DNA from: Azolla caroliniana
Lineage: Eukaryota > Plantae > Polypodiophyta
Assembly: GCA_043228905.1 (NCBI GenBank)
Contig: JBHGNT010000009.1
Coordinates: 18,662,001 to 18,726,000, forward strand
Direction of reading: 5' to 3'
Length of the DNA: 64,000 bases
Shown: piece by piece, positions 1 through 64,000 of the stretch
How positions within the stretch are numbered: position 1 is the stretch's first letter
Layout: every line of letters begins with the position of its first letter
Made by a program: the position numbers and the translations under genes
The notes under the pieces: generated by a model
Database searches by the model: none
What the model was told of the DNA's origin: nothing
What the model saw: only the letters and a program-made list of their open reading frames with translations

Positions 1-318
1 CTGGATGTAGCTTAGCTCCAAATTTGGCCTTGACGTTGAGGTATTCATGGTGAAAGAACCGTATACACTCGATCGAAGAAATTTTTAGGGCGTTCTCTAA
101 CCAATTGCCTTCTTGCTTCGGCTAAATGTAATCCACCAATAATGAAGTAGTTATACTGATCATGTTTGCAAACATCAAAATCTTCCAATGTCGCACACTC
201 CTCTGGATCAACCATTACAATGAATGGTACTACTATCGCATGATGATTGATCTTCATTTTCTTTTTAAGGTTTTGGACGTGTAACTTATGAAGTTCTCTA
301 ATTTCAAGTGGATGACAT

Positions 319-745
319 TGTTACCCGTAATAATATACGAGCAAGCATAAGGGGTGGAACACGATAATGTGGTTGATGTGTATGTGTAATGTGTGAGGAT
401 GAGTATGTGTATGAACACATGCACATTTGTGTGCATGTGTACAAAAGTGAGAGAGTGGGTAAGTAATGTAACTCCCTACTTGTCCCATTCTTTTGTAATG
501 GTTACCTCTTGTACTATATAAACCCCACCCATGGGGCATAATGTGATATAGCTTTTTCCCCTCTCATTTTTGTGTCATTTCTTATTTTCACTCTCCTTCT
601 CTCTACCTCACACGTAACCCCCTTGGGAGGGGGGTAGAGCCATTCTAGGCTTCACCCCCCACCCATTAACAGACATCTAGTCCTCTCGTCCATCAGTGGT
701 CAGTGGATGTGTGTGATAGGGAGATTAAAAACATGGCCCGTTACG
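319..745. mobile_element. Probable solo LTR inserted in the ParB-like ORF
   Basis: Starts TGTTACCCG and ends CCCGTTAC(G); TATA-like and CT-rich interior. The host frame (DNLEEAS|HPLEIREL) is plausibly restored on removal. TSD is imperfect (GACAT/GACTG). Confidence 0.5.
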
Positions 746-794
746 GACTGGCTTCCTCTAAATTATCTCCCTTCTAATATTATTTTGCTCTGAA

Positions 795-1570
795 TGTCAC
801 GGACACACCAAGCGCGGACTAGGACGAAGCACAGATGATGGGGCTACGAGTGACAAATGAACTTGGAGCTAGATGTGACGAGGCTAGGAACTCTAGATGT
901 TGGGAGCGACATGAGCGCATGAAGACCAAAATAAAGATCAAGGAGACAAAGATGAGGCGAAACGAGAATACTAGATTGATGTGTCAATGACTTGTGATGA
1001 ATCCCTTGAAAGGGACCAAGGATGTTACAAGTATTTATACAATTTCCAAGATTGAATATCTCTAGAATATATACTCGAGAAATATCTCGAGAATATATCA
1101 CAGAATAATTCTAGAATATACTAACGACTAGAATATTCTCAAATGTACTATACACTAGAATCTACAAGGATGTCGCTCCCAAGGATGTTGGGAGCGACAT
1201 GAGCGCATGAAGACCGAAATAAAGATCAAGGAGACAAAGATGAGGCGAAATGAGAATACTAGATTGATGTGTCAATGACTTGTGATGAATCCCTTGAAAG
1301 GAACCAAGGATGTTACAAGTATTTATACAATTTCCGAGATTGAATATCTCTAAAATATATACTCGAGAATATACTTGTTTAGAATATACCACAGAATAAT
1401 TCTAGAATATACTAACAACTAGAATATTCTCAAATGTACTATACACTAGACTCTACAATATATACAAGTTCACAATCAAATGTGGACAGTTCACAAGAGT
1501 TTCCATATGGTTAAACAACACAATGTACTATGTGTGTTAAAAGTTACAGGTTCAAGTCTAGAATGTGACA
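795..1570. mobile_element. Solo LTR with internal ~290-bp tandem duplication
   Basis: TGTCAC...GTGACA termini; perfect 5-bp TSD CTGAA (790-794, 1571-1575); ~896-1165 is repeated at ~1183-1455. Confidence 0.9.
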
Positions 1571-2516
1571 CTGAAGACTATACACCAGACGTTAATTCTA
1601 CCCCTAGTATTGTCCGTAGCTGCCCCTAGGATGATGACTTTGACATCTTCGTTACCTTTTTCTTCGATGGCCTCGACTGTGTGGGCCCTTTCTTGGGTGT
1701 TGCCTTCACAAGGGAGGGGGATGGCTCTCTCAATGTGACATGACCTTGAATATATGGTCGCAAAGTCACGATCAAGTTGCTCGTTGTCTCAATTGCTAGC
1801 TTGAAGGCCTTAAGTCCACAAGCTTCTTTAACCAACCTTTCCTCCGAGACAAACATTTTACGTACACCCATAGATGTTTCTATTAATAAAATGAGCTTTT
1901 GCGAATCAGGGTCTTCATAATCCAATCGCAATATGCGACCGTAGAAAAAACGTCGTTCTTTAACTAGTTGGCCATCACGCTTAGCTCGAGCAGTAATAAA
2001 TATAACTTTTTTACTCGAGTCGACGTACTGCATCGCCCACTCGTAATCTGTGAAGTCCTTGTCAGGCAAGTTTTCACCCCCCCACTCCTACCACCACTTT
2101 CTTCTGGGTCACTTCGTTAGAAGGTTGCTGAACCACATCTTCCTTGAACATCAACTTTTTTCCTTTGCCCTGATATGTAACAATGGGCAGCTTTCCAGCA
2201 TCCTTTGGCGAATTTTCATATTTAATTATAATCTTTTTAATTGGACGTTCCTCCTGAAACTCTCTGGACCTAGTGTAAAAGATAAAAAATGAATCAATTA
2301 GTATCAATTTCACAATAAAGATTGATTTTTAACCATGAAGGGAGAAAGTTATGTGGATAGAGCTTTGTGGAAAACAAAAAAGTGTTGAATTTAGGGTATA
2401 AGATATGTAAAATTGTGAACAATTTCTCCTCAAATTTTCGTCAAATCTTGATATATTTTATCAAGTTTGGGTTAGAAATCATCAAATTGTATCGACTTTT
2501 TACCTAAATCAGGGGA

Positions 2517-2771
2517 TTCGATACAATGTATCGAGATGTTACCCAAACTCGATACAATGTATCGGGTTTGTATGCCAACTCAATACAATGTATCGAGTTT
2601 GGGTAGAAAATGCTCTAACTCGATACATTGTATGGAGTTGGTGCCATTTTGGCTCAAACTCGATACAATGTATCGAATTGGTGCCACAACTCATTATAGT
2701 GTATCAAGTCTATGCAACAACTCGATAAATCGTATGAGTTGGTGCCCCAACTCGATACATTGTAACTAGTT
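2517..2771. repeat. Array of ~8 copies of a 23-bp palindrome AACTCGATACAwTGTATCGAGTT
   Basis: Copies start near 2517, 2546, 2577, 2617, 2657, 2688, 2719 and 2749 (period ~30-40 bp); degenerate copies at ~2447-2496. Confidence 0.9.
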
Positions 2772-5346
2772 TGGGCAGTGTTAGGTGAGTATACAATGAT
2801 GAAACGTGTGAGAAAAATATAAAAAAAGAAAATTGTTCGTACAACTCAAGATCCTAACTTGGATTCTGTCCTCTGGGTCTTCCTCGATGACATGGTGGTT
2901 GATTGGGATGGGTGTGGTACACATGCTTGAAATGTTCTAACTGTTGTGGGTATGAATGACTGAGGTGCTCAAGTGCTCTCAGGTTCTCTCTTGTACTCTC
3001 GTAGAGAGAAAATGAAAAGGTCCACCTATTTATAGGGAAGGAAGTAAGTCAGGTTAGTTAGTGGTAACCATAGTTGTAGAAATAATACAAAAAGTACATA
3101 CACATTTAATATTTATAAATAACTATAGTTAGTTATAGATTTTGACCTAAAAGAAGAAACACACTCATGATCTATATTTAATTTGTCTAGACATTAATTG
3201 ATGTTTACTTTTAGATTTTAAATTAGACTTACCTCATTTATGTATACTTCATAGCTATCCTATAATCATTGTATAAATCATTTATAGCAATAAATTCAAG
3301 GTATATCAAATTCTCTACATTCTTTTTTATTTAATTATTAGACTTTAATACTTCCATTTATGATAAAGTCGAATTATTGAATTTAAACACTTTCTTTGTA
3401 GGTAAATTAAATTTCATTGATTTGTTTTTATTTAAGCACACTTATTACTTCTAGATATATTAAATTTTAATTATTGATTATTAAAGATTTATTAAATGTA
3501 TATATCTTTGTTTATTAAAGATTTATTTGCTTAAATAAAAAATTGTGTGGATAGATAGATAGATAGCTTTAGTAACTATTCCTATTTTAGATCTCTTAGT
3601 TTTGAGTAAAGTAGACTACTTTTAAAAAGAACAAGTGCTTTGAGAAATGAGTGAATACTCAATGTCAATAGCCTGCCCCTTTTCTATTGACGAATACAAT
3701 ATGGATTCGAAATGTTGTCAAACACCACGAACTATGGAACTGAGTAATGAGTTCTCAGTTGATGAGTATGACAACAATGAATTTTCTAACCATGATGTCC
3801 AAGCAAAAATAGTTAATGAAGCCATTGACTATCAAGTAAAGACAAATGTTAGTAAGGTGGATGATGATACCAATATATGTAAGGAAGACATAAAGACCGC
3901 TAGTCCAATCCAATTCAGGAGAGTTCCACGACGAATATGGTGAGACCGGTTCAACTTGGTGACATCTTATAAACAACTAACATTAGATGTGTTGAAGTCC
4001 TGTTGTCTCGTGGATGTTTGCCAATGTTGGGGAAAGCTAAATTACGTAAGTTGAAATGCCATTATTTTTCACTCACTGGTGATGAGCAAGACACATGGTG
4101 GTGACACATATGCAAATGGTCTCCTACAAATCTTCCCAAATTTCAGTCTCCTTTGAGTATTACCTAAATGGTACACAACAATGTTGTAGAGTGGCATTTA
4201 AACTTTCTTTATGTGTTATCAATATGAGATTACATAGAGTGCAACAAAGAGTTCTTAATGGTGATATTAGTATCAATGGCAATTACGTTCCAAGTATGAA
4301 AGGAGCAGCCAGAAGAAATGCAAATCTATGGATGAAAAATTACTTTGAGCTCAATTGCGAAGTAATGCCAACTACGTGTCGATTGCATCTCTCAGATAAC
4401 TACACGCGTAGAGAAGTATATGATGCTTACAAATCCGATTTGATGACCTCAAGCGAGAAGTATATCACATATAACCAATTTACAAGAGTGTGGACTACGC
4501 AATTCTCAAACGTTATTGTACCTCGCAAAGTCCGTATGGGTTATTGTTCAATATGTGCAAACTTGAAGAGCATGGCTAAAGGCGCCAAGACAACCAAAGA
4601 AAAAGACAACCATAAAAAATTGTTACAAGAACATTGTGAAGCTCAAGCGTTAGAGCGAAAGAGTGCAATGGTTCATAGAGATAAATCACTGAATAATCCA
4701 GCTCAATAAATGTGTCTAATGATTGATGGCATGGGTAAGAAGAAAATGTGTCTACCACACATGAGGAGACTTCCTAAAGATGTCAATGATGAATGTCTCA
4801 TACAGATGCATGTGGTCGGTTTCTTGGCTTATCATGGGACGATTAAACCCCATGTCTCCATTACATACCCTAACGTCCATAATGACCCCATCCTTACGGT
4901 TACTGTGATTCATAGGGTTTTGATGTGCTGGGGGCTGCCTTTGCCTCCTGTACTCTATATTCAATTGCATAATACTATTAGGGAAAATAAGAATTCAATT
5001 GTTTTTGAATATTTTAGTATGTTGGTGAATCAAGGTGTGTTCAGGAAAATAAAGGTGAATTTCCTTCCAGTTGGTCACACCCATGACCATATTGATCAAA
5101 TGTTTAGTACATTCTCAAGGCAGTTGTCTCCTCATTATGCTTTCACCTTACCTAGGCTGGTTAATATCATATTTGATGCATATACACCACGTCTTATAGT
5201 GGTGCACCTAAAGGAGATTTATGACTTCAAAAGATTCATATCAGATGGTGGAGAGGACAAGTGTAAAGTGTTAGCCCAACTAAATAATATGAGTTTCAAT
5301 CACATTTTCTTAATAAAGAGAAATGATTTAACCAATTCTACATTAT

Positions 5347-5659
5347 TGTTGAGAGATCAAGCTCAACTTAGTTTAGTTAGTTAGTCAACACATGTAACCT
5401 AGTAGTTACCTAGATAGAATCTAGTTAGTGTGTTGACCATAAAGCCTTGAATAAGATTTTGTACTCAAGTGGGATACATTGTAGATCCACCACTCCATGC
5501 TCATTTAATATAGTACTTACACGTTGTACCTATATTCTCCTAGCACATGTGCACCCTTGCACATGAAACCTATATATACCTCATTGAAGGTATTTTTGTA
5601 TTTGATGATGTTTTATAATATACACTCTAGTTTACTCATCCCCCATCTTGTGTTATTCA

Positions 5660-5723
<64 letters not shown>

Positions 5724-5800
5724 ATATCACATAATCTTCCGCGCTTAACTTCGTCACATAATTAGGTACTAATTAACCTTTACCTACCTAATTCTTAACA
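5347..5800. mobile_element. Solo LTR
   Basis: TGTTGAGA...TCTTAACA termini; perfect TSD ATTAT (5342-5346, 5801-5805); contains (CT)n(CA)n. Confidence 0.9.
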
Positions 5801-6372
5801 ATTATTAAATGCAAAGTAGTATTCGTCTTCTCCATGTTCGGAGCTTAAATGTGGTTGTCAATCTTTGCTCCATATGCCATCTGCTACAACTTATGGCGCA
5901 GAACAAATGCCAATTGAGACTAAAAAGGAATTGAATGGTCTATTAGTAGATTAACAAAAGAGTTATTGGATACAAGCCTTAAAAGATAAAAGGAAGCATA
6001 TTGATAATGCAAAGAAGTATGTGGCACAAGAAGATACATCATGGTGGGATGACTTCTTCCTTGATCAAGAAAATATTATTGATAGTTGTGTAGCTAGTAG
6101 TTGGGCTTTAGAACCTCCATTTACATGGTCTATACAACAATTAGTTGGCTCACAAACGTCAGTTCCTGCACCCAATGTCAATCTAGAGAAATTGCTTCAT
6201 CCACAACAAAGAGACATCTACATGGGACCAAGGTTATAAAAAACAGCAAAATCTAGGTGGCAAGGAAATTTACAAGAATTGAAGGTTTGGTATGTTAATT
6301 GCTACTCCTGTAGATGTAAATGACCTCATCCACCAATTCTAGATTGATAAAGTGTTGGATGTGGTGATGCAT

Positions 6373-7102
6373 TGTCGCGGAAATTCACGTGTGTGTATCG
6401 GATAGGACGAGACCACGGGGGTCTTGGACTAGGGAGTAAGAGGAGGGAGAGAAGCTTGGGAGTTCAACCCAGAAGGAAGAGAAAGATTAAGATGCGAGAG
6501 ATTAAGATTCAAGAGAATAAGATCTAAACAAGACAAGATACATTATGGAAAACACCACACCAATTACAATCATGGCCATGTAGGCCGAATGTAAACCCTC
6601 TAGATGAAACCCTAACCGGATAGGGGAAAAGAAGAAGAAGACGATGAATGAAACCCCTAAAACGAGATCCTAAAACCCAAAATTCTGAAACCCTAATGGC
6701 AACCCAAAGAAACCCAAAAGTGGCAGCCCCTCAAAAGTGACCCCTCACTCCCTTTTATAGTAATAAGGGGTGAGGCACATTACAAAAGGGAGTGGTCAAA
6801 TCCCCTTTCTTTCAAAGGAGTGTATTTGACCTCGATCTTAGGAGGTGAGATTGATGGGTCTTAACTCCCTCTCCTCTCACCCACATACTCAATGCCCACT
6901 ACTACCTACACCCATACTTCATGTGCCTCCCTCTAGTCTACAAAGTGCACATCACCTTTATACCTTTACATCTTACTTTTCCTCCTTACATTTGTCTATT
7001 ATTCCTATGTTACAATTTTCCTAAGTTCATGTGCAATGTTGCACATCTTGTTTTATTCCTTTGGCTCGGGTTTTCTCACCATGGCCGAAAATCCTCACGA
7101 CA
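6373..7102. mobile_element. Solo LTR
   Basis: TGTCG...CGACA termini; 4-bp TSD GCAT/GCGT (one CpG transition); transposase frame restored on removal. Confidence 0.8.
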
Positions 7103-7989
7103 GCGTGAAGACCAAAACAAGATTGACACAATAAAGGTGCATTGGTATAACACTAAAAGTAAAAATGCAATTACTAGGAAATATACTTTAGCGATGTTAG
7201 AATGCGCAAGATCAAGGGGTAATAGAAAGCAAAAAAGAAATATCCGAAATACATCACCCTGAACATTAATGAAGTGGATATTATTGTGTATGACTTTACA
7301 TTGACAAAAGTTGGGTGTTTAAGAAAGTCAACTATAGATATAATCCAAGAAAAATTGATTGTTGGTCAAGGTGTCTCTAATCAAAGGAGAACAAGATCAG
7401 CAGCTCATGATTTAGAGTCACACAATATGGTTTTAGATGAAGATAATGATTTGATTGGAATATCTGAAGATGAAAAAGATCAATCACCTTTGTATATTAG
7501 TGATAGTAGCAATGACAACTTGTAATACACTGAGAGACGTATATTTTTGCATATAGATGTAACCAATTCATTTTTGTAAAAACTCGAGTGATATAAAAGT
7601 TATATTTATTTTGATCCATAAACTCCTTCAATTCTTATTGTTCTCTATACCATTAGTTCTCATTTTCCGAACACAAATATGTGATGTTGCTTTTCGAATT
7701 TGTCCCAAATTTACGAATATTTTAAAATGGTGGAATTTTAAACATCTTTTTGAGAATATGTGATACTGGTATCAACGTGTTTTGTGAAGTGGATGTAAAA
7801 ACCACAAAAATTTAGGGAATATATTCCTTATCCTTCCATTCATGCGCGATCCTTCCATTTGTGAACGCACGTGTTGATAGATAAAGAAGAGTTTTTATTA
7901 AAAAACCAGGGATAACCCGATATTACAAAGGTGGTACAAAGATTCATTACATGGAAATCTACTTGTTGTACATAGGTACCAGTGTAAAT

Positions 7990-9060
7990 TGCCAATGAAT
8001 GAATCGCCATGTTGATGTATTGAACTCTTCAATCAGCCAAGTGCACCTTATAGGTGTGATCACTTACGATGGGTTGGACTCCCCATATCTGAGCCAAACG
8101 ATCATTCATAACGTTATGTGAGCTTCTCGAATCAAATAAGAACTATGGTAGAGATCCATTGATATCTCTCGTTTGCACGTAGTAAAACATTAGATCCCAA
8201 TACATAGTGAGGGAAAGAACATTTACAACTACTTTAAGAATCTAACATTTATTATCTGCAACTTTGTTTTTGTTGTCATGCTCTTTGAGTTGGAGCTTCT
8301 GACATTGCTCTTTTGTGTGGCCCCAACTTTTTGTAGAACACGCAAAAAGGATTTTGTCGCTTACAATTGTGATCCAAGAATTCGTTGGGTGTCTTGCATT
8401 TCCTAGAGAATTGCGACCACTTGGTCTCAGGCACTTCAGGTTTGTTATGGTCCTTCTTCGAAGAGCGTTAATAATGAATAACTATTTCAATGGCCTCTTC
8501 AAAGGATGTTGGGTCCTTATCGTGCACTATCAAAATTATGATAGTTTGAATTGGGGATGCCATTGACAAAACAAGCTATTAACCAATTATCACCTTCTAG
8601 ACCCGATTTTTGAATTTGGGTTCTAGTATGGTGAACATAATCTTCTAGCGAGGAAAATTTCCAACTACAGAGGTTCATTAATGCTTATGTTGCCTCGATG
8701 CGAGATGGAGGTTGTAGAAATTGACCCTTGAAAACCTTAACAAAGTCTGTCCAAGTATTTGGCAATTTCCCTGTAGTGTGGAGCCTATGCCACCAAGCAG
8801 CGGCCTTACCCCCTAGTTCTTGAATAACATATGCAATCTTCGTACTATCTCGCTTGGAATAGAGCTCAAAATGAGACTCCCATTTGTGAACCCATGCATA
8901 GATTGCTTCTTCGGCTCTTTCCTTTTTTTCTCCCATAAATGGCTTGACGACAAACAATGATTCACCTTGACATTCATCTGGTTTATTAGTATCACATTGC
9001 ATACTAATGACCCGTGCTTCTAGATCACTATGAGATTGCCGAAGTTCGGAAATCTTGTTC
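7990..9060 (-). pseudogene. Degenerate Ty3/Gypsy gag-protease fragment
   Basis: Retrotrans_gag-like WVHKWESHF...LGGKAAAWW...TWTDFVKVFKGQF; decayed knuckle (GHTKEQC, ~8300-8330); protease-like FLFDSRSSHNVM at ~8110-8145. Confidence 0.7.
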
Positions 9061-10094
9061 AAGGTAGAATTAAGAAAAAAAAATATTTTTAAAAAATACA
9101 ACTCAATTGGGATTGCCCCAAGAGTATTTCCTTGAATTGCCTTCGCTTGGGAGGATGTCATGGGGTCATTAATATGAGTCATAAGAATATAATGTTTGGC
9201 AAAGAAATAAGATAGGGTAAGACAAATAGCCATCACATGATGTCGTGATGTAAACATATCATGAGCAAACATTAATCGATATCATGATCTCACATCTATA
9301 CCCCTGTGGACGTATGAGTTGAGGTTCAAGATCAAGTACCTATGGTAACACAAAGGTGTTTTAAAAACCATGGGGGTGACAAATGAATGTCTTTCCCTGA
9401 TCTCTATATTGGTTTTTATATGGCGGCTCCCCGAGGCTCTTGATCATATTTGATCTCATCATGAAAAATTTATACACGAAAAAATATTAACAATAAACTA
9501 TGTCTCTGTGCCCACCCATGTGGTTTCGGCTCTTTAAGTTCTATTACAAGGACCTTGAAGTGCACTTAAACCTAAAGTCTAAACATGTTTTATAGTTGTA
9601 TGTATCGATAATGTTGTATAGTCTTGGTCATATTTGAACTCGAAACCTCAAGAACAAAGTCATTAAACACTTGAGCTAACCAAATGGCTTGCTCATTTTG
9701 AATGTTTAATGTTTAAGCGTATGAGAGATATGTGAAGGCATGTACATATTTTTTTTAAAAGAAAACATATGTGTCTAGAATACTTATTTCCCCCTCGTTA
9801 ATTAGAAAACTATGTCGGTACGTTACCCAACCTCAAGTCTCATCATTACGATGGTATACCGTAAGGAGAAACCTAATGGTTCAAGCCAACACTAGGCTTT
9901 TTTCCATAGTGGGCCCACGTGGCCCATCACATGGTTACTTCATTACGAATGCCTTTCATAATGATGATCTCATGGTGGCATCGTAATCATGTAACGAGTG
10001 CGGAATTTTGGATGCGTGTTTCATAAGGGCGACCTCTCATGAAGTGGATCAAACCCTTACGCTCACAACATCATTGTGGCTATGCTTGACATTA

Positions 10095-10496
10095 TGTTCT
10101 AACTGTCGAATACAAGTTTCTAATGGACATATTCACACTGTCCTATTTGGACATTCTAGGTTTTAGGCCACTTATGTAAATAGTGGAAAGGGTAGTTGCC
10201 CTAAGTCAGTTGGTATTTAAACTAACTCTTGTAACCTAGTTTTGTGGTTGTTGTTCATTTTGTATATTGTGATGTTGTAACTCTGAGAATAATACAGTTA
10301 CATCTTGTTGTGCCTAACTCTTTCTCTTCTCACTGTTGCTTTCATTGCTTGATCTTGTCCCTTGTCAATGTTTCTTTCTTTGTGTATAATCGACTAATAC
10401 ATCTCTGTATTTGTTATCAACTGGCTAATCTTCATCTAAAGAGTGTTGATCTTGTTCCACATTCAGCCGCCTGGTTCCAACATCTGGTATCAGAGC
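10095..10496 (+). mobile_element. 5' LTR plus tRNA-iMet primer-binding site of a truncated LTR retrotransposon
   Basis: TGTT...CCAACA (ends 10482) followed by TGGTATCAGAGC at 10485-10496. Confidence 0.75.
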
Positions 10497-11275
10497 TTGG
10501 TGTTTCGTTTTTCAACTAGTCATCCTTTGTCTCCATCAATAGCTCTTCTTTGTATCATCCGAAGATCTTTCTGTTGACATCACCTTGATATAACAAATTC
10601 TAAGATTTCACCTGAGCTTAAATCTACGTTCAAGCAACTCTCACAAGATCATATTCTACTGAGAAGAAACAACCACAAGTTTGCATTTCATTGTGTTAAA
10701 TCATCACTAGAGTAAGCCAGTTGGTTGCTCTTTGTCTTTGTGGTTGTAATTGCTCGAAGTGGGATTCCAAATCTAACGGCCATACTTGTGCTTCATCCGG
10801 TTATGCGACAATCGAATACGTTATCCGACACTGTTCACTCACTCACCGAACCATTCGAAGCAAAGTTCGCCCTAGGAACAACCCTCATTTGGCTTCATTT
10901 GGTTAGCGTCATTTGGGAAGACCAGTCGGATCTGCCTCTCTTGACATCAGCCTGGAAAATGGCACAAAGGCACATAATCTATGATCGGAACTTTGAAATC
11001 AGCAAACAGAATCAGATTTTTTTAGTTAATTGTGCCTAATCCGGCCAGGCGACATTCGGGAAGACCAGTCGGCTCTACCTCTCCAATCGTTGTAGCCAAT
11101 CTAAGGAAGTTTAGTACCTAAGTGCCATCCAAAATCCAATCAGCTAACCAATCAGTGCATTCGTGTCCAATTCGGCTAGGTCGATCGACTATAGCCACTT
11201 CGGACAAAGCCTGCCAATAGTCGAAGTCGATTCGACTCGTGTTCAAACTCAGTTAAAACGAATTCGGGTGAGCCA

Positions 11276-11570
11276 TGTTGGAGATATGATGGTGGGCAGT
11301 GGATGATGATGAGGACCTACAAGGTAAAATGTGTACAACAAACAACATAGATATACGACAACAAGAAGAAAAGGAAGAAAGGTAGACGATAGACACAGAT
11401 TAAGCTTCAATGGAAGTTCTGTATTATTCTCTTCTTTGTAACTCTCTTCTCTCCGAGTGTATACAATGTTAGGGTTCAGTTTTATATACTCAAGCCCTAA
11501 ATCGATGATGTGTTCACACTAAATATACAAACTGGAAGGAGTCAGCCTTTTATGCCAACAAACCCCCCCA
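11276..11570 (-). mobile_element. LTR with adjacent G-rich polypurine tract (3' LTR of a - strand element)
   Basis: TGTTGG...CCAACA termini (11276-11560), immediately followed by AACCCCCCC (GGGGGGGTT on -). Confidence 0.6.
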
Positions 11571-12820
11571 TAAAAGGGCTACTCTTTCCTATGTATACAA
11601 ATAACTGGGGTTATCTCCCCCGTGAACCTAGATTACAGATCTAATCTATAGTTACAAGTATACATGCAAGGTTATCGGCATATGGCCGACTTTACAAAGG
11701 TAAAGTCAAGCTCTAGTCTAAGTCGACTAGTTATCCAGATTGTATGTCGTCTAGGTTTGCTTGTCTGAGTCAGGCAGATTGACTTGTTCCAATCGTCTTG
11801 TGTCCAAATCGGCTCATTGGTTTGGATTGGCTCATGTCTAATTCTGACTCTCGGCCGTTGGTCAATTGTTTGTTTTCCGCTTGCGCTTGCTCTTGGGCTT
11901 CCCGTTGGATCCTCTATCTGTCTTCAAGTTCATTCATCATTTGATCATCTCCTCTCTAGTCGATGTCCTTGCTCAATGCTGCATCTTCAACCTTTTGGTA
12001 TTCTGATTCTTTTGACTTTGCCTTTTTGGTTCGGCCAATCGAACCGGTCTTCAACTTTCCTTTTGCCGTTGTTTGTTCAGATCTCTTCTGCTCGGTCGCT
12101 TGTCGTAGTCCCATCATTTTCATCAGTGCTCCAAAGTGTTAATTTGGGAGTGGCTTCGTCAGGCAATAGGCGACGGAGTCTGCAATGACCTCCATACGGC
12201 ACAATCATATATGGGACTTAATTGAATTACCAAAAAACCAACATCATGCTCTTCCATGCAAATGGGTCTTCAGATTAAAAGAGACATCTTATTCTATACA
12301 ATGTTCACTAAACAACCAACACCACATTATGGAGTTTTTGTAGCTTGGCAACAAACCTCATCTAATTATATCTAATCTAATTTTTGTAAAATACCTAATT
12401 ATCCTAATATAAGTATTATAGCTAACCTATTGTACTATTGTCCGCATCCTATATTTCTATCCAACCCTTTAGGCTTTTATAGTTAAGTTTGATCCATTCA
12501 CATTGTATTTTATACAATGTCCACTTAACAAACAACACCACATTATGCACACAACCCACACTCCACCCCACTACCATACAACCTCAAATCTTGACAATCC
12601 CCATCATATGCAACTCTCCTAATTGATTCCTACCCCCACCCCTGATAACTACGTCAAACACACATCTGAACCCCATCAATGACTTATTAAGACTTAGTGA
12701 ATGTCATATCCCAACTGTGGATCATCCCATGTTTGGAGATTTCCTCCCAACATTGTTGTTCAATCAACGTCTTTTTTTGTCCCTTGATTATCCATCTAAT
12801 CAAAGCCATGATGGTTAAGA

Positions 12821-15800
12821 ACTTGATTTAAACTTTAATAATGCCCTCGGAATACAACTCAATTTCCTCTAGACTTGAGAAATTCTTCTTCCATGTCATA
12901 TCAATGTGACATCAAGACAATGATTAACACAAGTTTCATCCTCACATACAAGGCCTTCACACATACCCTTACCTCGATCTTCATCAAACATGCCATAGTT
13001 CAATGGTACAATCAATCACCCCACGCCTTAAAAACTATTGATCAAGTGCAAGAAGTCTTATTACGCTTTCTAAACATACAACATCTCAACAAGAAAAAAA
13101 TCAATGCTCCCCACCCCCAAACCTACCACGCCCACCCCTTCTATTGTCTTGGCCCACTCTTCTAGCCAACCATCACCTCACCCACCCCCTCCACCAACCT
13201 GAATAGTTGAGCCCCCACCACCGCTCATCCCATTAAGTTGACCTTCAACCTCAAAGGATTCAAGCTCATAACCATGCACTCATCCCATAACCACAAATAC
13301 CACATGGAAAAAGAGGCAAGAGCGAAAATCGAAGAAAGGGGATCCGATATTGAACTTAGGTGTGAAAAGGCTAATGGTAGTGTAAGACTAACATTTTACT
13401 TTCTTCAAGAATTTTCAGAGAAGAACTAAGTTGGACGTTATGTTATCCCTCTATCTCTCTCTTCCCCTTTGAGCCATTGGAGTAGCTTACATAGCAAAAA
13501 ACTCTACTCTCAAACTTGCCTACTTAATTATTTAGGCGTGTTGCGTTAAGTATAACGCAATTTTCTTACTTTGATTGAAATGTATGATGAACTTTTCTAT
13601 GATTTTCATGTTCCATTAATGAAATGTATGGATTTCATAGTAAAGTCTTTGGAATATATGTCTCGATTAGATTAAAGTAGAGAGTAGTTAATATTTGAGC
13701 TTTGAAGATTGACATTAACACAAGAGGGCTTATGAACAATTCACACACTTCCTACTCTTATCACCTACAAAAGAGTAAATGTTGATCCAACCTTGAAAGA
13801 ACGATTTGAGTGTGGAGATATAAGTCCACTAGGTGGTGGTAAGTGTGTTGGGAAGAAGGTTGCACACACACACAACTACACCTCTCAGGCAACTTATATA
13901 GGTTACTTGGTTTATCATTATCACAATTCACATCAACCATCATAGACTAACTAGTGGTTCCCAACTTCCTATCATCTACAACTAACCCTATGGTTTAATT
14001 ATGTGTTTCGACTTTATCTATTATTTTACATTCTGACCTTTAGGCCATTTTGTATTCATGGAATGGTCAAATACTAATTATTTGCCTTGGACCCTGTGAT
14101 AGTGACTTGTGAGATAAGTCTCATCTCAATAACTAGAATCTAGGCATTCCACTTTGAAAAATCGAGCTTGATATAGTTATTATAGAAGCGACATGGTTGA
14201 ATGATTTATTAACCACAAGGATTACATAGTCCAATACAAGTCAAATGTGATAAGTAGAATCATACTGTGTATTTGGTTTTTTGAACAATATCAATAACAT
14301 GTAGAAAAAAGATATTACTATTTATCCAATCATCCATGAATTGTAAAGTAATTTACCCTCACACTCTATTATAAGGGGTCTTCATTTGCACATATGTTTG
14401 ACCCCTTAGTTTTGTACTTCAACATAAGTACATAATGTAATGCACAATCATGACTTCTCGTGATACTTTGATTATGCATATATTATTTAAATTACATTTA
14501 CATGAACAAAATGAAACTGCATTTCTATTCTGTAACATTAATTATGCAGGTTACAATTTCATATTAAAGACTTCACTTATCACTCATAAAGTGTAGACAT
14601 GATGGCCTATACATTGCTCTTTATGATTGGCTGATTTAATCAAAGTGTGGCATCTTGTTCATGATGGGAAAGAAGAGAAATATGACATTGATTCTTATTT
14701 TCTATTAAAACCTCCCACACTTACTATGGTGAAGGTTACAAGGCATTGGCAGGTAATTTTAATTGGTTAAGAAAAATGTTGTCCGTGAACCTTGCAAAGG
14801 TATATCAATTACCTAGAAAACAATCTCAAATGTTGTCTTTATCACGTTGCAAAAAGGCTGTCTTAGAATCTTCATATATTTATGTATAGAGCCTTGGAGA
14901 TGCTTTTTCAAGCGAGAAATATGTGTTGTATTACAACTTGCAACTTATGAATGGTCTAGAAAACCTTGTATAATGACATGCAACTTGTGAATGCTCCAAA
15001 AAACCTGGTATAATGAAATCCAATTTGTTTAGAAGGCCATGCATTACAAGGGGTTTATAGGTCATTTTGGCCTTTTAAAAGACCTAAAGATATCTTTTTT
15101 CTTTCTTTAAAGATTCTCTACTCTTTTGGGGAAGAAAGAGTTGTATTCCGAGAATTATCAATTCACATTTTCAAAACCCTTACAAACAAGTCAATTTTAG
15201 AAGAATATCTTATTTATCTTCTATTCATACGACCAAAACCATAAAATCACAACTACTTTATTTTATAACGAATGAATTTCATGGTGTGAAATTTCATCAT
15301 TGAACAAGAAACATTCTAGCTATGTACGAGATAAGAAAAAATTGATGTTGATTACACTCCACTTCAACAAAACAAAAGAAAACATGAACCACTAGCATGT
15401 TGCTTTTGCTTAAACACCTTTGGTCTCAATGTCAAACAAATTCGCCAACCCACTTGAATCATATGATGTCACTGTGAAATTTCATCACCGAACAAGAAAC
15501 CATTCTAGCTATGTACGAGATAAGAAAAAATTGATGTTGATTACACTCCACTTCAACAGAACAAAAGAAAACATGAACCACTAGCAATGTTGCTTTTTCT
15601 TAAACACCTTTGGTCTCAATGTCAAACAAATTTGCCAACCCACTTCAATCATATGATGCCACCAAGATATGGGCTTATGGAGGCTTCGTACCTTTCTATC
15701 CTTTACACATTAATGATGAAAACTCTACTTACATGAGAGATATTTCATAACACTCCCAAAGATCAAATATGGCCCAAATTCTACCTACAAGAGAGATCCA

Positions 15801-16690
15801 TTTAAAGATTGAAACACACATTTTGCAAAAAGTTTGAATCCTCTTGTATAAGACAAGTCATCTATGTGTTTAAATTGTGTTGGCTACAATTTTGCAATTC
15901 CATGGTGTGTAGATATAAAGATAAGACATATGGTACTTCTCAATCCCTCTCTTAAATGAAGGTAGAATAATAAACACCTCTTCATCTTTTGGAGGTATAT
16001 TATTACTCTTAGTTACCAAAAATCAAGAGGTGATAAATTGTAGGGCCTCCATGTTCGATGGTTTATCACGCCTTCAAACTAAAATATCATTTATTACTTA
16101 ATTCTTTCTTTCTCTTGGCTCTATTCCATACATGTATGATAGTTATTATCACATGAACATAAGATTGTTACTGATATTTCATCGCAAGTTAATGTAGAAA
16201 GCCATCTACAACAAACCGTTTAGCACAATTATATTTGGATTTGTGTATGTAGTGGTTCATCCCCAATCAACCTATGTAGATTAAATAGCTAGTAACTACA
16301 TAGACTCTCTCAATATTGTGAAAGAGTAGAAAGTTGTCCCAATATTCTTTAACATTATAATAGAATGATTGATACATAAAACGAAATCTACAATTTTGTA
16401 TCGCACGAAATGAGCTATTACCATAAGAAATGCAATATGCATAAATAACTAAAGATGGTAGGAAAGTATAGACATCGTATTAGGTTATTTAAAGCTGTTG
16501 GAGAAGACTTATATTATAGTGTTGGAAGTTGGAACACACTTTTCTCGAGCATTGTTCTTGTCGAAAAGCTCCTCTTGTGATGTTGCTTCATCAATGCAAT
16601 TAATTTTCTCTCTGTCTCTCTCTAGTGAGGTATCCCTATTAATTTCCATATAAAAACTCAACTGTATTAGTATGTAACTTATAATAAGAC
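12821..16690. repeat. Segmental duplication copy A (~3.9 kb), near-identical to 33655-37525; includes the last SMO1-like exon (16600-16635, -)
   Basis: Direct sequence identity with only scattered substitutions; essentially the same spurious ORFs appear at 12875/33709, 13238/34072 and 13761/34595. Confidence 0.95.
15286..15660. repeat. ~187-bp tandem duplication (also at ~36118-36490)
   Basis: gtgaaatttcatca...aatcatatgatg occurs twice in tandem in both segmental copies. Confidence 0.85.
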
Positions 16691-19600
16691 TTGCAACTTA
16701 TGAATGGTCTAGAAAACCTTGTATAATGACATGCAACTTGTGAATGCTCCAAAAAACCTGGTATAATGAAATTCAATTTGTTTAGAAGGCCATGCGTTAC
16801 AAGGGGTTTATAGGTCATTTTGGCCTTTTAAAAAACCTAAAGAATCTTTTTTCTTTGTTTAAAGATTCTCTACTCTTTTGGGGAAGAAAGAGTTGTATGT
16901 TACCGGCCGGCAAAGGAGTCCAGAGTGGGAAACGGAGAGCTAATTAAGTAGTAGGAATGTGGTTGTAATTAAGCTATGAGTGTGGACGGACGGACCGGAA
17001 TCGGTATGCCATTCCGGATCCGGACCGATCCCGAACAGGTGCGGATGGCACCGTTTTGTAATATAGACCGGAAACCTATTTAAAGGCCTGGATACAATGT
17101 AATAGTTAGCGGTTAATTAATGAAAGCTTAAGCGTTGTTATATCTCTGTCAATTGCCGTTCTGTCTTAATTGTATATCTTACGCGTGTTATGAAGACGAT
17201 CCTAATAAGTAACTTAACTAAGTCGGATTAAGCGTTGAAGTCTAATCCGGTTGCCGCAACACCCTTTGGTGAAGTGTCTCACGTAGACACCCTGTGTTAG
17301 GCCATTGTCCGGCCCGAAGAGTTAACACAGTTTTTGGCGACCACGATTCCTGTTTTTGCAGCGAACGACGGCACGGATGGATGTCTAGATCAACGCACGA
17401 CCTGGTTACAGATCGAACTCGACGCCTTACCGAAAGGCAAAGGAGACGCGAGGCTTTCCAGCAAGCGGTGCAGGAAATTAGAGCGGATCGCTCGTTTTCC
17501 AACATAATCCGGAGAGTAGCGGAGGACTCCTACTAGTTACAGCAAACATCGCACCCGGACGACGGCAGCAGCCTAAGCAGCCTCCGGGAAACCGAATCCC
17601 TTCTCCACGCGTTGGCAAATGGAAAAGGCGAAGCAGAGGCCTTTTCAGCATATGAATTGGACTCCGAAGGGTAATACAGCGTGCACACGAACTACCGTAG
17701 CAGCAACGAAACCCCGGGCAGACCGGAGGACGAAGGATCAGATACCTTACCGACACCGGAACCGGAACCGGAAGTGCTAACGCTGGAACCCCCGGAACCA
17801 GCAGAAGAAGAACGACCTCCGACACCGGAAGTCGAGGAGGAGAGGCCTCCGTCACCAGCGGAAGAGAAACAACCGACACCGGAATCAAATCGGGAAAGAC
17901 CACTGACATCGGAAAAAATTCCGGAACGAGCACCAACGCTACCAGCCTGCACACCGATACTAGACGACGACATGCCGTTCCAGTACTCCAAGTATAGAGA
18001 TGATCCGGACGCGGAAGCTCATGTGCACGCATTTGAACAGACATGGGAAGCCAACCATGTGTCCCAGCGACTGACACCGGAGGAAGAAGAACGCTCTAAG
18101 ATAGCAGAGTTTGGCGTCACAGTGGAGGGACCGGCAGCAAGATGGCGTCGGACGCAGGACCCGTCTACCATCAACACCTTTGTAGATTTAAAAGCTAAAT
18201 TCATGCATTTCTTTCAAAAGGAGATGGACCAGACCGTAATGGTAGGCTTATTTTATACTATCCGGCAAGAGGCAAGGGAGAGCATTCCCCAATTTGTCAT
18301 CCGGTTTCAACGGATGCACAGTCAGCTTACCCGTGCACCCCCAGAGGAGGAATTACGGACGATATTCCTAAACGCGCTCCGGGAACCCCTACGCACGGTT
18401 TGCACGGTAATCGATTTCCGTACAAGTACCATCGACCAAGTCATTGACCGGGTGAAAGAGATGGAAAAGACAAGCTCCTGGCTCACACTGGGCGCACTTC
18501 AACGGGCGTTACCGTCCGATGAAGACCTCCGGTTTCGGCAAGCAATACAGTGCACAACCTGCTTGAATTCCGGACACTCGGCTCTAGAATGCACTATGAG
18601 GACGCAATGTGTAATCTGTCAGTCCAAGAGCCATACGACGGATAGGTGCGAGTATAATCTGTTGACTCGGCAAGCACCGCCCGTCCGACAAATTGAGCCA
18701 CGCAGCAGCCGGGATGAAGAAGACGAACGCTGGCGGCGAATGGATCGTGACCGACCGGCACAGGATGTCTAGTATGGCGAGCGACGGGAAAATGATGTCC
18801 GATATGGCGAGCGACGGGAAAATGATGTCCGGTACGGTGATCGGCGAGATAACTATGACCGGCATGATCGGCACCAGGATTACAATAGACGATACGAACA
18901 GTACAACCGGGAGCACTCCCCCGGGTATCGTCAGCAACGGGAGGAATACGGCCGATATAACGGGCAACCCCGTCAAGAGTACCGTAATAAGAAGAGCTTT
19001 AACAAAAAACGACATTTTAAAAAAGGCGGCTACCCCCGGGATCCGGAACAAGGCGCTCCAAGTAGCCAACCGGTACAAAACCCCGCGCGTACCGCAGGAC
19101 CTGCCCCGGGTACAACAGACAATGCCGAATCTAGCAATGCCTGGAAAACCTACTGCTACTACTGCAGACAGGAAGGCCATTATAGTAACCAATGCCTGGT
19201 GAAGAGCTATGAAAAACGACCGGCGGTAAATATGGTAGTCCCTGAGGTGGCAGACCTGCAGCAGGTGACCACAAGATCGAAGGGCATGGCCAAAGAATGG
19301 GAGACACAGGAGACCATCCGCAAACAAGCAATGGAATGGGTAAAGAAAGCAAATGAGCAGAATGTCACAGACTTACAGCAGCAAAAGGAGAGCACCGCAG
19401 GGCTTGCCGGCGGTAGTCACTCCGAGAACGAGACATGGCAAGCGTTGCAAGAATGCCAGATTACGTTACCACTAGGAAGACTCCTACAACTCGTGCCTAG
19501 ATTCACGGAAGGACTGAAGACGGCCATGACGGCAGGAGAACCATCACCGGCACCGGTACTCTTCTCGAATCCGGAAGAGGGACCAACAGTGGTAGACACC

Positions 19601-20764
19601 AGCAGTCCGGTAATCACTGCCATTGTAAAAGGGAAAGAACTCCCCGGCACAGTTATAGACGGAGGCTCTGGGGTAAATGTAATAAGCCTCCGGACGTGTG
19701 AGGACCTAGGAATCCACGAGTGGGAGCCGTGTCCGTTCTGGTTGCGGATGGCCGATACAAGCTCAGTGCGGCCGACAGGATTAATACAGAAATTAGAAGT
19801 CACCGTCGGCGGGCATACATTTCACATCTCGGTCGTAGTGCTACAATTACAGGCACAAGGCGCATACCCACTATTGCTGGGGCGGCCATGGTTGAAAACG
19901 GCACATATCAAACAGAATTGGCGAAAAAATATAATTACCTTCCGGCGAGGAAAAGCCAAGGTACGGGTACCAACACAGCCAAGGACGAGCACTGGCAAAG
20001 AATGTACACCGTTGTATGCGGAATGTGTCAACATGCTCGAAGGGTTAGCGGACGAAGAAGAAGCTCAATACCTGCAGGAAAACCCGAAGATCATACCCCT
20101 CTTCGAAATTGACATTGCCGAAGCCGTAGCACCGTACTTACCGCAACCGGAAGAGGCGGAAGCAGAACCGGATAAAGACGCAATCCGGGAGTTACGGCAA
20201 GCGCAGGAAGCGTTGGAAATGGCCGTTTCACAGCGCGTGAAAGCATCGCAATTGGAAGATGTGAATTTAGGCACGAAAGACGAAGCAAAACCGGTGCACA
20301 TCGCCAAGGAGATGAAGTCCGGAGACAAAACGACGATGATAACACTTCTCACGGAATTTCGCGACGTATTCACCTGGTCATATGAAGACATGTGAGGACT
20401 CGACCCTCAGTTATACCAGCATCAAGTGCACTTGAGCAAAGACGCAAAACTAGTGGCACAAAGACGGTACCGAATGAATCCCAATTATGTTGCCAAGGTC
20501 AAGGAAGAAATCGACAAACTGCTAAGAGTTGCCTTTATCCGTCCGGTAAAGAAAGCGACATGGCTGAGCCCGATCGTAGTCGTACCGAAGAAGAACGGAA
20601 AAATTCGAGTTTGAGTGGACTACCGGAAACTCAATGCGGCTACGGTAACGGATGCATTTCCACTTCCGTTCACAGATGGAGTGTTGGATGTCGTCACCGG
20701 CCATGAGGTCTATAGCTTCCTAGACGGATTCAGCGGATATAATCAGATCCGGATGCACCCCGAC

Positions 20765-23700
20765 TGTTGGAAACGAGGTCGTCAATGCGGAAGATCAAGA
20801 AGCATTCGATCCTTGCTGAATACCTGCGTATGACAGTTTCTATGTCGTTGCACAGAGAGAGAGTGAGAGAGAGAGAGACACACAAAAAAACTCTTTATTC
20901 CAAGAGACAAGAATACAACAATCCAACCTCACAAAAAGGTTACAAGGTCACTATATATAGTGACCAACTTAGGGCAACTACCCTTTATGCTAATTACATA
21001 GATGGCCAAAACGGGATAGCGTGAATACGTCCATTATACACATGTATTCGACACTCCCCCGTAATGGGCGTGTACATGGGTTATCTAAGATTACAGGTAT
21101 AGACTTGGGTTCTCGGACACATCCGCTTTGTTCGAGTCGGCAGGGTCCGAAGGCAGAAGACCGAACTGGTCGGGTCGGAGCAGTTGAAGCCGATCATTAA
21201 GGAACTGATGTCGGTTGTCGGGAACCATCCTGCTCTGTGTCCGGCTCTAACCGGATTGGTTTGTCGTTACGCCCATCTGATGCCGAAGAGACCGAAAACG
21301 GTCTGTCGAAAGACACTTGGTCATTCCATCTGCGACATTGTCGGTTGTGGATATTTTCTCTAGACCGATTTTCCCTGAAATGACGCAGTCCCGAACGAAG
21401 TGATATCGAACGTCGATATGTTTGGAGGCGTTGTGGTGAACCGGATTTTTCGACAAGGCAACAGCACCTTGACTGTCGCTGTAGACAACTGGAGCCGAGT
21501 CATGGTCGACTTGTCGAAACGTGTGCGCCAGCCGACCGAGCCACAAAGCTTCTTTTGCTGCGTCGGACGCAGCTACATATTCTGCTTCGGTCGTTGAGGT
21601 CGCTGTGCACTCCTGAAGTTTCGACTTCCACGAGATTGCTCCATTGCCGAATTTGAATCAGTATCCGGTTGTTGATTTCCGACTGTCTATACAGCCGGCG
21701 AAATCCGAGTCGGTGTAACCGACTACGCCTGAGGTTCGGTTCGGACCGAAAAGAATGCCATGGTCTTTTGTGCCAGCCAGATATCTGAACACATGCTTGA
21801 CTGCGTTCCAATGCGATCGGCCAGGATTGTGCATAAATCTGCTAACGACTCCTACGGCATGAGAAATATCAGGCCGTGTCGCGACCATCAGGTACATAAG
21901 GGAGCCGACTGCCGGTGCATACGGTACCGACTTCATATCTTCCCCCTCCGGGCCGGATGTCGGGCAGTCTCGCTGAGAGAGCCGAAGATTCATTGGGAGC
22001 GGGGTTGAAGCAGATTTGGCTGATTGCATGTTGAAGCGTTCCAAGACACGTCCGATATAGTCGGTCTGAGACAAAAAGAGATGTCGTTTATCGCGATGCC
22101 GACTAATTTTCATGCCAAGGATGTGTCGTGCCGGACCGAGGTCCTTCATGGCAAACTTCAACCGCAGTTGCCGAACGAGATCGGCAAGTTCGCCCGCGTG
22201 GCGTCCAGAAATTAGCATGTCGTCCACGTAAATGATGAGGAAGATGGGTGATCCATCTTGAGCTGTGTTGGTGAAGAGACAATGGTCCTCATCGCTTTTT
22301 GAGAAGCCGATCGATTGGATGAAGTCGTCGAACTTCTTGTACCATTGTCGCGGTGCCTGTTTGAGGCCGTATAGACTCTTCCTGAGTCGGCAGACTAGAT
22401 GTTCTTGGCCAGGTGCCACGAAGCCTTTTGGCTGCTCCATATAAATTTCTTCCTCGAGATCACCATGGAGGAAGGCTGTTTTGACATCTAGCTGAATCAG
22501 CTCCAAGTTGTCGGCTGCCACTACGCCGAGTAGAAAACGAAGGGTTGTCATTTTCACCACTGGTGAAAAAATCTCGTCGAAGTCGACGCCATATTCTTGT
22601 CGGAAGCCCTTCGCAACTAATCTGGCCTTGTACTTTGGGGTGGTCGAATCAGACGTCTCTTTTAGTCGATAAACCCACTTGCAAGGAAGAGCACGTCAGT
22701 TCCTAGGTAATTCGACTAGATCCCAAGTCTTGTTTGCTCGAATGGAGTGCATTTCCGACTCCATCGCCAGATGCCAGGTGGCGGAATCGACAGATGTCGA
22801 TGCTTCGTCGTAAGACGTCGGTTCGCCGGCGTCGGTGAAGAAGATTCCAGGAGAGTACCTCTCCGGAGGTTGCGACAGTCTCTCGGATCGTCGAGGTATG
22901 ATTGGACTGGTCGCATCGGGTATCGAGGTCGGATGGTCCGAAAGCGGATTGTTCTGCTGTGCCGAGTCGGAGTTGTCCGAGTCGGTAGTGTAAGGTTCAG
23001 CTACCCGTGAAGCTGACCGTGTGTTGAGAGCGGGGCCTTCTTGAAGGGTCGGCACATCGGAAAATGTTACCCTTCGGACTTCGATCGGTTTTTCGACTGA
23101 TGGATTCATAGCCGACTCGTTGAACACAACGTCCGAACTTCGAACGATTTGCCTGCGTTCGGGGTCCCAGAGTCGGTATCCCATTTCGCCGTCGGATCCA
23201 TATCCAAGGAAAATGCATTTCCTGGACCGAGGTGCAAGTTTTCGGCGATCATCTTTCGGAATAAGGGCGTATGCCTCGCATCCGAAGATCCTCAGCTTGT
23301 CGTAATTCGGCTTACTGCCGATCCATAGTTCCTGAGGAATTTGAAGTCCGAGAGGTCTACTTGGCGACATATTGATTATGTGTACTGCCGTGAGTAGAGC
23401 CTCTGCCCAGAAGCCATCCGACAGTCCGGAGTGTTGGAGCATGGAAACTATCCGTTCTTGGATTGTCCGATTCATGCGTTCGGCAATCCCGTTTTGCTCC
23501 GGACTGTGTGGTGCCGTAAATTCACGTCGAATGCCGCGTTGTCGGCAGAATTTGACGAATTCTTCGGATTTGAACTCTCCCCCATTGTCTGTCCGAAGGC
23601 ATTTCAGCTTTCGGTCGGTTTGATTTTCTACCATGGCGAGCCAATCGGTGAAGATCGGGAAGACCCGATCTTTGGTGCGAATTGGATAAGCCCACACCTT

Positions 23701-26209
23701 TCGAGTCGAATCGTCAATAAAACTGACGAAGTAAGAGGCACCGCCGAGAGACTGATGTGGCATTGGGCCACAGACGTCCGAGTGGACCAAATCGAGAGAT
23801 CTCGTTTCTCTTGGTGCTGATGTCGGGTGTGATGCGGCTGCTTGTTTGCCATACTGGCAATGCTCGCAGAATTGATGGTCGGAGAAGGAGAGTTTGGGGA
23901 TGTATCCGGCTCTAGATAGGTGCGTGATGCCGGCCTTGCTGAGGTGTCCTAATCTTCGGTGCCATAGTGATGACACAGGAATATCCACCAAAAACAGGTT
24001 ACCCTCTCTGAGCGTAACATGTAACGGATACAGTGAGTGTATCTTGGGTCCTCTAGCAAGCAGGAGGTTCCCCCTGTGGAGTGTCCACCCTCCCGAAGAA
24101 AAACCGGCACGAATGCCGTCTTCATCTAGTTGTCCGACTGAGATCAATGGCCTTGAGAGCTCGGGTACATGTCGGACATTGTGGAGTACAAGTGTAGAGC
24201 CACCTGCAAGGTTGAGCTCTACTGTGCCGATTCCGATGATGTCACAGTGTTGTGAGTTGCCGACTCGAACTGAGTCGGAGTGACGGATCGTATATTGCCG
24301 AAATTGGGATCGATGAGGAGTCACGTGAAATGACGCGCCCGAATCTAAGAGCCATGTGCTCGATTCTTCAGTCGTGAGTAGAACTTCTGATCCGACTGGA
24401 TTTTCGATTGATAGTATATTCGGGTCGTCCGGTAGTACATCAGCTGAGAAGCTGACGTAATTGATCTCCTCATGCCGGCCACTCTTCTTGTCGGATCTCT
24501 GAGACTTGTCGTTCTTGTTCTTGAGTGCGCGGCAGTCGGCTTTGATGTGTCCGGGTTTCTTGCAATAGTTGCAGATTCGGTTATCCCGTGACTGGCTCCG
24601 TCTTCGCTGATTGTTCGGCGGTCGTGAGGAATCTCTTCCTCGTATGTTCGATCGGTCTGTCGAACCTTGTACTACGTAAGCGTCGTCTGTTGAGTCTTTG
24701 GCAAAAGACTTTCTCCGAGCTGCTTCGGTCAGAATTGCGCTCGTGACTTCGGAGTATTTGACAGCCGTGGTTGACGCGTTGCACACAGTTGTGACGAAAG
24801 TTTCCCATGATGAGGGAAGGCTACTCATGAGTATCATTGCTCTGAGTTCATCCTCGATTGCCGTCCCCTGAGATGAGATTTGGGAGCTTATACTTTCGTA
24901 CTCATTGAGATGTGCTTGGACCGAATCGGATTCTTTCATCCGCAAGTTGTAGAGGCGCCGGATCAGAAACATCTTCGTTGCAGCGACCTTCTTTTCGTAA
25001 GTGTCCGACAGTGTTTTCCACAGTTTGAATGCTGTCGTACACGATTGCACCGTAAAATATACCGATTCCGATAGGTGCATCCGAATCGTGGCGCGGACGA
25101 TTCTGTCCAGCTTCTGCCACTCAATTGGTTTGTATCCTTCTGGAGGTTCTTCATTTTCGATGGGATCGATTTGCCCCTTGACTATGAGATAGTCCTGCAT
25201 TTGCTCCTTCCAGAAGTTGAAGTTCGATCCATCGAACTTTCGTAGACTCATTTCCGACGAGCCGGATGTTGATGCCATCAAATTTGGTTTCGGTTGACGG
25301 AGCTCGGTTCGGAGTTGACTACGAACCTTGTTGGAGTGCAGCCGGTTGGCTCACCCGATATCGTTCTAGTTGGATTTGAACCCGAGTCGGTTCGGCTTCG
25401 GAACTTGCTCGAATTGACTTCGGTAGCTTGAGGGACAGAACCGACTGGTCTTCCCGAATGTTGCCGAATACCGATTATTGAAACCGATTATCTGGACCGA
25501 TTCTGCTTCGGTTGACTGCAGCAACGAGAGAGACGGATCCAACTGATCCTCCCGAATGTCGATCAGCCAGATGAAGCACGAATTTGGGGTTGTTGTTTTA
25601 AGACCGATCTGCACCGAGTGGTTACAACGAGCAGCGAGCAGCGTTTAATGACCTTTTCGGATGCCGTTTAACCGAATGGAGCACGATCGTGTCAATGATG
25701 CACAAGGGGATTTCACCTCGAGCGGTTACGATCACAAGGAACAGAGTACAACCTGATGGCTTACTCCAAGCAAGATGATCTAACGCGATGAGATGCAAAC
25801 CTGGTTTTTTTTTTTTTCCTTCTTCTTCTCTCTTCTTCGAATGACGCAGGAAACCGAATGCAGAGACGACGGCCGACAGCGGATTGAAGGACCGACTACT
25901 GTGCAGGCTCTGATACCAGATGTTGGAAACGAGGTCGTCAATGCGGAAGATCAAGAAGCATTCGATCCTTGCTGAATACCTGCGTATGACAGTTTCTATG
26001 TCGTTGCACAGAGAGAGAGTGAGAGAGAGAGAGAGACACAAAAAAACTCTTTATTCCAAGAGACAAGAATACAACAATCCAACCTCACAAAAAGGTTACA
26101 AGGTCACTATATATAGTGACCAACTTAGGGCAACTACCCTTTATGCTAATTACATAGATGGCCAAAACGGGATAGTGTGAATACGTCCATTATACACATG
26201 TATTCGACA
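20765..26209 (-). mobile_element. Full-length Ty1/Copia LTR retrotransposon nested in the Gypsy RT
   Basis: 289-bp LTRs 20765-21053 and 25921-26209 differ at ~2 positions; TSD CCGAC (20760-20764, 26210-26214); PBS TGGTATCAGAGC (iMet) at ~25907-25918 on -; PPT GGGGGAG next to the left LTR. Confidence 0.97.
21247..25281 (-). pseudogene. Copia gag-pol (gag, CCHC, PR, INT, RT, RNase H) with two in-frame TGA stops
   Basis: CNYCKKPGHIKADC, WLLDSGAS, HRRLGH...CEHC, RTDNGGE, YVDDML, KHIDVRYHF. Stops at 22696-22698 and 21658-21660; the frame continues through both. Confidence 0.95.
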
Positions 26210-28815
26210 CCGACGACCAAGAGAAAACGGCATTCGTCACCGAATGGGGGGTGTTTGTGGCCGTGGTGATGATGTTCGGACTCAAAACAGCACCGGCAAC
26301 GTTTCAAAGAATCATCATGGAAATCTTTGGTGAATATATACCGGCTTTTATGCAGGTTTTCCTTGACGATTTCGCCGTCTATAGCCGGGAGGAGGACCAT
26401 TTTCAGCATCTCCGTCTTTGTCTAGAAAAGTGTAGAGCGTACCGGCTAAGCTTGAATCCGGCAAAGTGTGTATTTGGCGTGTCCAGTGGAACTTTATTAG
26501 GACATATCGTAAGCCAGGAAGGTATAGCAGTCGACCCGGACAAAGTGAAAGCCATATTAGAAGCACCGGCGCCGGCGCTGGCAAAGGCATTGAGCCGGTT
26601 CTTAGGCCAGATCCGGTGGCACAGCCGGATGCTCCGATACTTGGCCGACCTGGCTACACCGTTGCATGCCGCCGTACATCGGACACCATTCCAGTGGACC
26701 GATACTGAGGATAGGGCGTATAAGGCCCTCAAGGTACTATTATCGCAGGCACCGGTAGTACAACCTCCGGATTGGAGTAAAGAATTTCACGTGTTCGTGG
26801 ACGCCTCCGACATCGCAATCGGGAGCGTACTGATGCAGCTTACGGAACCAAAGTGGTACCGGCCAGTGTACTATGCCAGCCGGAAGCTATCCCAAGCAGA
26901 ACGGAACTACTCTACTACGGAACAGGAAGCTCTAGGAATGATCTACAGTGTGACAAAGTTTCGGCACTATTTATTGGGAAGGAAGTTTTCCTTCCATGTA
27001 GATCATTCAGCACTCCTTTACCTGGTGTCCAAGGCGTCACTCACCGGCAAATTGGCCCGGTGGACCTTACTATTACAGGAGTTCGAGTTTGAAATATTCC
27101 ACCGACCCGGTATACAGCATGCCGTAGCGGATTACTTAAGCCGATTGGAGTTCGGAGAGACGGGTGACGGAGTACTGGATGAGTTTCCGGATGCGGAGCT
27201 GTTTCAAGTCACTACGGAGACGGTAGCAGATGAGACAGTGGCCCAGGAAGACAAGGAACTGATACTGAGGGAAGCCCACTGCGGAGTTGCCGGAGGTCAC
27301 TATGCCGGAGATGTGACAGCCAGAAAAATATGGCAAAGTGGCCTATGGTGGCCAACGACATTAAGAGATGCGGTACGGTACGCAAAAGAATGTGACCTAT
27401 GCCAGAGAATGGGCCAGCCAACGGAGCAGGCTCGTATGCCACACCAGCCGGTACTACCACTCGAACCATTCCAAAAGTGGGGGCTGGACTTTGTAGGACC
27501 GTTCAAGCCACCGGCAATGAGAACGGGTAATCGGTACGTTATCATTGCTACGGATTACTGCACGAAATGGGTGGAGGCCAAAGCTTTACGGGATAACACC
27601 GCTGCGTTAACGGCAAAGTTTCTATATGAGTACATCTGGTGCCGTTACGGATGCCCCATTGAATTGATAAGTGACCAAGGGGGGCACTTTCTCGGACAAG
27701 TGGTGGAAAGCCTAACGACCTTCTATGCCGTGGTCCACAAACGAAGCACACCTTACTATCCACAGGCGAACGGATTAGCGGAATCAACAAACAAGACGCT
27801 CCAGAACATCCTTCGGAAGATCGTCAACGAGAACCGGACGGATTGGGACACAAAGCTACATAACGCGCTTTGGGCATACCGGACGGCATACAAAACGAGC
27901 ATCCGAACAACACCGTTCCGGTTGGCGTTCGGACTCGAGGCAGTCATGCCGGTAGAATTTCAAGTACCTAGCTTACGGATTCAGCTACGAGAACGGCTGA
28001 ACGAGAAGGAGTCGGAGACAATAAGGTTGATAGCCCTGTGTGAGCTGGAGGAACAACGGTTGGCCAGCATCCTACATTTAGAATTAGAGCAACGGCGACG
28101 GAAAGAATTCGTCGACCGGCACAGGAAAGGTAACGAAAAAATGTTCGCAATTGGCAAACCAGTGCTAGTATTCCAAACCCGGATGGGCAAGATGCCGGGT
28201 AAACTAAGGTTTAGATGGACCGGACCATATTGGCTAACACGGGAGTATAATGGGTCCTACCAGTTGGGGACACTTGCCGGCGAAGTGCTGGGCAAATGGG
28301 TGAATGGATTCCGGTTAAAGGCATATAGAGGACCGATGCCTAAGAACCCGTTTGAGCAAAGGACTGACGGCAACCACGAAGACGGTAACCGGAGAGAATG
28401 TGGCCGGTAAGGGTCCGGGAGGACCAACGGACATATGACGTCACACTAATAATAATAATAACTGAAAAAAAAAAAAAAAAAAACAATCATGCAAAAGCGA
28501 GGAATGAATGGATGAAAGAGCGTGGAGCGAAAAGGTACGTAGTGGGCATTTAAAGTGCCACCACAGGACATAATGCTATTTTAAGTACGCGACATGCACA
28601 AACTCGAAAAAGGCGCCAGAATGCACAGACAAAAACCATTGCGCGTAGAGACCCTCTATTTTCGCGAACCCAGGAGCACAGAAGCACCGAAACGCTGCAA
28701 GATTATCAAAAGAGAACCTGCGCACAGAGAACCCCCGCCTTCTTAACTCTCTCTTTCTCAACCCCGCTCTCATCACCATCCATCCTCGCCACCGCAGTCC
28801 AACCCCAACATAGAA

Positions 28816-31590
28816 ATGGACCCGCAAACGCTGTCGGAAGCCGCCAAGACATGGCTGAAGCAACACGGGCTCGAGGGCTTCCTGATGATGATGGAAGTAC
28901 CGCCACACAAAGAAGCCGACAAAGTGATCAAGGAAATCGATACAGAGGTCATAACGGCAGAGGCGATTCGAGCGTTAACAGGCCTTCCGGAGGGAGGCAT
29001 ACTCACGATCGACAATCCAACCCCGGAGCAACTCATCAGGTATTTTGGTGAGTACTCTCTAGCCAGCAAGGGCTACCGGACACAGAGCGGCAGAGATATG
29101 TTGTTCCGCGAAATTGCTCGTGTGCTCCATGAATACGGCCACGTATACCCTAGACCCCCTGTCATGCCGCAGAACCGGGCAGGGATGATCATCGCCACCT
29201 ATGAAGGCATCAAGGTGGATTGGCCGGTATTGATTGCAGACGGGTTGTGTGCGGCGATCGAGATCGTCAGAGGCAAAGACGGCAAAGAAGGCCGAGACAG
29301 ACGAAGGATATGGCACGCCGTAACGCAGTGGCTCACCCTGCTGGTGCCACCCGTTCAGACCGTCCAGCCCAAGAAGCGAGGAAGAGTGTCGGACGGCACC
29401 CCAAGGACGGCTTCCAAACGGCAGCAGTTGTTGGCCTCTAAGGCCAGTAAGGGAAAGGCAGTGGATGCAGACCAGGCGGCAGCAAGAAGTGGCAGCCGGA
29501 AGCGCCCAACGGAGGTGCAGGAGGAACCACCGACACGACCCGTAAAGGTCACACTCCGCCGACCGGTGAATCGAGAAGTGGACCCCTTGGCGGCAAAACT
29601 CAATGTCGGAGCTCAGGAGGAGGAAATAGAGGAGGAGCCTACGGAGCACCTCCAGCGACGGTCGTCGGCAAGGACCGTTGAGACAGCCGGGAAACGTTCG
29701 GACCCTCAGACGGAGGGAACACTGGCTCCCCATACCGAGACTCCTACGCCAAGGAAGGAACCGGAACCGGTGCAGAAGGAACCGGAAACAGAAGCCCCGG
29801 CACCACCGGCAACACCGGCAAGTCCCATTCCGCCAAAGCCGGAAAGGTCACTACAGCCTCCCTCGGTCAGCCAAGAAGAAGCGCAAGGGGACCAAGGACA
29901 GCAGGATGGTCCACGGGCAGAAACGGAACTACAACTCGGCGCAACCAGGCGGGACCACCCCTCTACAAGTGAGCCCATCTATCAAACCTCCATGCAAGCA
30001 CAACAAGGCACTGGTAGCCTGTGGCTCCGGTGGATAGGCGAACAGATAGCCGGAGCAGTGGGGTATATAGAGGCGGAAGAAAGAGCGCAAAGCGAACGGT
30101 TGCTCGTCACAACCGAACAACTAGAGACGGCCCGGTCCAGAATCCGGTGCCTTGAAAAAGATTTGGATCAGGTCACGACAGAGATGGCTAAAATACGGAT
30201 CCAATCACCGGTGACTCCGGTAAGTGTACAGAATAATGAAACGGAACGACCTGCACATAGGAATAAGACCCCGGCAACGGAAACCGTTCCGGCGAGAGAT
30301 GCGGCGCAAGCTCGGGAGCTTGCAGAATTGAGAGAGGAACTTGCCGCACAAGAAGCACTAAGGAGCCGTGAACGAGAATTGAAGACGGTGGCCGAAGCCG
30401 AATTAAAGAAGACTGCTAAGAACCTCCGCCGGGCAGAGGAGAGCCTCCGAAAAGGCCATCAAGCGTACGACCGGCTAAAGGAGGAGAAAGAAAAAGTGCT
30501 GCAGGAAAAGGACAAGCTGCGGAAAACGGCGGAAACAGAGATAGAACGGCTAAAGGAAGAGCTCCGCCAACAGAAGGACCGCGAGGACCGGGCCCGTCGT
30601 CAGATCAACGCACGGCTCAAGCAAAAGACGGATGATTTTGAGCACCTGCACCGGGACTACAAACGGCTAGAAATAGAGCATAAAGAATGGATGGCCGAGC
30701 TCCAGCAGGCAGTTGATCGGGCCGCAACGGCGATCGCCGACGAACGGGCGGAAAATACAAGACGCTTGGAAGAGGTGGAGAAGGTCCGGATGGAGCTCCA
30801 GAAGCAGCAGCAGGAAGACAAAGAGAGAGCGTCTACAATATTGCAGAAATTACAAAGTACATATCAAAGGCAACTGACGCATTACAAGGCGCAGGCGGAG
30901 GACAACGTAAAAATCATCAAACAACTGAAGGAGGAACGGCAAGCGACAGAAACCAAATCGCAATTGGGAACGAGCCGGATTCAGTCCATCCTCCGGGCAT
31001 GGCTGAATCAGACGAAGCACTTGATTGATGAAAGCTCCGTAAAATGGTGGACAAAGTGAGCACAAAACGCGGCGGAACTCCAGTTGATACGGGCGGATGT
31101 GGCAAACCGGCGGAAGGAAGGAGATGACTGTTATACGCTATCTTCCGAGGACTTCACCGCCATACGGGACGAGCTGGCCGACGACTTCCAAGTCCTAGCA
31201 GATGAACAGCTGGCGCAGGTCAGACAGCTCGTAGCTCAGCTGGACGATGATAGGCTGGACGCTCAAATCCAGTTTGAAAGCTACGAGCGGTCCCGGGTAC
31301 GGGAAGAAAAAGGGCAGGAAGCGACAACGGTTAACCTTAGTGATGAGGAACCGTCGTCGGCTGAGGGCTAGCCGGGAACCAGTCAACCGGAGACCGCCAC
31401 GACGCAGGGAGCAACGACGGAGACGCCGGTGTCAGAGCCACAAACGGAGGAGCAGCCGCAGCAACCACCAACGGACCCGCCGCAGCAGACAGCAACAGAG
31501 CAGCAACAACAACAACAACAACAACCACTTCCAAATGAACCATTGGAGCCTCTCGAACAGAGCATTCTGGACATTTTGGACGAAGAATAG
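28816..31590 (+). pseudogene. Gypsy extra ORF downstream of pol (~924 codons; globular N-terminus, Pro/Glu-rich linker, long coiled coil, poly-Q tail)
   Basis: The 747-aa ORF continues in the same frame through stops at 31057-31059 and 31369-31371 to TAG 31588-31590, ending ~55 bp before the 3' LTR. Confidence 0.8.
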
Positions 31591-32802
31591 CAAGGGTCGT
31601 TTGTGGATTCGACGTACAAGGTATTGTTCCACGGGCGTGCCATGTGTTACCGGCCGGCAAAGGAGTCCAGAGTGGGAAACGGAGAGCTAATTAAGTAGTA
31701 GGAATGTGGTTGTAATTAAGCTATGAGTGTGGACGAACGGACTGGAATCGGTATGCCGTTCCGGATCCGGACCGATCCCGAACAGGTGCGGATGGCACCG
31801 TTTTGTAATACAGACCGGAAACCTATTTAAAGGCCCGGATACAATGTAATAGTTAGCGGTTAATTAATGAAAGCTTAAGCGTTGTTATATCTATGTCAAT
31901 TGTCATTCTATCTTAATTGTATATCTTACGCATGTTATGAAGACGATCCTAATAAGTAACTTAACTAAGTCGGCCCAAATTCTACTTACAAGAGAGATCC
32001 ATTTAAACATTGAAACACACATTTTGCAAAAAGTTTGTATCCTCTTGTATAAGACAAGTCATCTATGTGTTTAAATTGTGTTGGCTACAATTTTGCAATT
32101 CCATGGTGTGTAGATATAAAGATAAGACATATGGTACTTCTCAATCCCTCTCTTAAATGAAGGTAGAATAATAAACACCTCTTCACCTTTTGGAGGTATA
32201 TTATTACTCTTAGTTACCAAAAATCAAGAGGTGATAAATTGTAGGGCCTCCATGTTCGATGGTTTATCACGCCTTCAAACTAAAATATCATTTATTACTT
32301 AATTCTTTCTTTCTCTTGGCTCTATTCCATACATGTATGATAGTTATTATCACATGAACATAAGATTGTTACTGATATTTCATCGCAAGTTAATGTAGAA
32401 AGCCATCTACAACAAACCGTTTAGCACAATTATATTTGGATTTGTGTATGTAGTGGTTCATCCCCAATCAACCTATGTAGATTATAAATAGCTAGTAACT
32501 ACATAGACTCTCTCAATATTGTGAAAGAGTAGAAAGTTGTCCCAATATTCTTTAACATTATAATAGAATGATTGATACATAAAACGAAATCTACAATTTT
32601 GTATCGCACGAAATGAACTATTACCATAAGAAATGCAATATGCATAAATAACTAAAGATGGTAGGAAAGTATAGACATCGTATTAGGTTATTTAAAGCTG
32701 TTGGAGAAGACTTATATTATAGTGTTGGAAGTTGGAACACACTTTTCTCGATCATTGTTCTTGTCGAAAAGCTCCTCTTGTGATGTTGCTTCATCAATGC
32801 AA

Positions 32803-33564
32803 TTAATTTTCTCTCTGTCTCTCTCTAGTGAGGTATCCCTATTAATTTCCATATAAAAACTCAACTGTATTAGTATGTAACTTATAATAAGACTTACGGA
32901 ACAAATAAAACATAAAAAGTGGAGTATTTACTTTGTTGGTTCCAAGTGTATTAGTATGTAACTTATAATAGGACTTACGGAACAAATAAAACATAAAAAG
33001 TGGAGTATTTACTTTGTTGGTTCCATGTATAGTGTCAAAGATCGTGAGGCCATGTGAGAAGTTACTAGCACACTTTGCACCAATTCGGTGGTGATAATCA
33101 TGATATTTTGATCCTCCATAGAAGGGAATTAACTTTGTAGGAGTCCAACGTAAGTCATATCTATAAAATGGACGATTCTAATGTTTCTATTAATAATATC
33201 AACCCATTAAATATACTACATATGTTGACATTTTGTTTTACCCGCTATGGATTTCAAAAGCATGAAGATGACTAATTGCTATCCAAATCCAAAAAGTTAT
33301 GATGTGAGGTGGAACAATGAAAACTCCAACTAAAGTTGGAACAAACCCCAAGAATACTTCTAATGGATGTGCATAGATGGACGTAAAGCTTTTAGGGGAG
33401 GAGTACTCATGGTGCACATGATGAAATAGCTTGTAGGCCCAATCGGTATGATACCATCGATGAAACCAATATGTAATGTAGTCTTGTATGAGAAAGTAGA
33501 CAAGGTTTTGGGCAATGATTTCACCAAGGGATGGTAGAGAGAGGTCCATACGAATCCCAATGAG
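32803..33564 (-). pseudogene. 5'-truncated duplicate (exons 2-4) of the SMO1-like gene
   Basis: Near-identical to 37436-38197; lacks exon 1 and promoter; ends at a rearranged junction at 33565-33654. Confidence 0.9.
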
Positions 33565-33654
33565 CTGTAAATGATTTCACCAAGTAGACAAGTAGACAAG
33601 GTTTTGGGCAATGATTTGACCAAGGGATGGTAGAGAGAGGTCCATACGAATCCT

Positions 33655-36600
33655 ACTTGATTTAGACTTTAATAATGCCCTCGGAATACAACTCAATTTC
33701 CTCTAGACTTGAGAAATTCTTCTTCCATGTCATATCAATGTGACATCAAGACAATGATTAACACAAGTTTCATCCTCACATACAAGGCCTTCACACATAC
33801 CCTTACCTCGATCTTCATCAAACATGCCATAGTTCAATGGTACAATCAATCACCCCACGCCTTAAAAACTATTGATCAAGTGCAAGAAGTCTTATTACGC
33901 TTTCTAAACATACAACATCTCAACAAGAAAAAAATCAATGCTCCCCACCCCCAAACCTACCACGCCCACCCCCTCTATTGTCTTGGCCCACCCTTCTAGC
34001 CCACCATCACCTCACCCACCCCCTCCACCAACCTGAATAGTCGAGCCCCCACCACCGCTCATCCCATTAAGTTGACCTTCAACCTCAAAGGATTCAAGCT
34101 CATAACCATGCACTCATCCCATAACCACAAATACCACATGGAAAAAGAGGCAAGAGCGAAAATCGAAGAAAGGGGATCCGATATTGAACTTAGGTGTGAA
34201 AAGGCTAATGGTAGTGTAAGACTAACATTTTACTTTCTTCAAGAATTTTCCGAGAAGAACTAAGCTGGACGTTATGCTATCCCTCTATCTCTCTCTTCCC
34301 CTTTGAGCCATTGGAGTAGCTTACATAGCAAAAAACTCTACTCTCAAACTTGCCTACTTAAATATTTAGGCGTGTTGCGTTAAGTATAATGTAATTTTCT
34401 TACTTTGATTGAAATGTATGATGAACTTTTCTATGATTTTCATGTTCCATTAATGAAATGTATGGATTTCATAGTAAAGTCTTTGGAATATATGTCTCGA
34501 TTAGATTAAAGTAGAGAGTAGTTAATATTTGAGCTTTGAAGATTGACATTAACACAAGAGGGCTTATGAACAATTCACACACTTCCTACTCTTGTCACCT
34601 ACAAAAGAGTAAATGTTGATCCAACCTTGAAAGAACGATTTGAGTGTGGAGATATAAGTCCACTAGGTGGTGGTAAGTGTGTTGGGAAGAAGGTTGCACA
34701 CACACACAACTACACCTCTTAGGCAACTTATATAGGTTACTTGGTTTATCATTATCACAATTCACATCAACCATCATTGACTAATTAGTGGTTCCCAACT
34801 TCCTATCATCTACAACTAACCCTATGGTTTAATTAAGTGTTTCGACTTTATCTATTATTTTACATTCTGACCTTTAGGCCATTTTGTATTCGTGGAATGG
34901 TCAAATACTAATTATTTACCTTGGACCCTGTGATAGTGACTTGTGAGATAAGTCTCATCTCAATAACTAGAATCTAGGCATTCCACTTTGAAAAATCGAG
35001 CTTGATATAGTTATTATAGAAGCGACATGGTTGAATGATTTATTAACCACAAGGATTACATAGTCCAATACAAGTCAAATGTGATAAGTAGAATCATACT
35101 GTGTATTTGGTTTTTTGAACAATATCAATAACATGTAGAAAAAAGATATTACTATTTATCCAATCATCCATGAATTGTAAAGTAATTTACCCTCACACTC
35201 TATTATAAGGGGCCTTCATTTGCACATATGTTTGACCCCTTAGCTTTGTACTTCAACATAAGTACATAATGTAATGCACAATCATGACTTCTCGTGATAC
35301 TTTGATTATGCATATATTATTTAAATTACATTTACATGAACATAATGAAACTGCATTTTTATTCTGTAACATTAATTATGCAGGTTACAATTTCATATTA
35401 AAGAATTCACTTATCACTCATAAAGTGTAGACATGATGGCCTATACATTGCTCTTTATGATTGGCTGATTTAATCAAAGTGTGGCATCTCGTTCATGATG
35501 GGAAAGAAGAGAAATATGACATTGATTCTTATTTTCTATTAAAACCTCCCACACTTACTATGGTGAAGGTTACAAGGCATTGGCAGGTAATTTTAATTGG
35601 TTGAGAAAAATGTTGTCCGTGAACCTTGCAAAGGTATATCAATTACCTAGAAAACAATCTCAAATGTTGTCTTTATCACGTTGCAAAAAGGCTGTCTTAG
35701 AATCTTCATATATTTATGTATAGAGCCTTGGAGATGCTTTTTCAAGCGAGAAATATGTGTTGTATTACAACTTGCAACTTATGAATGGTCTAGAAAACCT
35801 TGTATAATGACATGCAACTTGTGAATGCTCCAAAAAACCTGGTATAATGAAATCCAATTTGTTTAGAAGGCCATGCGTTACAAGGGGTTTATAGGTCATT
35901 TTGGCCTTTTAAAAGACCTAAAGATATCTTTTTTCTTTCTTTAAAGATTCTCTACTCTTTTGGGGAAGAAAGAGTTGTATTCCGAGAATTATCAATTCAC
36001 ATTTTCAAAACCCTTACAAACAAGTCAATTTTTGAAGAATATCTTATTTATCTTCTATTCATACGACAAAAACCATAAAACCACAACTACTTTATTTTAT
36101 AACGAATGAATTTCATGGTGTGAAATTTCATCACTGAACAAGAAACATTCTAGCTATGTACGAGATAAGAAAAAATTGATGTTGATTACACTCCACTTCA
36201 ACAAAACAAAAGAAAACATGAACCACTAGCATGTTGCTTTTGCTTAAACACCTTTGGTCTCAATGTCAAACAAATTCGCCAACCCACTTGAATCATATGA
36301 TGTCACTGTGAAATTTCATCACCGAACAAGAAACCATTCTAGCTATGTACGAGATAAGAAAAAATTGATGTTGATTACACTCCACTTCAACAGAACAAAA
36401 GAAAACATGAACCACTAGCAATGTTGCTTTTTCTTAAACACCTTTGGTCTCAATGTCAAACAAATTTGCCAACCCACTTCAATCATATGATGCCACCAAG
36501 ATATGGGCTTATGGAGGCTTCGTACCTTTCTATCCTTTACACATTAATGATGAAAACTCTACTTACATGAGAGATATTTCATAACACTCCCAAAGATCAA

Positions 36601-37525
36601 ATATGGCCCAAATTCTACTTACAAGAGAGATCCATTTAAAGATTGAAACACACATTTTGCAAAAAGTTTGTATCCTCTTGTATAAGACAAGTCATCTATG
36701 TGTTTAAATTGTGTTGGCTACAATTTTGCAATTCCATGGTGTGTAGATATAAAGATAAGACATATGGCACTTCTCAATCCCTCTCTTAAATGAAGGTAGA
36801 ATAATAAACACCTCTTCACCTTTTGGAGGTATATTATTACTCTTAGTTACCAAAAATCAAGAGGTGATAAATTGTAGGGCCTCCATGTTCGATGGTTTAT
36901 CACGCCTTCAAACTAAAATATCATTTATTACTTAATTCTTTCTTTCTCTTGGCTCTATTCCATACATGTATGATAGTTATTATCACATGAACATAAGATT
37001 GTTACTGATATTTCATCGCAAGTTAATGTAGAAAGCCATCTACAACAAACCGTTTAGCACAATTATATTTGGATTTGTGTATGTAGTGGTTCATCCCCAA
37101 TCAACCTATGTAGATTTTAAATAGCTAGTAACTACATAGACTCTCTCAATATTGTGAAAGAGTAGAAAGTTGTCCCAATATTCTTTAACATTATAATAGA
37201 ATGATTGATACATAAAACGAAATCTACAATTTTGTATCGCACGAAATGAGCTATTACCATAAGAAATGCAATATGCATAAATAACTAAAGATGGTAGGAA
37301 AGTATAGACATCGTATTAGGTTATTTAAAGCTGTTGGAGAAGACTTATATTATAGTGTTGGAAGTTGGAACACACTTTTCTCGAGCATTGTTCTTGTCGA
37401 AAAGCTCCTCTTGTGATGTTGCTTCATCAATGCAATTAATTTTCTCTCTGTCTCTCTCTAGTGAGGTATCCCTATTAATTTCCATATAAAAACTCAACTG
37501 TATTAGTATGTAACTTATAATAAGA
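33655..37525. repeat. Segmental duplication copy (downstream flank of the intact SMO1-like gene)
   Basis: Matches 12821-16690; its right part also matches 31974-32890. Confidence 0.95.
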
Positions 37526-38618
37526 CTTACGGAACAAATAAAACATAAAAAGTGGAGTATTTACTTTGTTGGTTCCAAGTGTATTAGTATGTAACTTATA
37601 ATAGGACTTACGGAACAAATAAAACATAAAAAGTGGAGTATTTACTTTGTTGGTTCCATGTATAGTGTCAAAGATCGTGAGGCCATGTGAGAAGTTACTA
37701 GCACACTTTGCACCAATTCGGTGGTGATAATCATGATATTTTGATCCTCCATAGAAGGGAATTAACTTTGTAGGAGTCCAACGTAAGTCATATCTATAAA
37801 ATGGACGATTCTAATGTTTCTATTAATAATATCAACCCATTAAATATACTACATATGTTGACATTTTGTTTTACCCGCTATGGATTTCAAAAGCGTGAAG
37901 ATGACTAATTGCTATCCAAATCCAAAAAGTTATGATGTGAGGTGGAACGATGAAAACTCCAACTAAAGCTGGAACAAACCCCAAGAGTACTTCTAATGGA
38001 TGTGCATAGATGGATGTAAAGCTTTCAGGGGAGGAGTACTCATGGTGCACATGATGAAATAGCTTGTAGGCCCAATCGGTATGATACCATCGATGAAACC
38101 AATATGTAATGTAGTCTTGTATGAGAAAGTAGACAAGGTTTTGGGCAATGATTTCACCAAGGGATGGTAGAGAGAGGTCCATACGAATCCCAATGAGCTG
38201 TATAGTTAACACGAAAATTTGCATAAGAAAGTAATATATGGTAATGAGATTAAAAACCAAATATCCAAGTACAAGTGTGGACCTTGAAGAGAGGGTAGGA
38301 ATGGAGAAGGAGAGGGGTAATGAGGAGTCCATAGATGAGGATGAGGCTAAAGTAGATATAGAGAATGGAGGTGAGTGTAATGTGGGTGCGAGGTTGGATT
38401 TTGGAGGGTGAGAAGAAGGAAGGGAAGAGTCGAGGAAGGAGGAAATTGGAAAAACCAACCACATGCATAACCGCGAACAGGACAATGATCGTGAAAGAGT
38501 AGAGGGTGGCATCGGAGAGGGAGACAGTATGTGTGTACCATAAGTGTTCCATTGTTGAAAGAGGTCTCCCACTTAGTGCTCCCTCAACAACTTCCATGCT
38601 CCCATAAGGCATTACCAT
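37436..38618 (-). CDS. SMO1: Sterol 4-alpha-methyl oxidase 1-like / fatty acid hydroxylase superfamily di-iron oxidase (divergent)
   Basis: Exons 38618-38283, 38197-37875, 37793-37646 and 37471-37436 with GT-AG introns and an open frame. His boxes HRWYH, HHVHH and HDYHH; also HSGYD, PFYGG and the GTNKGY C-terminus, as in plant SMO1. Confidence 0.85.
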
Positions 38619-41600
38619 CTCTGTGGTCTTCTTCTTCCTATTCCCCTTTGTTTCTCCTTATACCTCCTTTTATAAAGTGTATGAGTTGATAGTCTCACTT
38701 ACTTATTGGACTCCAATTCAATTCTATTCCCCTCCCCCTTCTCTATCTCTCTCTAACCTTAGTGTGCATTCAATTCTACTCAGCTCATGAGTAGTGTTTG
38801 TATTAATTGCTCATGAGTTCCTCCGAAATCTCCTATACTCTCGACACCCGAGGTAGAGGTATAGTATATTTTTACAAGCTAAAAATGTAAACCTTCTAAA
38901 AACAATTTTGTTATATAAAGTGGTTGCTCCTCTACATGAAACTAGATTTACATAAAGTAAATATGCATGCATATAAGTACATAAAAGCAAGTCCACAATA
39001 TAATTTGGTCCACGAAAATCTTGAATATCAAGCAATTTGGTTATTGGCGAACAAACAACATTCTCTCGAGGAGTGCATCATCATGTCTTTCTCTCTCGTC
39101 TTTAAGAATGAGGTTCATTGTGCATTTAATATGTGTTATAAATACATAGCTCCTTCAAAAAGTGATAATTGATTAAAATCGTCATAGATATTAGAAAATA
39201 GGAAAATAAAAATTCATGTTTTTTGCTTACAACACCACTTATTAATAATGCCCTTAGGAAATCGAAACACCCTCTACTATCTCTAGTGTGGTATGATTAA
39301 TGGAGCTCATAAAAAATACATTATAATAACATAAGGATATGTTTTTAACTAAACGTAGTTCAAGATTTTGTATCGGGAGTAGTTTCGTCACGTAGCATGT
39401 CTCATCTAAATAAAAATGTTTCATTAAAATTTGGTATAGCTTTACTAGTTGGAACTAGTTTGGGTATGAGAATGAGCTAGGTGGCATAAGCTTATGCTTG
39501 TGAAATACAAGCAAAAGATAATGTAAAACTATAGAACCTTTTTAACTACAAAAAGGTTTAGTTTTTCATTGGTCCCGAGGAATCTTCATCCTTAGTATTG
39601 ACTTGGACAGCCTTTGTATTTGCCTTTTAAATACATTGTTATGCAACATACACAACGAAAAGCTATCTTAATCCTAAAGCGTAGGTGTACACTACATATC
39701 TTTTGTCTTAAACCCATAAACAAGTATTGTGCAACTTAAAGAAAAGAGCAACGCAAACCGTAGATGGATCATAGCAACAGGAGAACAATAAACAAGAAGG
39801 ATTATACCTTTATATTCCAATCAACAAACTTATTGTCATCATCACTAGGCAACATACATCCATTCCATATTTCTCAACATTCTTGAATATAGTCAATGTA
39901 CATCAATGGCATGTGAGCTATGAAGATAGTGTGCAATTTCATCTTTTTCATAACCTTTGCTAATTGATGTAAATGTTAGAGCATCGGGTTGTTTCTAAAA
40001 CCACCTATACATGTACATGCCTAAAATGTTAGGCAACACTCTCTCTTGAGTATGACAAGAGAGTCACAAATAATTTTCAAAGATAATATCGTTGCAAAAT
40101 CACATTCCAATTGTGAGAATGTTTGTTATTGTAGATTAAATAGAAAAACAAGAGTACTTTCTTTTCATTTTATTATTGTAAATTTGTCTCTAATTTAAGG
40201 TACTTGTTCTCGATGTTATTAAGTCTTCAATGTTGATAAGCTCTAAACCTTAATATGCATTCATTATGTCATGTTGGGTACGTGTGTTAGGAAAAAATAT
40301 TATCTAGTCCAAAAATAGAAGTCGAAATAAATAAAATGATACATTAAGTGCTTGTGTAAGCAACTTTAAACATTCACACAAGTAATTACTCAAAATATTA
40401 TGGAGTTATAACCATACTAAATTCGTGAAATTGAATAGATAAATATGGTGCGTGTTTGTCGTACTTTGTGCATCGAAACATTAATGTAGTGAATTGAATA
40501 AGTTTGGTATTGTGTATATTACTAAGATTTCTTCATAACTTAGTTTGCCCAAAACCATGTACACAAGTTGAGGTCATCCATAGTGGTCCCCGATTTTGTT
40601 TGAGATTTTGTATATTGCCTTTACATAATTTTAATTCGAGATTGATGCAGACTTACCACCAACGTGAAGGGTGATTGTATGTCATTCCTTGGTAATCATT
40701 CCATGGTTGTATTTTTTTTTTTCAAAACAAATTATCCTTCCATTAGTTATAAAGAAAGGTCATAACGGTTACATCATATAAAGTATTTTTCCCCAAGCCC
40801 GTCTTGTGTAGACAACGGTTGAGGAAACAAATCTATGTGCTCCAACATAGAGAAAACAGTCTAGCAATTACAATCTATTCCGTAGACACACTGCAAGGTA
40901 TCCATATCCATAGGCAACAACGAAAGTAGCTCTATTCGGAAACAAACCCTCTCGGGTCATAGTTATGTGTCATGGTTGTATTTTGGGGATGTCATCTCAT
41001 GTTGATAGCAAGGATTTATACCACTTTAAGTGTTCAACAAAAGAAGTAAACTTAGGATTATGCTCACAAAATGGTAGCAAAACTTTTACCTCTCATGATA
41101 GACTAGGTCAATGTCTAACCCATAACTATGTAGACTGCGACCAACCATATGATCATACGTGAATGGGTGCATTATGTGGATGTGATGTTTTCGTGTGGTT
41201 TTTGTTTGGGGTTGGCATGAGCATGATTGTTTTGAATTACATGCTCATAGCTTGCAAAAGTAAGGTGGACAAGGATTAAGCAATGTATAAACACAAGTAA
41301 AATATCTTATCATAAGTGGCCAAGAACTCATTCCCCACTTATGGTAGTATGACATCATAAAATCCAAACACAATATCCTCAAATATTTGGAAATTGAAGA
41401 ACAATAAAATTCATACTAAGAATAGTTTTATCAACATGTTTTCCCACCAAATGAGTTGTGTAAATGAGTCCATGTATGATGTGACGAATAAGCGAACTAG
41501 CTATTGGCTTTCAAGTTGTCAAGAGTTTCTCATTAGAGAAAAGTGCTTGAGAAGATATTCGTCCTACGGGAAACCTTAGTAAGAGAAAGGAGCATCATCA

Positions 41601-44600
41601 AGGGTAATGCTAATTGTCTCCCTAACAAGGCTTGAATGTGCAACAATCTGGCAACTTTGGGATCATTATAACCATTTTGATAGGCACCAAAGTCAACTCG
41701 CAATGAGTCAGGTGTCCATCATGTAATCTTGTTCCTCTTAGTTAAATTCAACCAACTAGACAAAAATGTATGATTACTTTGATCACCAACTAGACAAGCT
41801 AGAAGAAAATTTGTGATTTGATAAAAGCAAGTTTGGCTTAAACTTTAGAGTTTGACAAAAGGGCGAGACCACAAGATCATGGAATTTGTAGAATTGGCGG
41901 AAGAATTCTACAAGAAGGTAAACATATTGCGTGGGGGATGTGGAAACATTACACAAAGCCTCAATGAACTTGGAATGCTAAGAGAATGTACAACTAGTAA
42001 TGTGCCAAGGTGTAGTTTACAAATGGATTCATTTTGAATATTATTAACATTAAAACTTACATTGATATTGTTTAAATTATATTTGATGTTGTCTCACTTG
42101 TGATATGTTGATCAATAATATGGGACACTAATTACTAGAGCCAAGTCCAGTTTATTCGTTGCTAACTCTCAAATAGATGGGTATATGTATTGGCTCTTTG
42201 ATGGGATGTGAGATAGGTGACCTTTTTTACTTTGTGTACATTTATATTGTTTGTGACATGTATTAGGTTTAACTTGTGGTTGTAGCTAGGACATAAAAAT
42301 GGTATTAGAATGTGACTCCAAGGTTGGTGATCTACACTTGATAAATGAGAATGAGTCTTGGAGTCTTATCTATAAGGCGGGGAGATTTGATTGAGAGTGT
42401 GTTCACATGTTGCCAATGTCCATTCCATGTGGTATCATGTTTGGTTCTAAGATGCCTCTTCATTTCTTTGAGTTTCACTTATGTAAAGGTACAACAATTT
42501 GTGTGCGCAGGAAGTAGACATGTGAAAACATGAAAATTAGGAACATCCTTTAGCTAAAAGAGGATTCACCTCCCCAAAAATGGATAGGAACATGTGGCAA
42601 ACATGGAATGCATTCATCGATTTTTTTTATCGTGATTATGTATATGCGCAACCAATGATATGACAAAATTACCAACTAGAACTATGTCACATTCATAAGT
42701 TAACATTTTGTCCTTGATAAATTATAAGTAGTCAAAGGACAAAATAAATTAGTAAGAAAATAGATATCTTAGAAGGAATAGATATTTTCCCTTAAGAGAG
42801 GGCATTCCCATGGATATGGCCCATGGGAACTGTGGACAAAACCACTTAAAGTTTCAATACGTTCACTATAATTAATGAAGTTATGCCATTCTAAATTGTT
42901 TTCTTTTCTTTTATTGAGCATCATAGCCCACATATATGTACACATGGATATGTAAACATAAACATTACCAAGAACATTGAGAATATGCTCCAGTCTAAGT
43001 CGGATATTAATTTGACATTCAAGGACATCCAACTCCTCTCACACAAATGAAAACATGATAATTGATCATTCATAGCTAGAATGTTCTAGCATTCTCCATA
43101 AGCAACATCAACATATTTTGATAAATGCCACAAAATGCTCATTTTGTGTTAGAGATAGCTATCTATATCTATGCAATGACTCAAGTTGGAAAAACAGTAT
43201 CCTTTGCACTTTGGATGTGAAAAAAAGGTCAAATGTTGAAAGCCACAACGTCAACTCACATCCTACGTAATGATTATTGTTCTTATAAAATGTTTATACC
43301 CACAAATGTCCAATGAACACAATTTGAACATCATAATTGATTGAAACTATAAATACCAACATGCCTTGACATTAAAGAAACTATAAAATGTTTTAGTTAG
43401 AAATTCATATATTGTTGTTTATAAAGATGTTTTGTGGGTTTTGGGTTTAAGTACAAGGAACAAGAGGATGATTCCCACAAGTTTTTAGAGAGATAAATAG
43501 CCCCCTGTCAGTCAGATTGATCGAGTGCAAATAGAATAGCAATAAGGGAAAATCAATTCGGGTTACATATGAAGAGAATTACTATCATCGAGTAAGAGAG
43601 ATGCCCATTCTTGTTTTGAGTTATTTACAAATTGACTACATTTTTTATTGCCTATGGGTATATAATCGAGGAGCAACTAAGCACCCTTGTGTTTCATTTA
43701 CTTGGAGGGGTTGACTAACAATAGAAAGTTAGGGATAAAGCTAGCGATAATATCCAAATATTTTTTAATGTGACAATCAAAACCTGTAGTATATCCTCTT
43801 TGTGCTTGGCCTTCATGGTCGAGGAAGACATGCAATGAGCTTTTGTGTGGAGAATGTGCTTCTTTTAATAGTAAGAGGGGGAGGGGGGGGGGGGGGGGGG
43901 GGGTGTATATAAGAATGGTTGTGTGGGAGAATTGTGCATGACATGGTGGAAGGAATAAGAGAGAGTTTTGTGATTGACGTAGAGGGAGGAAAATTCTAGA
44001 CAATGGTATGTCATTATGGATCATTTGGAGGTCTAAGCGATGTTTCACATAGCTTAAGGTGCCATCATCTAGGGAAGTGAAGTGGTATGTTCTTAGACAT
44101 ACACTTCTATATGTCTCATGAGGGGGGGTACATAAGCATGGTTGTGTGAGAGAATTGTGCATAAGAATGGTGAAGGTAGTCAATGAACCATTTATGTTAT
44201 GTTTGACAATACTGGAAGAGACCCATGCATGTTCATATATACATGTTAACACCAACATGCTAAACATATTCTTTCTTTTATTACTAATGAATTCTTAATC
44301 TTTACCAATAAATATTTCTCTTGTGACTTCCTAATACCTTACTCAGGGTAGGCTTGTGAACCTTAGGTTCACTTTGTTTTGTTTAAAGTGATTCAATTAA
44401 AATGCGGCAAGTTTCAAGGTGACATTGCATGACATTTGATATGTGGACAGAGATAAGAAGTATATTAATACCTCTTAGGCACACCCACACCCACACCTAC
44501 CCACCCACCCACCAAGGACATTACAAGACAAATATATGATGGATACATTGAGTAATAAGTGTATCTATGCATAGTCTTTCTTAATGATGACGTTTCTTTA

Positions 44601-45134
44601 TAAACAACTATACTTAGGCCATGTTTTCTCTTATGAAAGGACTGATGTGGAGGAAAATGGTTGGACTTAAAAAAGAAGGCTAAAACAAAACATGTAAATC
44701 AATGAACTAGTACTCAATTATAGTTTGAAGTAGACATTCAACTATAAACACACTTTGTTCATTTAGTAGCACAAATGCGTTGGGGGTGTACGCCCTCTAG
44801 CCAATGGTAGACAATGAATACATATGTTCGGTATTTAATTTTAGCATTTACTATCACCACAAATGTGTTGATGTATGCATAAACCCAAAGGTTGAATCAT
44901 AATATATGGTACTTTTGATTGACATTCAGTTCGTGGTAGTTTGTGCAATCACATGTTTTGTGTGAACATGTAAGAGAGTAACCATGATCATGAGGTTTCA
45001 ATCATAATAAATACAAAGATACAGGGGAGAGTCGAGAGTCGAGAGTATAGAGTTGACTAAATGTTATATGCATTATGGGGAAGAAATCTCCTAATTATAG
45101 ACAAGAACAAGAAAACAAACAAAAACACAAGAAG

Positions 45135-46290
45135 ATGATATTGCATTGGAAGCATTGAAGAGGCGGAGTCATCAATTGGTGGGCAATCTCTTTTGACCAT
45201 CAAAAGCTTTTGGTTCCCAAGGACAACCTTTGTTCATGATGCCACTCTCTAATCGTTCCCTTTAGTCATACTCTTCACATCTATGTGCGAGACTAGCCTC
45301 TCCACACTTGTCATTCCTCGCCATCTCCCTTGTTTTTACTTCTCCTTCAAGCTCCAACCTCTCACCCACAATTGTCTCGCCTCCATCCTCAATGTCTATG
45401 TTGGCATCCTCTTGTAAATGTTCTCCTCATCGCCAATCTCTTGTTCCTTTCCTACTTTCTCCTCAAGATGCACACTTCAGTTAATACAAACATTGTGTTT
45501 GCCTTATCAAAGTCTTAATTACAACATGTTGTAATTTAGGCTAATTTAAGTGTGTGTATTATCCAAAGTTCTTATAACAAAGTGTTTGAAATTTTTGAAA
45601 TATAACTATTTCCCTTCTCATCCGTTGGGGAGATCTTTACCCAAGTTTTAGAGTACTTCCATATAGAGGACTACATCTTCTATTGGTTTCATCGTATGGA
45701 TATATCCATCATGTGCGCCATAGCTTTACATCCATCTATGCACATCCATGGCGGATCCTTTTTGGCACTTCTCCTAGGTTTTATTGCACGAGTTCTCATC
45801 CGCTCACACATCATAACTTTTTGGATTTGGGCAATATGCATTCAATTCCATGGATTCATAATCCATATAGGGTATGTATAACATGTTATGTTCTATGCAT
45901 CAATTAAATGAACTACAGTATATGCTACCAAATTTTTTGTCAATATCATCATAATATATTTAATTGTAATTACCGTAAAATATAGACAATGCATATGACT
46001 TAGGTTGGATCCTTACAAAGACGACATGCTTTTATGGAGGTTCAAGACATAATGATTATCACCACCAATATAATGCAAAGTACCCAAGCAACTTTGCACA
46101 ATTCTTTTAGATTTTCGACACCATAAATGGGAGTAACAAAGTAATACAATTACCTTGATGTTCAAGATCTTTAACAATTTATTTTGCGGTAATATGCATG
46201 CAAGTATGTATATATTAACATTCTTTAGTTTTTAGTTTGGAAGTTTTTTAGGGATACCTTTATAGAGAGAAGGATGAGAGAGAGACAATG
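45135..46290 (+). pseudogene. Degraded SMO1-like paralog (same 4-exon layout, opposite orientation)
   Basis: Recognisable DYIFYWFHR, FTSIYAHP, HIITFWIWA, YDLGW, NDYHH, GSNK|gt and ag|GYL segments, with deletions, frameshifts and stops. Confidence 0.8.
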
Positions 46291-46303
46291 AATGTTTGCC
46301 CAA

Positions 46304-46387
46304 GGATGTAGCTAACTTTGTAAGGTTGTCTCCATTTAGCTCACTTGGTAAGGAGACAATGGGGTCATGGGTTCAATCCCTACATTC
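46304..46387 (+). other. tRNA-derived (SINE-head-like) sequence
   Basis: A-box-like TAGCTCACTTGGTAA, B-box GGTTCAATCC; GATGTAG/CTACATT can pair as an acceptor stem; no canonical anticodon arm. Confidence 0.4.
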
Positions 46388-47933
46388 TATAGTGGAATCT
46401 AGTAAATTTAGAAATATCTATGGAGTAATAGAGAGGTGAGAAATTGGGTTTGGAACCCAAGACATAGTGTTAGTGTAATGACTTACAACTATGGTAATTA
46501 TGATAAAAAAAGAAAATGAATGTTTAAGTTATCGATTAAACTCAAAGGAACCCAAGACCTAGTGCTAGACTCTAGTAGTGGGGTGAGAAAATTGGGTTTC
46601 AAACCCAAGATATAGTGCTAGTAGTGTAACGACTTACAACTAGAGTAATTGGGTAATTATTATAAAAAAAAGAAAATGAATGTAGTCATAGATTAACCTC
46701 GAAGGAGAAATTGAACAAATACATTTTAAGTACTTCTATGCTCATTTAGTGTTTCATTGACAATGTACATTGAAGCATCTCATGTAAAAGTCATATTTTT
46801 CTTCCTTGAAAAATCACAATGCACAAATTTCCGCATAATCATGTTAGTTTCCATTAGCCATTTAAACCCAATTGATGGACATATAGAAAAACATAAATTA
46901 TAAAAAAAACTAAATCAATGTATATATGTAGCAAAATGTGTTCTGAAGTTGTTAGTTAGATATTAATGTGTATAAATAGCAATGATGTTTCTGCCTCTGT
47001 TTTGACTAAAGCGATGTATTTAGCGAAATGTATTCTAAAGTCATTAGTTAGATATTAATACATATAAATAGTAATGATGTCTTTGCTCCGTTTCAATACT
47101 CTCTCTAGATATACACAGTGTTGCCTTTTGCCCGGCCGTTTTGAACGTTTTTGGCAAATTTAACCGTATATAAAAGTTAATTTTAAAATGAAACCGTCAA
47201 TCTTGACGGGCATATGTTTTATGAAAACGTAAAAATGAAGGCTTAAAATTTCATAATACCGTCAAATTTTACTAAGACCAATACTATAGTAGTATAGTCC
47301 TAGGTAGTAGGAACAAATTGTTCAAGTTGCATTGGGAGTGTAGGAATTTGAAAGGCTCACATATGTCACTATGTGTGTAACAAAAAGGTAAAAAAACTAA
47401 TAGAGTCTAAATTATGAATCTTTACTTCCCAATTCCCCGTTTCCCCATCTAAGACCTTCCTTTCCCTTTTCCCCCCTTTCCCCCCTTTTCCCCCATTTTC
47501 CCTGTTTGTTCGTTGCTCCCTCAGCCCTGCACCTTGCTGGAAGCTCGCAACTCAGTGCTCACTATCCCTACTCGAAGCTTGTTGCTCGTTGCCTGCTACT
47601 CATAGATTCAGCAACATCTCCTACAACAGTCCTGCTCACCCATCTAAGGTAGCTGTGTGTGTGTGTGTGTGTGTGTGTTTAAGATTAAAATAGACTAAAC
47701 CATCCTCATTGAAGCAATAGGATCCTTAATGAATATATTTGCATGCTGCTCATATTTGCCTCACTTCCAGAAATAGATTGCAGAAAAAAGGATGTCTCTA
47801 ATGTATCCTTACAGAGGATAAGCATACACATGAAGACTCCATTGATACCTTCAATTCCTACAAAATGAATTTCACACCATAAAGTGTAAAAAAAAAACTG
47901 AAACCTCAAAAACTATCCCAAGATAAAATGTCT

Positions 47934-48497
47934 TTAAGCAGCTTCCTGTATAGGGTACTCGAACACTACTTCTTTTCCAGTTAGCTTCTTATAAGCAACA
48001 CCAAAAGTCTCTAACTTATACTCAATATTGTTCCTCTCCTTGGGGTCCAAATATACTCGCATTATACGTGAACCATCCAGACGGAAACGAACTCTTTTTC
48101 CCACAATCTCTACTGGATAGACTAAATCTTCAAGAATAGCCTCATGAACAGATGTTAATGTGCGGCTTCTAGGACGAGCAACAACTATTCCCTTCTTGGG
48201 AGGCCTCATAATGCGCCTTGTCGCAATGAAAATAACATCCTTGCCACTGAATTTCTTCTCAAGTTCACGGACAAGACGGTTGTGAATTTTCTTGAAAGAT
48301 TTCCTCAGTCTGTATGGCACATGGATTATGACAGCCTTCCTGCTTCCATTGATATCTATTTGCTTTGCAGAATTGATGAATAGATCCCTTAGGTCACTTC
48401 TTAGCTCCTGGTTAGTGTTCTCGAGATCAAAGAGAGCCTGTGCAACAGACTCTTCAAAATCATCGGGCTCGAGGCCTTTCTCCTTATGGATCTTCTT
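47934..48497 (-). pseudogene. RPS7: Intronless 40S ribosomal protein S7 (eS7) copy lacking the start codon
   Basis: Open frame [27 protein letters not shown]...[12 protein letters not shown]...[19 protein letters not shown]...[19 protein letters not shown]; no introns; first few codons replaced by a (GAA)n tract; probable 3' UTR to ~47680. Confidence 0.93.
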
Positions 48498-48515
48498 CTT
48501 CTTCCACCTGCGTCG

Positions 48516-48547
<32 letters not shown>

Positions 48548-49326
48548 ATGAACTTTAGATAATAGAGGATCTTCTTCTTCTTCTTCTTCTTCTTCTTCTT
48601 CTTCTTCTTCTTCTTCTTCTTCTTCTTCTTCTTCTTCTGCCTGCGTCCTCTCTCTCTCTCTCTCTGGTATGAACTTTAGATTAATAGAGACTAATGTTTA
48701 TTGTCTCAATAAAAATCAATAAAAATCCGCAACTTTTAACAATGATCCATCTCGTCATATCAATAGTTATTTCCTATGGTTAGGAAATTACTACATATCC
48801 AACGTTGATGGCCAGAGCATTTTCCGACTCTATTAATGGCTAAATCATTCTTATATTTCCCTCTACGGAAATTTACAATGGCTTGCCTAATATCATTGTT
48901 GCTTTTGTTAACTACGAATGTTGCTCGTACTTGTCTCATGTTTTCTTCTTTTGATTGCACCTATGGTTCCTTGATGGTGTGGGATGATACACCTTCAAGC
49001 AATTTATTTTCCTTCAAGCAATTCGTTTTCCACCATCCGATCACTCACCACATTGTTTTGCTTTTCTTGAATTCTTTGTTCTCTCTTAGCTTCTTGGTTT
49101 GCTCTCTTGTCATGCCTTTTCTAGGCTTTCATTGGTTTTAGTTGTTGAGTTCTAGATGAAGTAGATATACCACCAAATTCTTTTACTAGTCCATCAAAAC
49201 TAGTATTGCTCTCCTCTTTAAGGGCAAAAGTTTGGGAATTATATTCATGTAAAATCTCATTGCCCAACAGGTCATAACTAATATGTATGGGTTTAATGAT
49301 GCTAGTGATTGTTTTGAACTGATGGT

Positions 49327-51612
49327 ATGATCTTTTCTTTCATGACCCATTTCTTCTTATTCAGAATAATTATGGCTCCTAAAAGAAAAAACCAACGAAC
49401 CATCAGTGGGATGTTTGCATGGAAACCACCCAACGATACCAATGACATAAATCTAAACAATGATTTAAATGAGGATATGGATATGTTTGGGATTGATTTA
49501 GAGAGTTTAACTCGAGAGAGTTGTTCCTCTAATATAACTAAAGAAAAGCCTAAGAGAAAATTCCGTGAAGCACGGAGAGATAAATTCCCATGGATAAGAT
49601 GCATTGTGCAAGGAGACAAAACATTAATGAAATGTGCATGGTGTGAGAAATACGCTAGTCCTGGGCCTTGGGGTCTTGGTTCTGGATGCATTACTTTGCA
49701 ACTTGATGCAATTTTGACCCATGTCAACTCAAGTGGTCATAAATTATGTGCATCAAAGTGGATATGTGATGTTGAAGGGAAAGCAATGTCCATCCCAAAG
49801 CATGTATCACAATTGGATGATATTAACAAAAATAAGGTCATAACAACAATGAAACTCATGTACTTTATTGCAAAAAAAGATTTGTCTATCGCTACATACC
49901 AAGAATTATGTGATTTGGCTGTGCTACTAGAGGTGCCTAATATGCCTAAGCAACATGATTATATATCTTATACTAGTAGATATGGGGGATATGAATTTTT
50001 GGTTGCCTTCGGGAAATATCTTCTAGAAATTCAAAGCTCAAACCTAATAAATTCCCCATACTACTCTTTGATGCTAGATGAAAGTACTGACAATGGATTA
50101 GAGTTGCATCTCATTATGTATGTTACATATTTGCAATGTGGTGGTTGTGGGCCTAAGCAAACTGAATATATGGGTTTGCTGAAAATTCCCAATGGTAAAG
50201 GTAGAACTATATATGAACATGTTAAGCATCTATTAGGCGATCGATGCCTCAACATGAACAAGTTGATCGGATTGGCAACTGATGGTGCATCATCAATGAT
50301 TGGTAGTGAAATTGGAACAGTAACATTAATGAAAAATGATATCCCAAATTTGGTTGGTTTACATTGTATTGCTCATAGAGAAGCATTGGTTATTTCAGAT
50401 GTATCTAAAGATATCCTTGAGCTCATTCTTGTAGAAAAAATTGCAAATAAGGTATATGCATGGGCTAACAATAGTACCAAAAGGACACATGAAATTTTAG
50501 AGCTCTTGGAACAAATGCAATTGGATGCTCATAGACCATTACAAATTCATAATATTCGTTGGTTGTCATGTGGTCAAGTCATGGAAAGACTAGTGAGTAT
50601 AATGCCTGCAATACTTACTATTTGGAAGAAAGAGAACTTAAACGAGTGCTATAATAAAGCTTGTATCTATAGTGTGCAATTTTGCTTTTGTATGATGGCT
50701 GATGTGTTGCATTTGATGAATATCTTGAGCTTGAAACTTCAAAAAGAGAATTTGGATGTAACTTCAATTGGTGCAGAAATTGATATTACAATTTCTAATT
50801 TGCGGAGGTCTTTCTTGAGAAATGACACATTTGCGGATGGAACAATGTATTTATCCAAGTTCTTAAGATGTTCTAAAGTTAGGTTTTTGGAAATAGAGGA
50901 TAAAGATGGCGTTACATATATACATGAACTATACTTCAAACAAATTCCTATGGATAAAGCAAGTCAAAATGATCCAAATCCCAATATTGCAAAATCTAAG
51001 GGAATGAGGCCATTTATAGATGGATCACTTGAAAGTTGTATTAAACTATCTCAAAATTATGTGCAAAATGTTATTGATGGACTAAATGCAAGATTCCCTG
51101 ACTTAAGCCTCTTCAATGCAGCAAAATTATTCAGCCCATGCCATTATGCAGATGATGATGTGATTAGGGATAGTAAAGCAAAGACATGGTTGGGAATTTT
51201 GATTTCTCACTTACAGCCAAATGTTGATGTCAATGCATGTCCTCAAATTTCACATGATGCAAAGGCTTGTGAAATGGAACTCTATAGGTTTGTTGACACT
51301 TTACGTTTAAATTGTGAAGGCTATACTATGCATGAAGCTTGGCGTATGTTTTGCAAAATGAAGGATTGGCAAGATAGTTTCCCTCATTTGATGAAATTAT
51401 GGCAAGCTACTTTGGTTATTCCTTCTAGCACAGTTTCGTGTGAGAGAGGGTTCTCTAAGCAAAATCTCATCAAAGAGATGAAAAGAAATCGATTGAATAT
51501 AGAGCATTTAGATGATCTAATGCGAGTCTCATTGAATGGGCCACGCATTGAAGAAATACAATGGGATCGTGTACATGAAATTTGGAAAGATGCAAAGGAT
51601 AGAAGGATATAA
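49327..51612 (+). CDS. hAT transposase (ZNF862-like), apparently intact
   Basis: 761-aa uninterrupted ORF with N-terminal zinc finger (CAWC...H..S..H), DESTD, TDGAS, CIAH (CxxH), IRWLS and the dimerisation-domain CERGFS; lies inside the TIRs. Confidence 0.93.
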   Translation: MIFSFMTHFFLFRIIMAPKRKNQRTISGMFAWKPPNDTNDINLNNDLNEDMDMFGIDLESLTRESCSSNITKEKPKRKFREARRDKFPWIRCIVQGDKTLMKCAWCEKYASPGPWGLGSGCITLQLDAILTHVNSSGHKLCASKWICDVEGKAMSIPKHVSQLDDINKNKVITTMKLMYFIAKKDLSIATYQELCDLAVLLEVPNMPKQHDYISYTSRYGGYEFLVAFGKYLLEIQSSNLINSPYYSLMLDESTDNGLELHLIMYVTYLQCGGCGPKQTEYMGLLKIPNGKGRTIYEHVKHLLGDRCLNMNKLIGLATDGASSMIGSEIGTVTLMKNDIPNLVGLHCIAHREALVISDVSKDILELILVEKIANKVYAWANNSTKRTHEILELLEQMQLDAHRPLQIHNIRWLSCGQVMERLVSIMPAILTIWKKENLNECYNKACIYSVQFCFCMMADVLHLMNILSLKLQKENLDVTSIGAEIDITISNLRRSFLRNDTFADGTMYLSKFLRCSKVRFLEIEDKDGVTYIHELYFKQIPMDKASQNDPNPNIAKSKGMRPFIDGSLESCIKLSQNYVQNVIDGLNARFPDLSLFNAAKLFSPCHYADDDVIRDSKAKTWLGILISHLQPNVDVNACPQISHDAKACEMELYRFVDTLRLNCEGYTMHEAWRMFCKMKDWQDSFPHLMKLWQATLVIPSSTVSCERGFSKQNLIKEMKRNRLNIEHLDDLMRVSLNGPRIEEIQWDRVHEIWKDAKDRRI

Positions 51613-52622
51613 TATATTGTTTCGTACAAATATTCGATGTATTTACTTTTTGAAGGGCATTTTTTTTGACAAACCGTCAATTTGACGGGCAAAAATTTTG
51701 GAATACTGTTCTCATGACAGGCAATGTTAGTCGTCAAAAGGCAACACTGGATATACATATGATTTCACATCCATCTAAAATGAAACCCTCTGAAAGTAAG
51801 AGTATTATTACCACCCCAAACCCTTGAGTGTTTCTTTATTTCCCCAAATGCCCCAAGTCAACCCGTTGAAAGCCCGTTTCCATATCTTATTGAAATAATT
51901 ATATGGTCAATTCACAACTTCTCCTCAATTCTAATGTGCCTTTGGGCAATTATATGATCAATTTATCTCACGTCTAATATGACATTTCAAAGTTTTTCCC
52001 AATAGAATTGCTTTAACATGGAGAGGCTAAACTCCCCATGTCTAACATGAGATTTCAAAGTTTTTCCCGATAAAATTGCTTTAACATGGAGAGGCACTAT
52101 TAAACTCTACAGACTACAAGATAAAGATGTATAGGTCATATTGGACCTTTTCATACAATAACATAATGTATCACTTTGTCTTTTCTGACACTCACACTCA
52201 CATATACACTCACTCATAAAAGTCACTCTAACTCCCACTCGATAAAAAAATGGGAATATTGTAACACAAAGAGACATCAATAGAATATCAATTAAAATAA
52301 CATGACCCATACTACATAGAATCTATAAAATGTTTTTTACACTATATTCATAAATAGGCACTGAAAGCAAAATTCCTAGGTAATCATTTCAACATAAATG
52401 TATCTTTGCCACTACAATGTTGAGATCGGCATTTCAAACAAAATAACTCCAAATTGTCAAAGAGTGAGGGAGAGGTGAGAGATGAAAGAGAATAAAAGAG
52501 AGTACAAAGAAAGAAACTTAAAGATGCATGCATACAAGAGTTCCAAAAAAAAAAGAAATACACACATTTATAAGGTAAGTTCTTATCAAATGAAGAAACA
52601 CACACACACACACAACTAACAA

Positions 52623-53090
52623 TAACAATCGGCAAGTGTTCAGTTCAATTCAGTTGAGAGTGTCAAAACTGAACCGGTTTGAAACCGAACCATTTAAAAA
52701 TTTCGAAACTTGAACTGAACCGAACCACAAAACCGTTTAAACCAAAGCATTAAGAAAATTCCAAACTGTTAAACTATTAAACCATTCAAATTGTAGTTTT
52801 GTGGTTTGGTTTCGGTTTTCAACTTCGGTCAAAATTCAAAATTCAAAATTTTCATTATTTTAAAATTTAAAGATTTTCGTAAAATGTGAGAATTAGGCTT
52901 AAGAATGAAAACATTGGTTTAAAATAAATAAATAAAAATTAAAAACCATCAAACCGTTAAAACCGTGGTTTCTAGCCATTGAAACCAAATTGAACTGATT
53001 AAAAAACTTGAACTTGAACCAAACCAAACTAAACCGTTTAAACCATTAGCCGTGGTTTCACGGTTCAGACCAAACTGTTGCCGATTGTTA
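52623..53090. mobile_element. Non-autonomous hAT-type MITE (468 bp)
   Basis: 13-bp TIRs TAACAATCGGCAA / TTGCCGATTGTTA; perfect 8-bp TSD ACTAACAA; many AAACC/GGTTT subterminal motifs. Confidence 0.9.
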
Positions 53091-53269
53091 ACTAACAATA
53101 ATCTATTAAGTAGAGAAGAATGAGAACTTGCACTAATACATAACCAATCAAAAGTGTTTGCATCTACTCCATATATATCCTTTGATATTTTTAAAGGATT
53201 TGTAAAAGTTTCACTACTCCATATAAAAAATAAGACAAATCTAGATGGTGCATGGTGTGTCTGGCTTTT

Positions 53270-53800
53270 CATTGTTGGTGACAGACATGTTGGAATGCCT
53301 ACATTGTTTCAGATGATAATCTTAATGGTGTTAGATTAGAGAAGCTCTTGAATTAGAAATAAAAAGGGCTCCCTTATTGATCTAGCTACCATTGAATTCA
53401 CTCAATTTAAGACCAATTGTTAAGTATCTGACACTTAGCACATTGGTTGTGGAGATTGTGGCACCAATGAAGGACAATGAGTTTAACTAAACATATGAAA
53501 AGTGAGACAAGACAAACCAAATAGGAAGCAATATAAGCCAGTGGGCAACTTAGTATGAAAAAGAAACAAGCCCACCTTTTTGTGTCTTTTGTAGCTCTTC
53601 TCCATTCTTAGAATTTCTCCTTTCCATTATGATACTAAAAGCTCCTTTATATCCTTAATCATTCATTAGAGTTAAGAGAGGTTAAGGTTAAGAGCTATGT
53701 AAGCCAACCCTAATCCCCTCCTATCGTATGGTGCTAAACCTCTTTGTGATAAGTAGTGGTGTTAATAATGTATCTTCTTGTTCTTACACTCTTGTCTATG

Positions 53801-53878
<78 letters not shown>

Positions 53879-54061
53879 GTAAGCTAGTAGCTTGAAGATA
53901 CTCAACAATCACCTTTGCCTTATTCACCACCAAAAGGGTACACGCATGTCCGAATCCAAGGCTAACGACATTGATGGGAGACAAAACTCCATTAGTTTAT
54001 AGAAGTACTTTTATGAGCTGCACAGAAACAATAGATAGATATTTGGTGCCATTGTCGGGGA
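53270..54061 (+). mobile_element. Probable Athila-like 5' LTR with PBS (left boundary approximate)
   Basis: TTTGGTGCCATTGTCGGGGA at 54042-54061 resembles the Athila tRNA-Asp PBS TGGCGCCGTTGCCGGGGA; upstream TATA and (GA)n. Confidence 0.5.
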
Positions 54062-54599
54062 TATGACTGACGCTAGAATCTATCGAGGAGCTTTGCATAA
54101 GCTCACTAGGGAAGCTACTTAGCATAGGACGATATTAAGAAGGTGAAATATTTCTTGTTTTTAGTTAGTTATGTCAAACTAGTTAACTTAATTAATTTAT
54201 CATCATTTTCTCCATTTTCTTTTCTCTTTTTAACTTAATTGCCCAAACATTAGCTTGTTCACTATCTAGTTTAACAAGTGTTGTGTTAAGTATATTTTTT
54301 TGGTCTTTGCTAGGTTTGTTGCGATGTGATTAGCACTAATTGGCATTCCTAACCACCCACAAAATTTGAATATTTATTGGCCCCATTTTTTCTCTTGTTG
54401 GATGCCAATTTCAAAATTTGTTGATTATTTGGTGCCAAAATTCCAAAAACCATAACAGTCAACAAACACCCAGTGTTTGAGTCCTAAAAAGAGCTAAAAA
54501 ATTCAATTGAAGGTCTTGCGCACATTCACATTCGACTTCGACTTCCTAGTCGTATTCGACTTCCTAAACCGATTCAATGGGAGAACTACAACTATCACA

Positions 54600-56710
54600 T
54601 TTTAAATCCTGGTAGTGTCCCCGCATCCATGACTTCACATTAATGCCATAATGTGTCAACAACCATCTAAATAACACAACTTTTTTAGGAATTTGCATGG
54701 CCCATAACCATTTCCAATAAGCATTCATCCAAGAATCTCTTACATTACCAAATCTCCAAAATTTACAAGCTGTTGGTGTACAGTCACACCTCTCCTTAAC
54801 ATTTCTCTACCCATTTTTATCGAATATTGAAAAAATGGGATTTTGTTACCCAACATTCCTTGTGCTGATCTGATTTGCCATTTCCACTCACTAGGATCCC
54901 ACAAAAGACGATCAATGGGCTTATTCTCATAGAGCCATAAATTAGAGAGATTGTTTACATCATTTGGATGTGGGTTCAATATCCATTTTTTATCTTTCTT
55001 CCACAATATATGAATAGGGAACCTATTCCCTTGAGTTACAATTTCATCTTCCACAAAGAGAGAATGAAGTTGTCCAGAAGGCAAAACATCGAAGTAAAGG
55101 CATTCATGAGCGTTTTTATAACCCCTAACCCCCAATAAGACATGTAGGGCTGAAAACATATGATACCAAAACAGACTAGTTTGAGAAGGCTGAAAGGAAG
55201 ATATTGTAAAGACTCTATCCATTTCTGCATTCATAATGTTCCCTCCCCAAATTGTACTACAAACATGGGTTTTGTTTTCCATCGTTGAAGAAGAAAAGGT
55301 CGGCCAATTCCAAACTAACTTAGCTTCACCTTTATCAAAGTCAACCCAATTCAACCTAGTTCTCTTCCCTAACATTACCCCCTCTTCTGATGTAAATAGT
55401 GGGTTCAATATGAGGGGTTGATGCAACCATTCCTCCTTACATGATGGTAGAGATTGGACTAAGTTATGTTTCAAATCCCACCATGCCTTCATGATACCCC
55501 TAAAAAACTTATCTTGGCGAAAAATATCAATGGAATGGTTAAAATATCTTAAAAACCACCATCTAATACTATCTTTCCAATTGCCATTGGTAGAAGGCAT
55601 AACTTTAGCCATTCTCTGGGCCTTAAGATTTTTTTGCAAGGCTCCCCACTAGGCAACAAACCTCTGATAATAAATTTTCCCAATAAAGCCCTACATTGTA
55701 AAAGAGGCTCAATCAATCCAAGACCACCCTTGTCTTTTGGAGTTGTAATAACTTTCCAAGATACCTTGGCTCTCACATAAGAACAATCTTTAGATCCCCA
55801 AAGGAAATTTCTAATAAGCCTTTGTACTTGTGATAAAGCAAAACGTGAGCACAACCAAGCCGATAAAATGTACCACATGGAAGCTAACAATACTTGATTG
55901 GCAACAACAACCCTTCCTGCCAATGACAATTTAACAGTATTCCAATATAACAATTTCTTCCTTATAGCAAGCAACAGAGGAGCTACATGATCTTCTGGCG
56001 AGAGATTAATACCTACCTGACATCCCAAGTATCTTATAGGTTTACCATGCGGAATCCATTGAGACCCTTCTTGTGGACACCACAAAGGGTTTAGTTACCT
56101 ACCCAGAACCCCACCGATTTATTCCAATTAATAACAGATCCAAGAAGCATAACAAAATGTATCGATAGCCTGTTGTACTCTAGAAAGATTATCCTTAGAA
56201 CCTTGCAAATACAAGGTTGTATCGTCAGCAAATTGACAATCCACAACTTGTTCCTCTAACCATGGCCATTGTAGCCCTTTTATATTCATAATATTACTTG
56301 TAAGAAAACTACTAAAAGCTTCTCCGATCATCAAATATAAAAAAGGAGCCAATTGACATCCCTGTCTCACTGACCTCGAAATTGTGAATGGTTGGCCTAA
56401 ATCTCCATCTATTAATACCCTACTAGTAGCTGAGTTGTAAAGAGCTGAGACAACCGTTAACCATTGATTAGGAAAACCCAACTTTTCCATGGTACCCCTC
56501 AAAAAAGACCTTGTGAATTCTTGGCCTAACTCTCCATCTACTAATACCCTACTAGTAGCTGAGTTGTAAAGAGCTGAGACAATCGTTAACCATTGATTAG
56601 GAAAACCCAACTTTTCCATGGTACCCCTCAAAAAAGACCTTGTGAATTCTTGGCCTAACTCTCCATCTACTAATACCCTACTAGTAGCTGAGTTGTAAAG
56701 AGCCGAGACA
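54600..56710 (-). mobile_element. L1-like LINE ORF2 fragment (RT and C-terminal region), 5'-truncated
   Basis: SRSVRQGCQLAPFLY, QFADDT, YLG, LSLAGRVVVANQVL, FLWG and KGGLG motifs; frameshifts; a 120-bp block occurs ~2.5 times at 56409-56710. Confidence 0.9.
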
Positions 56711-57299
56711 CCCGTATTCGAGTTCTTTATCGTATTCAAGTTCCGGAAAAAAACAATTTGAGTTCTTGAGTGTGTTCAAGTTTGAGTTCCTAGTCGGATC
56801 TGAGTTTTTCATTGGATTCTAGTTCCAAAAAAAAAACAATTTGAGTTCTTGAGCATGTTCGAGTTTGAGTTCCTAGTCGGATCCAAGTTTTTCATTGGAT
56901 TCTAGTTTAAAAAAAAAACAATTTGAGTTCCTTGTAAGATCTGAGTTCTTCATTGCATTAGAATTCCAAAATAAATAAATAAATAAAATCCAAGTAGATC
57001 GAATGGATTTTGTTTTATTGTTTTGGGAACTCAAATGTGATGAGGAACTCAAATCCAATGAAGAACTTAGATTCAACTAAGAACTCGAATTTGATAAAGA
57101 ACTTGGGTATCGAATTAACATTAACAAACCCTTATTACACATAAATAGATTAAGCAAAATGAACATGGATCATAATGACATAACGATAAATACATATAGT
57201 AATAACGTCCTTCCATTACATGTCCAACAATTGCATTAGGAAAGGGGTCTTTGCATAACCTTCTATAAGCAGTGGTACAATATCTATGAATTTACTTAT

Positions 57300-58700
57300 A
57301 TTCTAGAGTCAACTGAGAATATGCACTCAATACCAAGTCTAATTATATAGTTTGACTCATTACATTTAGTTGAGGTTACATAAGGTGTGTTTACACCTGA
57401 GGGTGTGTTGTCCTTTAAGGTTGAGACGTATTTGTGAGACACTCTCTCAAGCTCCACTAAGTAGTGGTTGATAGCCTAATCACAACTAATCACAAAAATT
57501 CTTAGTGCACTTGTTTGGGTCGTCTCTTCTTGTTGGTTTAAGACGAATTTGACTAGTGTTGACCTTTATAGATCTTGGTTAATTGAACTTGGTTTCAACT
57601 TCATTGTCATTGGTAGAGATTGGACGATCTTGTTTATCTATAAGCTTATTCGGTAACATAATCACTCGCATCGAATTCAACCTAAAAAGGTATTGATGGA
57701 TATGGTAAAAGAAGCAAAAGAGTCTTGCACACATGTTCCTTGAGTTTTGTAAATGCGAGATCTAATGTAGCATTCCATACTATCAGCTTTTTAGACTTAC
57801 GTGTTTGACCTTTAAGAAGATCAATAAACGACATCGTCAATTGGGAGTAATTGTGAAGAGATGTTCTAAAAAACTTGACAAAACCAAGGAATAATAAAAC
57901 TTTTTAAATATTTCAATTGAGTGGGCCAAAGCTTGAATTTCTCGGTACTAGAAGGATCGATTGTCACTCCTCTTTTGGTTTTGAGATGTTTGAGACATGT
58001 AATTGATTTCTTGAACAACTCACATGTCAAGATCTTTGCATATAGTTGTTTGTCACAGTACGTTTCTAGAACGAAGTGAAAATGTTTACTATGTTTAATG
58101 TACGGTTATGAACTAGAATATCATCCAAGAAAATAACGAAATTTTTTCCAAGTTATTCTCGGAAGATGTTATTCATTTCTTGTTGAAACGTGTCGGAGCA
58201 TAAGTCAAACCAAAAGGCATGATCAAAAACTCATAATGGCCATAATGCGTATGAAATAGTATTTTAGGAACATCATACTCACTTATAAGAAATTAATGGA
58301 GATGATCAATCAAATCATCTACCCAATGCAATGGATATGAATTCTTGATCGTCATTTTATTAAAACATCGGTAATTAATACATATAAGCCATGCACCCTC
58401 TTTCTTTTTTACGAAGAAAACTAGTGCAACCCATGGAGATTTACTATAACATGTATACCCATGTGTAAATATTCCTTGAAATGCTTAGAGATCTCATCCT
58501 CTTTGGATCGACTAAATTAGTACACAAGTATACTTATTGGTGCAATCTCAAGTAAAAGATCTATACAATGGTCTATATTACATTGAGGAGGTAATCCATG
58601 TGGTAGATCACTTGGAAAACCATCACGAACATCATTTAGCATTTTATCAAGTAGAACCATGTGATAGAGAGGAAACAATTGAAGAATATTGTTTTTTAAC
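57300..58700 (-). pseudogene. Heavily decayed Ty3/Gypsy RT-RNase H fragment
   Basis: LPHGLPPQCNIDHCIDL at ~58560-58610 and [13 protein letters not shown] at ~58203-58241; many stops. Confidence 0.7.
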
Positions 58701-59280
58701 AAATTGAATAAAATGGGCACAACCGTTATGCATGTGACACGGTCGCCATAGGTTGAGAGCGAGTCGCAAGGACACACTATAATTAGGACTTTGTGGAAGA
58801 CTAATCACAGACTTAATCACTTGAGGAAGTTACTAAAAGCACTTAGTACATAATACAATATTAAAAAGAGATACATGGCAAAAACTCTTTTATTAATAAT
58901 GATGGTATTTACAATACAATGGATGTCTATTATTCAGCTTGTGTGTGTGTGACTCTCTCTCTCTCTTTCATACACACACACACATAGAGGAAGCAAATTG
59001 TCTTATACCACTCTAAGATTCTCTCGAATGCACTCTCTTTGTGATCACATCCTTCTAGTTAATGCTATGTGTCTGCATCCACCAGCCACATAAATCTCAC
59101 CTTCATGTGCAATATCAATTAAAAGGAGGGGGGGGATTTTTCCAGAAATACAACTACTTTCAGCAAAAACTTTAGGGTTCCTGTTACAGGATGGATTCTT
59201 CCATGGCACAATGTGAATGGTTTCTACTCAATCCAAGGAGGATCTGGTTTCCCCTGATGGTGTGCTAACTGACTCTACAA

Positions 59281-59565
59281 CTTCTGATTAGATAGATGGA
59301 TTTTATTGTTCATCCACCAAGGTCGTACAAATACCATGGATTGAATCTAAAACCTTCTGCTTAGATAGATATAAAGATTTTATTGTTCATCCTCCAATGT
59401 CACACAAACACCATGGATTGAATCTTAAACTTTCTGATTAGATGCATAGATTTTATTGTTCATCCACCAAGGTCATACAAATACCATGGATTGAATCTAA
59501 AACTTTCTGATTAGATACATAGATTTTATTGTTCATCCAACAAGGTCATACTAAATACCATGGAT
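59281..59565. repeat. Minisatellite, 4 x ~73-77 bp, within an LTR-like region (~58733-59842)
   Basis: Unit ttctgattagata...gattttattgttcatccaccaaggtc...ataccatggattgaatctaaaac. Confidence 0.85.
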
Positions 59566-60498
59566 GGCAATGAAGATATTATTGCAATGCCATTGTTTTA
59601 GAGGAAAGTTTGTTAGGGAGTGGATGCGATCTCGATCGAGAGATGTCTGAAGGTGTCGAGCTCAAGAGCACACCTTTGTGTGTGAAAATGCACCACACTC
59701 CCTAGGGGCACATGGACCTTAAGGGCACTCTTAAGAAGAGTGTAAAGTTCACTCTTTAAGGAAAGGTGTGGGAGATGTGACTAAAGTTCACTCTATAAGG
59801 AAGGGTGTGGGAAATGTGACAATAGTGGACCACCGTACAACATTCCACTCACTCTTCCCACCAATGAATTATACCATGAATACATTGGTTTAGACTTCTA
59901 TGCAAACACGCCTAGAATGTTCAATATAAGAGTCAAGACAAGGCCCCACATACACAACCAACTTGTGTCTCTTTTGGTATGACATAGACACATAGTCTAC
60001 TTATATCTACTTTAATTTGTACTTGGCCCTCAATTGGACTAGTCTACTTATGAGGGAGGGCGGGGGAGGGGGAGGGGTAAGGTCGTGAAATATGACATGT
60101 CAAACATTGTCTGCTTTATGACTCAACTAATACATGTGATAGAGATAGATTTAATTATCATTCTTGGAGGTAAAATACGCATTGGAATAGTTAAGACCAT
60201 GTCTTCACAAGCCATGCTATATAAAATAGGTACCTAACATTGGTTAAGATGTACACCCGATGATTGAACTTCGAAGTTCATAAGCAATATCTCATATCTT
60301 GACAAACTGAGTCCCACCTTATGACTCAAAGGATGATGTCATAACACTATGAAGTTCCATAGGTCTTGACATATACCGTTAACATCCAAGGGGAGATCGA
60401 AAACAATATATGTGATGACACGAAGCCCATGAAGAAGTCCAGTTATAAATCCTGTTGATCTTGAACAACATGGCAAAGAAGGTAATGTCTGTCCCCAA

Positions 60499-60707
60499 CT
60501 AGGGTTTCCCCTATTTTGTCTACGGTCTTATTCTATCCAAATGTTTGTCACCACCTAGGGTTTCCCTTGTTCTGTCTATGTCCTTACTCTATCCAAATGT
60601 TTGTTGACACCTAGGGTTTCCCTTGTTTTGTCTATGGTCTTACTCTATCCAAATGTTTGTTGCCAATTAACTTTACCCTATTCTGTCTATGGTCTTACTC
60701 TATCCAA
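60499..60707. repeat. Minisatellite, 4 x ~55 bp, upstream of the CAN-like gene
   Basis: Unit ctagggtttccc...tgtctatggtcttactctatccaaatgtttgt. Confidence 0.85.
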
Positions 60708-61137
60708 ACGCGCGCCAGATACATACATATTGGGTTCCAATCTGAGATATAGCTACACTAGGGTGGAAGTCCCATAGGTGTTGTTGGCTACTGAAGTCTC
60801 AAAGGTGGGGCACACGAGCAACAATGATTCCTACGATTTCTTTACTTTTTATTTCACCATTGCTCGAGAAATGCACTCAATCGATCCGATAGTCTCATCC
60901 TCACTACAGAAGTATGTATGTATAGTGAAGTCAGTCAAAAAGGAGATACCCAAAGTGTGAAACCAAATGTAAGACAAATAATATAAACTAACTCTTTGTT
61001 TTTCTATACTTTCCTGCTCTTTGTGTTCCTCTTGTTCTAAATTTCAATGTGAAGAAGAAGAAGAAGAAGAAAGAAGGAAGAAGTAGAAGAAAGAAGAAGA
61101 AGAAGAAGAAGAAGAAGAAAGAAGGAAGAAGGAGAAG

Positions 61138-63541
61138 ATGGGGAACACTATGAGAAGGCTCTGTGGTGAATTCTTATTGGAACCAGAACAGAGTAATGGA
61201 AACTCAGGTAATGCTCATGAGTATCAGCCCCCATCGGCTCCTCATGGGGTCTCCACTGAAACAGCCGGACATGCCGCTTTGGCTCGTGACCTTCTTCAGT
61301 TTGAAGTGACTGGCCAGGTATTCTCTCTGCTCTTCCCCTGTCATTTTTCCATACATGATTATCTTGCACCTTTCCCTTTCAATGCAGTAAACAGGAATGC
61401 TCTTTTTGTTGTTGTTGCTGCTGTTGTTGATTTCTTTCCCCATCCCCCATATATGTAGGTCCCTCATCGACTCCGCAACAATGTTGGATCATCAATAGCT
61501 GCACAAAAGAAATTGTGAGGATATACACTTTCTACACTTTTGTTTACTATGAAGAATTCTTCTTTTTTGATGTGATTCACTAGCAAGTCATGATGCCTGT
61601 TTGTTCACTTCGGTCAGAGATAATGAATGATGTGTGATATGATCCGAGTCTTAAGCATAGGTATTTTTGCATATCCTGATAATAATGTGTGATATGATCC
61701 GAGTCTTAAGCATAGGTATTTGCATATCCTAGATTACTCAACTTGTATATGGCTGCTTGTTAATGGAGACAATCAGCGAAAATCTGCACCCAATTTCAGT
61801 GGTGGCAAAAAAATAACATGCATGATTGTGACTTTTATTCATAAAAAACATCTTTTAGGTATGCAAATTTGCTAAAAGCTTGGAAGGCAGCAAGAACACC
61901 TCCAAGCAATGCTAGAGAGGCCTCATTGCTTGTGCTTCAAAATGTTCAAGGACTCTCCAAGACTGATATTGAGGTAACAAAGCTCATTTAAAATGTAGAA
62001 CACTTTACTCACATATGCAGTGCAATAATGGTGTTACCCAATAATATGATGTGTTTAGGGCATTTTATCTTTCTATGGTCTTCCATCGTCAGCTCCATCA
62101 TTATCCTCATCATCAATTTGTGTGGATATTCCGGATCCTACAGTAACTACTGCAACCGGGAAACGCCCGTGGCAGAAAGGTGTACAATATGAGATGGAGA
62201 CGCTCCCGGTACCATATGAACCACACATTTATTGTCATAGTTGTAAGAGATAGTTAATATATCTAATTTTTCCTATTACCACCATACCCTAGTGGTAAGC
62301 AAAGTTTTACTAGCCCTTGCACTTGGGTTCAAATCTCACACTACTTTACTGTATATAAGATGTGCCACTCCCTTTCTTTTAAGTGTATGAAAGGCAGATA
62401 GCCATGCAGCAGTTGATGGGGACGGTTTGGTTGTTTATGTTGATACGAACGATGATTCAGAAGAAGCTATTCCCCATCATGTTCAAGAAACCATAGAGAA
62501 ATGGAGAAAGTCTCGGGAACAACGGAATTACAAGGCAGCTGAGGCCTTGCAGAAACAGATAAGCAAAGTTGGCTATAAGTGAGATCATCATTTAACACCT
62601 GCAATATATATATATATATATACACATATATATGTATAGGATGGCTAATCATAATTAGGAACTTCTATATGATATTCTTTCTATGAATGATTTTTGCTTC
62701 TTTTACTTATAGTGAATTATTCTACAGAGTCTTTGATTCGAAAAATGGTGATGATGAGATAATTGGACGGAAATACAGAATTCGGCTTAGGTGAGAGATT
62801 CAGTTGACAATTTGAAGTAGAGGACCGATATGTGATTTTTGTTAATAGATATAGGTTGAATTAATGGAAAAATAAGGTGGTTTTGTTGATAGAGGTGTAG
62901 ATGCACCTGAGAATAGCCAACCATATGGGCTTGAATCAAAAGCTATGCTTCAAAGCATAGTGAATGGAAAACCTTTACGTCTTCGTGTTTATGGTGTGGA
63001 TCAATATAGGCGCATAGTTGCCGATGTTCATTGTTCTCAGGGTTTTGTTCAGGTATGAAAATAAGAATGGTCACTAAATACTCTTGTTTTTTAGCAGACA
63101 GATATACCTTATCTTAAGCTCGTGTGTTTTGATAGGAGATTCTTTTAAAAAAAGGGGGTTGCTGGCATTACACTACGTACGATAACCGTCCAGAATTTGC
63201 AAAGGTATACATATATATATCCACATATCTTTTGCATTGCTTTCTCTATAGAATGAATGCATGGATCTAAATACTGTTAGTTTATATAAGAAGATGCATT
63301 CTTTTGGCCACTATTTTAAGATGTTGAAATCATCGCTGTGTTAAATCATTGTGAAATGCAATTAAGCTTACACGAGATGCATGTTTGTTTGTGCTGGATT
63401 GAAAACATGTAAATGTCACAGTGGGAATTAGGAGCTCGGAAAAGAAGGTTAGGTTTATGGGAAGATGACAATCCAGAGAAACCATGGGATTATAGAAAGA
63501 AGCAGAACAGAGATGGAACACCAAAGTGTTTAACTAAATAA
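61138..63541 (+). CDS. CAN1: Staphylococcal-like Ca2+-dependent nuclease (CAN1/CAN2 family)
   Basis: Nine GT-AG exons (61138-61317, 61459-61514, 61859-61973, 62059-62208, ~62394-62578, ~62729-62789, ~62893-63052, ~63136-63204, 63422-63541). MGN..R.LC acylation-type N-terminus; DGDG, RIRLRGVDAPE, DQY.R, CWHY, GLW...NPEKPWDYRK. The family call is firm; CAN1 versus CAN2 cannot be resolved. Confidence 0.92.
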
Positions 63542-64000
63542 GATTACTTTGTTTTCTTAAAACCAAACAAATGTACAAATATATTTTCCTAAATTTGACA
63601 GGAGAATTATGTACTAAAAATTCACCTGGTAACCTACACAACATCACTCATAAACATATGTCAGTGTTTAATTGTAATATATTATATTCCCCAAAAGCTC
63701 ACAAATACTGCGTGAGGTAAATTGAAATGGTTTGGAGCTCTTTATGCTGAATAGACGATTTAACATTCCTTTCAAATATGTTAAGTGCATACCCACCACT
63801 TAAGTGTGGCATTCTATTAAATGCGCTTTTTAGATAAAAAAATCCAGATAAAGAAATTTACATCGTTTCATGATGAAATTACATAAAACCAAATTGAAAC
63901 TATGTTCTAAACATTCAAAAAACAACAAAACCATCAACAAAAATCAGATTTGTTCCACTAACTCCAAATTTTGTAGCCTTTGTTAATCATTTAAAAGAAG

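Follow-up and report, generated by a model that had tools for sequence, protein, structure and literature searches.

A decayed two-gene transposon copy

The window analysed here is a 64,000-nt stretch of the Azolla caroliniana genome (JBHGNT010000009.1, 18,662,001-18,726,000, forward strand), and all coordinates refer to it. Positions 1-7875 are occupied by a decayed, truncated transposon copy, interrupted by four LTR-like insertions. As the first-pass annotation had observed, a transposase pseudogene (3647-7525, + strand) lies head-to-head with a second gene, hereafter gene 2, which begins at the ATG at 2893 on the - strand. The features are as follows:

7842..7875, unstranded: terminal inverted repeat (TIR) on the transposase side, matching the intact-copy 36-bp TIR at 89%; its partner at the other end is lost
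3647..7525, + strand: Sola-like DDD transposase pseudogene (DUF7869), PF25273 E 9e-44 on 4710-5381
2894..3646, unstranded: AT-rich spacer between both start codons, 753 bp, GC 0.26; putative bidirectional promoter
2859..2893, - strand: gene 2 exon 1, predicted, 35 nt, length and GT donor as in the young-copy model
2270..2858, - strand: gene 2 intron 1, predicted, GT...AG ends in the sequence
2518..2768, unstranded: six palindromes TCGATAC-N3-GTATCGA inside intron 1, candidate binding sites
1576..2269, - strand: gene 2 exon 2, first part, N-terminal beta-rich domain and disordered linker, 64% identity over intact residues 75-225
1..794, - strand: gene 2 exon 2, predicted ParB/Srx-fold domain and start of the helical domain, 77-86% identity to the intact copy
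319..671, unstranded: solo-LTR-like insertion 1, TG...CA ends, target site duplication (TSD) GACAT
795..1570, unstranded: solo-LTR-like insertion 2, TG...CA ends, TSD CTGAA, internal tandem duplication
5347..5800, unstranded: solo-LTR-like insertion 3, TG...CA ends, TSD ATTAT
6373..7102, unstranded: solo-LTR-like insertion 4, TG...CA ends, imperfect TSD GCAT/GCGT

Both the AT-rich spacer, previously put at about 750 bp, and a previously quoted - strand peptide, in frame at 45-320, were recovered. The four solo LTRs called earlier correspond to four solo-LTR-like TG...CA insertions, three of which have a perfect TSD, the duplication flanking 6373-7102 being imperfect; insertion 319-671 splits the ParB/Srx part of exon 2. 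With the insertions excised, the aligned parts contain six stops in the transposase and six in gene 2, with frameshifts in both, so the earlier description of the two genes as similarly decayed is fair. The copy is truncated just upstream of the window start: gene 2 breaks off around residue 443-472, roughly 80 bp before the window begins, and a search of the 120 kb upstream recovered neither the methylase half nor the second TIR. The second gene is present as claimed, but only half of it had been seen; its introns, its methyltransferase continuation and the palindrome array had been missed.

A family of young cut-and-paste elements

The element is about 9.3 kb long and is present in hundreds of copies in the genome; a 26-mer of the TIR has 645 exact matches, compared with none for the control. 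Both TIRs were present in 45 of the 57 copies fetched, and a 4-bp TSD in 42 of those 45. These paired TIRs, 36 bp long in intact copies, bear out the proposal of a cut-and-paste element whose genes share termini. A DUF7869 transposase head-to-head with gene 2, plus the methylase exon, was found in all 45 two-TIR copies, which rules out a chance juxtaposition of two genes. Young copies have a median divergence of 0.4% from the consensus.

The intact transposase is a single exon of 926 aa, whose frame is open in 11 of 18 young copies, and matches PF25273 (DUF7869, which we take to equal Sola1) with an E value of 1.8e-51. The window pseudogene aligns to residues 35-924 of this intact relative. 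Among 78 homologues, the motifs DGMD, LDN and GHTHxxxD are kept in 71, 73 and 76, respectively, and putatively form the DDD triad of the transposase. Within positions 5-30 of the published Sola1 profile (PMC5751038), 'fdlqkvlslP' resembles IDGMDQKKTCLP, and the next stretch, 'fyykrk', is without a clear counterpart.

Gene 2 encodes a predicted ParB-methyltransferase fusion

Gene 2 was modelled as six exons encoding 974 aa, with introns predicted from GT-AG ends and conserved positions, and the full spliced frame is open in 12 of 17 copies. The protein consists of an N-terminal domain, a predicted ParB/Srx fold and a beta-class N6/N4 DNA methyltransferase (PF01555), in this order. The earlier suggestion of a ParB-like accessory protein thus captured the fold but was incomplete, the protein being a ParB-methyltransferase fusion.

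The ParB assignment comes from structure prediction. A Foldseek search with the model of an intact relative matched ParB (6sdk) and Noc (E 1.8e-5), and in VIA the ParB domain model matched PadC (Z 10.1, rmsd 2.9, 99 aligned) and pNOB8 ParB (Z 8.7, rmsd 4.3, 206 aligned). At the sequence level, the gene 2 protein had no match to Pfam ParB_N; its Atlas search leads to ParB_N and DUF3723 clusters, its PHROG ParB match has an E value of 0.073 at best, and its profile retrieves methylases only, weakly, from PDB sequences. The GxxR(xxA) arginine of ParB binds triphosphate. At this position, none of 78 motif matches has arginine, the residue after GGxH being S in 58, T in 6, C in 5, L in 5 and another in 4; CTP-dependent clamp action is, therefore, doubtful, and the analogy with bacterial ParB drawn in the first-pass annotation is weakened beyond the fold. 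A homodimer was predicted (0.54 vs 0.00 for the best control; runs with at least 47% of contacts in common and pLDDT of at least 73), by a mark that 21 of 30 known dimers and none of 23 monomers pass, although this score may reflect memory of solved ParB dimers. For the N-terminal domain, Foldseek returned no match, and a SANTA assignment was not accepted (VIA best Z 6.2, rmsd 4.8, 104 aligned).

PF01555 is detected on exon 5 alone (E 3.7e-8, 34 bits against a cut-off of 26.7) and in gene 2 homologues with E values up to 7.8e-19. The motifs follow the beta-class order DIPYG...QKP...DLFSGTG, in which motif IV comes ahead of motif I, with DIPYG in exon 4 and the other two in exon 5, and the nearest solved sequence is the adenine methylase DpnA (E 5e-5). 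Motif IV, canonically (D/N/S)PP(Y/F), reads DIPYG in 44 and DIPHG in 9 of 80 metagenome loci; homologues have DIPY, DIPH (as in Ginkgo-like members), DAPY, DFPY, DLPY, DVPY and a single DPPY. DxPY variants can be active, and the motif IV aspartate, proline and aromatic residue, together with QKP and FSGxG, are retained from Chara to ferns. For unsaturated pairs, dN/dS is 0.02-0.04 in the ParB and methylase exons, compared with 0.05 in the transposase core. Because purifying selection on these exons extends across element families, we rejected the idea that gene 2 is a captured host gene.

A palindrome array in the first intron

In 43 of 45 copies, intron 1 contains an array of palindromes with the consensus CGATRC-N3-GYATCG, spaced at 51-52 bp; the intron measures 652-1164 bp in young copies, its length tracking array size. 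Genome-wide, 3509 palindrome sites were counted, compared with 2 for the reversed control, and none lies at 8001-64000 of the window. Across families, the CGAT core is invariant and 6 of 12 pairs are altered on both sides, that is, in a compensatory manner. CpG changes in 347 palindrome units numbered 14 in the arms and 25 in the centre, too few to be used.

Amplified gene-less elements of about 3 kb, found without using the palindrome, retain the array in seven cases out of seven, probably by descent from a single deletion; the 18 loci chosen by palindrome were excluded from this evidence. An inner 101-bp probe of the short element hit another repeat at 16 of 20 fetched places, which were dropped because they had neither array nor TIR pair; the four hits at 100% were short elements. 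TIR-bounded short copies without the array also occur (L282, L285 and L287), and two of the array-less TIR-bounded copies have an intact TSD. Each of two deletion copies lacking the array had a single match to its junction, among 40 of 933 and 40 of 357 candidates scored.

Relatives and known systems

Homologues of the fusion were found in Chara, Riccia, Adiantum and Ginkgo. Of the metagenome loci, 11 have 3 kb or more of upstream sequence, and 10 of these show linkage to a transposase; two metagenome loci are arranged otherwise, L144 (same strand, downstream) and L120 (partial). In Riccia, the tags R1sor_010795 and R1sor_010796 (ParB-like and DUF7869) adjoin, a single pair given 8 ParB-like and 26 DUF7869 tags, and a search with the shorter protein yielded no more adjoining locus tags. 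The proposed head-to-head linkage recurs outside Azolla. Neither of the two outcomes named beforehand as refuting the proposal, a missing ParB/Srx structural match or inconsistent linkage to DUF7869 transposases, arose. A distant group at about 40% showed neither array nor transposase on its short contigs, and a pattern scan of viral contigs found no relative.

The first-pass annotation considered the module possibly undescribed, which is unsupported, since the architecture is in print for Sola1-1_Ec32 of Ectocarpus (PMC12477816), described as having an opposite-strand gene of about 1000 aa for a ParB-like and N4/N6 DNA methyltransferase protein, with self-binding and self-modification proposed by its authors. 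According to this published description, both elements are Sola-like, with a 4-bp TSD, AAC...GTT termini and an opposite-strand fusion gene. Sola1-1_Ec32 is a 21.5-kb brown algal element with a 282-bp TIR and 2 intact copies, whereas the Azolla family belongs to a land plant and has about 9.3 kb, a 36-bp TIR, hundreds of young copies and an intron-1 array; the text of PMC12477816 contains no mention of a palindrome array. The other published description found, likewise algal, is the Plavaka (EnSpm) element of the red alga Bostrychia, in which a ParB gene lies beside inverted-repeat arrays (PAG2/PAG3; bioRxiv 10.1101/2025.02.11.637652). As described there, it shares with the Azolla family a transposon-borne ParB-like domain by tandem inverted-repeat arrays and an N6-adenine methylase in the same element, but it belongs to another transposase superfamily and carries ParB-2OG oxygenase and methylase-SET fusions on separate genes. 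No land-plant report of this layout was found in the literature searched, which did not extend to Repbase Reports or subscription journals.

Phage ParB-terminase loci (for example, Javan93_0016) are described as combining ParB_N and N6_N4_Mtase in one chain (PMC4738411). Their methylase is 24-29% identical to that of a gene 2 homologue, and the ParB parts are not significantly alignable (E 0.23). These fusions are prokaryotic, keep the GxxR arginine (GGHQR, against GGNHS in the transposon family) and lack the long helical region, N-terminal domain and introns of gene 2. Bacterial ParB/parS and Noc resemble gene 2 in the folds of the nucleotide-binding and following helical domains, the predicted dimer and the arrayed palindromic sites; gene 2 differs in lacking the GxxR arginine, in its fused methylase, in residing on a eukaryotic transposon and in that no ParA was seen. 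VANDAL elements are also plant DNA transposons whose accessory protein, VANC, targets tandem motifs in their own non-coding regions (PMC5735166). As reported there, they belong to the Mutator superfamily, VANC causes 5mC loss and its motifs diverge between families, whereas the Azolla family keeps its palindrome core and its accessory protein is predicted to act as a writer. Marchantia MpDN4MT1 and rotifer N4CMT are likewise bacterial-type beta-class amino-methylases in eukaryotes, but are described as host genes with an SPPY-type motif and a 4mC product, without ParB and not transposon-borne (bioRxiv 2021.02.12.428880, PMC8885841).

Proposed function

The best explanation, which we hold to be modestly favoured, is that the ParB-methyltransferase fusion of a Sola-like transposon binds its own array and methylates the element, aiding its expression or mobilisation. 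The gene 2 protein, as a dimer, would likely bind the palindromes in its own first intron; the bound fusion would methylate nearby element DNA, likely at N6-adenine; and this methylation would favour expression or mobilisation of the element and of its gene-less derivatives. In young copies, C-to-T changes per 1000 amount to 12.3 at CG and 12.5 at CHG, compared with 2.7 at CHH, with T-to-C at 1.15, a pattern of host 5mC-type decay, and no clear case of a methylation-protected sequence context was found among them. Any shield would thus be incomplete or brief. More tentatively, in the Sola-like transposons of streptophytes (Chara, liverwort, ferns and Ginkgo), a ParB-methylase dimer on the 51-bp-phased array may write 6mA/4mC and be required in cis for transposition; such a need for the array would explain why gene-less derivatives keep it.

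The unabated 5mC decay, and the array kept in amplified derivatives that have nothing to express, would also suit a fusion acting in transposition, where the fusion on the central array would bridge or compact the element, or license it through methylation, for the transposase to pair its ends, anti-silencing being beside the point. Bacterial ParB and Noc are DNA-coating and DNA-bridging proteins, and Dam licenses IS10/IS50 transposition through methylation state. We consider this rather unlikely, as the strongly conserved SAM-binding and catalytic motifs would be superfluous for pure bridging and array-less TIR-bounded copies occur, two of them with an intact TSD. Less probable still is an array of transposase sites or hairpins serving as an internal enhancer, with the ParB-methylase targeting its own promoter, the TIRs, host DNA or RNA. 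Repeated internal sites for the transposase are used by many DNA transposons, the paired changes could reflect a hairpin no less than a dimer site, distant homologues showed no array (on short contigs), and eukaryotic N6 methylases are described as having often moved to RNA (PMC4738411). However, the array is located about 4 kb from both ends, within the ParB gene's own intron; its invariant core and free N3 spacer suit a dimeric reader; and red-algal ParB genes, carried by an unrelated superfamily, are reported likewise to adjoin inverted-repeat arrays. A catalytically dead methylase, with the protein serving only to bind DNA, as a repressor or reader, and so to curb expression of the transposase from their shared promoter, is very improbable: DIPY/DIPH replaces DPPY, the ParB motif is also degenerate and the N6 methylase domains of DIRS1 elements are described as inactive (PMC4738411), but the methylase motif residues named above are kept from Chara to ferns at the low dN/dS given above.

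Self-binding and self-methylation by the fusion remain our preferred reading. The ParB-methylase accessory gene had until now been predicted from algal genomes, in which intact copies are few. The Azolla family supplies hundreds of young copies, a candidate site that is kept from family to family, and natural derivatives that either carry or lack it, so that long-read kinetics, EMSA and excision assays can test the hypothesis directly. Land plants are said to have few N6A methylases (PMC4738411). If the proposal is true, these transposons would supply land plants with DNA methylation of a bacterial type and, possibly, a site-addressed epigenetic writer; if the more tentative reading with its cis requirement also holds, land plants would possess an active amino-methylation system that is encoded by transposons and addressed by sequence.

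The window's copy and its family

In the window's copy, both the transposase and gene 2 contain stops and frameshifts and are broken by four TG...CA insertions with target duplications.

Features of the copy in the first 7.9 kb of the window
3647-7525, plus strand: DUF7869 transposase pseudogene (PF25273, E 9e-44)
2893, minus strand: gene 2 start codon (ATG)
753 bp, GC 0.26: spacer between the two genes
2518-2768: palindrome array of six units
ends at 7875: TIR on the transposase side

Gene 2 is cut off near residue 443-472, ~80 bp upstream of the window; neither its 3' half nor the far TIR turned up in the 120 kb searched upstream. A close relative on contig C14 (74-84% DNA identity) retains the far TIR as well as the methylase exons. 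A separate gene 2 fragment of a younger subfamily (locus L103; 82-91% DNA identity to young copies) lies on the same genome's contig G000:C9, ~11.8-12.8 kb upstream of the window, in the opposite orientation to the window's copy. The window also holds an apparently intact hAT transposase (764-aa open frame, 49318-51609, plus strand) with a C17orf113 zinc finger and a hAT dimerisation domain, as well as a GC-richer block (17675-31056) of nested LTR retrotransposon frames.

Frames in the GC-richer block
21661-25350, minus strand: Copia-like frames
17675-20392 and 26176-28407, plus strand: Gypsy-like frames
28747-31056: 770-aa frame, no Pfam match

The Azolla genome (523 Mb) was searched using two gene 2 pieces and the transposase core, which retrieved 1083, 970 and 1466 candidates, respectively (150 scored per query); the exact 26-nt TIR occurs 645 times. 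Fifty-seven copies were fetched from the best gene 2 matches, a sample therefore biased towards intact copies. Both TIRs were present in 45 of them, with a 4-bp TSD of varied sequence in 42 of the 45, and the median divergence of family copies from the consensus was 0.4%. The head-to-head linkage of the two genes inside common TIRs, proposed in the first-pass annotation, recurs in 45/45 copies, all with the methylase exon. Among named proteins, those of Ceratopteris are nearest (60-61%).

Gene 2 encodes a predicted ParB-methylase fusion

A predicted six-exon GT-AG model of gene 2 gives an open 974-aa frame in 12 of 17 copies; the remainder have premature stops (3/17) or do not parse at one donor (2/17). 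In 7 of the 8 loci examined, a distant group of homologues (~40% group) among them, the codons for FSGxG are followed by a GT. Modelled with AlphaFold, exon 2 (mean pLDDT 70.6) resembles ParB, Noc and sulfiredoxin, and the ParB/Srx fold first guessed for the minus-strand protein was thus correct: the best Foldseek match has E 1.8e-5, all 10 listed matches with E <=0.001 are ParB or Noc, and VIA gives Z 10.1 for PadC, 9.2 for KorB and 8.7 for pNOB8 ParB, the last over the ParB and helical parts. The GxxR arginine is replaced in 78/78 motif matches and, therefore, we do not class the protein as a CTP clamp. A predicted homodimer of the ParB-helical part scored 0.54, compared to 0.00 for the best of three controls, with at least 47% of contacts in common and pLDDT of at least 73 (the homodimer mark was reached by 21/30 dimers and 0/23 monomers); the score could come from the predictor having memorised ParB dimers already solved.

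Structure searches found no secure fold match for the N-terminal domain (locus L063:6482-6880; window ~1720-2087), which is modelled with confidence (pLDDT 82) and best matches the M18BP1 SANTA domain at Z 6.2, below trust level. The nearest Atlas features to the ParB-like region (L063:6962-7939; protein P0053, 100-330) are fungal DUF3723 clusters (score 0.95-0.96), a domain named in Starship papers. DUF3723 may be a ParB-like domain, as a lead only; a literature search found no paper naming both.

Exons 4-6 correspond to a beta-class amino-methylase, with motifs in the order DIPYG, QKP, DLFSGTG. Exon 5 by itself exceeds the PF01555 cut-off, and gene 2 homologues match PHROG DNA methylases (E down to 1.5e-27) and an adenine methylase structure (E 5e-5). 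By an established rule that has exceptions, the motif IV aspartate favours N6-adenine as the modified base. In unsaturated pairs, dN/dS was 0.05 in the transposase core and 0.02-0.04 in the exons for ParB and methylase; many pairs were saturated, and the distant pair gave 0.08-0.38.

Distribution beyond the Azolla genome

A profile search retrieved 751 representatives at E <=0.001, and PF01555 was detected in 8 of 34 long ones scanned. Named members come from Chara, Riccia, Adiantum, Ceratopteris and Ginkgo. In a set of 80 metagenome loci, a head-to-head transposase was present in 10 of the 11 whose upstream sequence spans at least 3 kb; loci L144 and L120 are arranged otherwise. Locus L119 forms a complete element bounded by a 37-bp TIR of its own. 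Judged from locus tags, R1sor_010795 (DUF7869) adjoins R1sor_010796 (ParB-methylase) in Riccia, the one such pair of neighbours found between 8 ParB-like and 26 transposase tags (chance ~0.015, our estimate). No head-to-head transposase was found on the short contigs of the ~40% group. Loci L104-L115, L164 and L168 form a distant AT-rich group like the Ginkgo proteins, with motif IV DIPHG and unchanged intron positions; neither array nor transposase was found on their short contigs. In protein P0087, a helical-region homologue has a sterile alpha motif (SAM) domain fused at its N terminus.

A palindrome array retained in gene-less derivatives

Young copies carry 2-14 palindrome units, spaced mostly by 51-52 bp, within gene 2 intron 1 in 43/45 copies. 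The pattern CGATRC-N3-GYATCG has 3509 sites in the genome versus 2 for a control, and a search of the ~40% group did not recover it. In 11 units picked by hand from diverged families, the CGAT core and the inner C-G do not vary, the three bases at the centre do, and both partners are changed in 6 of the 12 palindrome pairs. Covariation was 0.44, compared to 0.17 shuffled and at most 0.10 slid, a figure inflated by relatedness.

The array is also retained in short (~3 kb) TIR-bounded elements that lack both gene cores. Among 40 loci picked by a lone exact TIR, seven proved to be short elements with a second TIR at the other end: four had an array and three had none. Three of the four with an array are gene-less and belong to one multi-copy family, for which a non-palindromic probe retrieved four further members, all with TIRs, TSD and 5-9 units. 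Two of the three array-less copies gave a single junction match each, with only 40 candidates scored per copy. This favours a cis role of the array, on the basis of one or two deletion events. The ~3-kb non-autonomous family (loci L290, L311-L314, L238-L254; e.g. G000:C3:18763212-18766446) has TIRs and a 4-bp TSD, keeps the array and the 3' tip of the transposase, and also contains part of another repeat. Five copies are identical across the 101-bp probe, indicating recent movement.

Proposed role and novelty

We lean slightly towards a role in which a dimer of the fusion would bind the array and methylate the element that carries its gene, to the benefit of expression or mobilisation. A strong shield is less likely, as copies still decay, with rates at CG and CHG ~five times that at CHH and no sequence context protected. 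A less probable alternative is that the fusion acts in pairing or licensing of element ends; binding of the array by the transposase seems unlikelier still. That the methylase is dead and the protein a repressor is improbable.

The first-pass annotation's suggestion of an undescribed module is not supported: PMC12477816 describes, for Sola1-1_Ec32, a ParB-like/N4-N6 methylase gene on the strand opposite the transposase, with a 4-bp TSD and AACCG termini, and its authors suggest self-modification. Other sources report ParB accessory genes adjoining inverted-repeat arrays in Bostrychia (bioRxiv 10.1101/2025.02.11.637652), treat ParB-linked methylases for phages and algae while calling N6A methylases few in land plants (PMC4738411), and name TET, SET and VANC as cargo (PMC12730594). 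A literature search found no land-plant report of the ParB-methylase transposon layout. The feature is real and is a new land-plant case of a recently described, predicted kind; what is new here is a young, high-copy family with a defined candidate site that is kept in gene-less derivatives.

Follow-up and report, generated by a model that had tools for sequence, protein, structure and literature searches.

The window analysed here is a single stretch of 64,000 nucleotides from Azolla caroliniana. It contains a dead copy of a transposon of about 9 kb with terminal inverted repeats (TIRs), a 4-bp target-site duplication (TSD) and a DUF7869 transposase, Sola1-like in type. Membership of Sola1 is likely, as judged by features and published descriptions. 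The intact element shows two genes only: a 927-aa DUF7869 transposase (E 1.8e-51) stands head-to-head with a spliced ParB-methyltransferase gene encoded on the opposite strand. A row of palindromes occupies the predicted first intron of the latter. In the window copy (table 1) both genes are broken; a leftward search of 60 kb failed to recover the left half, the methyltransferase exons or the left TIR. The tetranucleotide beyond the right TIR is probably the TSD, its partner end being missing. At a distance of about 12 kb to the left of the window there is a piece of exon 2 from a younger copy, in inverted orientation (L089:7127-8092).

Table 1. Features of the transposon copy in the window.
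Feature	Position	Strand	Remarks
TATA-like box of ParB-methyltransferase gene	3027..3035	-	similar box 5' of exon 1 in other lineages
Predicted exon 1	2859..2893	-	11 codons plus 2 nt, basic peptide; sequence prediction
Predicted intron 1	2270..2858	-	phase-2, GT-AG, 589 nt, contains the array; in-frame join
Variant of conserved TGTACGGAC motif	2835..2843	-	just within intron 1
Palindrome array	2445..2771	.	ten 23-bp dyads of AACTCGATAC-AWT-GTATCGAGTT type, spaced 30-31 or 39-40 bp
Exon 2, 5' part	1628..2269	-	N-terminal beta-rich domain; frameshifted
Exon 2, stranded piece	676..794	-	flanked on both sides by unrelated insertions (about 318-675 and 795-1627)
Exon 2, ParB core (GGxHxAEARRQL)	2..311	-	internal deletion; ends 43 bp left of the window
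DUF7869 transposase	3647..7468	+	head-to-head with ParB gene; stops, frameshifts, two insertions (about 5361-5801 and 6373-7106)
Right terminal inverted repeat	7842..7875	-	followed by GATA

The array is a real, constrained feature. A sequence-only reading of the window had described 23-bp palindromes at this place, and six units match its 23-mer with at most three mismatches, against none expected from 100 shuffles. Ten units are present once decayed ones are admitted (up to eight mismatches tolerated), with starts at 2445, 2476, 2515, 2546, 2577, 2617, 2657, 2688, 2719 and 2749, and successive unit-to-unit gaps of 31, 39, 31, 31, 40, 40, 31, 31 and 30 bp. The same reading held the dyads to be better conserved than the linkers, in agreement with mean pairwise identities of 83% among seven window units versus 38-53% for linkers. 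It gave the linkers as variable, of about 8-17 bp; the lengths stand, but they take two discrete values, about 8 or about 17 bp, without continuous variation. Its division of the unit into 11-bp arms and a 1-nt centre has to be abandoned, as the unit conserved across lineages consists of two 10-bp arms around a variable 3-nt centre. Its placement of the array in an intron is upheld: predicted exons 1 and 2 join in frame over the GT-AG intron that holds the dyads, although splicing itself is a prediction. The length and phase of exon 1 recur in nine of 13 other copies by automatic search, and in the intact copy L093 by eye. Shortly 3' of the intron 1 donor, 11 of the 17 loci tested carry an exact copy of the TGTACGGAC motif. 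Its reverse complement resembles the site of SBP/SPL transcription factors, and the motif, found in intron 1 of the window copy and of other lineages, is a possible host-control input.

Linkage between array and transposon was established from both directions. The array query matched about 40 places in the 523-Mb genome, all of which were fetched with up to 10 kb each; the sample comprises 39 array loci (one a duplicate contig) and the left flank of the window. Pieces of element genes lie within the fetched 10 kb at 34 of the 39 loci (at L041 the piece is 4.3 kb off), and a TIR or element flank at three more, which places 37 of 39 in element sequence. The exceptions are two short arrays (L045 and L065) with no element context or just a 66-bp match. 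Exact dyads number 2,757 in the genome, versus 0 for a reversed control, and all 11 dyad clusters among the first 50 of these sites lie inside the element. These counts rule out a free satellite or MITE, the outcome that would have contradicted the sequence-only reading, and support its assignment of the palindrome to this transposon family at a fixed place.

The family itself is large, with 1,392 genome matches for the TIR and at least 150 for the ParB exon. TIRs of about 35 bp and 4-bp TSDs bound the element. A matching TSD was found for seven of ten young copies (the other three have one end out of view) and for six older copies; the seven young copies with both TIRs and matching TSDs are 8.9-9.3 kb long. 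Approached from the ParB exon, ten of ten young copies (chosen from 150 exon matches) carry arrays. Approached from the TIR, units are present in 30 of 40 loci (drawn from among the first 100 TIR matches) and in 17 of the 18 elements with both ends in view. Nine of the ten TIR-picked loci without units are fetched stretches that stop short of the array position. The tenth, L210, is a complete element with matching TSD that has lost its array. Absence of the array from other copies, which would also have told against the earlier reading, is thus contradicted by both series. A search by transposase for DUF7869 elements that lack the ParB gene gave 76 matches at 40-41% identity to the query, most with the element's 927-aa frame.

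Two non-autonomous groups also carry the dyads. The first consists of six copies with common deletion ends, a sample biased by its discovery through the array. The second consists of ten TIR-picked copies of 1.4-5 kb without the ParB exon (L196, L197, L198, L203, L206, L211, L220, L225, L229 and L230), which hold 6-16 scattered units at gaps that are often out of phase. Copies of this second group show an internal inverted duplication, and some young-type dyads lie within fresh tandem duplications. Tandemly repeated element ends were seen at L218:101-444, L230:101-1070 and L062:3242-3700, with spacings of 154 bp, 407 bp and about 212 bp. At L121:5270-5670 a second array, with the arm type of another clade, lies 3' of the gene and probably derives from a nested element.

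The product of the array-bearing gene, in intact copies, is a ParB-fold domain fused to a beta-class amino-methyltransferase, a fusion that the sequence-only reading missed. The exon 2 region was modelled with a pLDDT of 81, and the model has the ParB/Srx N-terminal fold. Foldseek returned ParB-CDP as best match (E 6.9e-6), followed by Noc. Structural alignment matched PadC (VIA Z 9.1, rmsd 3.3, 99 residues aligned) and, over both domains, pNOB8 ParB (VIA Z 8.4, rmsd 4.6, 210 aligned); KorB is also among the matches. The earlier description of the neighbouring gene as ParB-like is borne out by these structural matches. Pfam profiles detected no ParB domain in the exon 2 protein, and an Atlas search placed unnamed eukaryotic clusters first, with a ParB_N cluster (35% of members) at rank 20. 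The helical part that follows the N-domain aligns to pNOB8 ParB, KorB and Spo0J at rmsd 4.6-14. Residues R279, G334, H336 and N378 are conserved in the ParB region. The CTP-binding motif of ParB proteins is GxxRxxA. The element reads GGSHSAEA here: the arginine position is S in 46, T in 8 and C in 5 of 67 rows, and arginine occurs at that place in 0 of the 40 motif variants listed. With this residue replaced, CTP-driven sliding is doubtful. The protein is predicted to form a homodimer by way of its ParB domains (0.47 versus 0.00 for the best control, at least 57% of contacts shared between runs, pLDDT at least 73). This score clears a mark attained by 17 of 29 solved eukaryotic homodimers and by none of 30 monomers; the pass may reflect memory, since ParB dimers have already been solved. 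The intact element, with its two genes, encodes no ParA ATPase partner.

The later exons carry DIPYG and then LDLFSGTG, and PF01555 scores above cut-off. A DPPY-like motif thus precedes FxGxG, as in beta-class amino-methyltransferases. The catalytic motif is DIPY, not DPPY, and DIPYG is present in 43 of 44 matches. Among nearer lineages the methyltransferase exons are 85-97% conserved versus 72-75% for exon 2. The full-length homolog P0055 was folded as a stand-in for the spliced product and matched N6-adenine enzymes of the beta class best and N4-cytosine enzymes next. This comparison, made on the homolog, shows the fold and motif order of CcrM, M.BceJIV, M.RsrI and bdelloid N4CMT, from which the Azolla protein differs in its DIPY motif. 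Annotated homologs of the ParB region occur in Chara, Riccia, Adiantum, Ceratopteris and Ginkgo, several with a methylase domain in the same chain, and in Riccia one fused gene of this kind and a DUF7869 gene bear consecutive locus tags. Relatives of the ParB-like domain also appear in Saccoglossus and among unnamed clusters of sponge, mollusc, cnidarian and DUF3723 fungal origin (P0121, Atlas). The N-terminal beta domain (residues 63-185 of L093:5390-7018) folds confidently. It has no match in the Atlas, and its best structural match is the SANTA domain of M18BP1 (Z 6.1, rmsd 4.8, 102 aligned; PH folds reach about 4), a likeness that is a lead only.

Constraint on the dyads was assessed by comparing lineages, through 80 metagenome loci of related elements, all from one assembly series. 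Across these lineages the arms change symmetrically around CGATRC-N3-GYATCG, and the linkers turn over. Symmetric arm variants of different clades include AACTCGATAC, AATTCGATAC, AAGTCGATGC, AGGTCGATAC and AATCCGATGC, and were recovered also by a motif-free palindrome scan; the arm covariation between families that the sequence-only reading called for is therefore present. The core and the 3-nt centre are retained even between clades that share only about 55% identity in their exon-2 proteins. Flipping units and long RNA stems mean that hairpin-driven correction of arms could produce such mirrored changes without selection. Arm types track protein clades, which fits co-evolution and shared descent alike. 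Arrays hold 2 to 24 units, and unit orientation flips.

Spacing follows the turn of the DNA helix, a regularity that the sequence-only reading missed. At the first loci 260 of 345 gaps of up to 130 bp are 31, 32, 40 or 41 bp, and young copies add gaps of 51 or 52 bp. Across lineages the spacings are 31, 41, 51 or 62 bp, a period of about 10.4; 401 of 459 gaps of 24-70 bp measure 31-32, 40-41, 50-52 or 61-63 bp, part of the 62-bp class being gaps that skip degenerate units. With linkers collapsed to 107 types, a step that reduces relatedness and does not abolish it, the best period is 10.3-10.6, and 0 of 20,000 jitter or uniform simulations match the phase score. Each main clade holds several spacing classes, and centre type is decoupled from spacing class (tree of 47 rows, each with 300 or more aligned columns and three or more units). 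In young copies CG and CHG transitions run at about six times the A/T rate. Changes at arm CGs (27/764, 3.5%) compare with 407/8327 (4.9%) elsewhere and 51/764 at centre CGs, in copies that are not independent. CG and CHG decay resembles that of ordinary silenced repeats, with arm CGs slightly lower, and gives no indication that the array is lastingly shielded from 5mC.

Taken together, the symmetry of the dyads, their fixed core, their helical phasing and their position inside a ParB-fold gene mark the array as probable DNA sites of a dimeric protein. The simplest candidate, to judge from the sequences, is the element's own ParB-methylase. We give a probability of roughly 0.55 to the reading that the array is a phased row of binding sites whereby a ParB-methyltransferase dimer methylates the element's own promoter region. 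The proposed mechanism is as follows. (i) The putative helix-turn-helix region of the dimer would read the CGATRC half-sites, a step for which the odds are fairly good, close to two in three. (ii) Phasing would align several dimers along a single side of the helix, allowing cooperative loading or looping in a region 200-900 bp from two divergent promoters. (iii) The fused methyltransferase would thereby be delivered to the divergent promoter region and mark the element, probably on N6-adenine. (iv) The methyl mark would favour expression or transposition of the element, and gene-less copies would be served in trans. Granted binding, marking with these consequences is slightly favoured, autorepression of the ParB-methylase gene being the main alternative outcome. 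Copies without the ParB exon do retain the palindromes.

That alternative outcome has a stricter form, in which the ParB protein binds the array solely as an autorepressor or roadblock, in the manner of KorB or Noc, while the methyltransferase lacks activity or works at other sites. In its favour, the gene has its own TATA box about 230-350 bp upstream of the sites, both KorB and Noc figure among the structural matches, the DIPY motif is non-canonical and there is no sign that the array is protected from 5mC decay. We nevertheless consider it improbable, as the methyltransferase exons are strongly conserved with both motifs nearly invariant, and gene-less copies keep sites from which autorepression would bring them nothing. 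Retention in the two non-autonomous groups is also consistent with a different ligand: the dyads might be internal sites for the transposase, as enhancer or end-pairing bridge, or for a host factor. The start of the TIR shares, by eye, six of ten letters with the half-site. The TIR remains AACACGTT, however, where the arms are AATTCGATAC (L122, L128 and L172), L210, for all its matching TSD, lacks units, and the array of autonomous copies always sits in the ParB-gene intron. The red-algal precedent, moreover, pairs arrays and a ParB gene with an unrelated transposase (bioRxiv 10.1101/2025.02.11.637652, from the part of the preprint available). Sites for such a factor thus seem no less doubtful than strict autorepression.

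The remaining readings dispense with a bound protein. In one, the intron RNA forms stems that are diced to small RNAs regulating the element, or the DNA forms cruciforms. The array is intronic and its predicted folds are highly stable, with z -13 for the window array and z -33 for young arrays, in which near-perfect RNA stems reach 60-100 bp. Weak matches to Rfam hairpin models exist, but they are spread over many families and none comes near its gathering threshold, the best scoring 42 bits against 140. Hairpins require neither a fixed CGATRC core nor 10.4-bp phasing, and units also lie scattered in the non-autonomous family without the ParB exon; a hairpin source is accordingly an unlikely explanation. 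Least probable is a neutral minisatellite, enlarged by inverted duplication and carried along passively in the intron. The range of 2 to 24 units, their flips and the ordinary CpG decay would suit it. Phasing already strains it, as linkers are replaced and their lengths jump in 10-bp steps, while core and 3-nt centre are kept across clades at about 55% protein identity.

Several known systems resemble the proposed one in part. The sequence-only reading drew an analogy with parS. Its basis in a ParB fold and a palindromic array stands, and the likeness extends to ParB, Noc and KorB in the order of ParB N-domain and helical domain, the predicted dimer and the repeated palindromic sites. ParA and the GxxR arginine are absent, which rules out membership of parABS; the element further differs in its fused methyltransferase and 23-bp dyad, and no segregation role is evident. 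In gene content the element matches Sola1-1_Ec32 of the brown alga Ectocarpus, which in the available text carries a ParB-like and N4C/N6A methyltransferase gene encoded opposite to its transposase, lists Sola1-1_PPa_tp as its best transposase match and is proposed by its authors to bind and modify itself (PMC12477816). TIRs, a 4-bp TSD, AAC- termini and the opposed ParB-methyltransferase gene are shared, according to that description. Sola1-1_Ec32 is 21.5 kb long versus about 9 kb, and the string 'palindrom' is absent from its main text.

The sequence-only reading rated the combination of ParB-like gene, palindromic array and transposase as the most novel system of the window. The combination holds, but ParB genes with inverted-repeat arrays in eukaryotic transposons have already been published for red algae. 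In Plavaka elements of Bostrychia, the ParB-domain accessory gene PAG3 adjoins tandem inverted-repeat arrays proposed as binding sites; phasing and covariation are absent from the portion of that account available (bioRxiv 10.1101/2025.02.11.637652). PAG3, as described there, goes with an EnSpm/Plavaka transposase; its ParB domain is fused to a 2OG oxygenase, and the methylase is encoded by a gene of its own. The methyltransferase fusion and DUF7869 transposase of the Azolla element rule out membership of this group. The VANDAL elements of Arabidopsis likewise encode a second protein, VANC, whose tandem targets, in introns or elsewhere in non-coding sequence, vary from family to family, as the dyads of our element do between lineages. 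The binding of VANC is proven, its motifs are non-palindromic and 8-9 bp long, and the protein removes 5mC (PMC5735166, in the sections available). Both transposase and protein differ from ours, and membership of VANDAL is ruled out by the DUF7869 transposase, 4-bp TSD and ParB-methylase in place of Mutator and a VANC-type protein. Phage ParB-methylase loci are also on record (PMC4738411, as far as its available text goes). The accessible parts of preprints on DAM retrotransposons (10.64898/2026.05.21.726589) and on 4mC in Marchantia (10.1101/2021.02.12.428880) mention no ParB, nor in the former case Sola.

The land-plant family is therefore a variant of a design already proposed for algae. 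Among the papers listed by the literature searches, none describes, to judge by title or abstract, the array or gene in land plants, or the phasing; subscription journals, Repbase and bioRxiv supplements may contain such an account. The family provides a candidate operator whose core is defined, a rule for its spacing, naturally occurring variants matched to their cognate proteins and dozens of ORF-bearing copies, which makes the proposal directly testable. If it is true, a land plant harbours a transposon-encoded, sequence-targeted DNA mark other than 5mC, and a second, independent form of VANC-like self-regulation. A wider picture can be put forward tentatively, at less than even odds. Seed-free land plants would carry a recently active transposon family with a complete self-addressed epigenetic writer, in which cooperative ParB-fold dimers on phased operators write 6mA or 4mC on their own element. 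Operator and protein would diverge by lineage, and gene-less copies would collect operators and borrow the enzyme.

Elsewhere in the window, a Ty3 gag-like ORF occupies 8688-9281 on the minus strand. The stretch from 17000 to 32000 is GC-rich (about 0.5), with a CpG observed/expected ratio of 1.08. It sits among repeats recurring at 14.9-16.8 kb and 32.9-37.7 kb, and is perhaps a young retroelement.

What the first reader, a model, noticed from the sequence alone, without database searches (positions are those of the whole stretch)
47116..51749. Autonomous hAT transposon carrying a spliced RPS7 mRNA copy without poly(A) or TSD
Seen: inside perfect TIRs and TSD, upstream of and antisense to an intact transposase, lies an almost complete, stop-free, intronless RPS7 CDS plus probable 3' UTR. 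No poly(A) tail or flanking TSD is visible. The 5' junction fuses RPS7's AAGAAGATCC to a (GAA)n tract, and the same GGATCTTCTT sequence occurs in the adjacent duplicated unit at 48568; the 3' end lies next to a (GT)n tract. Known: plant RPS7 genes contain introns; Pack-type DNA transposons usually capture genomic fragments and are non-autonomous; L1 retrocopies usually have poly(A) and a TSD. Inference: RNA/cDNA-templated gap repair captured an mRNA into a still-mobile DNA transposon, which could amplify RPS7 copies or generate RPS7 antisense/siRNA.
Basis: partly seen in the sequence, partly recalled or inferred. Interest (0 to 1): 0.72.

Follow-up and report, generated by a model that had tools for sequence, protein, structure and literature searches.

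The report
Transposon swapping spliced mRNA cargo cassettes
A plant cut-and-paste transposon with an intact transposase carries an intron-free copy of the ribosomal gene RPS7 and has copied it to six separate sites; its relatives hold other intron-free gene copies at the same spot, so breaks there were likely patched again and again from messenger RNA.

Summary
Confirmed and larger than reported. The 4,634-bp element has 15-bp TIRs, an 8-bp TSD and an unbroken 746-aa hAT transposase. Its antisense RPS7 copy (47709-48497) lacks all four introns of the host gene and has no poly(A), TSD or start codon. Seven copies (six independent TSDs) carry it. The new point: RPS7 fills a fixed cargo slot behind a (CT)n/(GT)n tract in the predicted 5'-UTR intron of the transposase. 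All 39 slot-bearing copies found hold host sequence there; subfamilies carry spliced antisense OTU, RPL21, ubiquitin-RPS27a or RPS7 (7 of 7 spanned introns lost exactly). RPS7 replaced at least 638 bp of the RPL21 cargo through 6-nt and 9-10-nt microhomologies, leaving RPL21 scraps on both sides. Best reading (0.7): RNA/cDNA-templated break repair in place, perhaps by the reverse transcriptase of an abundant (CT)n-targeting LINE that also inserted into this tract. The cargo evolves neutrally after capture; antisense function is untested. Close precedents: LINE-1 retrogenes in bat Helitrons and cDNA-patched breaks in mouse zygotes. My searches found no autonomous TIR transposon with serial mRNA swapping; the scan had not noted this family.

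The parts
47108..47115 (.). Left 8-bp target-site duplication GATATACA
47116..47130 (+). Left terminal inverted repeat, 15 bp
   Evidence: same TIR in the family copies
47649..49364 (+). Predicted 5'-UTR intron of the transposase gene (donor AG|GTAG, acceptor CAG 7 nt before the ATG) = the cargo slot
   Evidence: Donor and acceptor motifs kept across subfamilies while the inside is swapped; splicing not shown by reads
47654..47678 (+). (GT)n tract at the slot start; (CT)n in all other subfamilies
47679..47714 (-). Remnant of the RPL21 3' UTR from the previous cargo
   Evidence: 97% to the RPL21 gene on C21 and shared with RPL21-carrying elements
47709..48497 (-). Spliced RPS7 (eS7) copy, codon 6 to stop (47934-47936) plus 225 nt 3' UTR; four introns lost; 95.5% identical to the host gene; no ATG
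47709..47714 (.). 6-nt microhomology TTGAAG shared by RPL21 and RPS7 (3' junction)
   Evidence: chance 0.002 per random junction
48488..48497 (.). 9-10-nt microhomology (G)GATCTTCTT (5' junction)
   Evidence: chance of 9 or more 7e-5 per random junction
48498..48689 (.). Two copies of a junction unit: RPL21 5'-UTR scrap, (CT)n, about 25 nt of unknown origin; 2-4 copies in RPL21 elements
48744..48997 (.). Fragment of an older cargo from a single-copy locus on C11 (gene unknown), 81% identical
49008..49220 (-). Remnant of the oldest cargo, an OTU deubiquitinase mRNA copy, 91% to the host gene on C2
49372..51612 (+). Intact hAT transposase ORF, 746 aa; motifs DESTD (235), TDGA (302), CxxH (331), RW (395), CERGFS (689)
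51735..51749 (-). Right terminal inverted repeat, 15 bp
51750..51757 (.). Right 8-bp target-site duplication GATATACA

Best explanation
This is a hAT transposon with an intact transposase whose predicted 5'-UTR intron works as a cargo slot, and the spliced RPS7 copy in it likely arose when a break in an RPL21-carrying progenitor was patched from RPS7 mRNA or its cDNA. Steps: (1, inferred) the slot breaks at or near its (CT)n tract, by fragility, by LINE endonuclease nicking or during gap repair after excision; (2, inferred) the broken top-strand end ending in TTGAAG pairs with the RPS7 transcript near its 3' end and is extended along the spliced RNA for about 780 nt, likely by the reverse transcriptase of the abundant (CT)n-targeting LINE; (3, shown by sequence) the new strand rejoins the element at a 9-10-nt microhomology, so at least 638 bp of RPL21 are replaced with no poly(A) and no TSD; (4, inferred) because the cargo is antisense and inside an intron it is spliced out and leaves the transposase usable; (5, shown) the element then transposed to six independent sites. 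The same slot took up spliced OTU, RPL21 and ubiquitin-RPS27a copies earlier, and genomic fragments too. The cargo is most likely a neutral passenger.
For: Four introns lost exactly; 7 of 7 introns spanned by four different cargos lost exactly: RPS7 4, RPL21 1 (about 1.2 kb), UBQ-S27a 1 (790 nt), OTU 1 (5560 nt). RPL21 scraps on both sides of RPS7 with microhomology at both junctions (null). No free intronless donor that covers any of the four cargos turned up (lower bounds). 39 of 39 slot-bearing copies carry host-derived sequence behind the tract. A 4.7-kb two-ORF LINE sits in the same (CT)n tract of the C8 copy; the LINE has 2513 first-look candidates, the 40 scored are 98% alike, and 6 of 12 visible 5' junctions have (CT)n beside them by eye, 4 by a strict rule. 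A second, independent RPS7 cDNA on C11 ends at the same base beside a (GA)n tract, also without poly(A). Trees of the 5' end and transposase give a ladder OTU/FCF1/Z, RPL21, UBQ, RPS7+KH. Three of four spliced cargos are ribosomal-protein mRNAs, as expected if abundance drives capture (RPS7 depth about 1400 against about 30 for OTU in run X9).
Against: No read or contig shows the predicted intron spliced, and transposase depth was 0 to under 1 in the three raw RNA runs, which come from a relative. The LINE integrates sense to the (CT)n strand whereas the mRNAs lie antisense, so its normal priming polarity does not explain the cargos. The slot also holds an intron-keeping FCF1-like fragment and promoter-like genomic pieces, so DNA-templated capture happens there too. 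The cargo is 4.5% from the assembled host gene and closer to RPS7 contigs of runs X2-X4 (16 letters and 1 gap over about 740 nt): the donor allele is not in this assembly, so a lost DNA intermediate cannot be excluded. Antisense orientation in 4 of 4 is too few to be significant.
Confidence: 0.7

Rival explanations
1. Two steps at DNA level: an ordinary RPS7 retrocopy existed elsewhere and was copied into the hAT by gap-filling template switching, as in the Pack-TIR model.
For: Microhomology junctions are typical of Pack-TIR gap filling (PMC8277862, passages). Genomic fragments are captured in the same slot. Free cDNA copies of RPS7 (C11) and UBQ-S27a (C4) exist in the genome. The donor allele is absent from the assembly.
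Against: The C11 copy starts about 45 nt too late, has a deletion at an exon junction and is 97.5% to the host gene but 94-95% to the cargo; the C4 copy lacks the 3' half. Four different spliced cargos would each need a since-lost retrocopy, and capture of near whole mRNAs without any retrocopy flank is unexpected.
Confidence: 0.15
2. Canonical LINE target-primed insertion with poly(A) and TSD into the element, later trimmed by deletions that removed tail, TSD and RPL21.
For: Known for bat Helitrons (PMC4224331, passages). RPL21 and the unknown C11-derived cargo lie between two (CT)n tracts, like the LINE insertion, where a TSD would be hidden.
Against: RPS7 is not at the tract but 36 nt inside RPL21, and would need two separate microhomology deletions; none of five cDNA 3' junctions (OTU, RPL21, UBQ, RPS7, C11 copy) keeps more than about 3-4 A.
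Confidence: 0.08
3. The cargo is selected: antisense copies of essential, highly expressed genes in the transposase pre-mRNA make silencing costly for the host or change the element's small-RNA signature, so each swap starts a new burst. This is an add-on to, not a replacement of, the capture mechanism.
For: No empty slot among 39 copies; cargo types mark successive clades of falling age, mean identity 98.9% RPS7, 99.0% UBQ, 99.8% KH; epigenetic conflict is described for maize (bioRxiv 10.1101/777037, abstract).
Against: Variants among RPS7 copies look neutral; the youngest and most intact subfamily (8 of 11 unbroken transposases) carries a KH-gene fragment and promoter pieces, not a ribosomal mRNA; the maize study found no copy-number gain (abstract); abundance bias explains ribosomal cargos.
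Confidence: 0.15

Closest known systems
Pack-TYPE / Pack-TIR elements (Pack-MULE, Pack-CACTA, Pack-hAT; PMC8903248 abstract start and passages; PMC8277862 passages; review PMC13317346 parts 1-2 of 6 read)
   Same: TIR transposon carrying and multiplying host sequence; microhomology at junctions; several unlinked donors in one element.
   Different: Defined there as non-autonomous and as capturing chromosomal DNA; here 11 copies keep an unbroken transposase, four cargos are spliced, and captures replace each other at one fixed slot. The review's mechanism sections list RNA-based capture only for retrotransposons.
Retrogenes nested in bat Helitrons, including ribosomal RPLP0 (PMC4224331, passages)
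   Same: Intronless mRNA copies, one ribosomal, amplified by a DNA transposon.
   Different: Those end in poly(A), have TSDs and are simple LINE-1 insertions into empty sites; here no poly(A), no TSD, replacement of older cargo, and a cut-and-paste hAT.
[quoted passage not shown]
   Same: Spliced mRNA pieces at a break, no poly(A), short microhomologies, double-microhomology form.
   Different: Cas9-induced single events in mammals; here natural, recurrent, heritable and amplified by transposition in a plant. RT dependence is not testable here.
LTR-mediated retroposition (PMC5131818, search listing and abstract start only)
   Same: mRNA captured into a mobile element by template switching and amplified.
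   Different: Happens during the element's own reverse transcription; a hAT has no RNA intermediate, and the cargos here are antisense.
hAT transposases of the ZNF862 / C17orf113 / ZMYM1-FAM200-like group
   Same: PF05699, PF25431; nearest Atlas clusters score 0.96-0.98; weak match to the Hermes C-terminus (E=0.075).
   Different: Assignment to Ac, Buster or Tip100 was not tested by a tree.

Membership tests
hAT superfamily | Short terminal inverted repeats | tested here: met
   15-bp perfect TIR in the window; same TIR in family copies
hAT superfamily | 8-bp target-site duplication | tested here: met
   29 of 30 stretches with both TIRs have a matching 8-mer (27 perfect, 2 with one mismatch; the miss is the older relative L061)
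hAT superfamily | DDE transposase with CxxH, RW and C-terminal dimerisation region | tested here: met
   PF05699 29.6 bits against cut-off 21.4; motifs located (their catalytic role is recalled, not tested)
hAT subfamily (Ac, Buster or Tip100) | Transposase clade and TSD consensus | tested here: inconclusive
   TSD bias T at positions 2-3 (14 of 28 each), A at 6-7 (19 and 16 of 28), no central TA; no tree with reference transposases was built
Autonomous element | Intact transposase between intact ends | tested here: met
   Window copy and 2 more of 7 RPS7 copies have an unbroken 746-aa ORF; activity itself not testable
Pack-TYPE element | Host gene sequence between TIRs, multiplied by transposition | tested here: met
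Pack-TYPE element | Non-autonomous | tested here: not met
   11 cargo-bearing copies with unbroken transposase; some UBQ and RPL21 copies are deleted derivatives
Pack-TYPE element | Cargo is chromosomal DNA with introns | tested here: not met
   7 of 7 spanned introns lost in four cargos; met only for the FCF1-like fragment
LINE-1-type processed pseudogene | Exact intron loss | tested here: met
LINE-1-type processed pseudogene | Poly(A) tail and flanking TSD | tested here: not met
   junctions read against parent and progenitor
RMDR-like repair product | Spliced insert, no poly(A), microhomology at junctions | tested here: met
RMDR-like repair product | Dependence on a reverse transcriptase at a break | not testable with these tools
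   needs experiment

The most novel reading that the evidence does not exclude
An autonomous cut-and-paste transposon has a built-in sampling cassette: a (CT)n tract in its own leader intron recruits a microsatellite-targeting LINE reverse transcriptase, which writes abundant host mRNAs into the slot in antisense, one over the other; each new antisense copy of an essential gene shields the element from silencing and founds the next burst.
Probability: 0.15. Interest if true: 0.87.

Novelty: new variant of a known kind. Interest (0 to 1): 0.68.

Why it matters
Gene capture by plant TIR transposons is treated as DNA-level and as ending in non-autonomous elements. Here a family that keeps its transposase records at least four separate captures of spliced mRNA at one site, with parents, progenitor and junctions all readable. 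It is a natural record of likely RNA-templated break repair in a plant germ line, and gives a small defined substrate (the slot) on which one can test which enzyme does it and whether antisense cargo from essential genes alters silencing.

Tried and rejected
Intronless parent gene: rejected, four introns. Assembly artefact: rejected, 7 copies on five large contigs with 6 TSDs; L016 and L017 are one insertion inside a tandem duplication of about 24 kb. C11/C694 intronless RPS7 as donor: rejected. Purifying selection on the cargo: dN/dS 0.16-0.27 against the host gene first suggested it, but variants among copies are 2 synonymous to 15 non-synonymous, and the fixed differences are partly shared with expressed alleles in runs X2-X4. 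Further slot types: the 11 extra pattern hits were fetched and do not match the element. Expression: no RNA holder listed; 8 of the 17 listed runs were laid, none showed the predicted splice joint, and RPS7 reads carry host alleles; this is no evidence either way. Poly(A) site at the cargo's 3' end: in run X9 75 reads run on past it, so it is not the main site there; contigs of X2 and X4 end within 1-3 nt of it, but contigs cannot show RNA ends. Structure search gave only a weak Hermes match. A 2006 rice retrogene paper that I recall as possibly listing retrogenes inside DNA transposons was not held, so prior plant cases may exist that I could not see. Earlier scan notes: no look-alike by sequence; word look-ups returned only unrelated Sola elements. 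No supplements were read.
Full report
OBSERVATION. The window holds a 4,634-bp element (47116-51749) with a perfect 15-bp TIR pair and the TSD GATATACA. Its plus-strand ORF 49372-51612 encodes 746 aa without a stop, with the hAT dimerisation region and a C17orf113-type zinc finger above Pfam cut-offs; the nearest Atlas clusters are hAT/ZNF862-like. A minus-strand frame matches RPS7/eS7. The host is a land plant by these matches; earlier scan notes call the genome a likely fern, which I did not test.

PARENT AND COPIES. A search of the own genome (523 Mb) with the cargo protein gave 15 matches from 19 candidates: seven full-length intronless copies at 95-100%, one frameshifted intronless copy seen on C11 and C694, and one split gene on C20. 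The C20 gene encodes 192 aa; four GT-AG introns (1409, 77, 661, 191 nt) lie in the captured span and all are missing exactly. The cargo runs from codon 6 to 225 nt past the stop (47709-48497) and is 95.5% identical to the gene. All seven copies lie in full elements with both TIRs; they have six different TSDs, two copies sharing one inside a tandem duplication. Elements are 98.6-99.8% identical; three of seven keep an unbroken transposase. No copy has an in-frame ATG before the RPS7 frame.

THE SLOT. Searches with the transposase (60 of 541 candidates scored) and the 5' end (40 of 107 scored) gave family members, of which I fetched 40 stretches. They share the 5' end up to CCATCTAAG|GTAG plus a (CT)n tract, and the 3' part from just before TTCAG|AATAATTATG, but differ in between. 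A pattern search for the donor gave 50 hits against 10 for the reversed control; 39 belong to the element and the other 11 do not match it. All 39 hold host-derived sequence behind the tract: RPS7 7, ubiquitin-RPS27a 12, a KH-gene composite 9, RPL21 3, OTU 3, an unknown gene plus OTU 1, FCF1-like 2, unknown 2 (the FCF1 name is recalled, Pfam gave no hit on the short piece). No empty slot was found. The motifs at both borders look like a splice donor and acceptor, so the slot is predicted to be the 5'-UTR intron of the transposase; reads did not test this.

SPLICED CARGOS. Parents were found for each cargo. RPL21 lost one intron of about 1.2 kb, ubiquitin-RPS27a one of 790 nt, OTU one of 5560 nt, each exactly. 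With RPS7 that is 7 of 7 spanned introns in four genes, all four antisense to the transposase. The FCF1-like piece keeps its intron and is sense; other pieces are single-exon or promoter-like and say nothing on RNA or DNA origin. The window's slot is a palimpsest: RPL21 3' UTR scrap, RPS7, RPL21 5' UTR scrap in a duplicated unit, a piece of the unknown gene, a piece of OTU.

JUNCTIONS. At least 638 bp of RPL21 were replaced by 774 bp of RPS7. Random junctions between these two sequences reach 6 nt with probability 0.002 and 9 nt with 7e-5. There is no poly(A) and no duplication.

ORDER AND SELECTION. Trees of the 5' end (41 rows) and of the transposase start (31 rows; deleted copies left out as listed in the call) agree on a ladder: OTU, FCF1 and unknown types basal, then RPL21, then UBQ, then RPS7 with KH as sisters; a 3'-end tree (29 rows) is mostly unresolved. 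The root is midpoint only. Mean identities are 98.9% (RPS7, 6 copies), 99.0% (UBQ, 3) and 99.8% (KH, 7). dN/dS of cargo against gene is 0.16-0.27, but variant codons among copies are 2 synonymous and 15 non-synonymous, about the neutral ratio for 123 S and 435 N sites. The fixed differences are partly shared with expressed RPS7 contigs of runs X2-X4 (7 of 14 scorable fixed sites, one a 5-bp indel), while runs X9, X10 and X1 mostly follow the C20 gene (the tables were cut to the best rows). So the donor was likely another allele or lineage, and the stop-free frame reflects youth, not function.

WHICH ENZYME. In the C8 copy a 4.7-kb LINE with two ORFs and an RT domain sits inside the slot's (CT)n tract, with (CT)n on both sides. 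The family is large and young (2513 candidates, 40 scored, 98% alike). Of 30 loci, 21 have (CT)n in the tail, and 6 of 12 visible 5' junctions have (CT)n beside them by eye, 4 by a strict rule. An independent RPS7 cDNA on C11, from the allele like the C20 gene, ends at the same base beside a (GA)n tract of another repeat, without poly(A). Capture therefore seems tied to these tracts rather than to the transposase. Against a simple LINE story, the LINE lies sense and the mRNAs antisense to the (CT)n strand, and RPS7 itself was joined 36 nt away from the tract. Host polymerases with RT activity or cDNA from LTR elements remain possible (recalled).

COMPARISON. Pack-TYPE elements are described as non-autonomous (PMC8903248, abstract start and passages) and Pack-TIRs as DNA gap-filling products with microhomology (PMC8277862, passages). 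A 2026 review gives RNA-based capture only for retrotransposons and leaves room for an undiscovered route in DNA elements (PMC13317346, parts 1-2 of 6). Bat Helitrons amplify LINE-1 retrogenes with poly(A) and TSD (PMC4224331, passages). Mouse zygotes patch Cas9 breaks with spliced cDNA, no poly(A), microhomology (PMC4516963, passages). Ten searches showed no autonomous TIR element with serial mRNA replacement; the library lacks most subscription papers and one paper I wanted was not held.

VERDICT. A true hAT; not a Pack-TYPE member by two defining features, though it works like one; the cargo works like an RMDR product. New variant of a known kind. Mechanism confidence 0.7; a selected antisense role 0.15; interest 0.68.

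Noticed in passing
L023 4440-5154 and L022 4789-5503 (G000 C11, C694): A second, 5'-truncated intronless RPS7 copy in an intron of an ankyrin/TPR-like gene, joined to the (GA)n tract of a dispersed repeat; it ends at the same RPS7 base as the hAT cargo. Run X5 holds its 5' junction.
   Followed up: partly
L085 8020 to L072 2984 (G000 C8): Full-length two-ORF LINE of about 4.6 kb that prefers (CT)n tracts and ends in (ATCT)n(CT)n; at least 2513 candidate copies, the best 98% alike. Clade not determined.
   Followed up: partly
window 47709-48497 against runs X2, X3, X4: The cargo is closer to the RPS7 transcripts of these runs than to the RPS7 gene of its own assembly, hinting at capture in a related lineage and entry by hybridisation, or at old polymorphism.
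   Followed up: partly
L078 3942-4287 (G000 C4): Partial intronless ubiquitin-RPS27a copy flanked by an 18-bp direct repeat inside retrotransposon-like sequence.
   Followed up: no
window 47654-47678: All seven RPS7 elements have (GT)n where every other subfamily has (CT)n.
   Followed up: no
L062-L064: A second young hAT family, 38% identical in protein, about 4.0 kb, copies 99% alike, with an AT-rich duplicated leader and no cargo seen.
   Followed up: partly
L016, L017 (G000 C5): Two RPS7 elements with one TSD lie in a tandem duplication of about 24 kb at 99.4-100% identity.
   Followed up: yes
L018, L025, L031-L032, L051, L057: Damaged family copies: a 290-bp duplication in the transposase, a rearranged 5' part, and insertions of 5-10 kb within the slot.
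   Followed up: no
runs X3, X4, X5, X11 on window 47931-48490: A second RPS7 paralogue about 85% alike is expressed in these runs but was not returned by the genome search.
   Followed up: no
window 17500-31100 and 54700-56800: Long ORFs of LTR-retrotransposon and LINE type elsewhere in the window; not examined.
   Followed up: no
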